64,000 nt of DNA from an uncultured archaeon (GCA_963782915.1 CAWALK010000023.1:32001-96000), one strand, 5' to 3'. Shown: positions 1 through 64,000, counted from the stretch's first letter. Notes: generated by a model from the letters alone, not told the origin. Program-made: numbers and translations.

Positions 1-539
1 AGAATTAACCCAAAATAGTTTTGTCCCAATGCCGTGCCTCGCCTTAAATAAATAATTTAATTAGCAACAAATAAATCATAATTTAAGAAAACTAGCATCT
101 ATTGAGGGTGATTCCGGTCCAGTCCATAATTTCCATTATCTTGGGCACCTTTTTTGTAGTTGGTTGTTGGCTGTAAATCAATTGCTGAAAGTGATTTTCG
201 AATGTTCGACTCAGAACCGCTGTTAAAGATTAAAAAAGGGGTTTTTTACTGGGTTTGCTGAGGCTTCTGGAACTATTTCTTTAGGGAGAAAGAAAAAGGA
301 AAACTGCAACATACGATGACTGCATAAATCGTAAGTGCTATCCGTAAGCCTACTCAGCCCCAGTTTACTTGCCATTGAAAAGAAAAAAGTAGGTAAAGAT
401 TGGTTTTCATTTGTTTTTCACCTTATTGGTCGTTTTCTAAGGGTAAGCAGCATTAATACGGCGACTACTAACAAAAGATAGCGCACGTCTTCTTGCATGT
501 CTGCCTTTTTGGGCATATCTCATTATTCTCCTTATTTGC

Positions 540-1007
540 TCAAGTTTGAAATTGAACCTCCTCCTTAATTTGCGAGGACCTCAATTCCTTTGCACCCATT
601 TTAAATCTAATCTCTTCAATTAACTGTACATAATTTATTGATGAGGACTTGCGACGACTCTTTATTGCTGAAAAAATGGACGTTACAATATCCAAGACTT
701 CAGCCCCATCCCCAAACTCCAAATCTTCTTTATTATCATCCTCTGATTGATTGTCTTCAATAGATGGATAATTCCAATTAATCCAAAATTCAGTATTATC
801 ATTTCGCGCAAAAAAATTAAATTGAATTTCACCTTTCTTTGTAAAACTTTCTTTATATTCAAAAATTATGTATGAATTTGTAACTGATTTCTTAATTTTT
901 AAGTTCCTTAATCCAGTGCCTTGTAAAACCTCGTGCACTCTAGAATAAGCTTGATCAATGGGACCAGAGGTTAAAAAAATCTTTTTAATACTTTCTCTTG
1001 AAGACAT
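540..1007 (-). CDS. Hypothetical protein in AT-rich segment
   Basis: 155-aa ORF, no recognisable motif; flanked by decayed ORF fragments. Confidence 0.5.
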   Translation of the reverse strand: MSSRESIKKIFLTSGPIDQAYSRVHEVLQGTGLRNLKIKKSVTNSYIIFEYKESFTKKGEIQFNFFARNDNTEFWINWNYPSIEDNQSEDDNKEDLEFGDGAEVLDIVTSIFSAIKSRRKSSSINYVQLIEEIRFKMGAKELRSSQIKEEVQFQT

Positions 1008-1149
1008 TTTTATTCACCGGTAGATTCTTGGTTCAATACTTTCCTTGATATATGTAATAATTGCTCACTCGGAAGGAGTCTTACTTATATCCGAGCAAAT
1101 CACCCGAATGATTACGCTTTGCGTCTCCCTGCACCAAATCCGCTGTGTT

Positions 1150-1425
1150 CTCCAACATATGGAAAAATGGATTTAGCGTTCAAAAGGTGTGATCAGAATT
1201 TTTTTGAAGGGTGCTACTGAAAGAAAAGCCAAAGAACAAAACAGGCCTGGCTACCTCATTGATTTAGCGTATGATAGGCTTGTGTGTATCTCTCTTGGAT
1301 GTCGGATAAGGGTTTTATTAAGATAGCTCATAAAGGGTTTGTTCACTTATCAAAATAAAGGTGTAGAGGCATACACTGATCTGGTTCGCTGGATTCTAAA
1401 GTATGTTGGACATCTTGGGTTTTGA
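1150..1425 (+). pseudogene. Probable degraded winged-helix protein remnant
   Basis: Broken frames give ...LAYDRLV...WMSDKGFIK...KGVEAYTDLVRWILKYVG, resembling an archaeal wHTH recognition helix and wing; no intact ORF; boundaries approximate. Confidence 0.3.
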
Positions 1426-1519
1426 AGGCTTAGACCAAGAATATAAACCGGCAAAAAAATGTTTTTGTCAAAAAACTCCTTCTGAGTGAGTTCGCCTTTT
1501 ATTCAATGTTACGATTGGC

Positions 1520-3406
1520 ATGGAGGGCGTCATAAAGGTGCAATTAGTAAACAGGCGTGTGTTCATCCAAAATAGCTATAAACAATTGATCGTTTCCTTA
1601 CTTTTTTTGGTCGCCTTTTTGATTGTTTTAATTCTATTTTATCCACCAAATTTATGGGTCGATAATATAATTGGCTTTTTTAATTCCTTCACTAATACTG
1701 TAGCTCTATTGACAGCCATTGGTTATGTTGGTCTTTTTGTTATTGTCTTTGCTGAAACAGGGCTGTTTTTTGGGTTCTTTTTACCCGGTGACAGCTTGCT
1801 TTTAGCAGCAGGTATTCTAGCAAGCCAAAATCTCTTCAATATCTCTGGGATAATGGTAGTTGTAATTGTAGCAGCGGTAATCGGAGATAGCTTCGGTTAT
1901 GGGTTTGGGCGAAAGGTTGGTCCAATGTTTATTAAAAGAGAATCACGCTTTTTGAATACACAAACGGTTGAGTCTGTCAAAGCCTTCTATGAGAAGCATG
2001 GGCCAAAGGCTATTGTTTTCGCGCGTTTTGTACCACTTGCACGAACATTTGCACCCATTCTTGCAGGGGTAAGCAAAATGAGCGGTAAAAGATTTTTTTG
2101 TTATAATATAGTTGGCGGGTTACTGTGGGGTGTAACTTTGCCAATGCTTGGTTACACTGCGGGGAAGATTATTCCAGATATTCAACTCTACATTTACCCA
2201 ATTATCGGTTTAATTATTGTGGTTTCAATCCTTCCTTGGTTAATCAAAATTTCTAGAATGAAGAAGTCTTTTTCTTGGAGAACAGGATTCGCGCCTACTC
2301 GATTTAAGCCGGTAATTGGCTTTTCGAGGAAAATGGCTGATGCCGAGATCCAACGAGAGCAAAAACCGCCAAGTAAATCGACACGAATCCTAAAAATCAC
2401 AATTCAAATAGTGGTTATGGCTGTAATCTTTGGGGTGCTGTTATGGTTTGTAGGTATAGGTTCGCTCTATGACGCCTTGCTAAATATCAAGATAGAATAC
2501 TTGATTTTGGCGTTCTTTATGTATTTTGGAATTAACGTCTTCTTTACAGTACGGCTAAGACGTGTTCTAGCTAAAGACGGCATCAAAACTTCTTTCGGAA
2601 AAACACTCCTAGCCCAGTATGCAGGCATGTTAACCAGCGACGTTACTCCTGGACGCTCAGGATACATTCTAATGCCTGTTTATCTTCGAGACCAAAACGT
2701 GCCAACCTCAAAGGGGCTCTCAAGCATTTTAGGTATTCAAACAATTGAATTTCTATTCAAAGTAATTGGTGGATTGGGGGCAGTAATTTTCCTAGTTCAA
2801 ACGGTGCCCGCACAAACATGGAATACTTTATTCCCCCAAACAGTTGCTGGAATCAACATCGGCATACTAGTTGCAGGGTTAGGCATATCTTTGATGCTTG
2901 TAGGAGCTGTTGTGTTAGCAGCTTTTACATGGTCAAAAAGGGCTATTACCATATTTGATCGCCTTACAAATTTAAAATTCCTTAAGAGATTTACAGGGGG
3001 CTTAATGGATAAACTTGAAGAATACAAAGAAAGCTCTCATAGCACCCGCCGAGTAATCCCTGAAATAATTGGTTTAACAATGATATGCTGGATCCTCAAA
3101 GGTTTGGAATGGTACTTCTTAGGCTTAGCCTTGGGAATTGGGGATGTGCCATTGATCGCCTTTTTCCTTATACATCCATTGGTAACAGCATTAGCGTTTG
3201 TTCCCATCACTCCTGCTGGAGCAGGGGTTCAAGAATTCGGAATTATCGGAATCCTTGGTCTTCTAGGTGTTGCAGTAGGTCCAGCTGGCGTCTTTGCTTT
3301 ACTTGCTCGCGGCTTACTCATGATTGAAGACCTTGTAGGAATACCGCAGATCGTTAAATCAACAAGTATTATCTTTTCACGTAAAACCCTTGAATTATCT
3401 AAATGA
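1520..3406 (+). CDS. DedA/VTT-domain protein fused to lysylphosphatidylglycerol-synthase-TM (UPF0104) flippase-like domain
   Basis: N-half has DedA motifs (FAETGLFFGFFLPGDSLL, ARFVPLART); C-half has UPF0104-type motifs (TPGRSG, VPITPAGAGVQEFG). Confidence 0.85.
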   Translation: MEGVIKVQLVNRRVFIQNSYKQLIVSLLFLVAFLIVLILFYPPNLWVDNIIGFFNSFTNTVALLTAIGYVGLFVIVFAETGLFFGFFLPGDSLLLAAGILASQNLFNISGIMVVVIVAAVIGDSFGYGFGRKVGPMFIKRESRFLNTQTVESVKAFYEKHGPKAIVFARFVPLARTFAPILAGVSKMSGKRFFCYNIVGGLLWGVTLPMLGYTAGKIIPDIQLYIYPIIGLIIVVSILPWLIKISRMKKSFSWRTGFAPTRFKPVIGFSRKMADAEIQREQKPPSKSTRILKITIQIVVMAVIFGVLLWFVGIGSLYDALLNIKIEYLILAFFMYFGINVFFTVRLRRVLAKDGIKTSFGKTLLAQYAGMLTSDVTPGRSGYILMPVYLRDQNVPTSKGLSSILGIQTIEFLFKVIGGLGAVIFLVQTVPAQTWNTLFPQTVAGINIGILVAGLGISLMLVGAVVLAAFTWSKRAITIFDRLTNLKFLKRFTGGLMDKLEEYKESSHSTRRVIPEIIGLTMICWILKGLEWYFLGLALGIGDVPLIAFFLIHPLVTALAFVPITPAGAGVQEFGIIGILGLLGVAVGPAGVFALLARGLLMIEDLVGIPQIVKSTSIIFSRKTLELSK

Positions 3407-3487
3407 AAGATTGACTGAAAATCGTTTTAGAAAAAACCATATGTCCATAAGTAATTTACACTTTCTGTTTTTTATTCTGTTTGCCTC

Positions 3488-3829
3488 CTAGATTGATGGC
3501 TTTTTCTTCATGGCACAAGACCAAAGGCTTATGTAAAAGTAGACCTTCGACTGACTTCAGCAATTGATAGCCAAAGAGTATTGCTGCAAAGTAGGTAGAC
3601 CACAGAATGATTGGCCAATTGCTCGGCGTTTAATTCCACAAACCTGTCGAGACAGCAAAAAACTCCACAATGGCCAAAGACACCATTCCACCCAAAGCAA
3701 GAAAGACCTGTTCTTTTGCCTCATGTTTTGAATTCCATTTTCGCCGCACAATCAACAGAACTGCCAAGCACATAGAAAAGCAACAAAGAGAATGTACCAG
3801 TTGGCATTGAAATCCAATATTATGTTCAT
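3488..3829 (-). pseudogene. Disrupted paralog of the small membrane protein at 47818-48138
   Basis: Manual translation MNIILDFNANWYILFVAFLCAW/AVLLIVRRKWNSKHEAKEQVFLALGGMVSLAIVEFFAVSTGLWN*TPSNWPIILWSTYFAAILFGYQLL aligns end to end with 47818; one frameshift and a TAA at 3630-3632. Confidence 0.8.
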
Positions 3830-3886
3830 GCCTTACAAAAAAGGCCTACAATATTAAAATTTATCCTTAAAAAGTGCCGCGCTTAA

Positions 3887-4543
3887 ATGTTATTAATGCC
3901 TATGCTCATAGCTTGCCATAGGCGACGCAGGTTGGAAGAGAAAACACTTCACATTCAAGGTTACAAATGCCAAGCTCTTTATCATAAAGCGGCGGGGATG
4001 CCGATTGTTTTTCTGCATGGCTTATCGTATAGTGTCGGTGTGTGGGAACGCATCGGCGTCACAGATTTGCTTATTGAGAAGAAGGTGCCGTTTCTTGCAC
4101 TGGATATGCCGTATGGGTCAAAAAGTCAATGCCACCCCAAAACAAAAGACCCCCAAGCCAACGTAGCCTTCGCTGCAGAAGCCATACAAAACATACTCGG
4201 CTCCGAAGTGCCGGTATTGGTCGGTGCAAGCTTGGGCGGCTACATCGCACTCAACTATGCCGCGGCACATCCGGTTAAGGGGCTTTTTTTGGTCGCGCCT
4301 GCCTACGCATTCGACAACGACGAGTTGGTAAAAGCATATCCGGGGTTCAAATTTCCAGTCCGCATCGTATGGGGCACAAACGACAACGTTATCTCAGGCG
4401 AAGAAATGCGCACCCTAGCCGATAAGTTGCCCAACGCCAGAATGCTCGCCTACAATGGCGCAGCACATTCAGCGTATACTGATCAGCCTGAATGGTTCAA
4501 ACGCGACTTACTCTCACTCTACGCCACTGCCGAAACAACTTAG
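3887..4543 (+). CDS. Alpha/beta-fold hydrolase (true start probably TTG near 3932)
   Basis: VFLHG oxyanion motif, GASLGG nucleophile elbow, WGTND acid, AAH histidine. Confidence 0.85.
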   Translation: MLLMPMLIACHRRRRLEEKTLHIQGYKCQALYHKAAGMPIVFLHGLSYSVGVWERIGVTDLLIEKKVPFLALDMPYGSKSQCHPKTKDPQANVAFAAEAIQNILGSEVPVLVGASLGGYIALNYAAAHPVKGLFLVAPAYAFDNDELVKAYPGFKFPVRIVWGTNDNVISGEEMRTLADKLPNARMLAYNGAAHSAYTDQPEWFKRDLLSLYATAETT

Positions 4544-4558
4544 AGCGTATGTTTAGGT

Positions 4559-5104
4559 TTAGCCTGTGGCAACGTAGTGGTAGGGTCCCGCTTCTTGGAT
4601 GTCAGAGCAGAAGCCTGCTGTCTGTAGCATATCCCCAACTTGTTGTTCGCTGAACCTTATCTCAACTGGTGGGCCAAAGTCCATCTTTATTTTTTTCCAA
4701 TCTAAATCTATCACTTTGCCCCAGGGCTTGACCATCAAACGTGCATTCGCCAACACTTTGGCTGGGTCATCAAAATCATGGAGATCCATGCTGTAGAAGA
4801 CTATATCTGCGCATTCTTGGCAAAACACTGTGTCCTCTGCTCTGCCTACCGCTACTACGATGTTGGTTAGTTTTTCGGCGTCAGCTTTGCTTTGCAGCTT
4901 CGCCACATTCGACGCATCGATATCGACTGCGTAGACTCTGCCGTTTGCCCCAACCTTTTTAGCGGCCAAAAGACTAAAGAAGCCATCTCCGCAGCCCACA
5001 TCCACAAACGTCATCCCCTCCTCCAAACTTGCAAGTACTGCTTCGGGGTTGTACCAGCTGCGCCGTGTTGCTTCATCTAAACTAAATCCGCCATGGCAAC
5101 CCAT
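4559..5104 (-). CDS. Class I SAM-dependent methyltransferase
   Basis: VDVGCGDG motif I, VYAVDID, LHDFDDP; start taken at MGCHGG just after the upstream stop. Confidence 0.85.
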   Translation of the reverse strand: MGCHGGFSLDEATRRSWYNPEAVLASLEEGMTFVDVGCGDGFFSLLAAKKVGANGRVYAVDIDASNVAKLQSKADAEKLTNIVVAVGRAEDTVFCQECADIVFYSMDLHDFDDPAKVLANARLMVKPWGKVIDLDWKKIKMDFGPPVEIRFSEQQVGDMLQTAGFCSDIQEAGPYHYVATG

Positions 5105-5105
5105 A

Positions 5106-5420
5106 CTACATACCCAAATCTGTTGGTGATCCGAAGAGTTCACGAATTTGTTTTTCGTGGGTTTGGCGTGTGGTGAGCGGGTAGATTTCGCGTTCGCATT
5201 CGAAAAACATGGGGTCTTGCCCGATGACTCGGCTGAGTTTCTCGTCGGATTCAGCGTTAACGATTAACATGCTGCCTTGTTGACCGATTAGGTGATAGTA
5301 GAGGTCGAGGGTTTTGTCTTTCTCGAGGTTTTCGAAATATTTGAATTGCAGCGGAAGCAGTTTTGCCCAGCGCTCCAAGGGAATGTCACGTTTAACTTTT
5401 TGTATGATTAAAAACTTCAT
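5106..5420 (-). CDS. Small dimeric alpha/beta-barrel protein (muconolactone isomerase-like)
   Basis: 104 aa; pattern G.MLIVNAESDEKL...DPMF..EIYPL typical of this fold. Confidence 0.55.
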   Translation of the reverse strand: MKFLIIQKVKRDIPLERWAKLLPLQFKYFENLEKDKTLDLYYHLIGQQGSMLIVNAESDEKLSRVIGQDPMFFECEREIYPLTTRQTHEKQIRELFGSPTDLGM

Positions 5421-5623
5421 AGAAATCCACTAGAGATTACTCTGTTTTGGGTTTAAAGCCTTTCTTTTAAAATGAAAACCGCTGGCTTGGTATTTCATTT
5501 ATTAAGTTTTAAGACGCTTTTTATACGATATATTATTTTTCGCATAATATAGTGCGATTTAGGAATAAAGCTTTATAAAAAAGGTGCAGTTGTTTGGTCA
5601 AACATTAGTTCGGAGATAGCAAG

Positions 5624-5854
5624 GTGCCTAAATCAATTAAAAAAGTCGGCGAAGCCAGGTTACCCGTGATTAAGTGTTCATGCGGCTCAGAGATTCTTCT
5701 GGTTCCCAACGTAAAGTTGATGAATGAAGCCATAGAAGCACATATCAATGAGCACACAAAAAAATTGAAGACGCCAAAAGAGGCGGAAGCTGAAGCGGAA
5801 CGTGTCCGCGATGACTTAATTATACAGGTCCTCGAAAAAGCAAGCGAAATGTAG
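5624..5854 (+). CDS. Small hypothetical protein with CxC and HxxxH (possible metal binding)
   Basis: 76 aa, KCSCG...EAHINEH; TATA-like ctttataaaa upstream near 5571. Confidence 0.6.
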   Translation: MPKSIKKVGEARLPVIKCSCGSEILLVPNVKLMNEAIEAHINEHTKKLKTPKEAEAEAERVRDDLIIQVLEKASEM

Positions 5855-5859
5855 CCTGT

Positions 5860-6018
5860 TTATTCTTGCTTGCTCTCTGAACCGCCTCGCCTCATCATTT
5901 CAGGAAGCTTAGTTGAAGCCTTAGACATCGCATCCTTAACAACAGCCATCAATTCCTCATTCACTTCAACTTCAACGGTTAGTTTCATTTTGCCTTTTTT
6001 CTCATTCATCTCAGTCAT
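5860..6018 (-). CDS. 52-aa microprotein, paralog of 35143-35358
   Basis: Not in ORF track; MTEMNEKKGKMKLTVEVEVNEELMAVVKDAMSKASTKLPEMMRRGGSESKQE; start overlaps the end of 6011-6313. Confidence 0.7.
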   Translation of the reverse strand: MTEMNEKKGKMKLTVEVEVNEELMAVVKDAMSKASTKLPEMMRRGGSESKQE

Positions 6019-6313
6019 GGAACCACCTCCCAAAACGGCTTAATTGTTTGGGGAAAATGTTACCTAAAAGATGATAGGCCTGCATGTCTGTGAGGTCCAA
6101 ATCGATTTCTATGCGGTAATGGTATTTTCCGAGGCGTTTAGTGTGGGTTTTGTAGTTGCTGATTATGCCGCCGTCTCTGTAGCGGTGTAACTGCTGATGC
6201 ATCAACACCGATATGGCTGTGGGCGCTAAGGGTTCAAAAGCAAAAGCAACCCTGAGTAGTACGCGAACTGCGCTTTCCATTAGTGATTCAGAAACCGATT
6301 CTCCCTGTGTCAT
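6011..6313 (-). CDS. Hypothetical protein
   Basis: 100-aa ORF overlapping the downstream microprotein. Confidence 0.6.
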   Translation of the reverse strand: MTQGESVSESLMESAVRVLLRVAFAFEPLAPTAISVLMHQQLHRYRDGGIISNYKTHTKRLGKYHYRIEIDLDLTDMQAYHLLGNIFPKQLSRFGRWFHD

Positions 6314-6394
6314 AATATTTCCTTAAAAAATCGACTTGCCCAAATTTGGCAGACAAGAACTTGATTAAAAAGTACTGCGCGAGTTTTTTTAAGC

Positions 6395-6955
6395 TTGTGT
6401 GACTGTCAATACCCAACAACAAAGCTGATGCTTATGGCGATGGAAGAAATCAATATGCAAGTTTACGGCTGTAAAAAATGTCGACTCTGGCAGGGTGCAA
6501 AACATGGCGTACCTGGCGAGGGATCGCTAAATGCTAAGGTCATGTTTGTTGGTCAGAATCCAGGTGCCGACGAAGACAAAGTAGGCAGACCGTTTGTGGG
6601 AAGAGCAGGCAAATACCTCACCAAAACCCTCGCAGAATTCGGCATCAAACGCGAAGACGTCTACATAACCAACATCGTCAAGCACACTTCGCCGCAGAAC
6701 CGCAAACCTTACCCCGACGAAGTCGAGGCTTGTCTGCCATATTTGATAACGCAAATCAACATTATCAAGCCAAAAATCATTGTGCTACTTGGTGCATCTG
6801 CAAAGGGGGTTCCACGATTGGAGGGTATTGAATATTTTGAAGTTATTCATCCATCTGCGGCTATGCGGTTCACGAAGATGCGGGAAAAGTTTAGGCTACA
6901 AATCGCAGATTTAGCAAAGAAAACCTCAACTATGCAATCGAAAGCTGATAAGTAA
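6395..6955 (+). CDS. udg: Uracil-DNA glycosylase, family 4-like (true start probably ~6437)
   Basis: CxxC, VPGEG, FVGQNPG, PFVGRAG, ITNIVK, HPSA motifs. Confidence 0.9.
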   Translation: MCDCQYPTTKLMLMAMEEINMQVYGCKKCRLWQGAKHGVPGEGSLNAKVMFVGQNPGADEDKVGRPFVGRAGKYLTKTLAEFGIKREDVYITNIVKHTSPQNRKPYPDEVEACLPYLITQINIIKPKIIVLLGASAKGVPRLEGIEYFEVIHPSAAMRFTKMREKFRLQIADLAKKTSTMQSKADK

Positions 6956-6967
6956 AAAGAAATGAAT

Positions 6968-7591
6968 TTACTTCATGGGCTGCCTTAGGACGGTTTTTAG
7001 TTTTTCCGGCGCAGTTTTCTGTGGGTTGCTTATGTAGATTTCATGGTGTTTCCCGCTTAACTCGTGACCTGCAGCTTTAATTGCGTCATGCATTTTTTGG
7101 ATGTTCGGAGCTTCGGTTGAGTAGGGTCCGAGATGCATGATTTGAGCAGATTTACCCTCGTGTAGGTTTTCAAACCGGATTTTGTCAAGTGCTGCGGGAT
7201 TCTTTTTCTTGCGTACCTCTACTATTGCGGCTTCTACGTCGGCGGCGGTGACATATTTGGGCTGCATAATCATGCTTGTCCATTTCCACTCGTTTCGCCG
7301 CTGAGCCACATAAGCCTCCAAATCATCTGCCCACCAGAGCCCTTCAATAGGCAAAACACCATAATCGATGCCTCTGCCCTTCTTTATCATAAACTTGAGC
7401 GTGTAAGAAACACCAAAAAGGGCTTCAAAGGTTGCTTTGTAATCCTCCGAGGTGCTGGGGTCGCCTTGTCCATCTATCATGAGGTAATTCATGTCTGGAA
7501 CATCTACAATTGAAACTTCTTTGGCTGAGGGGTTGTAGAGTTGTTTTAGCTCCTTTTTTAAATCGATTTTTTCCATAAACGGGACCTTCAA
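6968..7591 (-). CDS. GyrI-like small-molecule-binding protein
   Basis: IDGQGDP, PIEGLWW, QIMHLGPY, KHHEIYIS..K.KTVLRQP. Confidence 0.88.
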   Translation of the reverse strand: MKVPFMEKIDLKKELKQLYNPSAKEVSIVDVPDMNYLMIDGQGDPSTSEDYKATFEALFGVSYTLKFMIKKGRGIDYGVLPIEGLWWADDLEAYVAQRRNEWKWTSMIMQPKYVTAADVEAAIVEVRKKKNPAALDKIRFENLHEGKSAQIMHLGPYSTEAPNIQKMHDAIKAAGHELSGKHHEIYISNPQKTAPEKLKTVLRQPMK

Positions 7592-7703
7592 GTTGTTTTG
7601 GGGCGGTTTAGTTATTTAAAAGTAGATAACTGCAACAACGCAAAATAGGCAAACAATTCTAATCTATAAATAAGCAGCTATACACCTTTTTGAATTGGCG
7701 TGA

Positions 7704-8003
7704 TTGATGTCAAACGGCGAAATCGATGAATACGAAAAAGACGATCAGATGCGCATATCATATGGTCAGTATCACGTTGCTGTAAACCATCCTACTAGAA
7801 AAGCAATCCTTGAAGCCCTCCGTGAGCGAAGCTTAACAATCGAAGAGATCGCAGCAAAAACCGAGCTAACTAAAGAAGCGCTGAGTTGGCACATTACAAT
7901 TTTAGAAAGCGGAATGTTTGCATGCATAGAGAAAGAAAACCGGCTAGATTGCGTCGCCTATAGGCTTACAAAAGCTGGCAAAGTAATCAATTATCTAGAA
8001 TAG
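7704..8003 (+). CDS. ArsR-like winged-helix regulator
   Basis: HPTRKAILEAL...EEIA...LSWHITIL...YRLTKAG. Confidence 0.8.
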   Translation: MMSNGEIDEYEKDDQMRISYGQYHVAVNHPTRKAILEALRERSLTIEEIAAKTELTKEALSWHITILESGMFACIEKENRLDCVAYRLTKAGKVINYLE

Positions 8004-8020
8004 ACCGAGGACTTGGCGTC

Positions 8021-8905
8021 TTATTGCTTGTTATTTTTCTTTTTAATTAAAAAGCCTATGCCTGCAATTAGCAGGGACACCATCCATAGTTCCGTTAGGA
8101 ACACGAAATTTTGATAGCCAATGTTTACAGCTGCGACGGCGAGGTAAACAAAGAAGTATATGCTGGCAACTATCAAGGCAATGCCTATTCCTCTGAAGCT
8201 GAAGCCGGCGTTTTTGCCTCTGATGAATGGCAAAAAGACGGCTAACAAAATCAGTGCGGAAACCAGCAGCGTCACGGCTGAATTGACGAATCCCACTGTT
8301 AAGATTGGGCTGCTGAAGTCTATTGGGAGCGCATAGAGGTTGAAGAAGAAGTGTTTTATCCACATGGCAAACATGAACGATACTGCCGCAACCGCTGCCA
8401 CCTTCAATATGGGTGTTAAGCTGTTTTGAGGTTTCTTTAGGCGAAGATAGAGCATCAGTAACGTGGGCGTTATAAGCACTATTTGCATACCGAACGAAAA
8501 GATTGTCAACTCCGCCGCTATTCCGGAGAAGAAAACCCACTGGGTTATGAATGGTATCAGGAACAAGTACTGTACTGTCTCAAGCAACACACCTCTTCTC
8601 AGGAAAACCAACGCCGGCTTTTTCCTCAACAAAGCAACCGCGAAGGCTACAAAGAATATCGCACCCGCAAAACGCAGTATCAAACCTACTTCGCCGCTTA
8701 CCTCCGAAAAGAACCACATGTACCCGTGCGCTGAGATCCCGTTTTGTCCGGCGTTGACGGTTATGTTCTGGTAGATTTGGTACAGCGCTAAGAAGGATTT
8801 TTGGAGTAGGTATGTTTCGTAGATTAACAGTGCGACTGCTGCGACTAAGAGGTAGGGTGCTTTGCTCTGTATTGTTTGCCTAAGCGTTGCGTGTTCTGTG
8901 TTCAT
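8021..8905 (-). CDS. Polytopic membrane protein, unknown function
   Basis: About 8 hydrophobic segments with an apparent internal duplication. Confidence 0.75.
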   Translation of the reverse strand: MNTEHATLRQTIQSKAPYLLVAAVALLIYETYLLQKSFLALYQIYQNITVNAGQNGISAHGYMWFFSEVSGEVGLILRFAGAIFFVAFAVALLRKKPALVFLRRGVLLETVQYLFLIPFITQWVFFSGIAAELTIFSFGMQIVLITPTLLMLYLRLKKPQNSLTPILKVAAVAAVSFMFAMWIKHFFFNLYALPIDFSSPILTVGFVNSAVTLLVSALILLAVFLPFIRGKNAGFSFRGIGIALIVASIYFFVYLAVAAVNIGYQNFVFLTELWMVSLLIAGIGFLIKKKNNKQ

Positions 8906-9382
8906 GTTTAGCTATTAACCAATCGTTTTGTTGCAATAAATAATTAACGCCCCTTAGGTGGGGCGGAGATTTTGCGTTGAGTAGGTAGTCTCCATTTTCT
9001 ATGCGCAAATCAAAAAATTGTTCTGAAATGGGCTACTCAACCAACCAGCAACCCGCCTCACAGCCCGCTGATTGTTGTTGTGCATAGGCAGTTTTCGGCA
9101 ACAACAACTGTAGAAATCGCTAAACCTGCATTCGTGGAGACTATAAATAGAGGGGGGTAGGGCCCTCAAAGCAAAAGACCTCTGTTTGCCTTAGCCCAAT
9201 CTGCTTGCAGAAACCGCCACAACCAGCCCAGCAACCCCCCACAGACGCAGACATCAAAACACAGCTGCCGCCAAGCCCAAAGGTAGATGTTGAAATAAGA
9301 GGGCCCACGGCAACAACCAATAAAGAAAAAACAATCACCTGAAAATCCAAGAGATTATCAGTTGCATTCTGCGAAAGCCAAT

Positions 9383-9754
9383 TTACACCACGTTTTGACC
9401 ATTTGCGTGCAAATCAAAAGCCCTAGCAAAAGACTTTGCCACATTAGGACTCGTATTCACACTGTTTGGTGGAGACAGAAGTTTTGTTTCCTGAGCTATC
9501 CTTTGCGCTACCGCAGTGTCATGGTAGTTCGAATGTAACATGACTTGAAAGCGGGTAGGTTGAACAAAATAGGTTCCGCTAAGACTACCGTTTTTCGCTA
9601 GACCCAGAAGCCATGAACCAATGTTTTGTTTGGGAAACCCCTGAAGTGCTACAAGAAAGTTAAATAGCTCTTCCAGGTTGACGATTTCTTTTACTGGTCC
9701 AACTTGACGATTAGGCGGAGAGCAAGTTAAAGTTATTTTCAAACTTTTCACCAA
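9383..9754 (-). CDS. Hypothetical protein
   Basis: 123-aa ORF downstream of rqc2, no motif. Confidence 0.4.
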   Translation of the reverse strand: MVKSLKITLTCSPPNRQVGPVKEIVNLEELFNFLVALQGFPKQNIGSWLLGLAKNGSLSGTYFVQPTRFQVMLHSNYHDTAVAQRIAQETKLLSPPNSVNTSPNVAKSFARAFDLHANGQNVV

Positions 9755-9816
9755 GTAAGCTCTATTGTCATATTGTTTTTTTAAGGCTTACCCAAACCAA
9801 GCCGCAATGGGTCAAG

Positions 9817-11874
9817 TCAAGTTGCTTTAAGGTTTATAGCCCCCTTAGTATAGGGCACAAACTCGCGAACCTGCTCAATGCTGGTTTTGCCCATTTTCTC
9901 ACGTTGCTCCCTAGAAAGCTTCGCCGTCAACGTGCGCATAATCATCTGCAACAACTCTTTTCCCTGATAATCACCCGGCTGAATAACCACATACAATTTG
10001 GTTTTAGCTTTCACCGAGTCGATTGGACCGCCCACAAAACCGGTCTCCTCACCAAGAGTTATGCCAACTGCAATCCGCAAAGCTGTATTATTGTACCAGT
10101 TACGTTTGCCAACCACAAAGAACGCGCCATGGGGAATCGATTCGCCGCTGGCTCCGCTCTTGCTTAGTTGGTCAACTTTCACCCAGTACACGTCGGCTGT
10201 GCCAGCGTTTTCTCGCCAAGCACGTGAATAGGACGCTGCCGCCTCCGCTGCTTCCCTGAGCGTCTGTTCACTGATTTCTTTACCCTGGGCTTTTACGACT
10301 ACGAAAGGTGAACCGGTAATTTCAGCATGGAACACCACGTCCTCTTGTTTAGTATACTTCTTGATGAGCACTTCATTGCTAACCGTGTCTTTGCCTGCAA
10401 CTACAAGGAAGCCGTCTGAGGTGGTGAACCAGCGGAATTTCTCGTACCACTGCTTATTCGCCATTGCCTCTTTGCGTTTTGCAAGTGCTTCCACGATTTG
10501 GGCAGGCTTTAAACTCTTGAGTGCCTCTGCTTCTTGGAGTTCCGCTTCGATATCTGCCAGTTTCTTCTTGGAATCATTGAGTGCAGTTTGGGCATTCTGA
10601 GCTTTCTCTTTAGCCCCTTTGCCACGCTCATAATACTCATTCGCATTATCAAACAGCGACTTACGCAACGCTAAACTGAAATGGTAACTATCGATGCCCA
10701 AGTTGACTGCCATGTTTTTGCCATCAAACGACTCCACATAAGCCATGGGCACTTTGCCCGCTTTTTTAGCAACCATAACTTGTTCGATGATTGCATCCCA
10801 ATCGTAGCCTTGTTGGTTAGCTTTGAGGAGTTGTTCTTGGAAGGTTTGGAGTTCGAGGAAATGGGCGTAGATGGTGTCGCCGATTTGTTTGTACTGCTCT
10901 GTTTTCTTTTCGTCGTCTGCGATGGATTTTTCTTGTTCATCCACGATGCGTTTTAGGCGGGCTGATTCCTGTTTTAGCTTGTCAACTTCGACGGTTCCCG
11001 CAGCTTTTTCCAATGCTTTTACGTGGAGGAAGAATTCGTCCAGTGCCGCGTTGAATGATTCGTAGGTTTGGGTTTTGCAGCCTTCATAGCGTTTGAGTTT
11101 AAAAGGTAAGACGTCGAGGTAGCTGTCATCTTCATCTTTGATTATGCTTGGTTCAAACTTGCCCTCAAGAACGGGTGTAAGTAATGTTTGGAGTGCCCCA
11201 AAAATAGCTGAGGTATCAGTTTGGGTTAATTCTTTGCAGGGTTTAGTCTTCTCGATACCTGCTCGGAGCAGTGTTTCTTCGGCATAGGTTCCGCCGATAC
11301 CAAAAGACCGCGCTAAAGTACGTACAACTTGGGCGTCGCCGGCATTCTTGAGGGTCTCTTCCAGTTCAGGTTGGGTAACTTTGAATGGGTTCTTGCCGCT
11401 CGGAGGCGGATAAACCAAAACCACGTTACGCAAGATGTCGCGGTCACGCATTTTTTTAAATTCAAGCGCCTGAATAATCACGTTTTGTTCGTTTGTAATT
11501 ATGATGTTGCCTTCGCCGAAAAGCTCCACAACCATCTTAAGCAATCCGGTTTTGGTTTCGAAAGTAACCGTCACTATCCTTTCGAATTCATACTGCTCGA
11601 TTCCCCGTAGCCAGGTGTCTCGGAGGTATTTGCGTAGTAACATGCAGAATGGCGGAGGCTCATTTGGGCTTTCCTCGGCATATGCGGTTGAATGCAGCCT
11701 GCGACCAGCTTCAACGACGAGGCGGATTGGTGGTCTGTCGGTTTTGTGGAGTTTGAAGATGATGGTTTTTTCGCCGAATTGGTAGATGTTATTCACTCTG
11801 GAATCAGCGATGAGGGGCTGGAGTTCTTTGATTGCTGCTGAAATGTCGAAGCTTGAGGATTCTTTTTTACGCAA
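9817..11874 (-). CDS. rqcH: Ribosome quality-control protein Rqc2/NEMF (NFACT family)
   Basis: SSFDI N-terminus, FCMLLRKYL, FERIV, ELFGEGN, coiled coil, WYEKFRWF..SDGFLVVAGKD..SNE NFACT-R domain; start set at TTG 11874 behind GGTGG. Confidence 0.93.
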   Translation of the reverse strand: MRKKESSSFDISAAIKELQPLIADSRVNNIYQFGEKTIIFKLHKTDRPPIRLVVEAGRRLHSTAYAEESPNEPPPFCMLLRKYLRDTWLRGIEQYEFERIVTVTFETKTGLLKMVVELFGEGNIIITNEQNVIIQALEFKKMRDRDILRNVVLVYPPPSGKNPFKVTQPELEETLKNAGDAQVVRTLARSFGIGGTYAEETLLRAGIEKTKPCKELTQTDTSAIFGALQTLLTPVLEGKFEPSIIKDEDDSYLDVLPFKLKRYEGCKTQTYESFNAALDEFFLHVKALEKAAGTVEVDKLKQESARLKRIVDEQEKSIADDEKKTEQYKQIGDTIYAHFLELQTFQEQLLKANQQGYDWDAIIEQVMVAKKAGKVPMAYVESFDGKNMAVNLGIDSYHFSLALRKSLFDNANEYYERGKGAKEKAQNAQTALNDSKKKLADIEAELQEAEALKSLKPAQIVEALAKRKEAMANKQWYEKFRWFTTSDGFLVVAGKDTVSNEVLIKKYTKQEDVVFHAEITGSPFVVVKAQGKEISEQTLREAAEAAASYSRAWRENAGTADVYWVKVDQLSKSGASGESIPHGAFFVVGKRNWYNNTALRIAVGITLGEETGFVGGPIDSVKAKTKLYVVIQPGDYQGKELLQMIMRTLTAKLSREQREKMGKTSIEQVREFVPYTKGAINLKAT

Positions 11875-12044
11875 CGCATCCACCGTTAATGCGTGTATAT
11901 TGCAGTTGACTATAAAATAACCGTTTGTGCCAACAAACACAGAATCTGCCCAAACCAAACCCGTGGAGTGGCAGAAACGATTAATACTTAGGCATCCTTT
12001 TTAAGAAAGCACCAAAACATTAACTTCGAAGGTATAGGTTTCAG

Positions 12045-12341
12045 ATGACCCCTGTCGTTCAACTTTACTGGTTAAGAGTCGCATTAGGCATTGTTGCAGG
12101 CGCAATAGCAGCAATTCTAGCAAAATTCTTGTTCGCAGGTCCAGACATAACGCCCTTAATCAACAGCATAACTGTTGCGTTGCTCATCTACTTCATAACA
12201 TACTATATCTTCCGCGCATCATACAAAGAAAAGATACCTAAACAATCAAAAATCCTCAGCACAGGCATAGGCATGTACTTCTTTAGTTGGATTGCCTTCT
12301 TCGTGTTATTCTACACGATAATCCAAGTAATCGTCGGCTAA
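12045..12341 (+). CDS. Three-TM protein resembling archaeal EMC6-like proteins
   Basis: 98 aa, three TM helices, C-terminal GIGMYFFSWI...LFYT pattern. Confidence 0.6.
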   Translation: MTPVVQLYWLRVALGIVAGAIAAILAKFLFAGPDITPLINSITVALLIYFITYYIFRASYKEKIPKQSKILSTGIGMYFFSWIAFFVLFYTIIQVIVG

Positions 12342-12350
12342 AAAAAATTA

Positions 12351-12833
12351 TTATATTTTATTTTCTTCTTTAGTTACTTCTTCGTTTTCTGTAGTTTCCT
12401 TCAAGAAATTAGCGATTGTTGCTTGACTTTTATCGCTGCGTGTTGTCTCAATTTTTTCTGCTTCCGCCGTTGCCTTTTCATTCGGCGCCGGAATATTCAT
12501 GCGGGAAAGGATACGCATGCAGTCTGCCCAAGCTGAAAAGTAGCCGCGGTCAAAGTCGCCGTGCAAGCCGTTGCCCATGTGGCTGAGGAATTCTTTTCTG
12601 TAATCATTAAGCATAACTTTATCGCTAAAATCAACCTTAGAAAAGAAGGCGTAGTCGTCGGCTGTGTTTTTGCGTGAAAGATACATGCCATAGAGGGCAC
12701 GGAAGTATCCTCTGTTCCACTCTGTCTTCTGCATCTTCTGCTTAACACGTTCCAGCTCTCGTTCAGCTTCCGTAAATTGACGGCTGACTATGAGCTGAAA
12801 GTACCTTGTGACTAGGGCTTGGGCAATTGGCAT
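12351..12833 (-). CDS. Hypothetical helical protein co-oriented with radA
   Basis: 160 aa, 2 bp after radA stop; internal repeat WNRGYF / FDRGYF. Confidence 0.75.
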   Translation of the reverse strand: MPIAQALVTRYFQLIVSRQFTEAERELERVKQKMQKTEWNRGYFRALYGMYLSRKNTADDYAFFSKVDFSDKVMLNDYRKEFLSHMGNGLHGDFDRGYFSAWADCMRILSRMNIPAPNEKATAEAEKIETTRSDKSQATIANFLKETTENEEVTKEENKI

Positions 12834-12835
12834 AC

Positions 12836-13939
12836 TTAGCGTCCACGAGGTTTGGTTGCTTTCTCTTCTTCAGAGACATCCTCTATTCCGTTCTCGGTGA
12901 CTTTAAGTATTTCCTCTCCCTCCGGCAAATATGGACTTGAAACTAGCCTTGCAATACGGATGGGTCCATGCGATGCACGGCGTAGATAGAGGCGAGTGTG
13001 GCTTGTGTGGCCAACGATGTTGCCGCCGATTGGGTGAATCGCGTCACCGAAGAACTGGTCAGGCTTCGCCATTACTTGGTTTGTAACGACTGCTACCGCG
13101 TTGAATGCGCGGGCGAGTGCGACAAGTTTGTGCATGTGCTTGTTTAGTTTCTGTTGGCGGGACGCAAGCATTTCTCGGCCGATGTATTCACTGCGGAAAT
13201 GCGCGGTGAGTGAATCGACTATGATTAGTTTGATATTATTTGCCTTTATGATTTCGTCAGCGTTTTCTAATAGGAACATTTGGTGGTCGCTTGTGTAGGC
13301 TTCGGCGTAGATGATGTTTTTGACGGCTTGCTCAGGGTCTAATCCTACGTGTTTTGCCATCTGGATGATGCGTTCAAGCCGGAAAGTGTTTTCTGTGTCC
13401 ACGTAGAGTACGCCGCCGTTTAATCCGCCTTTCTCTGGCGGGAGCTGGACGTTGATGCATAGTTGGTGGCACATTTGGCTTTTGCCGCTGCCGTATTCGC
13501 CGTAGAATTCGGTTATGGTTTGTGTTTCTAAGCCGCCGGCTAAGATTTTATCGAGGGCTTGGCTGCCTGAAGTTAATCTGAGAACGGTTTTGCGCATTTT
13601 GAAGAGTTCATCGGCGCGTATGAATGCTATGCCGATGGATGAGCGTGCGGCTTCGATGATTTGGAATGCTTTCTTTTCGCTGACACCGACTGGGTCGAGT
13701 TCGCGGCTGGTTGCCATTGCTAATGATTCGACGGTGTGGTAGCCTAGTTCGCGTAGTTTCGCTGCGGTTGCTGGGCCTACTCCTGGAAGGTCTTCTATGA
13801 ATTCAAATTTTCTTTTGTTTTCTTCCATTTGCAGGACTTGTTCGCTTTTTTGTTCTGGCTCTTCAGTATTTTCAGTATCCTCTTGATTTTCCTGGTTTTC
13901 TTCTTGTTGAATGTCGGTGTCTTCTGACATAGATTTCAC
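12836..13939 (-). CDS. radA: DNA repair and recombination protein RadA
   Basis: N-terminal HhH (LPGVGP), GEYGSGKSQ Walker A, IIVDS Walker B, FRSEYIGR, IARLVSSP. Confidence 0.97.
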   Translation of the reverse strand: MKSMSEDTDIQQEENQENQEDTENTEEPEQKSEQVLQMEENKRKFEFIEDLPGVGPATAAKLRELGYHTVESLAMATSRELDPVGVSEKKAFQIIEAARSSIGIAFIRADELFKMRKTVLRLTSGSQALDKILAGGLETQTITEFYGEYGSGKSQMCHQLCINVQLPPEKGGLNGGVLYVDTENTFRLERIIQMAKHVGLDPEQAVKNIIYAEAYTSDHQMFLLENADEIIKANNIKLIIVDSLTAHFRSEYIGREMLASRQQKLNKHMHKLVALARAFNAVAVVTNQVMAKPDQFFGDAIHPIGGNIVGHTSHTRLYLRRASHGPIRIARLVSSPYLPEGEEILKVTENGIEDVSEEEKATKPRGR

Positions 13940-14147
13940 AGCTTTTACGATGATGTGTGCGGCGGCAATATTTAAAACAATCCAATAAAGGCACTTCTGA
14001 GGCAGTGGAGGGGTAAGTGAAAGTGAACCTGCTCACTTTGACTTTTGTAAATCCTTTTGCATTTGATTCTTCAGTTTCCGAATATACAAGATTAACATTT
14101 GGAAAAGCTTATATTAAGTTACAATCAAAACACAGAGCCAGTAATCG

Positions 14148-14696
14148 GTGACTACGATGAATAAAAAAATGATTTATATTGTTGTTGCGGTCATTGTCGT
14201 CGTTCTTGTTGTCGGCGTTGCAGGCGTAATGTTGTTAAGTAATAATGGAAACAATGGAAACACAAACCCAACCCCCACACCACCACCAGCCACTCCAGTC
14301 GTCACAAGCTTCAACTCTACAGTTCAGTGTTAACGAAACCGTCACTGCCACAAGCGATGTAGTAGCATATCAATATTCATGCAAAAACTTCAATACTTCA
14401 ACCGAAGTGGTTCGTGTAGACATGAACCTTGGCGCAGCTGGCAACTTCAGCTATATAGTCGATAGCAGTGCACAAAAATCCTGGGTTTCTATGGATAACG
14501 GTGCCACTTGGACTGCTAGTGTCTTCGCTGATGACAACACAAACTATGAGCCCCATTCCATGCATTCGTCAACAAAATAGTTGCAAACGGTGATTCAGCA
14601 GTTGACTACACATACACAACCGGCACCACATCCGTCAGTATCTACTGCATTGCAGTCAACCCAACAATCGCTGATTCAGTTTTCGCAACTAGCTAA
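14148..14696 (+). CDS. N-terminally anchored secreted protein, possibly LolA-like fold; split by two frameshifts
   Basis: TM anchor plus Asn/Pro/Thr linker (14148-14333), beta-rich domain (14245-14580), third frame ending VNPTIADSVFATS* at 14696. Confidence 0.6.
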
Positions 14697-14785
14697 ATTT
14701 ACCGCACAAATGTTGGTTCCTAACCAACCTATTCCCTTTTTTTAGGTTCAACTTAAAAAAAAGTTTGTTTATACCCTACTAGAAG

Positions 14786-15642
14786 TTACTCAGAAACTGA
14801 ATGTTCAAGTCTTTGTGCATCTTTGACTTCATAAATAATGCTCCCACCCGTCTTCATATTAATCTGATCAATCTCCTGAATCATACGGTTAACCATCCTG
14901 CCCACCACCAAAACAAACACGTTTAACCCCCTTGACGCGGCAATGGCGGCTGAACGGCTGATCCCAAACTCAATATCTGCTTCCTGACCCAACTTACTCA
15001 GCACTGCTCTGCCAACTGCACCCATGACGCCGATGCGGTCAGGCTTAAACTCATCATAGATCGCTTTCACTTTAGCCATATCGGTTGCTTGAGAGCCGCC
15101 TTTGCGTATGCTGGGCAACTTTACGATGAGGATTTTTCCTTGTTTAACCTTCATTTTGCCATGTAAGATCTTTTAGACCTAAGTCTTCGCCTGTTTGGGC
15201 GTCGGTAAGTGCAGTGCCTTTAGCTTGGGTTAGTGGGCTGTCTGTGGGAACGGTGTACATGACGCCTTCTTTCATGATTAAACCCACTTCTTGTCCCGCT
15301 TTGACTGGTTGGGTGGCTATTGCTGGCCATGCATGCTCGATTTTTAGGTCGTGTTTGACTTCGTTAACATAGTTTTCTAAGGTTGCGTATGTCCTCTTTT
15401 AGTTTGGTTATTCCTTTTGCGTGTTAGGTGGTAGTCGGCTCGTTCACTGCCTGCTTCTAGGAGGCCTTCTTTGGTGAGGCTTTTGAAGTATTTGGAGATG
15501 GCTTGGATGGTTATGCCTAGTTTTGTCGCTGATGTCTTTTTGTTTGACGTGGGGTTGGTTTCGCATGACTTCGAGTAGGATTTGGAATTTGGTGAATTCG
15601 CCTTTGTCTTTTAGCAGTAGGGTTCGGTTGTTGCTTCGCCAA
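14786..15642 (-). CDS. Archaeal wHTH/MarR-like transcriptional regulator (COG1497-like), multiply frameshifted
   Basis: Joined frames read KDKGEFTKFQILLEVMRNQPHVKQKDI...LGITIQAISKYFKSL.KEGLL...WPAIA..PVKAGQEVGLIMKEG...; only the C-terminal part is in the ORF track. Confidence 0.7.
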
Positions 15643-15658
15643 TGAAATCAACCTGACG

Positions 15659-15686
15659 TTAACTTTAGTTAAACGAAAGTTTATAA
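15659..15686 (+). promoter_or_regulatory. Palindrome TTAACT-TT-AGTTAA abutting the BRE/TATA of cbiM
   Basis: Perfect inverted repeat 15659-15672 followed by cgaaag-tttataa, between the divergent regulator and cbiM. Confidence 0.5.
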
Positions 15687-15728
15687 GGTTTCAGCTGGAT
15701 TAACCCCGAAAAGAGAGGGCAAAATCAT

Positions 15729-17522
15729 ACGCACATAATGGAAGGCTTCCTACCCCATCCATGGTGGGAAATCTGGTTCGCAATCACAATACCCATAGTT
15801 GCCTACGGAATCTACCGCCTCTCCAAAATCGCAAAAAAAGACCCCGAAGCCAAACCATTACTTGCACTCATGGGCGCATTCATCTTCGTCGTCTCAGCCC
15901 TAAAATTGCCCTCAGTTTTTGGCAGCAGTTCACATCCCACAGGTTCAGGGTTAGCAGCCGTAATTTTTGGTCCAGCCGTAGCCTCAGTCCTCTCCATGAT
16001 TGCCCTGATTTTCCAAGCAACACTATTAGCTCATGGCGGCTTAACCACGCTTGGCGCCAACGTTTTCTCCATGGGCATCGTGGGGCCATTTGTGGCTTAT
16101 ATCACTTGGATTATCTGCAAAAAGACTAGAGTGCCAACGCCCGCAGGGGTCTTTCTTGCAGTAGCATTAAGCGATCTATTCACTTACCTTACCACTTCAG
16201 TGCAGCTTGCACTCGCTTTCCCCTCACAAGGCTTCTTTGGTGCATTCATAAAGTTTGCAGCCATCTTCGCCGTCACACAGATTCCCTTAGCTGTCGGTGA
16301 AGGTATACTGGGCGTTTTCGTCTTTGATTTCCTAACGAAGTATAAGGGACAGATTCTTTCCTCCTTGAAGGTCATCCGTTCCCCAATCGCAGGTATGCCA
16401 GAGAAAGAATTTCAACTTAAAAAGAAACATTACGCCATCTTGATTACTGTGTTGTTGGTGCTTTTCATAACGCCTTTTGTTATAGCTTCCACCAACTTGG
16501 CTGGGACCGACGACGCCGCAGCAAATATCATCACTGCGACTGGATATCAACCTTGGTTTACCCCAGTCTTAACGCTCCCCGCTTCATGGATAGAGCCGCT
16601 TCTTGGGGTGCAAGCCCTCATCGGAGCATCCATAATTGCTTATATCGTTATACGGACAAGACGAAAAGCCAAAATGCTATCGCCAATGCAGCATAAGGGG
16701 CATAAACACCGCCACAGCCACGAAGAAGGGCACGCAAACTTATCTGCACAAATAGACAGTTACGCCTATACCAATCAACTGGCAAAAGTAAGTCCAACCA
16801 CAAAAATCTTCTTCGCCGTCTCAATGCTTCTCCTTAGCGTCCTATCAGCCTCCCCAATTGTTTCCATAACAGTATTCATAATCACGCTAGTGCTGATCAC
16901 TCTTGTAGCTCAGATCCCTGGGCGATTCTATCTCGACCTCTTAACTTATCCACTAATATTCGCCGCAGTAAGCTGCGTCTTCATAGCATTATTCTTTGGC
17001 AACGGCCAACCATTACTGGAAATCGCTTTCCCATGGTTCAACTGGGTAATCTATAGCAACGGAGTAGCCACAGCATTCTTCACCTTCTTCCGCGTTCTAG
17101 GCGCAATCTCCGCACTGTTCTTCCTAGTGCTCACTACAACCATGAATGACCTCTTCATCAGCCTAAGAAAAATCCACATCCCCAAAGTCCTCATCGAAAT
17201 CAGCCTGCTCATCTACCGCTACATATTTGTCTTCATGGAAGTCTCCGCAAAAATGACAACCGCACAAAAACTAAGATTGGGACAAACTGGCTTCTTAAAA
17301 CGTATTCGCCAAACCTCAATGCTAGCCGTCAACCTGTTTATCCGCACGCTAGAGCAGGGTGAACGCACATTCGTCGCTATGAACGCCCGAGGTTACGACG
17401 GAAACATCCGCGTACTCGAAGACCAACCTAAACCAAGCAAGGCAGTAATCGCAGGTATAATCCTGCTTGACATCATGCTTGGGTTAATCGCATTAAACGT
17501 AATTCACATATGGAGTCTCTAA
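15729..17522 (+). CDS. cbiM: ECF cobalt transporter CbiM-CbiN-CbiQ fusion
   Basis: HIMEGFLP, SSSHPTG, LAHGGLTTLGAN (CbiM); GTDD..YQPWFTP..QALIG (CbiN); YRYIFV, AMNARGYDG (CbiQ); codon before His is ACG at 15729. Confidence 0.9.
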   Translation, partial: THIMEGFLPHPWWEIWFAITIPIVAYGIYRLSKIAKKDPEAKPLLALMGAFIFVVSALKLPSVFGSSSHPTGSGLAAVIFGPAVASVLSMIALIFQATLLAHGGLTTLGANVFSMGIVGPFVAYITWIICKKTRVPTPAGVFLAVALSDLFTYLTTSVQLALAFPSQGFFGAFIKFAAIFAVTQIPLAVGEGILGVFVFDFLTKYKGQILSSLKVIRSPIAGMPEKEFQLKKKHYAILITVLLVLFITPFVIASTNLAGTDDAAANIITATGYQPWFTPVLTLPASWIEPLLGVQALIGASIIAYIVIRTRRKAKMLSPMQHKGHKHRHSHEEGHANLSAQIDSYAYTNQLAKVSPTTKIFFAVSMLLLSVLSASPIVSITVFIITLVLITLVAQIPGRFYLDLLTYPLIFAAVSCVFIALFFGNGQPLLEIAFPWFNWVIYSNGVATAFFTFFRVLGAISALFFLVLTTTMNDLFISLRKIHIPKVLIEISLLIYRYIFVFMEVSAKMTTAQKLRLGQTGFLKRIRQTSMLAVNLFIRTLEQGERTFVAMNARGYDGNIRVLEDQPKPSKAVIAGIILLDIMLGLIALNVIHIWSL

Positions 17523-17523
17523 C

Positions 17524-18382
17524 ATGTTGTTTGACATACAAAACTTAACCCACGAATACTCCGACGGCACACTCGCCTTAGACAATGTCTCCGTGGGTTT
17601 CAAACGCTCAGAACGCATTGCACTATTAGGAACCAACGGCTCAGGCAAAACCACCCTGCTAAACCACTTAAACGGCATCCTAAAACCCACCTCAGGCCGA
17701 ATCCTATTCGACGGAAACCCACTCAAATACGATGCCAAATCCCTCTTAGAACTCCGCAAACGAGTCGGCTTCGTTTTTCAGGACCCAAACGACCAACTCT
17801 TTGCCCCCACCGTCAAACAGGATGTAGCGTTTGGGCCACTGAACTTGGGGTATAGCACAGAGAAAGTCAAAGTTATCGTGGAAGAGGCACTTGCCATTGT
17901 AGGTATGTCTGGATTTCGGGGACAAACCGCCACATTTTATGAGTTTGGGACAGAAGAAGCGTGTGGCACTTGCGGGTGTGCTTGCCATGGAGCCTGAAGT
18001 TATTATCATGGATGAACCCACCTCAAACTTGGACCCAAGAGCCACAAGCGACATCTTGCATTTGCTGTTGCAGTTAAACAAAGAAAAAGGCATAACGCTG
18101 CTTCTTGCAACGCATGATGTAGACATGGTTCCGCTTTTCGCTACAGAAATGTATGTGCTCAACAAGGGTAAACTGGTTTCACAGGGTACACCTAAAGAGT
18201 CTTTCTCCAACGGTGACCTCATACGGAAAGTCAATCTGCGTTCGCCAAGAATAACGCACCTTTTTGAAGTGCTGAAAACTGAGGATAAGTTGCCGATTGC
18301 GGATGAGTTGCCCTTGACGATTAGTGAAGCTAGAAAAGAAATAATCAGACTTTTAAATACTAAAACCTCCGATAAACAGTAA
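17524..18382 (+). CDS. cbiO: ECF cobalt transporter ATPase CbiO (frameshift near 17920)
   Basis: GTNGSGKT, VFQDPNDQLF; second frame SLGQKKRVALAG, IMDEPT, ATHD. Confidence 0.9.
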
Positions 18383-18395
18383 TGATGAGCAGTAA

Positions 18396-18551
18396 ATGAG
18401 TACTGATACCGCTGACTTAGAGGCCAGAAAGAAGAAAATTAAGGCTATCTTGGAAGAAGTAACTAAAAACCGAATTGAGCTTGCCAAAAAGACGGGCATG
18501 ACACGCTCATCGGCTGAAATTATAAGATGGGACCGTGACCACGGCCACTAA
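18396..18551 (+). CDS. 51-aa microprotein, antitoxin-like C-terminus
   Basis: Not in ORF track; MSTDTADLEARKKKIKAILEEVTKNRIELAKKTGMTRSSAEIIRWDRDHGH. Confidence 0.55.
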   Translation: MSTDTADLEARKKKIKAILEEVTKNRIELAKKTGMTRSSAEIIRWDRDHGH

Positions 18552-18583
18552 CTGTTCATACAAAAAAATTTAGGCTGGTTAGT

Positions 18584-19315
18584 TTAGAGGTCATAGCCTC
18601 TGGCTGTAACCATTTTGCCATTAACCACTTTCGTTGCCGAGTTGCCTACGACTATGGTGGTTACCATGTCGATGTCGCAGTTGAGCATGTCTTTGAGGGT
18701 TGTTAATGTGAAGTTTTGTCCTTCACGCCCAGCTTGCCTCACAATGCCGACGGGTGTGTCTGGTTTAATGTGTTTCATCATTATCTCGTAGGCATTAGCA
18801 AGTGGTTCGATGCGTCCTTGGCTCTGTGGGTTATAGAGTACGATTGACATATCCGCGGATGAGGCTGCTTCGAGTCTGCGCTCGATTTTTTCCCAAGGCG
18901 TTAACAGGTCGCTTAAGCTGATTACTGCGAAGTCGCTGACGAGTGGTGCTCCGAGGATGGCTGATGCGGCTGTTGCTGCAGTTACGCCTGGTACAATCTC
19001 AACTGGTACAGGGCTCTTGTCTTTGGCTGCAACTTCTAAAACTACGCCTGCCATGCCATAGACGCCTGGGTCGCCGCTGGAAACCATAACAACGCTTTTG
19101 CCTTCTTTGGCTTTGTCAACTGCTATTTGGGCTCGTTCAACCTCTTTGCCCATGGTTCCAGAAAATACTTCAGCATCTTTTTTGATAATTGCTGAATAAG
19201 TTTGATGTAAGTGCCATAACCCACGACTACGTCGGCTGATTCGATTTCGCTGCGTGCCTTAGGCGTTAAATGCTCCAGACTGCCAGGTCCAATCCCGACT
19301 ACGCTTACTCGTCCT
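18584..19315 (-). CDS. cbiH: Cobalt-precorrin-3B C17-methyltransferase (frameshifted; probably the C-terminal part of a CbiG-CbiH fusion)
   Basis: VSVVGIGPG...VVGYGTY then VSSGDPGVYGMAG, DFAVISLSDLLTPWE, YNP, VTARGY. Confidence 0.9.
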
Positions 19316-20390
19316 CGGCTATCGCCACTGTTACTCCGTTTAGCTTGGTTTTCTTTAGGATTAACTTTGATTTTGGTCCCGCTACTAGTAGTGCTGCTCG
19401 TTCGCATACTCCTCCGATACCGATTTTTTCTTGAACCATCGCTGAATCAGGCGAAAGGTCCGTATATGTGACTGAACGAAGTGCATCCACACTTAAAAAC
19501 TCAAGCGGTGCACCCATCTTTGCCACAGCATCAACCATCTGCTGTGATGTACGTTTGATATCTACTGTTGCAAAAGCGTGAACCCTCGCCAGTGGCACAT
19601 GTACCTTCTCTAATGCTGCATCTATGGCTTCGATGATGCTGTCCATGCTGGATTCTTTACGTGCACCCAAACCAACGACTACATGCCTGGTTTTTAGTAT
19701 GGTGAATGGTTTAACGAATTTGGTTATTGTGAGTGGTTCATGGGTGATTATGACGCCTGCATCAAAGTTGTTGATGATGTCGAGGGCTTCTGTGCCATTC
19801 TTGGCTGTTTTAACGTCATAGAAGCCGATAGCGTTGGGCGGTATTTTGGCGTCGCCGACTAATACCAGAACCATGCGGTCGCCGTTTACAATTGAAGAAT
19901 TCACTGCGACGAGGCTGTCGGGGTTCTGAATTGTTAGGTGCAGGTTTTTGGCGAGGTCATCGACGCTTTGTTTGCCCATGACGTCTGAGGCGGTGGTTAT
20001 TACTGGTATGGCGTTGATGCCTTTGGCTATGGCGTGGGCTAAATCGTTTGCGCCGCCCAAATGACCCGAGAGGAGGCTTATGGCGAATTTGCCTGAAGCA
20101 TCCACGCCCACGACTGCTGGGTCAGTGAGTTTGCTTTCCAAAAGTGGCGCTACGGAACGGATAATTATTCCTGTTGCCATAACGGCGACTATTGCGTCAA
20201 CTTTGCTGTAGACTTCTTTGAGAAAATCAGCCAATTTTTTGTCTAGGGTAACGATGCCGTTTTGGCTGTATTTTTTAGGGGCATAAACCGTAGAATTCAG
20301 CGATGCCATATCGAGTGCTTTCTGGATTTTAAGTGCGGTTTCTACGCCGCGATGTGTTATTGCAACGATTGCTATGCCCTTGTCATACAT
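19305..20390 (-). CDS. cbiG: Cobalt-precorrin-5A hydrolase
   Basis: MATGIIIR, DPAVV, ISLLSGHLGGAN, VITTASD, GVCERAAL. Confidence 0.93.
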   Translation of the reverse strand: MYDKGIAIVAITHRGVETALKIQKALDMASLNSTVYAPKKYSQNGIVTLDKKLADFLKEVYSKVDAIVAVMATGIIIRSVAPLLESKLTDPAVVGVDASGKFAISLLSGHLGGANDLAHAIAKGINAIPVITTASDVMGKQSVDDLAKNLHLTIQNPDSLVAVNSSIVNGDRMVLVLVGDAKIPPNAIGFYDVKTAKNGTEALDIINNFDAGVIITHEPLTITKFVKPFTILKTRHVVVGLGARKESSMDSIIEAIDAALEKVHVPLARVHAFATVDIKRTSQQMVDAVAKMGAPLEFLSVDALRSVTYTDLSPDSAMVQEKIGIGGVCERAALLVAGPKSKLILKKTKLNGVTVAIAEDE

Positions 20391-20391
20391 G

Positions 20392-21156
20392 CTATTCTTC
20401 GCCTTTACGGAACCCCGTGGTGAATTTGGGGTCGTAGAGTTTAGATAAATCGTAAGCTTGAGGGTCTAAGACTTTGCCCACGAATATCAATGCTGTTTCT
20501 GTGATGTTTGCAGCTTTAACTTTTTCTACTATATCGGCGAGTGTGCCTTTGACGATTTTTTGTTCGGGCCAGGTTGCTTTGTAGACGACTTGGCAGGGTG
20601 TGGTTTTTGGGTAGCCGCCTTTTTGGAGTTCGTCGATTACTTTGATGATGTGTGGTGTGCCTAGGAAGATGACCATGGTTGCTTGGTGGGCTGCGAGTTT
20701 TCGGATGCTTTCTGCTTCTGGGACTGGTGTGCGTCCTTCGGGGCGTGTGATGATTACGGTTTGTGAGATGTTTGGTAGGGTTAATTCTCTGTTGAGTGCT
20801 GCGGCGCCGCCAAGTAAGCAGCTGATGCCTGGGATACGGAAGTATTCTATGCCTTCTTTGTCAAGAGCAGTCATTACTTCTTGTATTGCGCCGTAGAAGC
20901 TTGGGTCACCATCATGTAGGCGACAGACGAGTTTGTCTGCTTTAACGCCTGCTATCATGACTTTGAGCATTTCGGGGAGCCCCATTTTGGCGCTGTCATG
21001 GAGTTCGACGCCTTTTTTGCAGTATTTTAGGTATTCGGGGTTTAGGAGGCTGCCTGCGTAGATGACTACGTCGGATTGCTCAAGCCATTTCTTGCCTTTT
21101 AGGGTGATGAGTTCTGGGTCGCCTGGACCTGCACCAATAAACACTACTTTATTCAT
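20392..21156 (-). CDS. cbiF: Cobalt-precorrin-4 C11-methyltransferase
   Basis: GAGPGDPELIT, YAGSL, ELTLPNISQTVIITR, SKLYDPKF. Confidence 0.95.
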   Translation of the reverse strand: MNKVVFIGAGPGDPELITLKGKKWLEQSDVVIYAGSLLNPEYLKYCKKGVELHDSAKMGLPEMLKVMIAGVKADKLVCRLHDGDPSFYGAIQEVMTALDKEGIEYFRIPGISCLLGGAAALNRELTLPNISQTVIITRPEGRTPVPEAESIRKLAAHQATMVIFLGTPHIIKVIDELQKGGYPKTTPCQVVYKATWPEQKIVKGTLADIVEKVKAANITETALIFVGKVLDPQAYDLSKLYDPKFTTGFRKGEE

Positions 21157-21929
21157 GTTTACAGCTACATCCGTTTCCGTTTTGTTTCCAGTGAATAGGA
21201 ACTTGGCTTTTTTTGACGATGGCTACTGAGAAGTAGTCTTCGCTTACATCCCATTTGGATACGTCGCCGAGTTTGCCGACCATAACTTTCTCTTCGGGTA
21301 GGGTGCAGCGTTTGACTAATGCGACGGTTGAGTTTTCAGTGAAGCCTGAGCGGAGTAGGATTGGGATGAATTCTTTGATGTGATAGGCGCATTTCATGAA
21401 GACCAAGTTGTCTGCGTGTTTGGCTGCGTCTTCGATGTGTGCTAAGTCGAGGTCTGATGGGATGATTGTGACGACTTCTTCTTTTTCTGCCAATGGGAAT
21501 TTGGAGCTTGCTGCAACCGCAGTTACTGAGGTTACGCCTGGAATGATTTCGAGTTCGATTTCGGGGTAGGTTTCTTTTATGCATTCATAGAGGTACAGAA
21601 AAGTGCTGTACAGCATGGGGTCGCCCAATGTGATGAATGCGACGTCTGCCTTTTTTGGCTTTGGCGGCGACTATGGCGGCGCTTTCTACCCAGAGTTTGC
21701 GGTTGTTTAATTCGTCTTTGGTCATGGGGAAGACGAGTTCTAGGATTTCGGCTGGTTTTTTGCGTTCATCCAGAATCCCCCTAACCATGCTTAATGCCAT
21801 GCTTGGTTTTTTAGCATGAGATTTAGGAACACAAATAACATCCACTGTTTTAAGTGCTTTCGCAGCTTTTAGTGTGAGAAGTTCTGGGTCGCCTGGACCA
21901 ACGCCGATGCCTATGAATACGCCAACCAA
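21149..21929 (-). CDS. cbiL: Cobalt-precorrin-2 C20-methyltransferase (frameshift near 21650)
   Basis: GVGPGDPELLTLKA, FPMTKD; second frame GDPMLYSTF, IPGVTS, VFMK. Confidence 0.9.
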
Positions 21930-21941
21930 TCAAATATACCC

Positions 21942-22547
21942 CTATAGTTTTGTTGCTGAGACTATTGTTATTGGATTTCTTGCCATCATCATGGTTCCGC
22001 TGTTTATTTGTTTTCCCTTTGCCACAGAAATATTTGCTATGTCGATATCTTTGTAGCCTAACGCTTTGAGTTCGGCGATTGCGGTGGTTGCGGTTTCTAA
22101 TAGGATAGCGTTTATGATGATTCTGCCCGTGGGTTTGAGTTTGTAGTGGGCAGTTTGGATTATTGTGCGCAGAGAGACCCCCCCTCCCCCTATGAATATG
22201 GCGTCGGCGTTGGGTAAGGTAATGAGTGCTTCGGGAGCTTTGCCCTTTGCAACTGAGACGATGTTTTCGATGCCGAATTTCTGCACGTTACCTTTGGTTA
22301 ATTCTACGGCTGCTGGGTCTTCGTCGATGGCGTAGACTTTGCCTTTGTTTCCAACTTGGAAGGCTGCCTCAACCGTTAAGCCGCCTGTGCCGCAGCCGAC
22401 ATCAATGACGACTGCGCCTTCGATTAGGCGTGCTTTGGATATGGTGATAACTCTGATTTCTTCTTTTGTTGGACCTGGAACCGTGTCGCTTTGGTTAAAG
22501 CTCTCGTCTGGAATTCCAGGCGTCCTGTAAGCCCAGTTTCTTGCCAT
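21942..22547 (-). CDS. cbiT: Cobalt-precorrin-6B C15-methyltransferase (decarboxylating)
   Basis: GIPDE.F, TKEEIR, DVGCGTG, ARNPI. Confidence 0.95.
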   Translation of the reverse strand: MARNWAYRTPGIPDESFNQSDTVPGPTKEEIRVITISKARLIEGAVVIDVGCGTGGLTVEAAFQVGNKGKVYAIDEDPAAVELTKGNVQKFGIENIVSVAKGKAPEALITLPNADAIFIGGGGVSLRTIIQTAHYKLKPTGRIIINAILLETATTAIAELKALGYKDIDIANISVAKGKQINSGTMMMARNPITIVSATKL

Positions 22548-22570
22548 TGTAATTCAACTGTATCTGTTAA

Positions 22571-23230
22571 CTAAGCGGTTTGCTTGATAACCATTACGCA
22601 TAACGCGCCAAAAGCCTTCTCCGCGATGCCTTCGAGGGTGCTTGAAGTGATTTTTTCGTTTTCTAGAGTGATGTTTTCGCAGATGTAAACCTGTGTTTGT
22701 TTGTCTGCACCAGTCTCGAGTAGTAGGGCTGCGATGTCTTTGGGTGCAAAACCCCGCGAATTAGGCAAAAGCAAAATGGTGCGACCACATTGAAAAGCTG
22801 AAACCAGCTTCTGCTTTTCATCATCAGAAACATTATCATGGAATGTGAATAGGCGTGTGTTATCCCAGCTTATGTTTAAGCGTGCGGCGCAGGCTTGGAT
22901 TGAGCTGACACCGGGGATGACTTTGATGTCTGATTCTTGGAATAAGCCGCTTTCCAATACAGTGTGGAGTAGTCCTGAAAATCCTGGGTCGCCTGTTGAG
23001 AGCAAAGCCACATCCTTGCCGTTCTTGACTGATTCCGCTGCCTGCATTAACAGGTCTTGCAGGTTCTTAGCGGTCAAAACAACGTTTTCGCCTTTGATGT
23101 CATCCATAAAAAGGGCTATGCTTCTTTGAGCGCCAATAACAAGGTCCGCATGCTGCACAGCCTTCTTGGCGGCTGGAGTAACAAAATCCGGTGAACCCGG
23201 CCCGACGCCGACTATGTTAATTTTTGCCAA
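22571..23230 (-). CDS. cbiE: Cobalt-precorrin-7 C5-methyltransferase
   Basis: VGVGPG, STGDPGFSG, IPGVSSIQ..AARL...W, ENI..ENEKI. Confidence 0.93.
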   Translation of the reverse strand: MAKINIVGVGPGSPDFVTPAAKKAVQHADLVIGAQRSIALFMDDIKGENVVLTAKNLQDLLMQAAESVKNGKDVALLSTGDPGFSGLLHTVLESGLFQESDIKVIPGVSSIQACAARLNISWDNTRLFTFHDNVSDDEKQKLVSAFQCGRTILLLPNSRGFAPKDIAALLLETGADKQTQVYICENITLENEKITSSTLEGIAEKAFGALCVMVIKQTA

Positions 23231-24312
23231 GGCTTATTGCACCTAGCGTTTGAATCCATTCCCAGCACTGTGCCATCCATTGCCACAATTACAACACTTA
23301 TCGTTACTTTGTTTTCCACTCTGTCACTGACTCGTTGGTGGACGCGCTCGGCGATGAGGTCATAGGTTGCTTCTACAAGGTTCACTTGTCGCAGGATTTC
23401 TGTTGCTTCGTCTGTGGTGTTTGATTCCAACAATTCTTTGATGGTTTTTTGGTTGGCTCCGGCTGCTCCTGCATAGGATGCGACGACTTCGTTTCTTGCG
23501 TCGCCGACTTTATGATGAGTGTTAAAGATTTTAGCCGCTAACTTGACGAGTTTGCCTGAGTGGCCCAAAACGATGATTTCTGTGACGCCTTTCTCGACTG
23601 CTTTGTCGAGCATGTAGCCGACGAAGTCGCCTGTTTGCACGATTGCGTCTTCTGGTACGCCGAATTTTTCTTTTGCGATGCGTTCTCCGATGTTGCCGGG
23701 GACGTAGAGGATGCGTTTGTAGCCTCTTGCGATGGCAACGTCAATTTGGGGCACCAGTGATCTGCGGCATGCTTCAAGCGAGAGCGGTTTGACGACGCCT
23801 GTGGTGCCAAGGATAGATACGCCGCCTTTTATGCCGAGTTTATCGTTCATGGTTTTTTTGGTGATGTTGGCGCCTTCTGGTGCGCTGATTAGAATTTCTG
23901 CGCCTTTGCCTTCTGGGAGGACTTCTTTGACGGCTTCGGTTATCATGGCTCTTGGGACTGGGTTGATTGCGCCTTCGCCGATTGGGACTTGTAAGCCGGC
24001 TTTGGTGACTTTGCCGATGCCTTCGCCGCTTTTGATGGTGATTTTGCCGTCGTCTGTTAATTTGACGGTGGCGATGATTTCCATTTTATCGGTAGCGTCA
24101 ATGTCTTGACCTGCATCTTTGACGGTGACTGCTTCAGCGGAGTTAGCGGTGAGTTTTCTGCTGGATTTAACCGGTATCTCAAAACGCAGTCCGATAGGTG
24201 TGGGGATGACGACGCGGTCCACTGGTTCCTTGACGATTGCGATTGTTGCTGCTTTGGCTGCTGCCGCTGCCGTAGCGCCCGTTGTTATGCCATACTTCAG
24301 AAACCGCGCCAT
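23212..24312 (-). CDS. cbiD: Cobalt-precorrin-5B C1-methyltransferase
   Basis: GITTGATAAAAA, KDAGQD.DAT, AINPVPR, LGIKGGVSILGTTG, GKLVKLA. Confidence 0.96.
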   Translation of the reverse strand: MARFLKYGITTGATAAAAAKAATIAIVKEPVDRVVIPTPIGLRFEIPVKSSRKLTANSAEAVTVKDAGQDIDATDKMEIIATVKLTDDGKITIKSGEGIGKVTKAGLQVPIGEGAINPVPRAMITEAVKEVLPEGKGAEILISAPEGANITKKTMNDKLGIKGGVSILGTTGVVKPLSLEACRRSLVPQIDVAIARGYKRILYVPGNIGERIAKEKFGVPEDAIVQTGDFVGYMLDKAVEKGVTEIIVLGHSGKLVKLAAKIFNTHHKVGDARNEVVASYAGAAGANQKTIKELLESNTTDEATEILRQVNLVEATYDLIAERVHQRVSDRVENKVTISVVIVAMDGTVLGMDSNARCNKPWQKLT

Positions 24313-24325
24313 ACCATGTCACCTA

Positions 24326-24985
24326 TTAACCGTATAGTTTGCCCTCAGCCATAGTGAGCAGGGCGTTGAAGACTGCGACTGCGATGGTGCTGCCGCCTTT
24401 GCGTCCCCTAGTTATCACGTATGGTACTGGGAGTTTTGCGACTACTTCTTTGGATTCCGCTGCGCCGACGAAGCCGACTGGAACCGCTATGATTAGGGCT
24501 GGTTTGACTTTGCCCGCTTTGATTTGGTCTGCTAATTCGAACGCTGCGGTTGGGGCGTTGCCGATTAAGACTATGCCTCCGTCTAAGCCGTCTTTGATTG
24601 CGAGACGCATCGCTGCTGCGGAGCGGGTTAGTTTTTCTGTTTTGGCAAGTTCCATGACTCGGCAGTCGTTCATGTAGGTTTGGACTTGGCTGCCGAATTT
24701 TTTGATGCGGGCGTCGTTTATGCCTGCTTTAACCATTTTTACGTCTGAGATGACTTTTGCGCCTGCTTTTATGGCGGCTACGCCTGCTTTGACGGCGTCG
24801 TCGCTGATTACTAAGAGTTTGGCGAATTCCGGGTCTGCTGTTGTGTGGACCACCCGTTCGACGATTGGGACTTTATCTTTGGGTAATTTTGCGAGGTCGT
24901 CTCCGATGGCTTCTCGTATGAGCATCATTGATTTGTCGACGATTTTGCCTGCTTCAGCAACGGAGTAAGCATCGAGGATTTCAGC
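24326..24985 (-). CDS. cbiC: Cobalt-precorrin-8 methylmutase (probably fused to CbiX; frame is open upstream of ATG 24928)
   Basis: RVVHTTAD, TRSAAAM, IGNAPTA, VPVGFVGAAESK, GRKGGS. Confidence 0.92.
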   Translation of the reverse strand, partial: AEILDAYSVAEAGKIVDKSMMLIREAIGDDLAKLPKDKVPIVERVVHTTADPEFAKLLVISDDAVKAGVAAIKAGAKVISDVKMVKAGINDARIKKFGSQVQTYMNDCRVMELAKTEKLTRSAAAMRLAIKDGLDGGIVLIGNAPTAAFELADQIKAGKVKPALIIAVPVGFVGAAESKEVVAKLPVPYVITRGRKGGSTIAVAVFNALLTMAEGKLYG

Positions 24986-25400
24986 TGTCCTTCTTCACTT
25001 CAGCGCCCAATGCTTTGAGGGCTTTTTCTTCGAGGATATCGGCGATGCGTTCGTCGCTGCCCAAGGGTTCTCCGTAGACGAGTTCGATGCCTTTGGCTTT
25101 GAGCTGGGGTTCTTTTTCTTTTACGCCGATGAGTCCGGGAATGTCTTCTGTAGTGTGGACTCCGGGGGCGAGGAATGCTGGGACTAAAACGATTTTTGAT
25201 ACGCCCTTGTTTGCGGCGGTATCTATTGCTTCATTAACGGTTGGGGTGTCGCGAATCATGAAGGCGATTTCAACTGACTTGAATTTGCCTCGGCTGCGAA
25301 GCATAGCTGCGAGTTTTTCGAGGTTCTCTCGGTTATGGGGCAGTTTGCTTCCATGCCCAATGAGTATTAAACCAACAGTACTGAGTGCTGAGTTTGTCAA
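24981..25400 (-). CDS. cbiX: Sirohydrochlorin cobaltochelatase (short CbiX)
   Basis: LIGHGS, VPAFLAPGVHTTEDIP, EPLG. Confidence 0.92.
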   Translation of the reverse strand: MTNSALSTVGLILIGHGSKLPHNRENLEKLAAMLRSRGKFKSVEIAFMIRDTPTVNEAIDTAANKGVSKIVLVPAFLAPGVHTTEDIPGLIGVKEKEPQLKAKGIELVYGEPLGSDERIADILEEKALKALGAEVKKDS

Positions 25401-26687
25401 CTAATTTTTCCCCGTTTTCTCAAACAATTTAACCGCTGTATCGATGATTTGTTTGTCACCGTTTTTTGCGGCTACCCTGAGATTCTCAATTATAGGAATA
25501 AAGGTTTGCTTGAGTAAAATGGATGTTAAATCATTCAAAACCCGTTTTTGGCGTTCATCCAACTCGCCCATCATGTTCATGGCTGTGAGGAGTTCTTTTT
25601 GGCGTATTTGTTCGGCTTGTGATAGCAATTCGGAGATGATTAGTCGGACGCTGAGGCTTTTCATGTCATTTTCTAAGATTATGAGTTCTTCGTCGAGGAT
25701 GCCTTGGGCTTTTTCTATGGCTTTTTCGCGTTGCGCCTTGTTTTTGTCGGCGATCATTTGTAGGTCGTCGATGTTGTTGAGTTTGGTGTTTGGGACTTCT
25801 GTGACGGCTTTTTCTACGTTGCGTGGGTTGGAGATGTCGATGATTATTATGGGGTTGAGGTTTTGGCGTTTAGCCATTAGGCGTGCCATGATTTCTTTTG
25901 TTAATAGATAGTGGGGGGCTGAGGTGGAGCAGATGACTACGTCCGAGTCCACCAATACTTCGTCTAACTGGTTAAATTTTACAGCTTTGCCGTTGAGGTC
26001 TTCGGCGAGTTTGACTGCTCGGTCGTAGGTGCGGTTTGCGATGAAAATTGGGCTTAAACATCGCCGGGCTAAGGCTTTGGCGACGAGGGTGCCGATTTCG
26101 CCTGCGCCCATGACAAGGATTTTTTTGTTCTCCAAGTTACCCAGAAGTGTTACTGCTAATTCGACGGCGGCTGAACCGATGGATACTGCGCCTTTGTTGA
26201 TGCCGGTTTCGTTGCGGACTCTTCTGCCGACGGTCATGGCTCGATTAAACAGGTGCTTTAAGATCGGGCCCAAAGTTTTGGCGTTATCAGCTTCCAAATA
26301 GGCATCCCAAACCTGATTTAAGATTTGGTCTTCGCCAATAACCATCGACTCCATCCCACCCGTAACCCTTAACAGGTGATTGAAAGTGTCGTTGTCGAGG
26401 CTGGTTTCTATTGCCTTGAAGGCTTCTTCATAGTGTTCTCCAGCCCGCTTTGCCAAGTGTTCCTTGACTTGTGCAAGCGTATTCTCAGCCTCTTCAGAGA
26501 CCATGAAAATTTCGATACGGTTACATGTCTGTAAATACAGGCATTCCTCCACCGTTTCCATGGCTTTAAGTTCGGCGAGGGCTTGAGTTTTCTCTTTAAA
26601 AGCGACTGCTTCCATCAGCGGTACACGTGCTGTTTTATGCGTGATTCGTACGTTGAGAACGTGGTCCGTCTTCGCCGATGTATGCAT
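25401..26687 (-). CDS. hemA: Glutamyl-tRNA reductase
   Basis: TCNRIE, SMVIGEDQILNQV, GAGEIG, IANRT, DISNPRNVE. Confidence 0.96.
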   Translation of the reverse strand: MHTSAKTDHVLNVRITHKTARVPLMEAVAFKEKTQALAELKAMETVEECLYLQTCNRIEIFMVSEEAENTLAQVKEHLAKRAGEHYEEAFKAIETSLDNDTFNHLLRVTGGMESMVIGEDQILNQVWDAYLEADNAKTLGPILKHLFNRAMTVGRRVRNETGINKGAVSIGSAAVELAVTLLGNLENKKILVMGAGEIGTLVAKALARRCLSPIFIANRTYDRAVKLAEDLNGKAVKFNQLDEVLVDSDVVICSTSAPHYLLTKEIMARLMAKRQNLNPIIIIDISNPRNVEKAVTEVPNTKLNNIDDLQMIADKNKAQREKAIEKAQGILDEELIILENDMKSLSVRLIISELLSQAEQIRQKELLTAMNMMGELDERQKRVLNDLTSILLKQTFIPIIENLRVAAKNGDKQIIDTAVKLFEKTGKN

Positions 26688-26750
26688 GGTTGGATAAACC
26701 GACCGGCTTAAATATAACATTTACGGTAAATACCCGACGGGACTCTTTGG

Positions 26751-28313
26751 ATGATTTTACGTCACAAAATCGGCTTGGTTTACCTTCCAGGCGCTCTTCC
26801 CTGCTTTGAAGACTTCGGAAACCTCCCCACCGACCTAGTTTGCGCCGACGCATTAGTCGATGGCAAGCCTGCTAGTGAAGTTTTAGACATGCTTATCATT
26901 CCGGGCGGCAGTCTGGTGGAGTCAGGGAGCGTTAACCCACAAGTCACCAAAGAAATAGTGAAAATGGCTGAGTCAGGCAAGTTCGTGCTCGGTGTCTGTT
27001 CCGGTTTTCAGGTGCTCGCCAAAGAAACCGACGTAGGACGCCTCTCAACAATCCCAATCACACGTGAAGGCTTAGGACTGCTCGATGCAGAATTCAAGCC
27101 CCTAGTTTGCACTGACCGCGTGAAAGCCAGTGTAGTCGACAAGAGCTTCATAACACGGGAAATCGGCAAAGAAGTCACCGGCTTCCACTGCCACACCTAT
27201 GGGCAAATCGTTTTGGGCAGCAACGCTAAACCCATCATAGTTACACACGCCAACCGAGTGAACTACAAAAAGAACCCCCAAGACCTCATCTCAGGCGTCG
27301 CCAACAAACAAGGCAACGTCGCCGGCGTCTTCATACACGGATTGCTCGACCGTAACCCGACAATCACAGAGAGCATCATAAAATCACTCGACATTAACTC
27401 CGCCGATTTAGCTGCGATTAAGCAAGCCAACGCCAAACTCTTGGAAAACATCAAAGGCGAAGTGGGCATCGCAACTGGCACCCGCCAACAAACCCCAATC
27501 ACCCAAAAAGCACCCAAACTCCTCATGGTCACAGCACTGGGCAGCGGGTCAGGTAAAACATTCATAGTAACAGGCATCGCAGGAGCCCTCAAAAAACGAG
27601 GCTACAAAGTCGGCGTCATCAAAGTCGGCGGAGACATACGCGACGCAGTCTCGTCACTGTACCTCATAAAAGAACCCATGAAACCATATTCGTCAATTAA
27701 GATCGGTGAAAGCGGCTGGATGCCTCTCGAAGAGGTTATTGAGGCGGCAAGCAAAGACTACAACTTCTTACTCGTCGAAGGCGCAATGAGCGCATTCACA
27801 GGGTTACTAAACGAGAATTATAAGCGCCCGATGTCAACGGCTGAAGTTGCCGCAGCACTCGGCGCATCCACAGTTCTCGTAGTAGGCTGCGATAAGGAAG
27901 GCTTAGAAGGAGCCTTAATCGGCACCCTCAACTACGTCAACACCCTAAAGACGCTGGGCGTAAACGTCACGGGCGTCATCCTCAACAAGCTCCGAGTCAG
28001 CTACATAACCGACGAAACCAAAGCCATGATGGCACAGGCATTCGCTAAAGCAGGTGTAGAACTTCTCGGAATGGTCCCCAGATTAGATTTGGAGGGACGC
28101 GGTATGATTCCCGAGATAGAAATCCGTTATGAAGACTTCGGAGCCCAAGCCATAGATGCAATCGAAAAAAGCTTAAACCTTGACTTACTCACAAAAGTCG
28201 CCGCTCCACCCCAACCAACAAAAGTCGACTACGACGCCTTCACAGCTAAATTCAAAAACCTCTTAACCCACTACACCCTTAACGCTTCAGAAGGCGAACA
28301 AAAAAAGTGCTAA
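26751..28313 (+). CDS. Corrinoid amidase-like protein: N-terminal class I glutamine amidotransferase plus C-terminal CbiA/CbiP-like ATPase
   Basis: IIPGG, GVCSGFQ (catalytic Cys), HGLL; then SGSGKT, KVGGDIRD, LVEGAM, GVILNK. Confidence 0.8.
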   Translation: MILRHKIGLVYLPGALPCFEDFGNLPTDLVCADALVDGKPASEVLDMLIIPGGSLVESGSVNPQVTKEIVKMAESGKFVLGVCSGFQVLAKETDVGRLSTIPITREGLGLLDAEFKPLVCTDRVKASVVDKSFITREIGKEVTGFHCHTYGQIVLGSNAKPIIVTHANRVNYKKNPQDLISGVANKQGNVAGVFIHGLLDRNPTITESIIKSLDINSADLAAIKQANAKLLENIKGEVGIATGTRQQTPITQKAPKLLMVTALGSGSGKTFIVTGIAGALKKRGYKVGVIKVGGDIRDAVSSLYLIKEPMKPYSSIKIGESGWMPLEEVIEAASKDYNFLLVEGAMSAFTGLLNENYKRPMSTAEVAAALGASTVLVVGCDKEGLEGALIGTLNYVNTLKTLGVNVTGVILNKLRVSYITDETKAMMAQAFAKAGVELLGMVPRLDLEGRGMIPEIEIRYEDFGAQAIDAIEKSLNLDLLTKVAAPPQPTKVDYDAFTAKFKNLLTHYTLNASEGEQKKC

Positions 28314-28961
28314 TCGACCTCAAATTAGACGGCAAAACCGTTATGGTAATCGGCGGAGGCGCAGAAGCTTACCGCAAAACTCCAGAGCTTTCATCGGATT
28401 CTGGTGCAAAGATTTGGTTGATTAGCCGTGAATTCTCGCCTGAAGTGCAGAAGCTCGGTGAAGAAAAGAAAGTTGCACTGCTTAAGACTGGAATTAAGGA
28501 TGCTCAGGCGTTTGTTGACAGCCTTAAACCCAAAGCCCGACATTCTTTTGGCAGTTACAAATGACAGTGCTCTTAATCTTGCGTTAGTTAAAGCCGCCAA
28601 ATATTATGGCTGCATGGTTTACGCCGTGGATAATCCGGCATTAAGCGATTTCATATTGCCCGCTGTGGCACATATCGGCGACGTGAAGGTTGCTGTTTCT
28701 ACAGGCGGAAAAAGCCCAGCCATGGCACGGGTGCTAAGGGAACGCATCGAGAAACTCGTCACTCCCGAAGACCTCCTCGAAATCCAGCTCCAAGAAAAAG
28801 CCCGCACCACCCTCAAGGGCATCGTTGATGACCCGAAAGAGCGAAGCAAAATGTTATATGACATCCTTAATAGTGTAGAAATCAAAAAGGCACTCTCTGA
28901 AGGCAAATTAGTTGAGGCTGAAGAGTTAGCCATGAAACTCATAGAAAAGAAAAAGGAGTAA
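28307..28961 (+). CDS. sirC: Precorrin-2 dehydrogenase (SirC/CysG-N type), frameshifted twice
   Basis: VIGGGAEA.RK Rossmann motif; VDNPALSDF..PA, VSTGGKSP. Confidence 0.88.
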
Positions 28962-28967
28962 TGAACG

Positions 28968-29945
28968 GTGAGTTTTCCAACTGTACGTATGAGAAGATTG
29001 CGCAAAACCGCTGCATTGCGGGAAATGCTAAACCAAGTTACTTTGAATCCTAGTCATTTGATTTATCCGATTTTTGTTGAAGAGGGCATCAAAAAAGCCG
29101 TGCCCATAGGCGCTATGCCCGGCTACTCTCGTTTGCCGCTTTCAATGGTTGGCGAAGAGGGCAAAGCCGCTTTGGCACAGGGCTGCAAAAGCGTGCTGCT
29201 ATTCGGCATCCCATCCAAAAAAGACGAGATAGGCACTTCTGCGTATGCTAATGATGGCATCGTACAGAACGCCATTCGTGAGTTAAAGAAGGCTTGTGGC
29301 GAGGAACTCGTTGTCATCGGCGACGTATGCCTCTGCGAATACATGAGCCACGGTCACTGCGGCATCGTCAAAGACGGCGAAGTACAAAACGACTCTACAC
29401 TCGAATTGCTGGGCAAAATCGCCGTTAGCTACGCCGAAGCAGGCGTCGACATCGTTGCACCTTCAGCTATGATGGACGGACAAATCGGCATGATACGTGA
29501 AGCCCTCGACGAAGCAGGCTACGACCAAATCCCAATAATGGCTTACTCGGCAAAGTATGCTTCAGGCTTCTATGGACCCTTCCGGGAAGCAGCAGAATCC
29601 ACGCCTAAATTCGGAAACCGCAGAAGCTACCAAATGAGCCAAGGCAGCCAAACCGAAGCATTACGCGAAATCGAATTAGACATCGAGGAAGGAGCAGACC
29701 TAATCATGGTCAAACCCGCACTCGCCTACCTTGACATCATCGCACTTGCAAAAGCCAATTTTAACGTGCCCATAGTCGCCTACAATGTCAGCGGCGAATA
29801 CAGCATGGTTAAAGCCGCCGCAGCCAACGGCTGGATAGACGAAAAAGCAGTCACCCGCGAAATCCTCGTTGCCATAAAACGTGCAGGCGCAGACCTAATC
29901 ATAACCTATCATGCAAAAGACGCACAATCCTGGTTGAATCCATGA
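28968..29945 (+). CDS. hemB: Porphobilinogen synthase (Zn-type)
   Basis: [37 protein letters not shown]. Confidence 0.97.
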
Positions 29946-31244
29946 GCGAATCCAAATCCAAAACGCTTTTTGAGCGAGCCAAAAAGACTTTGCCCGGCGG
30001 AGTAAACAGCCCCGTCCGAGCCTTTGAACCCTACCCCTTCTTCGTCCAATCCGCTTCAGGCTCCAAAATGGTGGATGCCGACGGCAAAGCCTACGTTGAC
30101 TATTGCATGGCGTATGGCGCAATGCTTTTGGGTCACGCAAACCCGGAAGTCCTCGACGCAGTAAAAGCGCAACTATCTAAGGGCACACTCTATGGTGTTC
30201 CAACAGAGCTTGAGGTGCAATTCGCCGAATCAATCAGCAAGGTTTCGCCTTGCATGGAAATGATGCGGCTAGTCAGCACGGGCACGGAAGCTACAATGCA
30301 TGCCATCCGAGCAGCAAGAGGCTATACTGGACGCAAAAAAATCATTAAATTTGACGGTTGCTTCCACGGCAGCCACGACAACGTCCTAGTCAAAGCTGGG
30401 TCGGGTGCAGCAACCTTCGGTGTGCCAAACTCGTTGGGTATCCCAGAAGAAACAACTCGGAACACGATCGTGTTACCCTACAATGATGTAGAAGCGCTCG
30501 AGACAACCTTCAAGAATGAAGGCAGCGACATAGCCGCAGTCATCGTTGAACCCGTCATGGGAAACGTGGGCTTAATTTTACCCAAAAAAGACTACCTCAA
30601 TCAGCTAAGGAAAATTACTGCGGCAAACGGCACCGTACTCATTTTCGACGAAATCATCACAGGCTTCCGCCTCGCATTGGGTGGAGCACAGGAATACTTC
30701 AACGTCAAACCCGACATGGCTACATTGGGCAAAGTGCTCGGCGGCGGTTTCCCGTTGGCAGCGTTTGGGGGCAAAAAAGAAATCATGCAAAACATCAGCC
30801 CCGTCGGCAAGGTTTACCAAGCGGGCACATTCAGCGGCAACCCAGTATCCGCTACAGCCGGCATGGCAATAATCAATTACCTCAGCAAGAACCGCAGCCA
30901 AATTTATCCTAAACTCGAAAAGAACACCTCTGAACTCAAAAAAGCCTTAATCGACCTATCCGCACCAATACAAGCTGCCCGCACAAGTCTACAGCATAGC
31001 CTCACTCTACCAAATCTTCTTCACCAACGAGCAAGTAACCGATTACGCCTGCGCCAAACATAGCGACGCAGCCATGTTCAGTGCCTACTTCCAAACTCTG
31101 CTCAAAGAAGGCGTCTTTATTCCACCATCCCAGTACGAAACCTGCTTCCTATCAAACGCGCATAGCCCAGACGACCTCAAATTCACTATAAACGCATTCG
31201 ACAAAGCCCTCGCGGCAGCGGCAAAAACGAGGAAACCCCAATGA
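29942..31244 (+). CDS. hemL: Glutamate-1-semialdehyde 2,1-aminomutase (frameshift near 30965)
   Basis: [32 protein letters not shown]; C-terminus [13 protein letters not shown] in another frame, stop overlaps hemC ATG. Confidence 0.95.
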
Positions 31245-32177
31245 AGTTAACCGTCGGCACACGAGGCAGCAAACTACGCTCTCGCTCAAACTAACCGCAC
31301 GTTGGATTGGATAAAAGCCAAAAATCCCTCTGTAGATTTCGAGCTGAAAGTTATCCATACCATCGGCGACAAGGAACACGGCAAACCCCTGTTTAGCATT
31401 GATTGCAAGGGGATTTTCGAGAAAGAAATCGACCAAGAAGTCGTCAGCGGTCAAATCGATTTTGCGGTTCATAGCTTAAAAGATGTGCCCATAGTGGAGC
31501 AGCAAACAGGCACCGTGTTGGCGTCGATTCCCAAACGGGATTCTCCTTGCGATGTATTTATCTCTAAAAATAGGGTCAAACTAACAGAACTTCCTAAGGG
31601 CGCTGTGGTGGGAACAGGCAGCCTCCGCAGACTCGCCGAAATCAAGTATATTCGCCCCGACTTAGAGGTTGAGCCCATCCGCGGCAATATTGACACACGC
31701 ATCGGCAAAGTCACAAAAGGAGAAATCGCAGGCATCATCCTCGCCGAAGCAGGCTTGGAACGCATGGATATAACCGGCGAAATGACTGAGCGCCTCTCAC
31801 TCGAGGAGTTCCCGTCAGCAGCGGGGCAAGGCGCAATTGCAATAGTCGCCAAAGAAGGCAACAGTGAAGTCATAAAAATTCTGCAATCCGTCGAGGATAA
31901 GGCGACCCGTGCTGAAATCACCGCCGAACGCAGCCTCGTCCTGAAACTTGAAGGCGGTTGCCGTGTACCCATCGGCGCAGTCGCACAGGCAAACCAAAAC
32001 AGCCTCACACTTTTTGGCAGCATATTCTCACTCAACGACCGCAAAAAAATCAGTGCCCAAGCCAAAGGCACACTATCCCAAGCCCAAGAACTAGGCACCC
32101 AAGTGGGCGAAGACCTAATCAAGCAGGGTGCACACGAATTCGAGAAAGAGTGGAGAGAAAAATATGGCGTATGGTAA
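31241..32177 (+). CDS. hemC: Hydroxymethylbilane synthase (frameshift near 31277)
   Basis: [12 protein letters not shown]; AVHSLKD, GSLRR, IRGNIDTR, EGGCRVPIG. Confidence 0.95.
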
Positions 32178-32919
32178 AGTCTATCTTGTCGGCGCAGGCC
32201 CCGGCGACCCACAGCTACTCACGATTAAAGCTGTTAAGGCATTAAAAGACGCAGACGTAGTCATCTATGACCGATTGGGCGTTAGTGAAGAGGTTCTGTG
32301 TTTAGCGCCTGATGGTGCTGAGAGGATTTTTGTTGGCAAACGCACGGGACTCCACGAGGTACCCCAAGACCAAATCACAAACATTATCATAGAGAAGGCT
32401 AAGCAGGGCGGTAAAATTGTCCGACTCAAAGGCGGCGACCCATTCATTTTCGGACGGGGCGGCGAAGAAGCCGAGGCACTGGTTGCGGAAGGCATAGAAT
32501 TCGAAATTATTCCCGGAATCAGCTCTTCTGTTTCCGCTCCAATGTACGCGGGCATACCGTTAACGCATCGGGACTATGCAGCTTCAGTCGCAATTATCAC
32601 TGGCCACCGTGCAGGCGATGCTGAGAAACCCGTGGATTGGGTAAAAATCGCCAATGCCGTAGACACAATAGTCATCTTGATGGGTGTGGAATCACTCGAA
32701 GGCATCGTCGGCAAACTCTTAGCAGGCGGCATAAGCCCCGAAAAACCCGTTGCCATGGTTGAATCAGGCACACTCCCACAACAACGCACCCTAATCTCCA
32801 CCTTAGGCACCGTAGTTAAAGAAGCGGCTGAGAAACAAATCAAACCCCCCTCAGTCATAGTCATAGGCGAAGTCGCCAATTTGGGCAGGAAACTGGCATG
32901 GTTCAAAAAACCCCTCTAA
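32164..32919 (+). CDS. cobA: Uroporphyrinogen-III C-methyltransferase
   Basis: LVGAGPGDP, RLKGGDPFIFGRGGEE, GIPLTHR. Confidence 0.96.
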   Translation: MAYGKVYLVGAGPGDPQLLTIKAVKALKDADVVIYDRLGVSEEVLCLAPDGAERIFVGKRTGLHEVPQDQITNIIIEKAKQGGKIVRLKGGDPFIFGRGGEEAEALVAEGIEFEIIPGISSSVSAPMYAGIPLTHRDYAASVAIITGHRAGDAEKPVDWVKIANAVDTIVILMGVESLEGIVGKLLAGGISPEKPVAMVESGTLPQQRTLISTLGTVVKEAAEKQIKPPSVIVIGEVANLGRKLAWFKKPL

Positions 32920-33722
32920 AGGGCCGAGTCGTAGCCATCACCCGCCCCACAGGCCAAGCCGAAGAAGCAGGGGTGCTCATAACTGCGAAGGGCGGGGTAC
33001 CCTACTATATCCCAGCCATAGAGATCAAAGGCTTAAGCAACCCTGAACCCATGAAAAAATTCATCTCTGAACTATCTCTGGGCAAAGTGAATTATGTCAT
33101 TTTAATGAGCACCAACGGCGTAAAGTACCTCTTTAGTGCAGCCGACGAAATCAAGCAGACCAAACAACTGCATGAGGGACTCAAAAAATCCTTCGTCATA
33201 GCCGTCGGCCCCAAAACAGCCGAAGCCATGAAAGAATACAACATACGCGTTGACATGGTGCCCCAAAAATACAGCAGCGACGGTCTCCTCGAAGCCCTCC
33301 AAGGCATGGACATCAAGGGCAAAAAGATCCGTATCCCACGAACCAGCAACGCCACCCCAACATTGACCAATCAACTGCGCGAAATGGGCGCTAACGTAGA
33401 GGAAATCTATGTTTACGAATCAGGCCTACCTGTCGATGAAGCGTTAAAAACCAAATTCTACAGTGACCTAACAAGCGGGCACATAAACGCATTATTATTC
33501 GGTAGCGGATTGAGCGCCAAAAACATATTCAAAATGCTTACCGAAAAAGCATCCATGGAGCAATTGCGAAAAGTGTTGGCTGAGAAAGTCACCGTCGTTG
33601 CCATCGGACCCACAACCGCAGAAGCCCTCTGCGAACTCAACGTAAAAGTCGATGTAGTCCCAGAGGATTACCTATTCGACAGCGCACTTGACGCCCTCGC
33701 CGATTACTGGGCTAAGTGCTAA
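32898..33722 (+). CDS. hemD: Uroporphyrinogen-III synthase
   Basis: ITRP, STNGV, AVGPKTA, AIGPTTA. Confidence 0.92.
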   Translation: MVQKTPLKGRVVAITRPTGQAEEAGVLITAKGGVPYYIPAIEIKGLSNPEPMKKFISELSLGKVNYVILMSTNGVKYLFSAADEIKQTKQLHEGLKKSFVIAVGPKTAEAMKEYNIRVDMVPQKYSSDGLLEALQGMDIKGKKIRIPRTSNATPTLTNQLREMGANVEEIYVYESGLPVDEALKTKFYSDLTSGHINALLFGSGLSAKNIFKMLTEKASMEQLRKVLAEKVTVVAIGPTTAEALCELNVKVDVVPEDYLFDSALDALADYWAKC

Positions 33723-34984
33723 TCGGTTTTTATTTCAATGTTAATGTAGTGGATTATGGGTATCGCAAGCACCGCTATCGCAGCTGCAACCCCAAAACCC
33801 ACCGCGAAGCCAAACGTGCCGATTAGGAAGCCGCCGATAAGCGACCCCAAAACATTCGCCAACGACACAACCGCCAAAAGCTCCCCCTGCGTGGTGCCTT
33901 TCTTGTTGAACTGCGCCTGCGAAATAGCAAAACACATAATCGGATACCAAACCAGCGCGTAGCAGATGAGGAAAAGAATTTCAAGTATTAAGGGGAAAAT
34001 AAATGCGTAACCGCTGCGGAAAGTTAAGAATACCGTTAAGCCTGCCCATGTCAGAATCAGCAGTGAACGCGTAGCCATCATGGTGCTCACCAGCTTCTGA
34101 TACTCCATTTTGACTCTGGGCACTATGTTTGAGAAGGAAATTACTGTAGCGACGTTTTCTGCGACGTTGATGGATAAGATGACGCTGGCAGAGAGGCCTA
34201 TTGCACTCATGAAGGGCACTTCGCCCACGCCATAAGTGTACACGCCTGTCCAGTGAACGAGGCATGCGAGGAATAGCAGATGTATGGGTTTGAGGCGTCG
34301 GAGCCGTTTTGGGATTTTTAGTTTTCGGGGGTCAAAATAATCCAGCACCGACATAGCCGTGGGTTGTTCCTCATCCTGCACGTTGAGGATGGGATACGCC
34401 TCGCGTTCAAGCGGCAACTGGGGTTCCTTGGCTGTACGCCACAAAATCAACGCTGAAACCACACAAAACGACGACGCAATAAAGAGCACCCAACTCAGCG
34501 GAATTACAAGCGTTATGAGGCTGTTTACAACTAGCCCAGCGATCACGCCTGCGTTGAAGTAGGAATTGTATTTGACGATTTCGCGCTGCCAGTTTTTGCC
34601 TTCGCGGTATTCGACCGCGTACATGGCTGCGACAGGCTGAATGCCCGCAGTGAAAATTGCCAATATGGTGTAGAGCAAAATAAGCTGCCAAACCGAACCC
34701 GCCAGCCCCAGAAGCACAAACATCGGAGCACACGCCAAAAAGAAAACCAACAAAAAACGCACCCGCAACCCAAAATAATCCGAGAGCCTACCCCAAACAA
34801 TCGACATTACAATAGTGGCTGAAGCGTTCGCAGCGATGATGATGCCGATGTCAACAAGCGTTGCCCCCAACGATAGGGCAGCCAGCGTGATTACGACTTT
34901 TATGGAGCCAATTGCCATGTTGATGGGAACCAAAGAAAAATACCACACAGACGGGCTTCTGGCAAATCGGCGGATAAAACTCAT
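33719..34984 (-). CDS. MFS transporter
   Basis: About 12 TM helices, WGRLSDYFG motif A. Confidence 0.88.
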   Translation of the reverse strand: MSFIRRFARSPSVWYFSLVPINMAIGSIKVVITLAALSLGATLVDIGIIIAANASATIVMSIVWGRLSDYFGLRVRFLLVFFLACAPMFVLLGLAGSVWQLILLYTILAIFTAGIQPVAAMYAVEYREGKNWQREIVKYNSYFNAGVIAGLVVNSLITLVIPLSWVLFIASSFCVVSALILWRTAKEPQLPLEREAYPILNVQDEEQPTAMSVLDYFDPRKLKIPKRLRRLKPIHLLFLACLVHWTGVYTYGVGEVPFMSAIGLSASVILSINVAENVATVISFSNIVPRVKMEYQKLVSTMMATRSLLILTWAGLTVFLTFRSGYAFIFPLILEILFLICYALVWYPIMCFAISQAQFNKKGTTQGELLAVVSLANVLGSLIGGFLIGTFGFAVGFGVAAAIAVLAIPIIHYINIEIKTD

Positions 34985-35142
34985 AGAATCTCATGAGCCA
35001 AAAATGCAAATGGCTCAATTAATACCATGTTTTTGAAGCTTAATTTCTCTTATCTATCCCTGTTGCTGTGTAGATACAGCCACTTACGTTTAAGACACCT
35101 AATCGATAACCACCATTTGAAGCAGTCTCTGTTTTTTAGGAG

Positions 35143-35358
35143 GTGGATTTTATGGAAGCAACAGACAAAAGTGGAAAAGTCAAATTGACTATGGAATTAG
35201 AAATCAACGAACCAGCAATGGCCCTAATCAAAGAAAACATGGCGAATATGATGGATATGGCTTCTCAATGGCGTGCCAATATGGGTCAAGGCGGCAAAGG
35301 CAAGATGGGCGAAGGCGGACACGGCATGGGCACAATGATGCACCATGGCCAAGAATAA
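35143..35358 (+). CDS. Small protein with Met/Gly/His-rich tail
   Basis: Strong AGGAGGTG RBS; KSGKVKLTMELEINE shared with 5860-6018. Confidence 0.75.
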   Translation: MDFMEATDKSGKVKLTMELEINEPAMALIKENMANMMDMASQWRANMGQGGKGKMGEGGHGMGTMMHHGQE

Positions 35359-35362
35359 CCCC

Positions 35363-36127
35363 CTAAAGGGTGAAAGCTGGCTCCCCAGCTACAGAGGCAA
35401 TGATTGCTTCTGCTTTTTCTTCCTGTTCTTTTGTACCCGAAACTGCTAACCAAACTGCGCCTTCTGCACCGTTTACGCCGCCAGCAGCGATCAATATAGC
35501 CTCGACGCCGCAGAGGAGTTTGAGGGCTTCGATTTCTGTGAATACTTCGCCTGGAAGCGGCAAAAAGCGGTATCCTTCGGCGCCTGGTTCATTTATTTTT
35601 TGGGCTATGGCGTTTAAGTCGCCGTTTATGCGTTTTTCTAAGCCTACAGCGACGAATAATTTTACTCTGCGTCCGAAGACTGCGGGTAGGGATAAGCCTG
35701 CTGTGCCTGCCTTTGGATGACCGATCAATAGAGCAGCCTGCTTACGCTCTAAACCTAGTGCGTTTGCACCTTTGACTATGACATCGCCTTCTTTTAGTGA
35801 ATCTACGATGTCGCCGATGGTTTTGCCCTTTTGCCATTCACCTTTAACGACGACTACATCGCCTGGGAATTGGGTTTCGTCTGAGAGTCGCCCTTCCTTG
35901 GTTACGGGTTTGTTGGGTGGCATTGTTAAGCCGCGGAAGAAGCGTTCGCGGGAAAAACCGCTGATGCCCATGCTGCGACAGATTTCTTCGGCTAAGTAAC
36001 CGTTTGTGGTTCCTGCTATGAGTACGAGTGTGCCGTTTTTGGCGGCGCTTTGGATTTGGGGGTGCCTGGCTAGGGCTTTTGCTATTAGGCGTTTGCCTGA
36101 TGAAGGTGTTAGGAGGAATTGTTTCAA
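35363..36127 (-). CDS. Hypothetical protein (possible NagB/RpiA/CoA-transferase-like fold)
   Basis: GKRLIAK, GTTNGY, KGANAL, VGLEK, AAGG.GAEG look like conserved motifs. Confidence 0.75.
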   Translation of the reverse strand: MKQFLLTPSSGKRLIAKALARHPQIQSAAKNGTLVLIAGTTNGYLAEEICRSMGISGFSRERFFRGLTMPPNKPVTKEGRLSDETQFPGDVVVVKGEWQKGKTIGDIVDSLKEGDVIVKGANALGLERKQAALLIGHPKAGTAGLSLPAVFGRRVKLFVAVGLEKRINGDLNAIAQKINEPGAEGYRFLPLPGEVFTEIEALKLLCGVEAILIAAGGVNGAEGAVWLAVSGTKEQEEKAEAIIASVAGEPAFTL

Positions 36128-36724
36128 GGGCTTGTCTCCTTGACTTTGTATTTCGGTTGTAGATTATAAGATTTGTGACTTTGTATTGTATTGAGCCGTC
36201 GATGGCCTATAGAGAATATGTTGGGCACCTCTAAGAGCAGCTTTGCTTTCTTAAATTGCAAGGAGCTGAAAAATAGTATGTGTAATTTAACAACAGGAGT
36301 TTATCGTCAAGAAATAAGCACCCCTAAACTTGCGGGGAAAGTTGCTATCTCAAAAGAACGTGTCTGTGCTTGTTTTCTTCTCCAAGAAAATACAATTTCA
36401 GCAGAGGTTTCTGTGAATGTATAAAACTATAGTTATAGATTGCCAAAATATTGCTGCTGATTTCTTTTGCGGTGGTTGTATCGCTTATCGGAACTGCGAA
36501 ATATCAAAACAGAACCTTCACAGCGGCTCTGTAGAGGCGCAAAAAACAATTAAATCATAGATTGAACGCGTATTGCTTAAAAAAGCGGACGCAAGCGACA
36601 ACTACTACAAACACAAAAAGAAACAACTATTCAGCATTACCAGCGAAATTTGGAGCTTGAAAAAATAATAAAAAATAAAAAAGATTTTATTCTTAACTAA
36701 TTGGAAAGATGATTAAGCTTACGC

Positions 36725-36868
36725 TTAGTATCTTCTTGGTGGACGTCTTTTTGCGTAGCACTCGCGGCAATATACTGGTCTTGTGCCGTCTGGTTTGAAA
36801 GGAACATCGCATTCTTTTCCACAGTCAGCGCAAGTTGCCTTGTGCATTTCTCGGTTACCGTATGACAT
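36725..36868 (-). CDS. CxxC-x17-CxxC zinc-ribbon microprotein (47 aa)
   Basis: Not in ORF track; MSYGNREMHKATCADCGKECDVPFKPDGTRPVYCRECYAKRRPPRRY; AGGAG RBS upstream. Confidence 0.92.
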   Translation of the reverse strand: MSYGNREMHKATCADCGKECDVPFKPDGTRPVYCRECYAKRRPPRRY

Positions 36869-37173
36869 ATTTGCTGTTTCAACTCCTACTATATTCGATT
36901 GTGTGCAAAATTTACTTTTGCACGTACACCATAGTCTTATTCGCGGCTTATAAATGGCGTGCCTTATAACTCAATATTAGACATGAAAATAGCCAAACTA
37001 GCGCTAACACGCTAACCCCCGATACATTCGGACAACAAATAGTCAAACTAATATACTTAAAACACCCATATAGGTGAATAAATCGGATATACCGTCCGAA
37101 TATTGGAGAAAAAGTCAAAAAATGGCAGCCGTGGGCTTAGCTTTTTCTCGGACCCAATACAAGTGAGTGCACT

Positions 37174-37818
37174 TTGAGACAGAAAAAATCGACCTTGGGC
37201 GAACATCTCGCTCTCCTATCAGTCAAATACAGTGTCTACCCAAACGAAGTTTTCCAAGCACTAGTAATAGCCCGCAAAAACGATCGTGCCACCTGCGGTA
37301 ACCTCTCAATCGAATACCGCGGCAAACTAAAAGGCGAAACAATCTTTCTAATAACCAAAGACAACGACGTAGTTGCACAATTCCGCGTCGAAGAAGAATT
37401 TCTGCTGCGAAAAGACAACCCATTCGAAAGCTGGATGAGCACGGACAAGATTAAAAAGAAAATTGCAAAACAAAATACTGACTCCGTTTATATCCAAATT
37501 AAAGACCTCAGAGCAGGTATGAAACGGGTTAATCTTAAAGCGGAAGTTCAAGAGATCCCCAAACCAGCGCAGGTCCATACTCAATTCGGCAACACAGTGA
37601 TGGTAGTTAACGCTTTAGTCGGTGACGAAACAGGCAAAGTTAAGCTCTGCCTTTGGGAAGGGCAAATCGGCCAAATTAACGTGGGCGACCAAATTGAACT
37701 CAGGAATGGGCAAGTCTGCGTTTTCCGAGGCGAAAAACAGCTGAGACTGGGCAAGAATGGCTCGTTAACTGTGTTGAAACGGGCTGAGGTTAAACCGCAA
37801 ATCGCAACAATAGGCTAA
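37174..37818 (+). CDS. OB-fold ssDNA-binding (RPA/SSB-like) domain with unknown N-terminal domain
   Basis: IKDLRAGMKRVNL, VGDETGKVKLCLW, QLRLGKNG. Confidence 0.82.
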   Translation: MRQKKSTLGEHLALLSVKYSVYPNEVFQALVIARKNDRATCGNLSIEYRGKLKGETIFLITKDNDVVAQFRVEEEFLLRKDNPFESWMSTDKIKKKIAKQNTDSVYIQIKDLRAGMKRVNLKAEVQEIPKPAQVHTQFGNTVMVVNALVGDETGKVKLCLWEGQIGQINVGDQIELRNGQVCVFRGEKQLRLGKNGSLTVLKRAEVKPQIATIG

Positions 37819-37849
37819 TCAAAATAACTATCCCTTTTACAACACATTT

Positions 37850-37902
37850 CTTGACTAACTCTTTCAGTCTAGGTCAAGATTCCTATACAAAAAATCTTAA
37901 AT
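37850..37902 (+). repeat. Array junction element copy 1 (CTTGAC-N17-GTCAAG-attCCTATACAA-TATA)
   Basis: Same arms and CTATACAA tail as copies 2, 3 and 5, longer spacer. Confidence 0.65.
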
Positions 37903-37935
37903 TACCCAATACTTCGCTTTTAATTAGGTGCTAAT

Positions 37936-39324
37936 ATGCGCAAGCTTGTTTATGCCTCATTTTCTGCGGTCCTACTTCTGGCGTATTTAATGTCAGTGGG
38001 TTCTGCCTCTACCGTTTTTACTCCAGTTAGCGGCTTACTCACATCTGACACAACTTGGAGTCTAGCAAACAGTCCCTACCAATTAACAGGACCAGTCGGC
38101 GTAGCCAGTGGAGTAACATTAACTATCCAGCCCGGCGTAACCGTTGATCTGGCAAGTTTAGATATTCAAATAAATGGAACCCTAATCGCCAGAGGAACCA
38201 GCGACCAAAAAATCACTTTCAATAGCAACAGCCAAGACGCCGATATCGGTATAGCGGCAAACAGCACAAGCTGGGATGAATTAACCGGCACAGGATGCAT
38301 AATTCGAAACGCCATCATCAACGCTAATTTGGGCATCGGAAAAGTAGCGCCCAAAATCGACAGCAACACCATCACTGGACACTACCTGCTAACTTCGGGG
38401 TCCCCAATCATCTCTAACAACATTATCAACGAAGAAATTCATGTTTTAGACGGAACACCCCTCATAACCGGTAACACTATAAACAGTTTTATCGTTGGGA
38501 GCTGCAAGGGGCCAGTGACAATATCAAACAACATTATTACTGGTCACTTCGGTGATGCAATTAACGGTGCAGGCATCAGTTGCAGTGCAAACAACATCAT
38601 TACAGGTAATACTATCACCCACTTCAAGAAAGGCATCGTTTTGTTCTGTGGAAACAGCACAATAGAACGAAATGTAATCGTAGACAATACCCTCGGAATA
38701 CAGTTGGGACTATCCGGCTCAGGCACCAACGGCGTCTTCCAAGTAACCATCCGAAACAACCTGATAACCGATAACTCCAAGGGAATAAGCCTCACCGACC
38801 TATCGCAGACCCTCGCTGCGGGTGGCAGCATAGCCTTCACAATAAAAAACAACAATATCCAAGGCAACCGCGACTACGACATCTACTTGGGAATCAACAC
38901 ACCGATAAATGCCTCTTATAATTGGTGGGGTACAGCTGACCAGCAAGCCATAAACCAGACAATCTACGATGTCAAAAACAACTACAATCTCGGCACTGTA
39001 ACCTTCACTCCATACTTGACTGAACTTGATCCAGTTACACCCATCTATAATGGGCAGACACAAACCACTACCCCAACCGCAAGTACAACACCGGTGCCGA
39101 TCATTACCGAAACAGAGAACCCCACTGAGCCGCCGGCCACAACAACTCAAGACCCAGCCACGACGAATCCAACCCAGCATCCGGAGCAGCAGCCAATCAC
39201 CCAAAACAATCAGCAACTCACGCTAGGCTGGTCAGAAGTTGCAGTACTCATTGTATGCGTTGTTGTTGGGACTTTAACTGTGGCGCTGATATTACTCCGC
39301 CGAAAGCACATAACACAACAATAA
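37936..39324 (+). CDS. Right-handed beta-helix surface protein with C-terminal TM anchor
   Basis: Signal peptide, SDTTW..SPY, I.GN.I repeats, NWWGT, Thr/Pro linker, TM plus RRKH. Confidence 0.88.
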   Translation: MRKLVYASFSAVLLLAYLMSVGSASTVFTPVSGLLTSDTTWSLANSPYQLTGPVGVASGVTLTIQPGVTVDLASLDIQINGTLIARGTSDQKITFNSNSQDADIGIAANSTSWDELTGTGCIIRNAIINANLGIGKVAPKIDSNTITGHYLLTSGSPIISNNIINEEIHVLDGTPLITGNTINSFIVGSCKGPVTISNNIITGHFGDAINGAGISCSANNIITGNTITHFKKGIVLFCGNSTIERNVIVDNTLGIQLGLSGSGTNGVFQVTIRNNLITDNSKGISLTDLSQTLAAGGSIAFTIKNNNIQGNRDYDIYLGINTPINASYNWWGTADQQAINQTIYDVKNNYNLGTVTFTPYLTELDPVTPIYNGQTQTTTPTASTTPVPIITETENPTEPPATTTQDPATTNPTQHPEQQPITQNNQQLTLGWSEVAVLIVCVVVGTLTVALILLRRKHITQQ

Positions 39325-39396
39325 TGAGAACTATCCACACTAAGTGGTGGCACACTCTGAGTAAATACCAGTTGCAACGTTTGTTTGTTTAGAATC

Positions 39397-39440
39397 CTTG
39401 ACAAGCCTTAGTCAAGAAACCTATACAAGAACGCTTTAAT
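39397..39440 (+). repeat. Array junction element copy 2
   Basis: CTTGAC aagcctta GTCAAG aaacctatacaagaacgctttaat. Confidence 0.8.
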
Positions 39441-39464
39441 GCTCAGCTTAATTTAGTATGAATT

Positions 39465-40364
39465 ATGAACTCGCTAAGAAAGTGTATTTCATTAGTGCTT
39501 ATTCTAACTATGGTAACTTCAAGCTTATTCTTCAGCGAATTAACGGTTGCGGCATCTAAACCTTCCACGCCTCAGGTTACAATCAAATTTGTCAATGCAA
39601 CCTATCCCCTACCTACAACGGACCCATACACTGGACAAACAAGCACAATCTTGGGCGGAAATTATTCCATTGAAGTTACAATAAAGAACCAAGCCACAAG
39701 CGATTCAAATAGCAAAATTTACTACAATATCCGTTTAAAACCCTACTTTGATAATAACTCTTGGGCTGAACTTTATGGTGTATTGTATTACGTAAGTGAA
39801 AATAATGGGGACAGCACTTTCGATTATGCCTATTTCATAAACTCATATGCCCCCGCTCAATCAACATCAAGCGTTACAAAGATTATTATCCCTCTGGAAG
39901 AAACAACCGTTTATGGAAAAACAGGCACCAGCTATTATATACCGACGTATTATAATTACACTAGCCTTGTCCCTGAAGGCGGACAAGTTGATTTTCAGGT
40001 ACAAGCATTAACAGGACATGCAACTCAGAGGTGGGTTTCCAGAAGCCCATTTACCACCACTGTTGGCGGATATAATGTGGATGCAGTGGCGTTTGACGCT
40101 GCAAGCGATTGGAGCAGTACCCAAACAATAACAATCGCTGATGGCTCCGATTCAACTTATACACCCCCCGAAGACGTGACAACTTTAACCCCAATAATAA
40201 CTTCAACGCCAACTGTAACTAACACAAACTTGAATCCATCCGATTTAATTACGTTACCTTTGAGTATCTTTATCGCAATCATAATAGTGGTTGTGCTGCT
40301 TACAGTTACTCTATCAGTATTGCTTTTTAGAAGGCATCGAAAAACCATTAACTTGAGCAAATAG
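39465..40364 (+). CDS. Secreted anchored protein, array family member 1
   Basis: Signal peptide, KPSTP..T, DPYTG, IKNQ, YYNIR.K, VDFQVQA, SDWSSTQTITI, TM plus RHRK. Confidence 0.85.
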   Translation: MNSLRKCISLVLILTMVTSSLFFSELTVAASKPSTPQVTIKFVNATYPLPTTDPYTGQTSTILGGNYSIEVTIKNQATSDSNSKIYYNIRLKPYFDNNSWAELYGVLYYVSENNGDSTFDYAYFINSYAPAQSTSSVTKIIIPLEETTVYGKTGTSYYIPTYYNYTSLVPEGGQVDFQVQALTGHATQRWVSRSPFTTTVGGYNVDAVAFDAASDWSSTQTITIADGSDSTYTPPEDVTTLTPIITSTPTVTNTNLNPSDLITLPLSIFIAIIIVVVLLTVTLSVLLFRRHRKTINLSK

Positions 40365-40461
40365 ACCTTTTCCCACGCTTGGGTGTACTCGCCCTCTCTA
40401 CCTATGGGTCAAGAAATATTGACTTGGCTTAGTTCAATATTCTATACAAGAACGCTTTTAT
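40332..40461 (+). repeat. Array junction element copy 3 (gene 3' end to next TATA)
   Basis: aggcatcgaaaaac...aaatagaccttttccc...gggtgtac...GTCAAG aaat ATTGAC ttggctta GTTCAAT attctatacaagaacgcttttat. Confidence 0.8.
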
Positions 40462-40486
40462 CGCCTCTATAACGCTAATACTAAAC

Positions 40487-41221
40487 ATGGGCAAAATCAG
40501 CAAGACTCTCGCATTATTCCTAACTCTAATAATCGCTACGTCATGCCTAACCTTACTGATGGTTAACTCTGCAAATGCCCAAACAATACCTAAACCATCT
40601 GTACCAGAGTTCACTATAAAAGTAGTACACCATTCAGTAGACCAACCAGCAATTTATTCAATAGACCCCTATACTGGAGAAAACAAGACGGTTGTTGAAG
40701 CAAAGCATGACGTATGGACAAGTGTAGTAGTAACAATCATGAATCAGCACTTCATACCCTATGCTGATGCGGAGGGGAATACAATTAATCTGTATTATAA
40801 TGTGCGCTCAAAAGGGTCTTTTTCAGAGAATTGGGTTGAGCTTGAGAACATTAATTATGGCTTCCCAACTCCAAGTCAAATTCCGTCCCCTCCAAGCGAA
40901 GATTATCTAGAGTTAGATTACACTGCAAACTACTCGTCTAATGCACAACTTGATTTTCAAGTACAGGCAATGATAGGCTTTATCCATGATATTGAAAATC
41001 CGTATGGTGGAATGGATAATCGGTATTACCCTGTTTTTACTGGTGAATCGAGCGGTTGGAGCAACACACAAACAATAACCATAGGACAATCCTCAACTTT
41101 ACCATCTCCATCGCCTACCGTTCCAGAACTATCTTGGTTAGCAATCATACCGTTGATGGTTTCAATGCTCTGTCTTGCTGTGGTACTTAGGCATCGAAAA
41201 ACGTCATACTTCAACAAATAG
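40487..41221 (+). CDS. Secreted anchored protein, array family member 2 (PEL/PEF-CTERM-like)
   Basis: PKPSVPEFT, DPYTG, LYYNVRSKG, LDFQVQA, SGWSNTQTITI, VPELSWL-TM-RHRK. Confidence 0.87.
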   Translation: MGKISKTLALFLTLIIATSCLTLLMVNSANAQTIPKPSVPEFTIKVVHHSVDQPAIYSIDPYTGENKTVVEAKHDVWTSVVVTIMNQHFIPYADAEGNTINLYYNVRSKGSFSENWVELENINYGFPTPSQIPSPPSEDYLELDYTANYSSNAQLDFQVQAMIGFIHDIENPYGGMDNRYYPVFTGESSGWSNTQTITIGQSSTLPSPSPTVPELSWLAIIPLMVSMLCLAVVLRHRKTSYFNK

Positions 41222-41317
41222 ACTTTTTACAGCGATAGGGTGTACACCCACCTCCTACTTTTTGGTCAAGAAACTTGACCAAATCAAGTCAAGTGCCATT
41301 TACTGGAAGCTTTATAT
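41189..41317 (+). repeat. Array junction element copy 4
   Basis: aggcatcgaaaaac...aaatagacttttt...gggtgtac...gGTCAAG aaa CTTGAC caaatcaa GTCAAG...gctttatat. Confidence 0.8.
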
Positions 41318-41341
41318 CACAATCTTTTCATTGCCTTAAGT

Positions 41342-42578
41342 ATGCGACTTCTAAGCAAAAGCTTCCTTCTCATACTGATTTTAACAATCTTGGGGGCATC
41401 CATACTTGTTTCTATGCCTACTGGATTAGCTCAAAGTGACACAAACAAGAGTGGAATAATTAGTTCAGATACCACATGGACTAAGGCAAATAGTCCACAT
41501 AACCTTGCTGGAAATGTGCTTGTTAAGGAAGCAGTCACCTTAACTATAGAAGCAGGTGCTACCGTCAATCTCAACACCTACTATATCTTAGTCAACGGTA
41601 CACTACAAGCAAAAGGGACCAGTACTGATAAGATAGTGATAAATGGCATCGAGGGCTCTCCACCTCTAGCTCCATTGGGAAGTTCCTTAGCAATGCCCTT
41701 TACTTATGGGATTACAATCAATGGTGGCTGTACAATTGAAAACGCCATTATTAACAACGTTAGATTAGCACTTGGCAGTTCTAACAGAATTAGCAATTCA
41801 ACATTTAGTGGTTTTGTTTCTATAGGACAATCGTCAACTTTCGCGAACAATATTGCTACAGGTTTGGTTTTCGCTGGAGGAAACTCAAAAATATTAAACA
41901 ACATCGTTCACGGTGGCATTGAAACAGAATATGGGTCACCAACTATTTCTAGTAACATAATCTCTGGCGGTGGAAATGGCATCTGGTGCTATTTGTCTGA
42001 AAACGCTGTAATCACGGATAACATCATTACTGGTTGCGGTTCAGGCATTTTTGCTCAAGGTAGTAACGGTCTTATTAGTGGAAATTTCATTGCTGAAAAT
42101 ACTAATGGCATTACTGTTAACTACGGAGCTAAAGTAACAATTAAAGAAAATACAATAAAGCAAAATGAGGTTGGTATACAACTGCCCAGTTCTGCCTAGT
42201 CCAGTCATCAATTACAACAATATACAAAACAATTCTTACAGCGTTTACTTAGGGGCATCAGTTAACCTTGATGCTACCAATAATTGGTGGGGAACAACCG
42301 ATACCCAAGCAATAAATAAAACAATTTTCGACTTTAAGAATGACTTCAATTTGGGGTCGGTAACCTTCATTCCTTTCCTTTCGTCACCTAATCCCCAAGC
42401 ACCAACTGGCCCGACATTAACACCTGAACCATCAACAACTCCATCGTCTTCTGTTTCTGATAGTCCAATCCCATCTCCAACCATCCCAGAGTTATCTTGG
42501 TTGGTAATTTTGCCTTTGTTTGTTGCAATGCTCTTTATAGCGATAAAACTTAGGGGTCGGAAGGTTAGCAATGATTAG
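41342..42578 (+). CDS. Right-handed beta-helix surface protein, PEL-CTERM-like (frameshift near 42190)
   Basis: SDTTWTKANSP, I.GN.I repeats, NNWWGT, IPELSWL-TM; paralog of 37936. Confidence 0.85.
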
Positions 42579-43359
42579 AGGTAAAACGTTTTCATTGGTT
42601 CTTATCCTGATTTTAGCAATGTCACTGTTTATTATTGCACAATCCGTTTCTGCACAAACAACACCTAAACCGTCTGTTCCCAAATTTACAGTGAGATATG
42701 TCGATTATTCATATGATATTCCACCAGTATATGGAATAGACCAATACACAGGGCAGAATACCATAATCCAAGCAGGTTATCATGTAGATAATAGCAGCAT
42801 TGAATTTACAATCAAGAATCAACCCTTCCAGAGCTATAATGATACAAATGGTAATTACAATACTTTGTACTATAACTTTAGATTCAAGGGTCAGTATGGA
42901 GATAGTTGGTCTAACTATCCAGACCTTGGTCATTCGTATGGGCGTTTTTCAGGCTTGTTCCCTGATGTTTCAGCTTCAAATTCCGACTATACTGTTATTT
43001 CAATTCCACTCCTTGCCTTAACAGCTTATGCTACTAGCACTCATTCTATTCCAATGGGTGTCAAGGTAGATTTCCAAGTCCAAGCAATCATGGGATATAT
43101 CAGTTCTACCCCCACTGGAATGTTAGCTGGTGATTTTTTCAGTTTTGAAGGAAATAGAAGTGATTGGAGCAATACACAAACAGTAACTTTAGGAAACACG
43201 GCTTTGTCATCGTCAACCCCAACATCAACGGCTTCATCACCAATCCCAACTCCAACCGTTCCAGAGTTTTCATGGTTAGTAATTTTGCCTTTGTTTGCTG
43301 CAATGCTATTTTTTGCGGTAATACTTAGGCATAGAAAAATCCCTAACTTGAAGCAATGA
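42571..43359 (+). CDS. Secreted anchored protein, array family member 3 (PEF-CTERM-like)
   Basis: PKPSVPKFT, DQYTG, IKNQPF, LYYNFRFKG, VDFQVQA, SDWSNTQT, VPEFSWL-TM-RHRK. Confidence 0.87.
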   Translation: MIRGKTFSLVLILILAMSLFIIAQSVSAQTTPKPSVPKFTVRYVDYSYDIPPVYGIDQYTGQNTIIQAGYHVDNSSIEFTIKNQPFQSYNDTNGNYNTLYYNFRFKGQYGDSWSNYPDLGHSYGRFSGLFPDVSASNSDYTVISIPLLALTAYATSTHSIPMGVKVDFQVQAIMGYISSTPTGMLAGDFFSFEGNRSDWSNTQTVTLGNTALSSSTPTSTASSPIPTPTVPEFSWLVILPLFAAMLFFAVILRHRKIPNLKQ

Positions 43360-43453
43360 CCTTTTCCCACGGCTATATATGCACACCCTCTATTGTTCAG
43401 TCCATAAACCTTGACTTGGCTTAGTCAAGAAACCTATACAAGAACCCTTTAAT
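43327..43453 (+). repeat. Array junction element copy 5
   Basis: aggcatagaaaaat...aatgaccttttcccac...CTTGAC ttggctta GTCAAG aaacctatacaagaaccctttaat. Confidence 0.8.
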
Positions 43454-43470
43454 CGTCCAAAAACCACGCT

Positions 43471-44187
43471 TTGGATATGAACAAAATCGGTAAATGTTCT
43501 ATCTTGAGTTTGGCAGCACTCTTGTTGCTTCTAAGTTGTGCTTTCGAATTAGCCAGTGCATCTGTCCCTTCCGTTCCAGAATTCACAGTAGCAACTGTCG
43601 ATCATTCATATATTGTACCAGCCGCCACTGACCCCTACTCAGGGCAAATTGACCCCAGCTATATCATCCAAAATAAAACCATTGACATAACTATCAAGAA
43701 CCAACCGTTCACATCATCCTGCAAATACATTTATCTCTCTTATGCTATTCGCGAAAAAGGATACTACGAAACGGAATGGAGAAATATTTCTTCTTTTTCA
43801 AGAAATTCAAGCCCAGGCCGTTTAGCGTCGGATTCCGCGAACACTGTGGTTTCTATTCCGTTGTACAATTATCCTGATGGTGGTGGCCAGGTTGATTTCC
43901 AGGTGCAAGCGGCTATTGTGACTGCGCATCCAATTTGGGAGGGTTCCAATATGGGTTATTGGACGTTTGAAACCAGCGATTGGAGCAGCACTAAGACAGT
44001 AACAATCCCTGCATCCTCTTCGGGTTCTCCTATACCATCGAGCGCTTCATCTAATCCAACCTCAGCACCGACCCAAACCACGGCAACTCCCGAATTTAAC
44101 ATAGTAGAAATCGCGATTCTGGCGGTATTAATCATCTTGACGGTTTTAGTTGCGCTCTTGATTGTTACATTAAGGCGACGCCGATAG
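43471..44187 (+). CDS. Secreted anchored protein, array family member 4
   Basis: PSVPEFT, DPYSG, IKNQPF, VDFQVQA, SDWSSTKT, TPEF-TM-RRRR. Confidence 0.87.
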   Translation: MDMNKIGKCSILSLAALLLLLSCAFELASASVPSVPEFTVATVDHSYIVPAATDPYSGQIDPSYIIQNKTIDITIKNQPFTSSCKYIYLSYAIREKGYYETEWRNISSFSRNSSPGRLASDSANTVVSIPLYNYPDGGGQVDFQVQAAIVTAHPIWEGSNMGYWTFETSDWSSTKTVTIPASSSGSPIPSSASSNPTSAPTQTTATPEFNIVEIAILAVLIILTVLVALLIVTLRRRR

Positions 44188-44527
44188 GATATACATTCAA
44201 GCTACCTCAAAAAGGCGATTTCAATGTCTTTTTTTTGTGAGGATTGGATGCGTAGGATTTTTCCCATCCCACTGTTCGGTTGTGGGAACAGTTAGTTTTT
44301 GGTTTAGGTCGATTTCCAAGTGTGGTGGAGGGTGGAGCACTTTTTTGTCCCATCTGATACGTTGAACTATATTGGTTTGGATGCGATGAGGATGGGGATT
44401 ATACTTAGAAGAATTGTCGGCATAATTACTTCAAGATACTAACAAGCGGACCTTCTTGGGTTTTATGTCTGGGGTAGTAGTTGTCGAGTGGCTGCCCAAG
44501 ACTACTACTACTCTACTACACACACCA

Positions 44528-44575
<48 letters not shown>

Positions 44576-45380
44576 CTCTCACTAATGACACAGCAAGCTA
44601 AAAGCCATCAAAAATAACCCGTAGACCTCATATGGCATACTTTACGCTTTCAAACCGCACCCACAGTTCTCTACCTGAGAAAAGAGACAACATAAACGGA
44701 AAAGCACTCAAACGCTATACCTGCGAAGGTAGCCCGTGTGCGCCACAGTTGCAAGAGACAGATTCGATTGTTTATACAATTTGTTTAACAGGCTGCTGTT
44801 GGCTCGGGCACTTGGTATAAGTTGGGATTGAGCAAGGAAAAGGGAGCGATAATCAGTTATCTTTCCGAGAAAACTATTGGCTACAACAAAGAAGGGCAAC
44901 TCCAAAAAACTTTTAGTCTTTGGAGAAAAAAAATTCAGTAGCAAGCAATTTATTTATATCAACTTAAAGCTGGTTTCTAAAATAAGCTATCAGTTAATGG
45001 GTAGAAGAAGTGGAAATTTTTTAGACATTCTACTTATTTTAACACAAATACCCCCATAGGAAAAGATGAAGGTCTTGAGAACTGCGAATGCAAAGCCGAC
45101 TGCCCCTCATGCAAGAACTCCCCAAAATGCGGAAATGAAAATCAACCAATAGACAAGAAAGCTACCCAGATTCTTTTACGACATTTCTACAATTATCCAC
45201 GAACGCCTAACCTCTACATCTTTATAACTAAAACAAATAAAGAGAAAAATCATGAGCTCAGCGGTCGGTACTCCATCCCTTAGTTTAAAGCCCTGGTTAC
45301 GTGCCCTTGTATGCCTCAAGGCTGCAAGCATAGGACTTTATTGCCGTACTCTGCCATATTTAATTAGGATTCGGTTTTTT

Positions 45381-45620
45381 ATGGCAACCCAAACAGACAT
45401 ACTGAGGGATGCACTCTCAGGATACAATCGCGACGACATAACCTCGATTATAGATAAGCTTGCCGGCGACAAAGACAACCTCCGAGTAGACCTAAAACAT
45501 GTAAGATTTAGCCTGAGTAACGAAAGGTTTGATGTTAATGGAGTGGTTGACTTCAAAGTTGTCCATAAAATTCCTAACGCTCACGCTGTCGTGAAGGAGA
45601 TAGTTAAGAAGTATGGTTGA
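45381..45620 (+). CDS. Small hypothetical protein
   Basis: Start at MATQTDIL; overlaps next gene. Confidence 0.65.
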   Translation: MATQTDILRDALSGYNRDDITSIIDKLAGDKDNLRVDLKHVRFSLSNERFDVNGVVDFKVVHKIPNAHAVVKEIVKKYG

Positions 45621-46029
45621 GCCGTCGGGGGGTATTCCGAATTTTGAGGGCGGCCAAGTTTTGCTCTCAACCGGTGATGTGGAGGTTCTGAAGGTTAATT
45701 TGAGCAGCACACACATCGATGTTGATGTGGAAGATAAGGCATTCATAAAGCGCCTAATTGAAATGCGTGACCAGCTAACACCAAAAATACCCAGCGATGG
45801 CGAAGTTGAGGACACGGGGAATCCACCCCAAATCGGTGGCATTCTATCTACTGCCCGCAGAGTCGCTGACACGCTATCTGACCGAGGCATAACCATAACA
45901 GTCTCATATAAGGGACACCGCATAGCAACCATCGGTGCCGAAGCACATCCGAAACTTCTACAGCACATAACTAAAACCCGTGGTATAGCGCTCAACAGTG
46001 TTGTCGCCGCTATTAGGCTCGTTATTTAG
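45613..46029 (+). CDS. Hypothetical protein
   Basis: 138 aa, AAGGAG upstream, in apparent operon with the YihY gene. Confidence 0.7.
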   Translation: MVEPSGGIPNFEGGQVLLSTGDVEVLKVNLSSTHIDVDVEDKAFIKRLIEMRDQLTPKIPSDGEVEDTGNPPQIGGILSTARRVADTLSDRGITITVSYKGHRIATIGAEAHPKLLQHITKTRGIALNSVVAAIRLVI

Positions 46030-46034
46030 TTGGG

Positions 46035-46997
46035 TTGATTATGAATAAGGGACAGTTTGCAGGCCTACTTTTCCAGGCATTCACTAAGTGGCAGAAACAT
46101 AATGCTACACTTCGAGCGGCAGCGTTGACCTTCTTCACTATTCTGCCATTGCCGTCCCTTGCCCTGATAGCTGTGGCAATTCTTGCGCAGTTGTATGGGC
46201 AGCCGGCGGCACTGCAGCAGTTAATCAGTCATGTAAGTTCTATTGCAGGGCCAACTGTTGCCAATTTGTTGTATGAGGTGCTTTTGGATGCTCAGAGTCC
46301 CCTTACCGGTGCCGTAGAGTCTTTTTTTGCTGTAGTCTTCGCGTTGTTGGGTGCTTTAGGTGCTTTTTCCGTACTGCAACAATCAGTAGATGTTATCTGG
46401 GAAATCCAAGCTAAGGAACGGGGGCGGGCTGCGTTCATCAAGGAGAAAGTCTTGCCTTTTATCCTCGTCCTCGTAATCGGTATAATCGTTGTTGCTTGGA
46501 CTGCAGCTTCAACTGTGCTCTTTGACGCCGTTGTCTACGCTTTAGATCCATTTCTCGGCGGTTTTACACCATATTTGATTTGGCTTCTTCAAATTCTGCT
46601 TTCGTTCGGTTTAGGTACGCTGCTGTTTGCGATCATTTTTAGGGAACTGCCAGAGACGAAGGTTGAGTGGCGCGATGTATGGCTTGCAGCGCTGTTAACG
46701 GCCGCTGTTTTTACTGTATTGAATTATTTTTTTGGGCTCTATTTGAGTTTGGTTCAAGTGACGACGTTAGCTGGAACGGCGGGTTCTTTAATTGTGCTTT
46801 TTTTGTGGATTTACTTGGTTAATTTGTTTGTTCTTTTTGGTGCACAGTTTTCGAAGGTTTATGCCCAGGGGTTTGGTTCTCATCATAACAGGCCTGCGGT
46901 GTTAAAGTGGCCGCCTCGCCCAAAAGTGGACCATGTCGAGGTGAAGGCGGAGGTTAGCGTAAAGGTGGAAAACAAAAAAGCGTCAAAAAAAGAGTAG
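46035..46997 (+). CDS. YihY/virulence factor BrkB family membrane protein
   Basis: AAALTFF...SL, LPETKVEWRDVW, G.AGSLIVLFLWIY, LFGAQF. Confidence 0.92.
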   Translation: MIMNKGQFAGLLFQAFTKWQKHNATLRAAALTFFTILPLPSLALIAVAILAQLYGQPAALQQLISHVSSIAGPTVANLLYEVLLDAQSPLTGAVESFFAVVFALLGALGAFSVLQQSVDVIWEIQAKERGRAAFIKEKVLPFILVLVIGIIVVAWTAASTVLFDAVVYALDPFLGGFTPYLIWLLQILLSFGLGTLLFAIIFRELPETKVEWRDVWLAALLTAAVFTVLNYFFGLYLSLVQVTTLAGTAGSLIVLFLWIYLVNLFVLFGAQFSKVYAQGFGSHHNRPAVLKWPPRPKVDHVEVKAEVSVKVENKKASKKE

Positions 46998-47121
46998 TTC
47001 AAGTTTCCCCTGAGTATTTAAGGCATTTGGGTTTTTGCCCGTTTTTATTTAGTTAAAGTAAGTCGGGTTTTTATAGAACTCCGTCGTATTTGCTTGAAAG
47101 AAGAGAGAGTGGAAATTCCAA

Positions 47122-47799
47122 TTGACTCTTATCGTTGATGACGCTGGCAGCGGCGATTTACTTTTCGGCGTTGTAGTCGGCGCATACCACCAAGAAACAG
47201 GCGAATTCAAATACGACCTCATTGACGTCAGATTCTACCAAGATATCTTCCGCGAAAAAGAATATCTGCAGGAATCCTCCCGAGTTGTCGCACGTCTTGT
47301 TTCAAAGTTTAATTTGAAACCCGACGAAGCCATTCATATCTGTCAAGGCTGCATCTTTGATGTTGCTGCTGAGGAACTTTCGAAAGTCTACGGTGAAGAC
47401 CGCGTTAAGCGAATTCATGTTGAGGGCGAAACACAGCGTTTAGTCGAAATCGCATATTTAGATGAAATACGAAATTTGGGTTACGAACCGATGGCTGAGA
47501 GGGAAGAAAAAAGAGGGAAAAGCTTCTTCCACATGATGCACTGGTTAAAAGACAACCCTGAAATGCTGCGCTATGCCAAAACAGGTTGGCCCCGACTAAA
47601 GAACTATCAGATATTCAAGGACTTTCATGCAAAACAAACGTTCAGTGCAGTTTGCAGCGAATGCGGTTCCGAATGTGAGGTGCCCTTCCAACCTAAAGCC
47701 GATAAACCGGTTTTCTGCAAAAAATGCTGGACAACCCACAAACCCGCACGTCCACACTCTAATCGACCCCGAAACAACAGGAAAACAATAAAACACTAA
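47122..47799 (+). CDS. RNase H-like (RNase HII-related) protein fused to a CxxC-x17-CxxC domain
   Basis: IVDDAGSG N-terminus resembles RNase HII DEAGRG; C-terminal CSECGSECEVPFQP..DKPVFCKKC. Confidence 0.7.
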   Translation: MTLIVDDAGSGDLLFGVVVGAYHQETGEFKYDLIDVRFYQDIFREKEYLQESSRVVARLVSKFNLKPDEAIHICQGCIFDVAAEELSKVYGEDRVKRIHVEGETQRLVEIAYLDEIRNLGYEPMAEREEKRGKSFFHMMHWLKDNPEMLRYAKTGWPRLKNYQIFKDFHAKQTFSAVCSECGSECEVPFQPKADKPVFCKKCWTTHKPARPHSNRPRNNRKTIKH

Positions 47800-47817
47800 A
47801 GTTGGTATAATAAAAAA

Positions 47818-48138
47818 ATGAATATATTCTTAGACTTTAACTCAAGCTGGTATATACTCCTATTCGCTTTTCTTGGCGCATGGGCAATCTTGATCTTTGC
47901 ACGCAAAAAATTCAATTCAATGCACGAAATTAAAGAACAAGCGTTCTTGGCTTTCGGCGGCATGATTTCTATGGCTATGATGGAATTCTTTGCAGTCTCA
48001 ACTGGACTGTGGAATTATACGCCTGGCAACTGGCCGGTGATTTTGTGGCCAACCTACTTTGTGGCTATACTGTTCGGGTATCAGCTGCTTAGGTCTATCG
48101 AGCGTGTGCTTTTGCGTCGACCTGTAAATCCTTTTTAA
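47818..48138 (+). CDS. Small three-TM membrane protein
   Basis: 106 aa hydrophobic; paralogous pseudogene at 3488-3829. Confidence 0.8.
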   Translation: MNIFLDFNSSWYILLFAFLGAWAILIFARKKFNSMHEIKEQAFLAFGGMISMAMMEFFAVSTGLWNYTPGNWPVILWPTYFVAILFGYQLLRSIERVLLRRPVNPF

Positions 48139-48308
48139 CAGGTTAACGCTAAATTAATTTTTTTATTTTTTTAATCAATCTTTTTCTTCAGTTTTGGTTA
48201 TTAGTGCAATCTTTTATCGAAATAAATGGCGGCGATATTTAGTCCGAACGTTTGAGAGCATAATCGGTCAAGGCACAAAATTCGAGATACAACTGCCCGC
48301 TTAACGTT

Positions 48309-48881
48309 TTGTTTGAATGCTTAAATACCGATTTACCCTTTTTTATTATAGGTTGTGTTTTGTTTTTGACTTCTAGCAGTAGGCATGTTTCTCATGGTGC
48401 GGTTGTTTGGGCTGGGAAACCCTGGGTGATTCCGGCAGCGATTTTTCGTACGGTAGGTGTGGTTGTTTTTGCTATATTTTTCTTGTTTATTGAAATGACC
48501 TTTGGCGTTGCTCTTACCCTTATAGCGGGGTTGCCTGTTTTTTTGTGGACTCTTTTTGCGTTTATTCTGGTTTGGGTTTTGAGTTTGCTTGATTTGCTGA
48601 TTTATTGGGTTTCCAACAGTTATGTACTGCGGCAAGATGGCTTAGAGGTTCGTCGTGGCATTTTTCGGCTGCATTCTTTTGTGGTGACTCCGTCGGGTTT
48701 TGGTGATTTGCTAGTTTACCAGTCGTTGGGCGGCAGAATCTTTGGCTACGGCGACTTAACCGTGAACTCTCAGGGTGAACGCCAAACAAAACTGCGGCTT
48801 GTGCGCTCGCCCTTCACAGTCGCCGATACCATGCGAGACATCATGGGTAAACCCATTGTCCGCGTGGAAAATCCTGCCTAA
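48309..48881 (+). CDS. Membrane protein with bacterial PH (bPH_2) domain
   Basis: Two TM helices then Y.LRQDGL.VRRGIF...QSLGGRIFGYGDL.V. Confidence 0.82.
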   Translation: MFECLNTDLPFFIIGCVLFLTSSSRHVSHGAVVWAGKPWVIPAAIFRTVGVVVFAIFFLFIEMTFGVALTLIAGLPVFLWTLFAFILVWVLSLLDLLIYWVSNSYVLRQDGLEVRRGIFRLHSFVVTPSGFGDLLVYQSLGGRIFGYGDLTVNSQGERQTKLRLVRSPFTVADTMRDIMGKPIVRVENPA

Positions 48882-49276
48882 AACATGCTGTTGTGGTTCT
48901 TAGGTTGCCGTACTACTGGCTGTATTACGTCCCAGTGCTCGGCTAATTTGCCATCCTCCACCCGGAAGATATCTACGATTGCTCGGCCCACGTCGGAGTG
49001 GTTGGGGATAAGGTGGCTATGCACGACCACGTATTCGCCTTCAGCGATGATGCGTTTAAAATCCAACCGTAAGTCGGGGTTGGCTTTTAGGTATCCTGAT
49101 GCATACGCGATTACGCCGTCTGGTCCGTCGGGGGCTTCGGGGTTGTGTTGGCGATAGTTGGGGCTGATGTATTGTGCTACGGCTTGTTCAGGTTTTTTCT
49201 GGTTGAATATCATGTCTAAACAGTTTTTTGCTATTTTTTTGTTGGTTGATAGGTCGTTTGCTATTTGTGTTTGCAT
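48878..49276 (-). CDS. SnoaL/NTF2-like protein
   Basis: YRQHNP..PDG, IIAEGEYVVVH, VDIFRVEDGKLAEHWD. Confidence 0.92.
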   Translation of the reverse strand: MQTQIANDLSTNKKIAKNCLDMIFNQKKPEQAVAQYISPNYRQHNPEAPDGPDGVIAYASGYLKANPDLRLDFKRIIAEGEYVVVHSHLIPNHSDVGRAIVDIFRVEDGKLAEHWDVIQPVVRQPKNHNSMF

Positions 49277-49533
49277 AATTGTTCCTCGTTTATGTGGGGT
49301 TTTTGTTGGGTTTTAAGGGTGTGTGGTTGCGGCTTGTAGCAGCGGGGTATGGGTCGGTTGCGTTGTTTGTCTTGAATTTTGAATGTCTAATGTACGTTTG
49401 ACGTTTGTTTGGGTCGTGGTGTGGATGTTTGCAGAGGTTTTCTTAATTGTTATGAACAATTCTCAACACCCTTTAAATCCCGCCCAGCCCATCAATGTTT
49501 TCAGAGCAAAACAAATACACGGAGAAAAATGGC

Positions 49534-49668
49534 ATGTTGGATTTGGTAACAATCGTAACAGCAGCAGTTGTATGTGCCTTGCCCATCATATTCATGGGGT
49601 ATGTCAAATTCATGGTTCGGCGCGTGGAAACGCACACGGCAAGGTACAACAATGGTGCAGAGCGGTAG
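49534..49668 (+). CDS. 44-aa single-TM microprotein
   Basis: Not in ORF track; MLDLVTIVTAAVVCALPIIFMGYVKFMVRRVETHTARYNNGAER; GGAG and ctttaaat upstream. Confidence 0.55.
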   Translation: MLDLVTIVTAAVVCALPIIFMGYVKFMVRRVETHTARYNNGAER

Positions 49669-49979
49669 GTGCCTGTCTAAAACAGCCTCTCCCTGCTCCC
49701 AATAACCCGCAAAACCCACCCCTTTCCCTTTTTAGCCGTCAACACCATGGATTGAGTGGTGTTTTTCCCCTAATCAACCTTCAACATCAGGGATTTTTTG
49801 GTTAATATTTAATTTTTCACCAAAAAACATTTGAAAAAATAACAACGTGCACGACTAAAATTTTTGCGCTTTTACAAATTAGGCGTTGTATGTAGTTGTA
49901 GAGATATACACCCATATTACATAGCCTTATAAGCCAAAATCGCCGATGCACAAAGTCCCAACAGGAGGCGACAAAACAA

Positions 49980-50105
49980 ATGCTCAGTCGAGATTGTGAC
50001 GGATGCGAAATGCTCCACATGTGCAGTGAACGGTACCGGCGCGTCAGCAAAGACGAGAAGGTTTACTGCCCAGACGGCACAGCGCATCTTGTAGACCAAA
50101 ACTAA
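49980..50105 (+). CDS. 41-aa Cys-rich microprotein
   Basis: Not in ORF track; MLSRDCDGCEMLHMCSERYRRVSKDEKVYCPDGTAHLVDQN; AGGAGG RBS and ccttataa TATA upstream. Confidence 0.7.
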   Translation: MLSRDCDGCEMLHMCSERYRRVSKDEKVYCPDGTAHLVDQN

Positions 50106-50583
50106 AACTCCCTTTCCCACTTTATTGTAGTAAACATTCCAGACAACAGCAGTTCTCTTTTTCAGGGGAACTTTTTAAGCACCTTTTTATCATACACCGA
50201 CTTTGGAAAAAATGTAACAACTCTCCGTCAAAACCGATTTCCGAAGGCAAAATACTCCTGCCCCCACAAGTACACCAAGAACTCGGAAACAAAATAACCA
50301 TAAAGGAAAACACCCAAAGGCTACCTATTAACAAGCAAACAATAAGTCGCCAACGAAAAACATAGGCAAATAATCAATTTGCCCTGCAATAAGTTCTCTA
50401 TATTGGGGCATAGTTAACGTGATTCATGTTAACAATATATACGGTTTAGCAAACAATTAACATTTGATAAAGGCTGTTCTCTAAATCAAAAAATGCTTAA
50501 GGACTGTTGTATGATACAGCCATGAATTCAAAAAAAGGTGCGATATAGCTAACAATAGCTAAAAATATTGTAAAATGAAAAGT

Positions 50584-50704
50584 TGCTGCCAGCTTTCCCA
50601 GGTTCACGTGGCCTAAGACCACACTACAGCTGGGAACGGAACACGGTTTAACTTCTGAGTTCGGTATGGGATCAGGTGGAACCCGTGCCCTTTGACCGGC
50701 AAAC
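50584..50704 (-). rRNA. rrf: 5S rRNA, stand-alone
   Basis: Minus strand contains cacctgatcccataccgaactcagaagttaaac; closing helix tgccgg/ctggca; cttataag TATA about 25 bp upstream; ends approximate. Confidence 0.93.
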
Positions 50705-50972
50705 CTGCAGTTACTGGCAAGCTTGCCTTATAAGGGTTGGGTTTGTTTGCTTGAAATGTGCTTGTTTTGTTGTGTTTTTTGTTTGCGGAAATTGTTTATA
50801 GGCGCTGGGCGAGTTGGGTGCTGTGGGCGGTAATACAACCGAATGGGCCATGCCAGTGCCCGACCTCATTACGCTGTCATTGTTTGCAAAGTTATTCACA
50901 AATTCAGTGTATATATAGGGGAGGGGGTACCTCGGCAGAGCAGCAGAAGTTGCCTTTTTATCCTTTATATAA

Positions 50973-52099
50973 CAGTAGATCAAAAAATCGTGTTTCACCT
51001 CCTCTAAAAATCAACCGTAAGCCTCCAAATCAGGCAGCCAAGACAAGACTAAACACAACCTAACAGCATTCTTAAGAGCATACGTCCTAACACGCCTTCT
51101 ACGCCTGAAATTCCACAAAACCCACAAATTATAGAGTACAACCGCCAAAAAGAAATACAGCTGCCTCAACCTATAGAGCTTAGAGGTAGTCTTAGCCAAA
51201 AACAACCCAATCATACGATAAGAAGTCTCAATCCCCCAACGCCGCCTAAACGTCTTCTTAAGCACCTTGGGCTTAAACATGGTGTTGGTAGCAAAAATAA
51301 GCAGCTTCTTGTTTTGACGCACAGTTACAAGCCTAAAAGTCGCCTGATCCAAAACCGACTTCTTATGCGTAGTCGTTGTATAAAATACATCCAATCCGGC
51401 TCTTAAGGGCTCCTTATGCCAAGGAATATGCATTATGTACTTGATTTTGGCGTTATCTAGATAGTTTATCACTTGAGTGGAGAAGTAGCCTCGATCCAAC
51501 AGCACCAGCTTAACTGTTAAGCCCAACTCAGAGACACAGTCTAGGAGATACTTGACATGCCACAGCTTGCTTCTATGAATCATTGTTGCTGCTGCTAAGG
51601 TTAATCTCTGACCGTTGTAGAGAACACTTATCGTTGCATATCTGTAGGCATGGTTTGAGCCGTTCTTGTGTTGGGTTCCCACTACGCCTTTTGCTTTAGG
51701 GTCACCGTAGTACATTTCATCATGCCAGTCTATGGCTACAACCAGTGGCTTGTTTAGGGCGCCTTTTTGTTTCATTTGCTGGATTGTTTGCCGGTTGATT
51801 TGGAGTATTTGTTGAGGGTTTTGTTGTTTTAGGTGGTTTCTGACTGTTTGGCCGCAGAGTTGGAGGTTTTGTGCGCACCCTTCTATGTAGCTGTTGTCTA
51901 TTGCTGCTAGGATGAGTGTTTTGGTGGTTTCTTGGCTATTTCGGGCGTGTTTGAGATTAAGGAAGCTGCCGATTGTTTCTTTAAAATATAAGTAAGCCTT
52001 TAGCTTATCCCTTCGTCTAGGGATGGCGCTGTAGCTAGTCATGCTTGATACCCAAAAGCTGGTTACAGCGCTATTCCGATAAAAACTTTTGATCTACTG
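50973..52099 (-). mobile_element. Complete ISH3-type (IS4-related) insertion sequence
   Basis: 13-bp TIRs CAGTAGATCAAAA at both ends; ATAA direct repeat at 50969-50972 and 52100-52103; one DDE transposase. Confidence 0.9.
51011..52042 (-). CDS. DDE transposase (ISH3-like)
   Basis: AIDWHDEMYYG, LLDRGYF, RRRWGIETSYR. Confidence 0.92.
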   Translation of the reverse strand: MTSYSAIPRRRDKLKAYLYFKETIGSFLNLKHARNSQETTKTLILAAIDNSYIEGCAQNLQLCGQTVRNHLKQQNPQQILQINRQTIQQMKQKGALNKPLVVAIDWHDEMYYGDPKAKGVVGTQHKNGSNHAYRYATISVLYNGQRLTLAAATMIHRSKLWHVKYLLDCVSELGLTVKLVLLDRGYFSTQVINYLDNAKIKYIMHIPWHKEPLRAGLDVFYTTTTHKKSVLDQATFRLVTVRQNKKLLIFATNTMFKPKVLKKTFRRRWGIETSYRMIGLFLAKTTSKLYRLRQLYFFLAVVLYNLWVLWNFRRRRRVRTYALKNAVRLCLVLSWLPDLEAYG

Positions 52100-52366
52100 A
52101 TAAGGGAGGGGGTAGGTGCTCTGAGGTAGGTAGGTCTAAGTTTTTTGTGCTTTTTATAGGGGATAGGGTCCACAGAGCAAAAGACCTCAACTTTGCCCTT
52201 GACTTATTTGCGAAACAATTCACACCCAAGTGGCAACCGCCGAAACCAACCGAACCCAAAACCCACCCAACCACAAAACCCCCAGTCCAACCAACAACAA
52301 AGAAAAAAACAAACGCAAAAGCAGAAATCTAAGACCGCAATTATTTTGCATAGAACGTGAATTCCT

Positions 52367-52900
52367 TTGGATAAGCCTGATTACGTAATGTGGTGCCGCA
52401 AATACGACAAAGCCTTCGGAGCACAAGCACAACGCGAACGAGAACTCGGCGCGAAATTCCGCAAAAACAAAGCCTTAACAGTTGCAGATTTAGGCTCCAT
52501 CGTCGAGTGGAAATATAAAGATGACGGGGAAAAATTGGAACGCGGCTTAGAATTAGTATCACGAAACGATCCTGAAAAAGTTCAAAAAATCACCAGCCAA
52601 GTCCTCTGCTTACCCCAAGGCGATGACATGTACCGCATGAACTGCTTAACCACACTCGAAGGCATAAGCCCACTATTAGCAAGCATCATACTGACGTTCT
52701 TTGACCCAAAACGTTACTGTATCTTTGACCTCAAAGTCTGGAAACCCCTACTGGGCAACGCTTCCGCAGGCTTGTATTCGCCGCAGAACTACATCAAACT
52801 CTTAGAAGCCATCCGTAAAACCGCAGCCAAACACAACCTGGAAGTCAGAGTAATCGATAAGGCATTGTATAAGAAAGCCATCGACAACGCCAAGCCCTAA
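52367..52900 (+). CDS. Helix-hairpin-helix-like hypothetical protein (DNA glycosylase-related fold?)
   Basis: IVEWK, LEGISPLLASIIL, YCIFD, IDKALY. Confidence 0.65.
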   Translation: MDKPDYVMWCRKYDKAFGAQAQRERELGAKFRKNKALTVADLGSIVEWKYKDDGEKLERGLELVSRNDPEKVQKITSQVLCLPQGDDMYRMNCLTTLEGISPLLASIILTFFDPKRYCIFDLKVWKPLLGNASAGLYSPQNYIKLLEAIRKTAAKHNLEVRVIDKALYKKAIDNAKP

Positions 52901-53644
52901 TCACTGTTTTAGTGTTTTTACTAACTCAGCAACCTTTTCAATGATGTAGTCATTGATTTTTTGTCCCTTCTGTGCCGACGCCGCTGTTGGGTCACCGTTA
53001 ACTCCGCCCGGAAAACCCAGTTCCGGATGTGCGATAACTTCGAAACGGGGCATATGCCAAACCTCCGCTTTACCCGCACCTTTAACTAACTCGGGCTTAA
53101 TCGCCATAACCCGCGAAGTCTCCAAAGTACCCGCATGCCCATCACCCGGCGAAGCATATTCCGAAGCTAATTCCTCCGCGAAATCAAAATCCGACAAAAC
53201 CATAACCCTCACCCGACCTGGCATTACCTCATCGTTCTTAACAACAATATCCTGAGCCGCCAACCGCAAAGCAACCATATGCGAATTACCAGCGTGACCG
53301 CTCATCACAATAATCCGGTAAAACCCGCTTCGAACCAATTCAGACAACACATCATGCGCTAACTTATAGAGCGTATCAAACCCGATGGTTAATGTGCCGG
53401 CAAAATTTCTGGTTGCATTACAGATGCCATAACGGAATGGCGGCGCAACCAAACAACCGGTTTTTTTAGCTACTTCCATGGCGATGTATTCGGGTTGAAT
53501 GCTATCAGTACAAAGCGGCAAATGATCGCCATGCTCCTCGACGCTTCCTATGGGAAAAATCATGACTGTGCCATCTTTGGCTGCTTGAGCTGCCTCTATT
53601 GTGCTTAATTCATCAAACCACAGCGGTTTTTTTGGAGTTGCCAT
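52901..53644 (-). CDS. Creatininase/creatinine amidohydrolase family protein
   Basis: PIGSVEEHGDHLP..TD, SGHAGN, HAGTLETS, GDPTAASAQKG; start at MATPKK. Confidence 0.92.
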   Translation of the reverse strand: MATPKKPLWFDELSTIEAAQAAKDGTVMIFPIGSVEEHGDHLPLCTDSIQPEYIAMEVAKKTGCLVAPPFRYGICNATRNFAGTLTIGFDTLYKLAHDVLSELVRSGFYRIIVMSGHAGNSHMVALRLAAQDIVVKNDEVMPGRVRVMVLSDFDFAEELASEYASPGDGHAGTLETSRVMAIKPELVKGAGKAEVWHMPRFEVIAHPELGFPGGVNGDPTAASAQKGQKINDYIIEKVAELVKTLKQ

Positions 53645-53921
53645 AAAGGTTAATCGGGGAAACATGTTTTTTTGTGTTGCGGAAGCTAAACAACTGCCGT
53701 GTCGGTGGTAGAAAAGTTTGAAATACACCTACAATAGATACTTGATTTGGAGCGCTTACGTTGTAGGTGCTGATGATTACTTTGGAATTGCCGAATTGGA
53801 ATTGGCTAAAATCAACCTCACATAAGCAGTTAGAGCTCGAATTGGGTCCACTAGAGACATTCCTAAATCGATACATCGCCAATCCAGTAGACCCAACAAA
53901 GTCCAAAAAGCAAAGGATGCA

Positions 53922-54656
53922 TTGGCAATCGTAAAAGAAGCAAAAGTCACTTTGCAGCAACGTAAAGTTCAGAATGCTTGGGCACTATACTACCAAGCGG
54001 AATTATTAGAATACGAATTAAAAACCAAAGAAGAACTTGATGCCCGCGCCGGCAAAATCCTTTTTGAAAGCGCCATTTTACTCAATGACGGGGCAAAACA
54101 GAATATTCGCAGATTAATCGGCCAAGGCTCAGATAACGGTGGCTGGGTATTACAGAAAAATGTTGCGCCATCAAATGTAATCGAAGCTAGACGAATCATT
54201 CAGGATTACTACATAAAAAAGTACACCTACTTGGACGTCGCCATGCAGATGCTCTCCATTCTAACAACTATCGTTGCAATTTTGAGTCTAATTATAGCGT
54301 TTACGCTTACTTCGGTACCAAACACAATTACATCCGCTCCGGCAAGTTCGGTGTTCTGGATCACAATCGGCTTATTTGGAGGCGTTGGAGGCTCAATAAG
54401 CGGCTTGTTCGGTTTAAAACAGTCGTTTGCTTTAGACAGCGATATGCCTGAACGGGTTTTGAACAAATGGATAACTATTGCCAAACCAATCATTGGCTTC
54501 GCAGCTGCAATCGTAATCGCGATTTTTTTGATTGCAGGCTTTGTTGAGGTTGCCAATATTGAAGTAAGCACTTATCTGATATTTTCAATGGCGTTTGTAT
54601 CAGGATTTTCAGAGCGCTTAATTATTGGCGCGGTATCTTCTAGGCTGCCTTCCTAA
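53922..54656 (+). CDS. Membrane protein with four C-terminal TM helices (N-terminus may extend upstream across a frameshift)
   Basis: GGVGGSISG, KPIIG, AFVSGFSER. Confidence 0.75.
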   Translation: MAIVKEAKVTLQQRKVQNAWALYYQAELLEYELKTKEELDARAGKILFESAILLNDGAKQNIRRLIGQGSDNGGWVLQKNVAPSNVIEARRIIQDYYIKKYTYLDVAMQMLSILTTIVAILSLIIAFTLTSVPNTITSAPASSVFWITIGLFGGVGGSISGLFGLKQSFALDSDMPERVLNKWITIAKPIIGFAAAIVIAIFLIAGFVEVANIEVSTYLIFSMAFVSGFSERLIIGAVSSRLPS

Positions 54657-54684
54657 CAGGCGGCCAAAGAAAAATAGTGCTCTT

Positions 54685-55608
54685 TTACTCTAGGAACTGT
54701 TCAAGGTACTGCATGATTAAATCGTAGGCTTGTTCATCATCGGGGCCAACCCTGAGGTGCGAGTCGTTGGTGCTGATTAATGCTTCACCATCGTTTTCCC
54801 CCACAGGCTCATTATATTTGATTCTAAAAACACACCGAGACACCCCGCTATTTTGGGTTTGGAAAGTCAGCAAAGGATACTTCACCCCCGGCAAATGCAC
54901 CTCATATTTCCCTTCTGCTTTGGCTTCAACAAGAAAATTCTTGGTTTCCCCCAACCCCAGAAGACTCTCAAGCAAAGCACCCTTATACTTGGGGAAACAG
55001 GCTTGCACTTCCAAATCAACCCTTTCTCTGACAGCGACTATTTTTTGGGCGATCGTATCTTTGTCCCAGAGTTCAAACCCTAACCTCTCAGCAGCAGCCT
55101 TTGCTTGTTCAGTGAAATACCCTGTTGCTATCAGGAGTGTTTTTTGGCATTCACCCTTCATCTCTTCTGCGAATAAAACGCTTGCTTCCGTGACTTTGTA
55201 GGTTTTGGGGCATTTTATGGCTTGAACTGCCACTTTTTCGCCATCCTTAGCGACTACGCCGTCAAATCCAAATTCGTTAGCTGCAAACTTTTCTGGCTGG
55301 CTTTCATATCCCAGTTCGCTAAGGAGCCACTGGGTGAAGTACTCGAATTCTTTGTCTGAGAGGCAATCAACTTGGTAACAGCCTGCATTCAGTGGTTCTG
55401 TTTCCGCTGATTTCTCAAACATCCGCAGAATCTTTTGCCCTTTCTTATCCGAGGCTTTCCCACTGATTTGTTTTTGGATTCGAGCAGCCAACACCTCAGC
55501 TTTATCCATTGGCAACTGCAAATTATCCGCAAGATACCCTGGCAAATCGATGTTTGGGTACTGCTCTTTTATCTCTTTTAGTATGCCCTTGGCGTTGGTT
55601 GGCTGCAT
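54685..55608 (-). CDS. Mrr-like restriction-endonuclease-domain protein
   Basis: LSDKEFE...LGY...GFDG...VAVQA, IATGYFT.QA...ELWD. Confidence 0.82.
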   Translation of the reverse strand: MQPTNAKGILKEIKEQYPNIDLPGYLADNLQLPMDKAEVLAARIQKQISGKASDKKGQKILRMFEKSAETEPLNAGCYQVDCLSDKEFEYFTQWLLSELGYESQPEKFAANEFGFDGVVAKDGEKVAVQAIKCPKTYKVTEASVLFAEEMKGECQKTLLIATGYFTEQAKAAAERLGFELWDKDTIAQKIVAVRERVDLEVQACFPKYKGALLESLLGLGETKNFLVEAKAEGKYEVHLPGVKYPLLTFQTQNSGVSRCVFRIKYNEPVGENDGEALISTNDSHLRVGPDDEQAYDLIMQYLEQFLE

Positions 55609-55610
55609 TT

Positions 55611-56981
55611 TTAGGGCTCCTTCGATTTAGCATGTTTAGGGCACAGTTTTCGTTGGAACTCATCGGTGTATGTAAGGTTTTGTTTCGAGAAGACTTTACC
55701 GCATATGTCGCAGAGTCCATAGTGGTAGATGCATACGCTAGAGTTGTCGTGGCTGCATTTGAATTCGAGGAGTTTGCTGTGTTTTTTGCCGCAGACACTG
55801 CAGACGAAGCCGCTGTCGCGTTCAATGTATTCGTTTAATTTTTCATCTAGCACTAATGGGGCTTTTTTGCTGTAGATTTTTCCTGTGTCTATTGATTGTC
55901 TGGTGCATTCTGGGCAGACGTAGAGTCCGTCTTGGGTTGCGTACCCTTCAGAGAAAGCTTTGTGGCAAACGGGGCAATTAACTTCTATGGAGTGGTTGAC
56001 GCCTAAGATGAAGCATCCGGGTATAGCGGCTTTGTTGTTGAGTTTTATTTCGAATTTAGCCTTAGCTGTGTTAATGACCAGTAGATTGATGAATTTCACG
56101 GCTATGTTGGTTAAGTATGATTCTTCTTCTCTTCTAAACAGCGCCTCATAGTTTGATTGCCATTTTGCATAGTCAAAGTCATGTTTTTTTGAGATAACGT
56201 GTTCTTTGCGTTCTCTTCTTAGCCGTTTTTCGAAGCTTCGCAGTTTTGCTTTTTTCTCTTTGTTTAGAGGTAAATCGTAGAGCGCCAATTTTTCTTTGAG
56301 TATGGCTGAGAGTTTTTCGTCTGCAACCGTTTTGAGTTTGTCCAGGATGTCTGGTTTTAGTTTTGTTTTATAATCCTGAAGCTCAATTGCCTCATTCTTC
56401 AGTAAACTATCTTCATTGAAGTCCTCGGCTGGCGCAAGGTTGCCTTTTTCATCAATTAAAACCGTGATTTTCTCTTCGCTTTTTGGTCTGAGCTTATTTT
56501 GGAAGGTTGCCAAGAAATAAAACAGGAAATACCTTACAGGCTCGGTTTTGCCCACGTCCACCGAATAGATTTTTCCATTGTTAACCTGATGGTAACATGG
56601 CTGCGTTTTTGTGCATAAATGAATCGTTTCTTCATCTGCTGTGAGTTGTTGGCAGCTCTGGCAATCAAACTCGCTATCTTTGCAATACTTTTTCACCAGC
56701 GCCTCAAAACTTTCCTTAGGTCTTACTAGAACTTGGCAGGGTGCCCCATTCTCCAAGCATTCCTTTAGTATCTGCTGAAAAGCTGGGCTCCCAGCCGTTA
56801 TTAGTTGGGCTTTGGTTTCACGCGCTATCGCTGGTTCATAAGTATACTCATGCGAATCGGCATCGTTTGGATAGGTTACGGTGAAGACGTCGCTGTTTTC
56901 TCCAGCTATTTCTCCCTGCTTGGATTTTACGTATGCCTTGATGAATTGCCGAATTTCTGCACCAACTTCTTCTGTGCTCAA
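55611..56981 (-). CDS. Multi-zinc-finger protein with coiled coil (YqhG-like position)
   Basis: CQSC, CPVC, CPEC, CSVC, CIYH, CDIC, CPKH; TTG start overlaps SNF2 stop. Confidence 0.8.
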   Translation of the reverse strand: MSTEEVGAEIRQFIKAYVKSKQGEIAGENSDVFTVTYPNDADSHEYTYEPAIARETKAQLITAGSPAFQQILKECLENGAPCQVLVRPKESFEALVKKYCKDSEFDCQSCQQLTADEETIHLCTKTQPCYHQVNNGKIYSVDVGKTEPVRYFLFYFLATFQNKLRPKSEEKITVLIDEKGNLAPAEDFNEDSLLKNEAIELQDYKTKLKPDILDKLKTVADEKLSAILKEKLALYDLPLNKEKKAKLRSFEKRLRRERKEHVISKKHDFDYAKWQSNYEALFRREEESYLTNIAVKFINLLVINTAKAKFEIKLNNKAAIPGCFILGVNHSIEVNCPVCHKAFSEGYATQDGLYVCPECTRQSIDTGKIYSKKAPLVLDEKLNEYIERDSGFVCSVCGKKHSKLLEFKCSHDNSSVCIYHYGLCDICGKVFSKQNLTYTDEFQRKLCPKHAKSKEP

Positions 56982-58975
56982 TCAAGGACCCCCTGAGTGA
57001 ACTGCTCAGCTAACTCTTCGTTCTGTTTAGACACGGTGAGGTCGGTTGCGAGTTTCTCCAGTTCCTTCTTTAAATCAATACGTGAATTGCTTCGGAGCAA
57101 GATTTCGGCAATGGTCTTCTGTATATCCTGATTGCCCTCTTTTAGTTCGGCTAGAACTGTTTCCATTTTGCCAATAGTCATGGTAAACAGGTCGATTTTC
57201 TGGTAGAGTATGTGCAGGACATAGTCGTCTATGGTGTCTTTAACCGCTAAGTTGAATACTGTGACATCGCGGTCCTGTTTAAATCGGTGAATTCTGCCAA
57301 TCCGCTGCTCAATCTTCATGGGGTTCCAATGCAAATCATAATTGAACATTAAGCAGCAATTCTGCAAGTTGAGACCTTCCGCGGCTGCATCGGTGGCAAC
57401 GAGATATTTGACTTCGCCATTCTTGAAGCTCTGAATAACTGCATCCCGTTCCATTTGGTTCATATCGCCAAGGAATACTGCTGCTGGACCGAATTGGGCA
57501 TCAAGCATTTCCTTTATTTTGTGTGCAGTAATTTTTCGAAGACAGAAAATCAGCGCCTGTTCCTTTGGAGTTTCCTTAAGGATATTGCTTAGGAGCTCCA
57601 TTTTTGCACTTTTAATTTTCCCCGCCATCTCAATGAGTTTGCTTGTAACCGCCGCTTCTGTGGGAAACCTTTGCCCTCTTTTAAGGAGCGATTGAATTGA
57701 AGCTGCCGGTGAACTCGAAAAAGACTGCTGTAATGTGATGGCTTGGAAAACCAAGATTGCGTTGCTCTGCGATTCACTGAATGTCCTGTTAGGATTCTCA
57801 GCGATGAGAGCTTCTATTGTTCGGAAACTGTTTTTGCTCATTTCACGCAGGTATTCGGTTGCTGTATCGATGAATTCCCTTTCAGCTTCATTGGGTTCGA
57901 GTGTTCTGGATTCTACAATACGTTTGGTAAATGGAATGCCTGTTTGTTCTCTTCGGGTCCGGCACATTACATCTTGGAGGTTTTGCCGTAGCAGATACGC
58001 TTCGCCCTCTCTCAAAACGCGGCTTCTGGCGTCTTCGGCATAACGGGATATGAATGCGCGTTCGCTATCAAGCATCCCCGGCTGAATTAAATCAACAATA
58101 CTGAATAAGTCGGTTAACTTGTTGCAAAGTGGCGTAGCAGTTAGCAGCAAGAGATGGTTTTTTCTTAACTCTGAAAGGCTGTTCCGTCCTTTGCTATGCG
58201 TATTCCTAAATGCATGCGCCTCATCCACAACCACCAAATCCCATGTCCGCTTAGAAATCTCTTCAAACTTGCGGGGCAAAAGAGTATGTGAACACAAAAT
58301 TCGGTTGCCCGTCTTAAAGTTCGCCCGTTCTCCCGGCTTGTTAGCTATAAGAAAGGTCTCGCCGAATTTTTCATTCATCTCGCTTTTCCATTGTGAAAGC
58401 AAGCTTTTGGGCGCAATAATCAGGATGGAGTTAATCTCCTCTCGCAGTAGCAGTTCCTTCATTATGAGACCTGCCTCGATAGTTTTGCCCAAACCTACCT
58501 CATCTGCGAGGATGGCGTTTGCATTCATTTCATTTATGACTTGCAACGCTGTTTTTAGCTGGAAATTGTAGGGAACCAATTTTGTACGGATTGCATCGAT
58601 GGCGATTAAGCGATCGATTTTAGCTGTCTGTTTCAGCTTTAAGGCTTCTAAGTTGAGTTGGAAAGCTTGGAATGTGTGGAATCTGTTTTTTTGTATTTGC
58701 TCTTTAATGTTATATGGATCAGAGAATGTGCAGGTGTATCTATGCTTGGTTTTCTCGCCTGAGGTGTTTTCCTCTTCGAATTCACAGGAAACGGTTTTCT
58801 CTTCAGGTTTAGCCTGAGCTTTTTTTGTTTTCTTAGGTTTAGGTGCCTGCACAGTGGCTGATTTAGTTTCTGGCTGTTGTACCGCCCAGTTTTCAAACTC
58901 ATTATCAGTCGAGATTGATGGGTTCTGGTATTCGCCGCCGTTCTCTTGGAGGTTTTCAGGCAAGAGTATCGCCAT
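56978..58975 (-). CDS. SNF2/SWI2 family helicase (YqhH/RapA-like)
   Basis: LADEVGLGKT, VVDEAH, LLTATP, AEGLNLQ, YDLHWNP, EQRIGRIHR. Confidence 0.95.
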   Translation of the reverse strand: MAILLPENLQENGGEYQNPSISTDNEFENWAVQQPETKSATVQAPKPKKTKKAQAKPEEKTVSCEFEEENTSGEKTKHRYTCTFSDPYNIKEQIQKNRFHTFQAFQLNLEALKLKQTAKIDRLIAIDAIRTKLVPYNFQLKTALQVINEMNANAILADEVGLGKTIEAGLIMKELLLREEINSILIIAPKSLLSQWKSEMNEKFGETFLIANKPGERANFKTGNRILCSHTLLPRKFEEISKRTWDLVVVDEAHAFRNTHSKGRNSLSELRKNHLLLLTATPLCNKLTDLFSIVDLIQPGMLDSERAFISRYAEDARSRVLREGEAYLLRQNLQDVMCRTRREQTGIPFTKRIVESRTLEPNEAEREFIDTATEYLREMSKNSFRTIEALIAENPNRTFSESQSNAILVFQAITLQQSFSSSPAASIQSLLKRGQRFPTEAAVTSKLIEMAGKIKSAKMELLSNILKETPKEQALIFCLRKITAHKIKEMLDAQFGPAAVFLGDMNQMERDAVIQSFKNGEVKYLVATDAAAEGLNLQNCCLMFNYDLHWNPMKIEQRIGRIHRFKQDRDVTVFNLAVKDTIDDYVLHILYQKIDLFTMTIGKMETVLAELKEGNQDIQKTIAEILLRSNSRIDLKKELEKLATDLTVSKQNEELAEQFTQGVLD

Positions 58976-59237
58976 CTACTAACCGACTAAATATAAAAAC
59001 CTGAAGTGCATCCAGGCGATTGTTCTGTAGCCTTCTTCAAGAGTAGCAGCGCCAATTCCAGATACAATGGGCAGTATTTTTCCCCAAATATTTCATTTGA
59101 ACCCCGTGTTTTGTTTGTCTCCATGCGGTTCATTAATAATTTGGGCCTCTAGATGTAACATAGTAAGTAGGCGATTGGTTCTATGGGACCGTCACCCTTT
59201 AATTCCAAAACCATTTCTAGCATACCGCTCCGGTGAT

Positions 59238-60618
59238 ATGTTGTTTAAGAAAACAAAAATAGTCTGCACAGTAGGACCTGCAAGCTTCCCAAAAGAAACA
59301 ATCACAAAAATGTATCGATCAGGCATGAATGGTGTAAGAATTAACACTGCATATGGGAACATAGCGCAGTATCAGTCAACCATAGAGACCGTTCGTGAAA
59401 TAGCGGAGATCCCCATAATAATCGACCTTAAAGGACCCGAAGTTAGACTAAGAACATCAGAGTCCAAAACTATTCACACTAACGACGTTTTCGAAGTAGG
59501 CTTCAACGGAGAAGAAATCTGCTTCAACCATGACTTCTACGACAAAGTAGCAATAGACGACGTTATCCTCATCGATAACGGTAAGATCAAAACAAAAATC
59601 GTACAAAAAGGCAACCGCAAGCTATGCTTACGTGCCCTAACTGCCGGAGAAATAGAAGACGGCAAAGGCGTTAACATTCCAAATAAACACCTTTCCCTTT
59701 CAACCCTGTCTAAGAAGGACTTAGAGGTTGTACAGTTTGCAAAGAAGCACAACGTCGAATATGCTGCGCTTTCTTTTACGAGAAATGCCAAAGACATAGA
59801 AGCGCTCTCAAAAACCCACAAATTCGAAGGCGGCATAATCGCTAAAATCGAGAATAACGAAGGCGTACAAAACGCCGCAGAAATTCCTAGAAGCCGCCAC
59901 AGGTATAATGGTTGCAAGAGGCGACTTGGGAGTTGAAATTGAACCCGAAAAGGTACCCCTCATACAGAAATCGCTGATAAAACAGTGTAACCAAAGGGGC
60001 AAATTAGTGATAACCGCCACTGAAATGCTCGAATCCATGATTCACCAGCCTAGCCCAACCCGAGCTGAAGTCAGCGACGTAGCAAACGCTATCCTCGATG
60101 GCTCAGATGCAATTATGCTTTCCGGCGAAACAGCAATCGGGCAATACCCAATAGAAGCCGTTGATATGATGGCTCGCATTGCGCATGAAACCGAGGCAGC
60201 AGTCATAAGTAAAGTTGAAGGCACCCACTTCATCAATATTTCAGACACTGTCAGTAAAGCGATACAGGAAATTTGCCTAAGCATGCCCCTTAGTAAAGTG
60301 ATTACTTTGACTAAAACTGGCTACACTGCCCGCATGATTGCGCGATTCAAGATTTCGCAGCCAATTATCGCTGTTACCCCTGAGATAAAAGTGAAGAAAC
60401 AGTTAGAGTTAGTGTTTGGTGTAAAACCCGTTTTTATTGATTACTTGGGCGAAAAGGATACGATTTCTGCGGTTGCTAAGCAACTCTATGATATGCATTT
60501 AATTGAGGATAAAGAAACGGTGCTCTTCACTGCAGGTGAGCGCACGATAATGAAGCATGCTAGCAACGCGATTGAAATCCATAAGATTGAGGAATTGCGG
60601 AATTTCTTTTCCTCTTAA
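59238..60618 (+). CDS. pyk: Pyruvate kinase (frameshift near 59885)
   Basis: KTKIVCTVGPAS, DLKGPEVR, IIAKIEN; MVARGDLGVE, PTRAEVSDVANA, MLSGETA. Confidence 0.96.
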
Positions 60619-60904
60619 CTACCCTTTTTGTATTAATTGATCAGAAAGTGCGGTTCTGCTTGCGGTTTGCTCCACACCCATCCTGCAACCTGATTTGGAC
60701 GCTGAAGGTAAAATGCAATCACCAGCAAAGTTTTTTGGTTGTTTCCACAGATAAACAAATAGTAAGCCCTCTATTTTCTCGAGCAATGGGTTTCTGTAGC
60801 ATCAAGCGTTATTGCCTTTGCTTCCCAACCAGAAGATAGCCCAAAATTATCGATACAAACAACACTTAACACGCTTAAAACACGAAAGCTAATAACGAAA
60901 AAGG

Positions 60905-60979
60905 CGGGTCCGACGGGAGTTGAACCCGCGACCCTCGGATTAAAAGTCCGATGCTCTAGCCTGACTGAGCTACGGACCC
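60905..60979 (-). tRNA. tRNA-Lys(UUU), intronless, CCA not encoded
   Basis: GGGTCCG/CGGACCC acceptor stem, TCGGA-CTTTTAA-TCCGA anticodon arm, GTTCAA T-loop. Confidence 0.96.
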
Positions 60980-61071
60980 GCTCTTGATTCGTTGCGGCTG
61001 ATAGAAAATGTGGGGGGGTTTTTTAGTGTTTCGTTTTTAAAAGTGTAAATAGGTAATAGTTGGGGGTTGTT

Positions 61072-61431
61072 TTAGGCTCTTAGGATCGTTGACATGAAGC
61101 TTTTGATCTTGTCATGTGAGTTGAGGATGGTTTCTATGGTTTTTGCACCTTTATCTGTGAGTTTGTAGACTCTTTTGCGTTCTACCCATATGCCTTCCAC
61201 TAAGCCATTGCGTTCTAGTGAGTAGAGTAGGGAATAGACTGTGCCGGAGCTGACTAGGAAGCCGAATTTGTTGTGGATGTAGGATATTACGTCGTATCCG
61301 CTTATGGGACCGTTTTGGAGTTCAGCCATTATTATGGTGTCTAGGAAGGTTTTGATTACTCGTTCATGCATTTTTTTGATTATGCGGGCTTCTGATTTTT
61401 CGCCGTTTACTGATATTGTTAATGCGACCAA
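61072..61431 (-). CDS. PadR family transcriptional regulator
   Basis: PISGYDVI, SSGTVYSLLYSLERNGLV, RVYKLTDKG. Confidence 0.92.
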   Translation of the reverse strand: MVALTISVNGEKSEARIIKKMHERVIKTFLDTIIMAELQNGPISGYDVISYIHNKFGFLVSSGTVYSLLYSLERNGLVEGIWVERKRVYKLTDKGAKTIETILNSHDKIKSFMSTILRA

Positions 61432-61859
61432 TGTTTTGCACGCTCGTTGATTCTTTATTCTTGTTTAGAATATTAATAAGTTATTGACATAGAATTGGCA
61501 ATATTATAACAAGTCATGAAAAGTATGGACATGATATGTCGCCAGATGTCATCCTTAAGATGCAGTAAGCTTTTTTCTTGACTGGACTTTGATCCATCGC
61601 TTGTTGAACCATTGTAATATACAGTGAAATAATGTTGCCTTCAACAACCCTGTATTTACATGAAACAATCAATCGATTGGGGTCTAACCGCAGAAAAATT
61701 ACCTATTTCATATATATACAACCCCAAAGGCATAACCCGTTTTTACTATAAAACCGCCGATTTAGAGCCCAACACACCGAATTTATTAGTCACCGATATA
61801 TGTGCATGTTAACAAACGTTATCTCTGTTTTTGCGATACAAACTTTCGGTGTTAAGTAA

Positions 61860-63884
61860 TTGATCTCATGGAAATACACGTTTAAGCGATTAAATGAAGA
61901 ATACGAAATCGCCACAAAAAAGAAGCAGGCGTTAGATAACCTCTGCGCCACTGGCAAAATTTCGCAAGCAACCCGCGACTCATTCACAACTGATATAGTA
62001 ACAGCTATTGCCGATCTTGAAAAGCAGCGCCAAGACCTCGGAGAAAAAATGCAAGTAAAAACCACCGAGCTAGAAGGACAACTAAAAACCTTGGAAATGC
62101 TTCTCGCAAACTACGAAATCCAGCATGTAGTAGGCGAAATCGACGATGAAATCTACGGAAGAGAACTAGGTCTCCTCTCAAATATCCTCGACAACACAAA
62201 AAATGAATTAGGCACAATAAAGGACGCGACCAGCCAACTTTTTCCTGCCCCAAAAGCAGTCGAAGCTCCAGTAATCGCTGAGTCAGTTGCTCCAGTTGCA
62301 CAAGCGCCAATTATCTCAACTCCTGTAGAAGTCCCGGTTGAAACTGCCACAATCCAACCCGCAATCGTGGAAACAGTGACAGCCGCAGAAACTACATCCG
62401 TTGAAACAGCGCCAATTGAAGCCGCTCCGGTTATTGAAGCGCCAGTCGAAATAGTTCAAGCTGAAGCAGCGCCAGCGGAAATTGCCGCCCCAGTAGTCGA
62501 GGCAGCCCCCATTGTTGAGGCTCCCGTAGAGACTCCTGTTGAGGCAGCACCCGTTGAAGCTGTACCAGTTGAAGTTGCAGTTGTTGAAGCCCCCATCGTT
62601 GAGGCTCCAGTTGAAGCTGCACCAGTAGAAACAGTTGCAGTTGAAACTCCAGTTGTCGAGGTAGCAGCAGTTGAGGCAGCCGTTGAAGTTGCTCCAATTG
62701 AAGCAGCTCCAATCGAAGTTGCACCAGTTGTTGAAGAAGCAGTCGTTGAGGCTCCAGTAGTAGAAGCCGCTTCAGTTGAAGAAGTAGCAGTTATTGAAGC
62801 TCCAGTAGCAGAAGCAGCAGTAGTTGAGCAAGTTATCGAAGCTCCAGTCGTCGAAGTAGCAATTGAAGCTGCACCAGTAGAAACAGTTGCAGTCGAAGCC
62901 CCAGTTGTTGAGGCTGCTGCAGTTGAGCAAGCAGTTCCAGCAGTTGAAGCAGCTGCAATTGAAGAAACACCAGTCGTTGAAGCAGCGCCAGTTGAAGTAG
63001 CAGTTGTTGAAGCCCCAATCGTTGAGGCTCCAGTCGAAGCTGCACCAGTAATTGAAGAAGCAGCAGTTGAAGTTCCAGTTGTTGAGGCAGCCCCAGTTGA
63101 GGTTCCAGTTGAAGAAGCTCCAGCAATCATTGAAGCTCCAATCATCGAAGCCCCAGTTGAAGCAGCCCCAATGGAAGTAGTAGCTGAAGCAGTCGTTGAA
63201 GCTCCAGCAGTTGAAGCATCTATAGTTGAAATTGCAGCAGTTGAAGAAACTCCAGTTATCGAAGCCGCTGCAGTTGAGGAAGTTGCAGTTGCTGAGGCTC
63301 CGGTTGAAATCGTCAGCGAAGCAGTCGTTGAAGAAGCAGTTGCAGCTGAAGCAGTAATTGAAGAATCAGTCGTTGAAATTGCAGCTCCAGTAATTGAAGA
63401 AGCCGCTCAAATCGAGCAGTCAATAGTTGAAGAAGCAACCGTTGAAGTTCCAGCTATTGAGGCACAAGTTGAGGCTCCCGTTGAAGAAGCCCCAGCAGTC
63501 CTCGAAGCCCCAATACTCGAAGCTCCCGTTGAAACCGCAACCGTCGAAGAAGCTGCAATCGTTGAAGCTCCAGTTGTTGAAGCTCAAACAGAAGAAGCAG
63601 CAACCGAAGCAGCCGCAGAACCAGAACAAGTTATTGAAGCAGCTCCACTTCAAACATTCGAAGTAACCGAGCATGCAGCAACCGAAATCACACTCGAAAA
63701 AGTCATGGAACAAGCAATAGAAGAACAAATCGTTCAGCCAGTCATCGTGGAGGAGGCCCACGTTCCGGCCCACCCTTCAGAAGCGCCCACAGCGGCGCAT
63801 TCAGAAGTGGAAGCGGAAACAGCCGACCAAACCACCGACCAAACCCCCCAAGCAGAAGAAGACGAAGAAGACACAACTGAGTAA
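61860..63884 (+). CDS. CdvA-like coiled-coil protein with very long Glu/Ala/Val/Pro repeat tail
   Basis: N-terminal ~130 aa coiled coil (KKKQALDNL..GKISQ, HVVGEIDDE.Y) resembling CdvA; VEAAP-type repeats follow. Confidence 0.75.
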   Translation: MISWKYTFKRLNEEYEIATKKKQALDNLCATGKISQATRDSFTTDIVTAIADLEKQRQDLGEKMQVKTTELEGQLKTLEMLLANYEIQHVVGEIDDEIYGRELGLLSNILDNTKNELGTIKDATSQLFPAPKAVEAPVIAESVAPVAQAPIISTPVEVPVETATIQPAIVETVTAAETTSVETAPIEAAPVIEAPVEIVQAEAAPAEIAAPVVEAAPIVEAPVETPVEAAPVEAVPVEVAVVEAPIVEAPVEAAPVETVAVETPVVEVAAVEAAVEVAPIEAAPIEVAPVVEEAVVEAPVVEAASVEEVAVIEAPVAEAAVVEQVIEAPVVEVAIEAAPVETVAVEAPVVEAAAVEQAVPAVEAAAIEETPVVEAAPVEVAVVEAPIVEAPVEAAPVIEEAAVEVPVVEAAPVEVPVEEAPAIIEAPIIEAPVEAAPMEVVAEAVVEAPAVEASIVEIAAVEETPVIEAAAVEEVAVAEAPVEIVSEAVVEEAVAAEAVIEESVVEIAAPVIEEAAQIEQSIVEEATVEVPAIEAQVEAPVEEAPAVLEAPILEAPVETATVEEAAIVEAPVVEAQTEEAATEAAAEPEQVIEAAPLQTFEVTEHAATEITLEKVMEQAIEEQIVQPVIVEEAHVPAHPSEAPTAAHSEVEAETADQTTDQTPQAEEDEEDTTE

Positions 63885-63898
63885 GCTATAAAATAGCT

Positions 63899-63970
63899 TA
63901 TCTTTTCTTTTTGTTCTTAATTTTTTGTTTATTTTTTTTGTTATTTTGGTTTTTTGCGTTTTTATTTGTT
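63899..63970 (+). terminator. Oligo-T terminator region
   Basis: Multiple T4-T8 tracts immediately after the stop codon. Confidence 0.55.
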
Positions 63971-64000
63971 GTTGCTGTTTACGCTTCTTATTTCAACATT

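Follow-up and report, generated by a model that had tools for sequence, protein, structure and literature searches.

Short inverted arms separated by a spacer of 6–8 nt resemble the core sites of recombinases. In Xer/dif sites, two recombinase-binding arms of ~11 nt flank a 6–8-nt spacer, and the cassettes of integrons are usually promoterless, with a site that occurs only with cassettes, at their boundaries. In multigene surface-protein families, the ends that serve expression and anchoring are conserved and the middles vary. A further class of palindromic sites belongs to transcription. In the cases summarised in PMC4158304, archaeal regulators that are bound upstream of the BRE and TATA box act as activators; repressor sites overlap these elements or lie downstream of them, and most of the characterised archaeal regulators are repressors. 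The upstream activator sites described there include those of Ptr2 from Methanocaldococcus jannaschii, of TFB-RF1 from Pyrococcus furiosus and of TrmBL1/Tgr, the last with the TGM motif TATCAC-N5-GTGATA.

The palindrome CTTGAC-N8-GTCAAG, which recurs between surface-protein genes in a 64-kb stretch of DNA from an uncultured archaeon (hereafter the window), is likely to be a regulator-binding site within a promoter that is conserved across many Bathyarchaeia, and not a recombination site. Like the sites of Ptr2, TFB-RF1 and TrmBL1/Tgr as described in PMC4158304, it is a palindrome whose position, directly upstream of the BRE and TATA box, is fixed, and it serves many promoters of one functional class and is conserved between species. 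Unlike them, the element is made of GTCAA/TTGAC half-sites, four in two tandem units rather than one palindrome, and its targets are envelope proteins instead of metabolic ones, in an uncultured lineage.

The array consists of six genes on the plus strand, and the original prediction described them correctly as two beta-helix and four ‘DFQVQA’-family genes whose products are secreted and TM-anchored; all six proteins carry an N-terminal hydrophobic signal and a C-terminal hydrophobic stretch that is followed by a basic tail. The first gene, bh1 (37936–39324), encodes a right-handed beta-helix protein that is secreted and ends in a TM segment and a basic tail, matched by PF13229 Beta_helix (2.9e-8; 33.9 bits, above the gathering score). 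It is followed by the surface-protein gene D1 (39465–40364, 299 aa), assigned to the ‘DFQVQA’ family by paralogue comparison and by a tree in which it falls in a starred clade together with genes of eight other loci, and by D2 (40487–41221, 244 aa). The second beta-helix gene, bh2 (41342–42578), is NosD-like, has a PEL-type anchor and exceeds the gathering scores of both PF13229 (56.2 bits) and PF05048 (38.6 bits). It is split by a frameshift into 41342–42199 and 42165–42578; its full-length relatives in three other loci (L019, L007 and L038) are single ORFs. D3 (42571–43359, 262 aa) has no promoter module of its own, as no match to the profile of the element was found upstream. Because of an 8-nt overlap between its ATG and the stop of bh2, D3 is probably co-transcribed with bh2. 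The last gene, D4 (43477–44187), was found by ORF calling and encodes 236 aa from the ATG at 43477, with an alternative called start at TTG 43471. The four ‘DFQVQA’ paralogues are 36–38% identical in pairs, and none of them has any Pfam or NCBIfam match.

A tripartite signal of P-E-(F/L), hydrophobic helix and basic tail stands at the extreme C-terminus of four of the six proteins (D2, where it reads PEL...RHRK, and D3, D4 and bh2), while D1 and bh1 lack the P-E-F/L motif but possess the TM helix and the basic tail. According to PMC5244752, archaeosortase C recognises PEF-CTERM. The tails of D2, D3, D4 and bh2 have the same layout as such substrates, but the scores of TIGR03024 PEF-CTERM were all below the curated cut-off of 23 bits (D2, 14.0 bits; D3, 13.8; D4, 11.3), even though among NCBIfam models it ranks best or near-best on the D2 and D3 tails; it gave no hit on bh1, bh2 or D1. 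No archaeosortase gene was found among the scanned ORFs of the window. In the closest related locus, L018, an exosortase/archaeosortase-family protein that fits no named archaeosortase subtype is encoded 2.4 kb from a related gene pair.

Four exact matches to CTTGAC-N(4–20)-GTCAAG occur in the window, at 37850 with a 17-nt spacer and at 39397, 41274 and 43410 with 8-nt spacers. Shuffled sequences are expected to hold 0.08, and none of 100 shuffles reached four. The matches are confined to the surface-gene array. No N8 palindrome with fewer than two mismatches exists in the window beyond 39397, 41274 and 43410; the single match with two mismatches, at 39015, lies within the coding region of bh1, and when up to three mismatches are allowed the number of matches (19) does not exceed the expected 26. 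A variant, ATTGAC-N8-GTTCAAT, is present at 40418. All the positions and spacers given in the original prediction, including the position of this variant, were thus recovered, and so was its statement that five of the six genes are preceded by the element, the exception being the gene at 42571 (D3). A conserved stretch and a TATA box had also been noted on the 3′ side of most arms; CCTATACAAGAAC was indeed located there at 39420 and 43433 without mismatch, at 40441 with one mismatch and at 37882 with two.

The palindrome turned out to be the central dyad of a longer element of ~45 bp, which reads GTCAAGAAAC, yTTGAC, N8, GTCAAGAAAC, yTTTAC. It is composed of two tandem units of ~24 nt, each with GTCAAGAAAC followed by yTT(G/T)AC, and hence holds four half-sites in alternating orientation with centre spacings of 11, 13 and 11 nt. 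The conserved arms are 5–6 nt each in the consensus of 58 promoters. At its 3′ end the element adjoins a purine-rich BRE-like stretch and a TATA box (CCTTTTATC), and in the same consensus the fourth half-site runs into this stretch, with A residues at about −34/−35 and the TATA box at −30 to −24 relative to the ATG. For comparison, PMC4158304 places the archaeal BRE at −34/−33 and the TATA box at −26/−27 from the start site. The TATA box is centred ~27 nt ahead of the ATG (in the window promoters, TATA is 24–25 nt before it), and the mRNAs of element-bearing genes are therefore predicted, from this geometry, to be leaderless.

All five promoters in the window lie on the plus strand, and four of them match the profile closely. 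In the D1 promoter (39387–39440; E=7e-16), a degenerate half-site 1, GTTTAG (39387–39392), is followed by CTTGAC (39397–39402), N8, GTCAAG (39411–39416), TATAC (39422–39426) and the TATA box CTTTAAT (39434–39440), with the ATG at 39465. The D2 promoter (40408–40462; E=6e-16) consists of GTCAAG (40408–40413), ATTGAC (40418–40423), N8, GTTCAAT (40432–40438), TATAC (40443–40447) and the TATA box TTTTATC (40456–40462), before the ATG at 40487. The bh2 promoter (41265–41318; E=3e-14) has GTCAAG (41265–41270), CTTGAC (41274–41279), N8, GTCAAG (41288–41293), TTTAC (41299–41303) and the TATA box CTTTATATC (41310–41318), with the ATG at 41342. The D4 promoter (43400–43453; E=4e-17) again begins with a degenerate half-site 1, GTCCAT (43400–43405), and continues with CTTGAC (43410–43415), N8, GTCAAG (43424–43429), TATAC (43435–43439) and the TATA box CTTTAAT (43447–43453), the ATG being at 43477. 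The bh1 promoter (37850–37904) is a variant with exact arms, CTTGAC (37850–37855) and GTCAAG (37873–37878), around a 17-nt spacer, a degenerate half-site 4, TATAC (37884–37888), and an A/T-rich TATA-like box at ~37895–37904. It matches the profile only in part (E=2.5e-4) and contains a 9-nt insertion between half-sites. AGGTG at 37926–37930 suggests a short leader on the bh1 mRNA that carries a Shine-Dalgarno sequence.

The element is widespread among related Bathyarchaeia. TTGAC-N8-GTCAA was found 29 times in 1.056 Mb from 77 related loci, compared with a mean of 1.1 and a maximum of four in 100 block shuffles. A profile built from 25 seeds gave 103 hits at E≤0.01. For 68 unique hits, an ORF of 80 aa or more begins with an ATG no further than ±25 nt from the projected start; 38 of these assigned hits overlap no seed. 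The projected start was within ±2 nt of the ATG in 45 of the 68. At least one assigned element is present in 38 of 52 genomes and any hit in 43; the nine sampled genomes without it include all three Bathycorpusculum MAGs. All 68 proteins downstream of the element have an N-terminal hydrophobic segment, compared with 198 of 694 background ORFs. The target proteins are secreted and mostly C-terminally anchored, and comprise the ‘DFQVQA’ family, NosD-like beta-helix proteins, an N-terminally anchored family and others: among 64 downstream proteins in the loci, 17 are outside the ‘DFQVQA’ family, and five of these are NosD/Beta_helix proteins. The element precedes a ‘DFQVQA’-family gene in only 39 of the 77 loci. 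One-gene units with their own promoters and unrelated folds side by side, as originally described, recur elsewhere, for example in L030, where five copies of the element lie within 6 kb. Genes that are fused into operons lack an element of their own, as D3 does here, and in L002 a single element serves five genes.

It was originally proposed that the palindromes may belong to an integron-like or dif-module-like system. On this view they would be the core sites at which a tyrosine recombinase inserts, excises or shuffles one-gene cassettes. The array does share with integron attC sites and Xer/dif modules the short inverted arms, the short spacer and the recurrence between co-oriented genes of unrelated families. 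Array content varies between genomes, and L018 has the same promoter before a different ectodomain. Nevertheless, the distance from the element to the TATA box and ATG is fixed, the site lies inside the promoter of each gene with its own TATA box, and the element is absent where genes are fused into operons. The original prediction itself had named the motif before solitary genes at a constant TATA distance among the findings that would speak for a plain operator, and the scan of related Bathyarchaeia that it recommended found just this: in 15 loci, each 16 kb or longer, there is exactly one family gene and exactly one copy of the element. In L039, L061 and L071, divergent gene pairs have one fully symmetric element in common, with a TATA box on either side; such pairs sit in a conserved housekeeping neighbourhood, and when seven divergent-pair intergenic regions were aligned, the invariant columns fell within the half-sites, the two TATA boxes and the ATG. 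The arms of 5–6 nt are shorter than the ~11 nt expected of a Xer/dif-type site, and the similarity between the window and L018 is unbroken from half-site 1 through the spacer region, where only the spacer letters differ, to codon ~10. In agreement with the earlier statement that the window holds no recombinase, no tyrosine or serine recombinase was detected by a Pfam scan of 62 of its 81 ORFs of at least 110 aa (the other 19 overlap longer ORFs), nor among the neighbours of the multi-gene loci (100 of 202 ORFs, in 15 of 27 loci), and no integrase adjoins the array. Only DDE transposases turned up, one of them in the window at 51011–52042. A recombination site is thus a very improbable reading of the palindrome.

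The features expected of an upstream activating site are present instead: a dyad at a fixed distance from the BRE and TATA box, conservation above the flanking DNA between species, and a functionally coherent set of genes. A dimeric or tetrameric DNA-binding regulator would occupy the half-sites. Because the site is upstream of the BRE and TATA box, this regulator probably helps to recruit TBP/TFB, and so would be an activator that co-regulates a cell-envelope regulon; geometry is the basis for the sign. The same bound site could serve a repressor or a dual regulator, with envelope genes silenced until a signal arrives or with only some of them expressed. This is possible but rather doubtful: most characterised archaeal regulators do repress and multiple half-sites would permit cooperative coating that reaches the BRE, but all four half-sites are upstream of the BRE and TATA box, which is the position of activators in the cases covered by PMC4158304.

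Another alternative dispenses with a dedicated regulator. The element would then be an extended core promoter, read by a specialised TBP/TFB paralogue or acting as an UP-like strength element, and the envelope genes would be constitutively high. The element does abut the BRE and TATA box, with half-site 4 merging into the BRE-like stretch, and it occurs with only one functional class of genes. No recurring DNA-binding gene was found beside the family in the 77 loci, where an Lrp-like cluster appeared in five and an HTH-like one in four, at variable distances. However, four dyad half-sites about one helical turn apart are typical of dimeric helix-turn-helix regulators and not of TFB/BRE contacts, and divergent pairs use a single symmetric copy for transcription either way. 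An extended core promoter is accordingly regarded as unlikely, and a regulator-binding site remains the preferred reading.

The similarity between junctions had been said to start inside the preceding gene, at the RHRK codons, and this was seen at ~40330, ~41190 and ~43325. The ~130-bp ‘junction’ has two parts. The first is a 3′ end that the family conserves, namely the anchor-tail codons, the stop codon and an oligo-T run, (A)CCTTTTCC, at 40332–40400, 41189–41262 and 43327–43399 (plus strand); the second is the promoter of the next gene. The oligo-T run is likely a terminator; no hairpin more stable than in shuffles was found at this block. The 3′ block also follows solitary genes in L010, L011, L017, L032, L034, L046 and L067. 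The alternative offered in the original prediction, an operator of a co-regulated family that was spread by tandem duplication, stands as to the operator-like site. Recent tandem duplication fails, since the four ‘DFQVQA’ paralogues do not cluster in the tree and are ancient subfamilies, not recent duplicates. It could still be argued that the junction similarity is a functionless by-product of recent duplication or gene conversion in the array, and neighbouring promoters are mutually closest in L030 (8001/8814, 78%) and L019 (2229/8001, 85%). Yet the window promoters resemble those of other species (0.64–0.80) as much as or more than they resemble one another (0.53–0.62), and the 3′ block is kept at solitary orthologues. 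The nearest promoter was in the same genome for only five of 38 promoters; together with the unclustered paralogues, this means that no homogenisation is needed to account for promoter similarity. With the tree, the 3′ block and the promoter similarities all contradicting it, the by-product reading is highly unlikely. The array is a group of ancient paralogues clustered with partner genes. Most of these genes have their own copy of the promoter, and D3 is probably read through from the preceding gene.

One cassette-like feature appears to remain, in that ectodomains seem to have been swapped between conserved signal-peptide and anchor ends. The promoter and signal peptide of bh2 are 89% identical over 107 nt to those of a ‘DFQVQA’-family gene in L018, and the anchor and next-gene signal peptide are ~94% identical over ~184 nt; between these conserved ends there is a beta-helix in the window and a D-fold in L018. 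One L018 gene provides the match for the D3 signal peptide (83% aa) and the other the closer match for the D3 ectodomain (56% compared with 41%). Across species, 20 pairs combine 73–91% identity in the signal-peptide DNA with no more than 51% identity in the ectodomains. The array thus resembles multigene surface-protein families in that its ends are far better conserved than its ectodomains, but it differs from them in that no sign of switching, of phase variation or of silent cassettes was seen, and most of its genes have a complete promoter. On a speculative and rather unlikely reading, the conserved ends (promoter, first codons and signal peptide on one side; anchor, stop and terminator on the other) would serve as fixed slots for expression and anchoring, between which homologous recombination exchanges unrelated ectodomains. 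If this were true, such slot exchange would give Bathyarchaeia a combinatorial, co-regulated surface proteome.

The array consists of seven ORFs that make up six co-oriented genes. Two of them encode beta-helix proteins: bh1 (37936-39324, Pfam Beta_helix) and bh2 (41342-42199 and then, in another frame, 42165-42578; Pfam Beta_helix and NosD). The other four, D1 (39465-40364), D2 (40487-41221), D3 (42571-43359) and D4 (43477-44187), belong to the D family, have the DFQVQA block in common and are 36-38% identical in pairwise comparison. The palindromes that the original prediction described in front of these genes were recovered: CTTGAC-N(4-20)-GTCAAG occurs four times, at the positions given, while shuffles expect 0.08 copies and reached four in none of 100 runs. 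A relaxed palindrome search gave no other good copy in the whole 64 kb. The CCTATACAAGAAC motif that was said to follow the palindrome is present in four junctions with 0-2 mismatches. Just 3' of the array lies an intergenic (ACT)n trinucleotide microsatellite (44501-44575, about 26.7 copies, 90% matches). The two overlapping frames of bh2 (41342-42578) are matched in the window by an ABC ATPase, a tetrapyrrole methylase and a pyruvate kinase among 17524-18382, 21149-21929 (minus strand) and 59067-60618; these four genes represent either assembly indels or real pseudogenes.

A consensus built from 58 promoters shows that the palindrome is the middle of a larger element. The 5' part reads (TT)AGTCAAGAAAC, one variable base, TTGAC and eight poorly conserved bases ending in T-y-A; the 3' part continues with GTCAAGAAAC, C-TTTAC, a purine-rich G-A-g-a-A, CCTTTTATC, about 23 variable bases and T-ATG. 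This consensus resolves into two tandem units of about 24 nt, each an imperfect GTCAA-N6-TTGAC palindrome, which gives four half-sites in alternating orientation. The palindrome first noticed thus joins the second half of unit one to the first half of unit two, and the accompanying 'CTATACAAG' is the fourth half-site in degenerate form. Relative to the ATG, the TATA box lies at about -30 to -24, with A residues at about -34/-35. In the available text of PMC4158304, the archaeal BRE adenines are placed at -34/-33 and the TATA box at -26/-27 from the transcription start. Judged by this spacing, transcription is predicted to start at or next to the ATG and to yield a leaderless mRNA. A Shine-Dalgarno-like run is absent from the junctions before D1, D2, bh2 and D4 (J2, J3, J4 and J6). 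A refined profile found four strong copies of the element in the window (E from 4e-17 to 3e-14) and a partial match at the first junction (E = 2.5e-4), with nothing else in the window below E = 0.5. The bh1 promoter at this first junction is the exception, as it carries a 9-nt insertion between half-sites 2 and 3, a TATA box about 37 nt ahead of the ATG and AGGTG at 37926-37930.

The element was also found in related Bathyarchaeia, in 77 loci from 52 genomes that were fetched through their D-family genes. Over their 1.056 Mb, these loci contain 29 copies of TTGAC-N8-GTCAA (block shuffles: mean 1.1, maximum 4), most of which lie 66-68 nt 5' of the ATG of the locus-defining family gene. A DNA profile seeded with 25 palindrome sites was searched against the loci and the window with a cut-off of E ≤ 0.01, which gave 103 matches. 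A match was assigned when an ATG-started ORF of at least 80 aa was present within ±25 nt of the projected start. There were 68 unique assignments, 64 in the loci (47 D-family, 17 other) and four in the window; the projected start was within ±2 nt for 45 of the 68, and 38 assigned matches had no overlap with a seed. At least one assignment was obtained in 38 of the 52 genomes and a match of any kind in 43, leaving nine genomes with none, all three Bathycorpusculum MAGs among them. Since the element stands before a D gene in only 39 of the 77 loci, it is common but not universal.

The settings in which the element occurs are those expected from the alternative that was offered alongside recombination, namely an operator: it is found at solitary genes, at divergent pairs and at genes for secreted proteins, at a fixed distance from the ATG. 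Fifteen loci with at least 8 kb on either side contain exactly one D gene and one copy of the element directly before that gene. Three others (L039, L061 and L071) contain a divergent pair of family genes. The spacer between the two genes, about 116 nt long, has one copy of the element in which all four half-sites are perfect, with a TATA box to either side; the pair is embedded in a conserved housekeeping neighbourhood that includes a flavin reductase and an M24 gene of the methionine aminopeptidase type. When seven divergent intergenic regions were aligned, the invariant columns were the half-sites, the TATA boxes and the ATG. An N-terminal hydrophobic segment was found in all 68 proteins encoded downstream of the element, against 198 of the 694 other ORFs in the loci. 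Targets outside the D family include NosD/Beta_helix proteins (L015, L021, L038, L047 and L067) and an N-terminally anchored family (L005, L011, L018 and L030). Overlapping-gene operons have a single copy: the operon-like D3 overlaps its neighbour and has no element of its own, and one copy serves five genes in L002.

Arrays resembling that of the window recur. Locus L030 has five copies in 6 kb, located in front of or close to a D gene, an N-anchored protein, a fragment of a beta-helix protein and ORFs of NosD-like and Kelch-repeat type, so that tandem one-gene units of unrelated folds, each with an element promoter, are seen again. The next promoter can even begin within the preceding gene: its first half-site falls, in some genomes, in the last codons and stop of that gene (L030 8001-8750 / 8733-8812; L064 8800-8860), and the junction is tighter than in the window. 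A terminase large-subunit-like ORF, possibly a provirus remnant, is located 5 kb upstream of the five-promoter array (L030 1599-2945, minus strand).

The integron-like or dif-like cassette system favoured by the original prediction is not supported. Besides the occurrence of the element at solitary genes and divergent promoters, the closest locus, L018, is 89% identical to the window over 107 nt, from the first half-site through the promoter to about codon 10; the spacer letters differ, yet the homology is unbroken at the spacer. As had been stated, the window shows no recombinase: no integrase or resolvase domain was found in 62 of its 81 ORFs of at least 110 aa, the other 19 being left out of the domain scan as overlapping longer ORFs. 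Likewise, 100 of 202 neighbouring ORFs had none; these came from 15 of the 27 loci in which several D genes or copies of the element are present. DDE transposases alone were seen, at 51011-52042 in the window and at 4980-6471 in L019. The former (minus strand) sits beside a lone 5S rRNA gene (50584-50703, minus strand), 7 kb 3' of the array. When 1717 ORFs were clustered, neither a regulator nor a recombinase emerged as a recurrent neighbour: apart from the D family (77 loci) and two clusters of beta-helix proteins (10 and 6 loci), no cluster was present in more than 9 of the 77 loci. A bacterial sigma-70 promoter, suggested by the TTGACA-like arm, was set aside because the host is an archaeon (RadA, CdvA).

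The similarity of about 130 bp described for three junctions does exist and does begin in the RHRK codons of the preceding gene, as the junction alignment confirmed. It is not a single unit, however, but two independently conserved modules placed end to end. In the upstream module, a 3' block, tail codons of the RHRK type are followed by the stop and (A)CCTTTTCC. The same block ends solitary D genes elsewhere, with unrelated DNA beyond it (L010, L011, L017, L032, L034, L046 and L067), and is the D family's own 3' end. A terminator hairpin was considered and rejected, as six 3' flanks fold no better than shuffles (z from -1.1 to +1.9), which leaves the oligo-T run by itself as the likely terminator. 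An Rfam search of the array and its surroundings gave no RNA family.

A recent origin of the array by tandem duplication is also contradicted. A quick maximum-likelihood tree (IQ-TREE LG+G4, SH-aLRT support only) was made from 88 of 113 D ORFs, with 25 excluded for falling outside 200-340 aa or having E > 1e-35. D1-D4 do not group together in it: D1 falls in a starred clade (96) with genes from eight other loci, D2 lies nearest L011, D3 nearest L049, L018 and L014, and D4 nearest L043 and L002. The window promoters have similarities of 0.64-0.80 to promoters of other species and 0.53-0.62 among themselves. Taken together, the ungrouped paralogues and the cross-species likeness of the promoters argue for a cluster of old subfamilies rather than a recent tandem burst. 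Concerted evolution of promoters within genomes was rejected, since the nearest promoter came from the same genome in just 5 of 38 cases in multi-copy genomes (four SPRUCE MAGs share one label in this count, but contribute no row to the 5). Constraint, not homogenisation, accounts for the promoter similarity.

Comparison with L018 further revealed that conservation is concentrated at gene ends. One island covers the promoter and the first ~10 codons; the other covers the TM anchor of bh2 and the start and signal peptide of D3, with about 94% identity over about 184 nt (window 42507-42690, L018 7927-8110). Between the islands lies a beta-helix in the window and a D-fold in L018. The D3 signal peptide matches that of the second L018 gene at 83% of amino acids, and its ectodomain is 56% identical to the first L018 gene versus 41% to the second. 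This points, as a lead, to ordinary homologous recombination having swapped ectodomains between the conserved ends. Among genes of different genomes, 25 pairs are at least 72% identical over the first 81 coding nt, and ectodomain identity is at most 51% in 20 of these, a sign of constraint at the nucleotide level on the 5' end of the predicted leaderless mRNAs. There is a modest chance that the conserved ends double as homology arms for ectodomain exchange. Ahead of the D3 ATG, the ~94% block also contains a TTTATA run and a GGAAGGT run, and it might hold an internal promoter or ribosome site.

The D family comprises at least 1865 clustered proteins at E ≤ 1e-3, all of which are unnamed or 'hypothetical'. 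D1-D4 have no Pfam or NCBIfam match, 60 members gave no consistent weak Pfam match at E ≤ 1, and a profile of these 60 found no PDB sequence match, so the ectodomain is without a solved relative by sequence. An Atlas search with the D homologue P0032 returned only Bathyarchaeota 'hypothetical' clusters; the Atlas model of a D homologue weakly resembles FN3/cytokine-receptor beta-sandwiches (TM 0.36-0.41), which may serve as a lead only. The tails of D2, D3, D4 and bh2 (four of the six proteins) have P-E-F/L followed by a hydrophobic helix and a basic tail. The D2 and D3 tails have TIGR03024 (PEF-CTERM) as their best or near-best NCBIfam match, with 14 bits against a cut-off of 23, so PEF-CTERM membership is not shown. 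According to the available text of PMC5244752, PEF-CTERM is recognised by archaeosortase C. D-family proteins carry two copies of a P-(S/T)-V-P-E-F peptide, one just behind the signal peptide and one where the C-terminal sorting-like signal begins (window 40487-41221 and 42571-43359; family alignment A3). In L018, 2.4 kb from a D pair, a 1784-aa protein (11082-16436) has an exosortase/archaeosortase-family N-terminal domain (PF09721, 8e-31; TIGR04178, 59 bits against a cut-off of 23). The domain fits no named subtype and is joined to a long extracellular part containing domains that resemble InlB-B repeats.

The window itself is archaeal and contains RadA, a large cobalamin cluster and a gene resembling CdvA. 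Every one of the 77 related loci belongs to a Bathyarchaeia-type MAG; three of these MAGs bear the label Methanocella MAG113. The best identity to D1 in this collection is 41%, so the source genome lies outside it. Conserved synteny of the array was rejected: an orthologue of the upstream SSB-like gene (37174-37818) is present in L057 without an array behind it. In L070, a D gene adjoins the orthologue of the zinc-finger gene at 47122-47799. Beside the SSB-like gene orthologue, L057 2027-2240 is 84% identical to the DNA of an unlisted, zinc-ribbon-like 47-aa ORF with two CxxC pairs (36725-36868, minus strand). The 674-aa protein encoded at 61860-63884 has a coiled-coil N-terminus like that of CdvA and a proline-rich, extensin-like repeat region.

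The dyad-symmetric element of four half-sites thus has a fixed place upstream of BRE/TATA, is conserved across species and is tied to secreted envelope proteins. Most likely, on this sequence evidence, it is a conserved promoter with a putative regulator site that defines a cell-envelope regulon of Bathyarchaeia. A dimeric or tetrameric regulator would bind it. For Ptr2, TFB-RF1 and TrmBL1/Tgr, an upstream site is the activator position in the cases reviewed in the available text of PMC4158304, and by analogy activation through recruitment of TBP/TFB would be the most likely mode. The element would resemble those upstream activating sites in its working, but it cannot be assigned to any named regulator. 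It is also possible that the regulator acts as a repressor, or that a specialised basal factor takes its place. Literature searches, in a collection without most subscription journals, gave nothing on TTGAC-N8-GTCAA or the element, nor on gene regulation, the cell envelope or archaeosortase in Bathyarchaeia.

Bathyarchaeia are abundant archaea, nearly all of them uncultured, and the element provides a concrete, class-wide cis-regulatory signal for them. With its recognition, the claim of an integron-like system in archaea, which is attractive but not supported, is removed. The element could be used as bait for the regulator and as a native promoter for genetic tools. It marks out a candidate cell-envelope regulon that includes the unannotated D family, and upstream DNA could thereby flag envelope genes in metagenomes.
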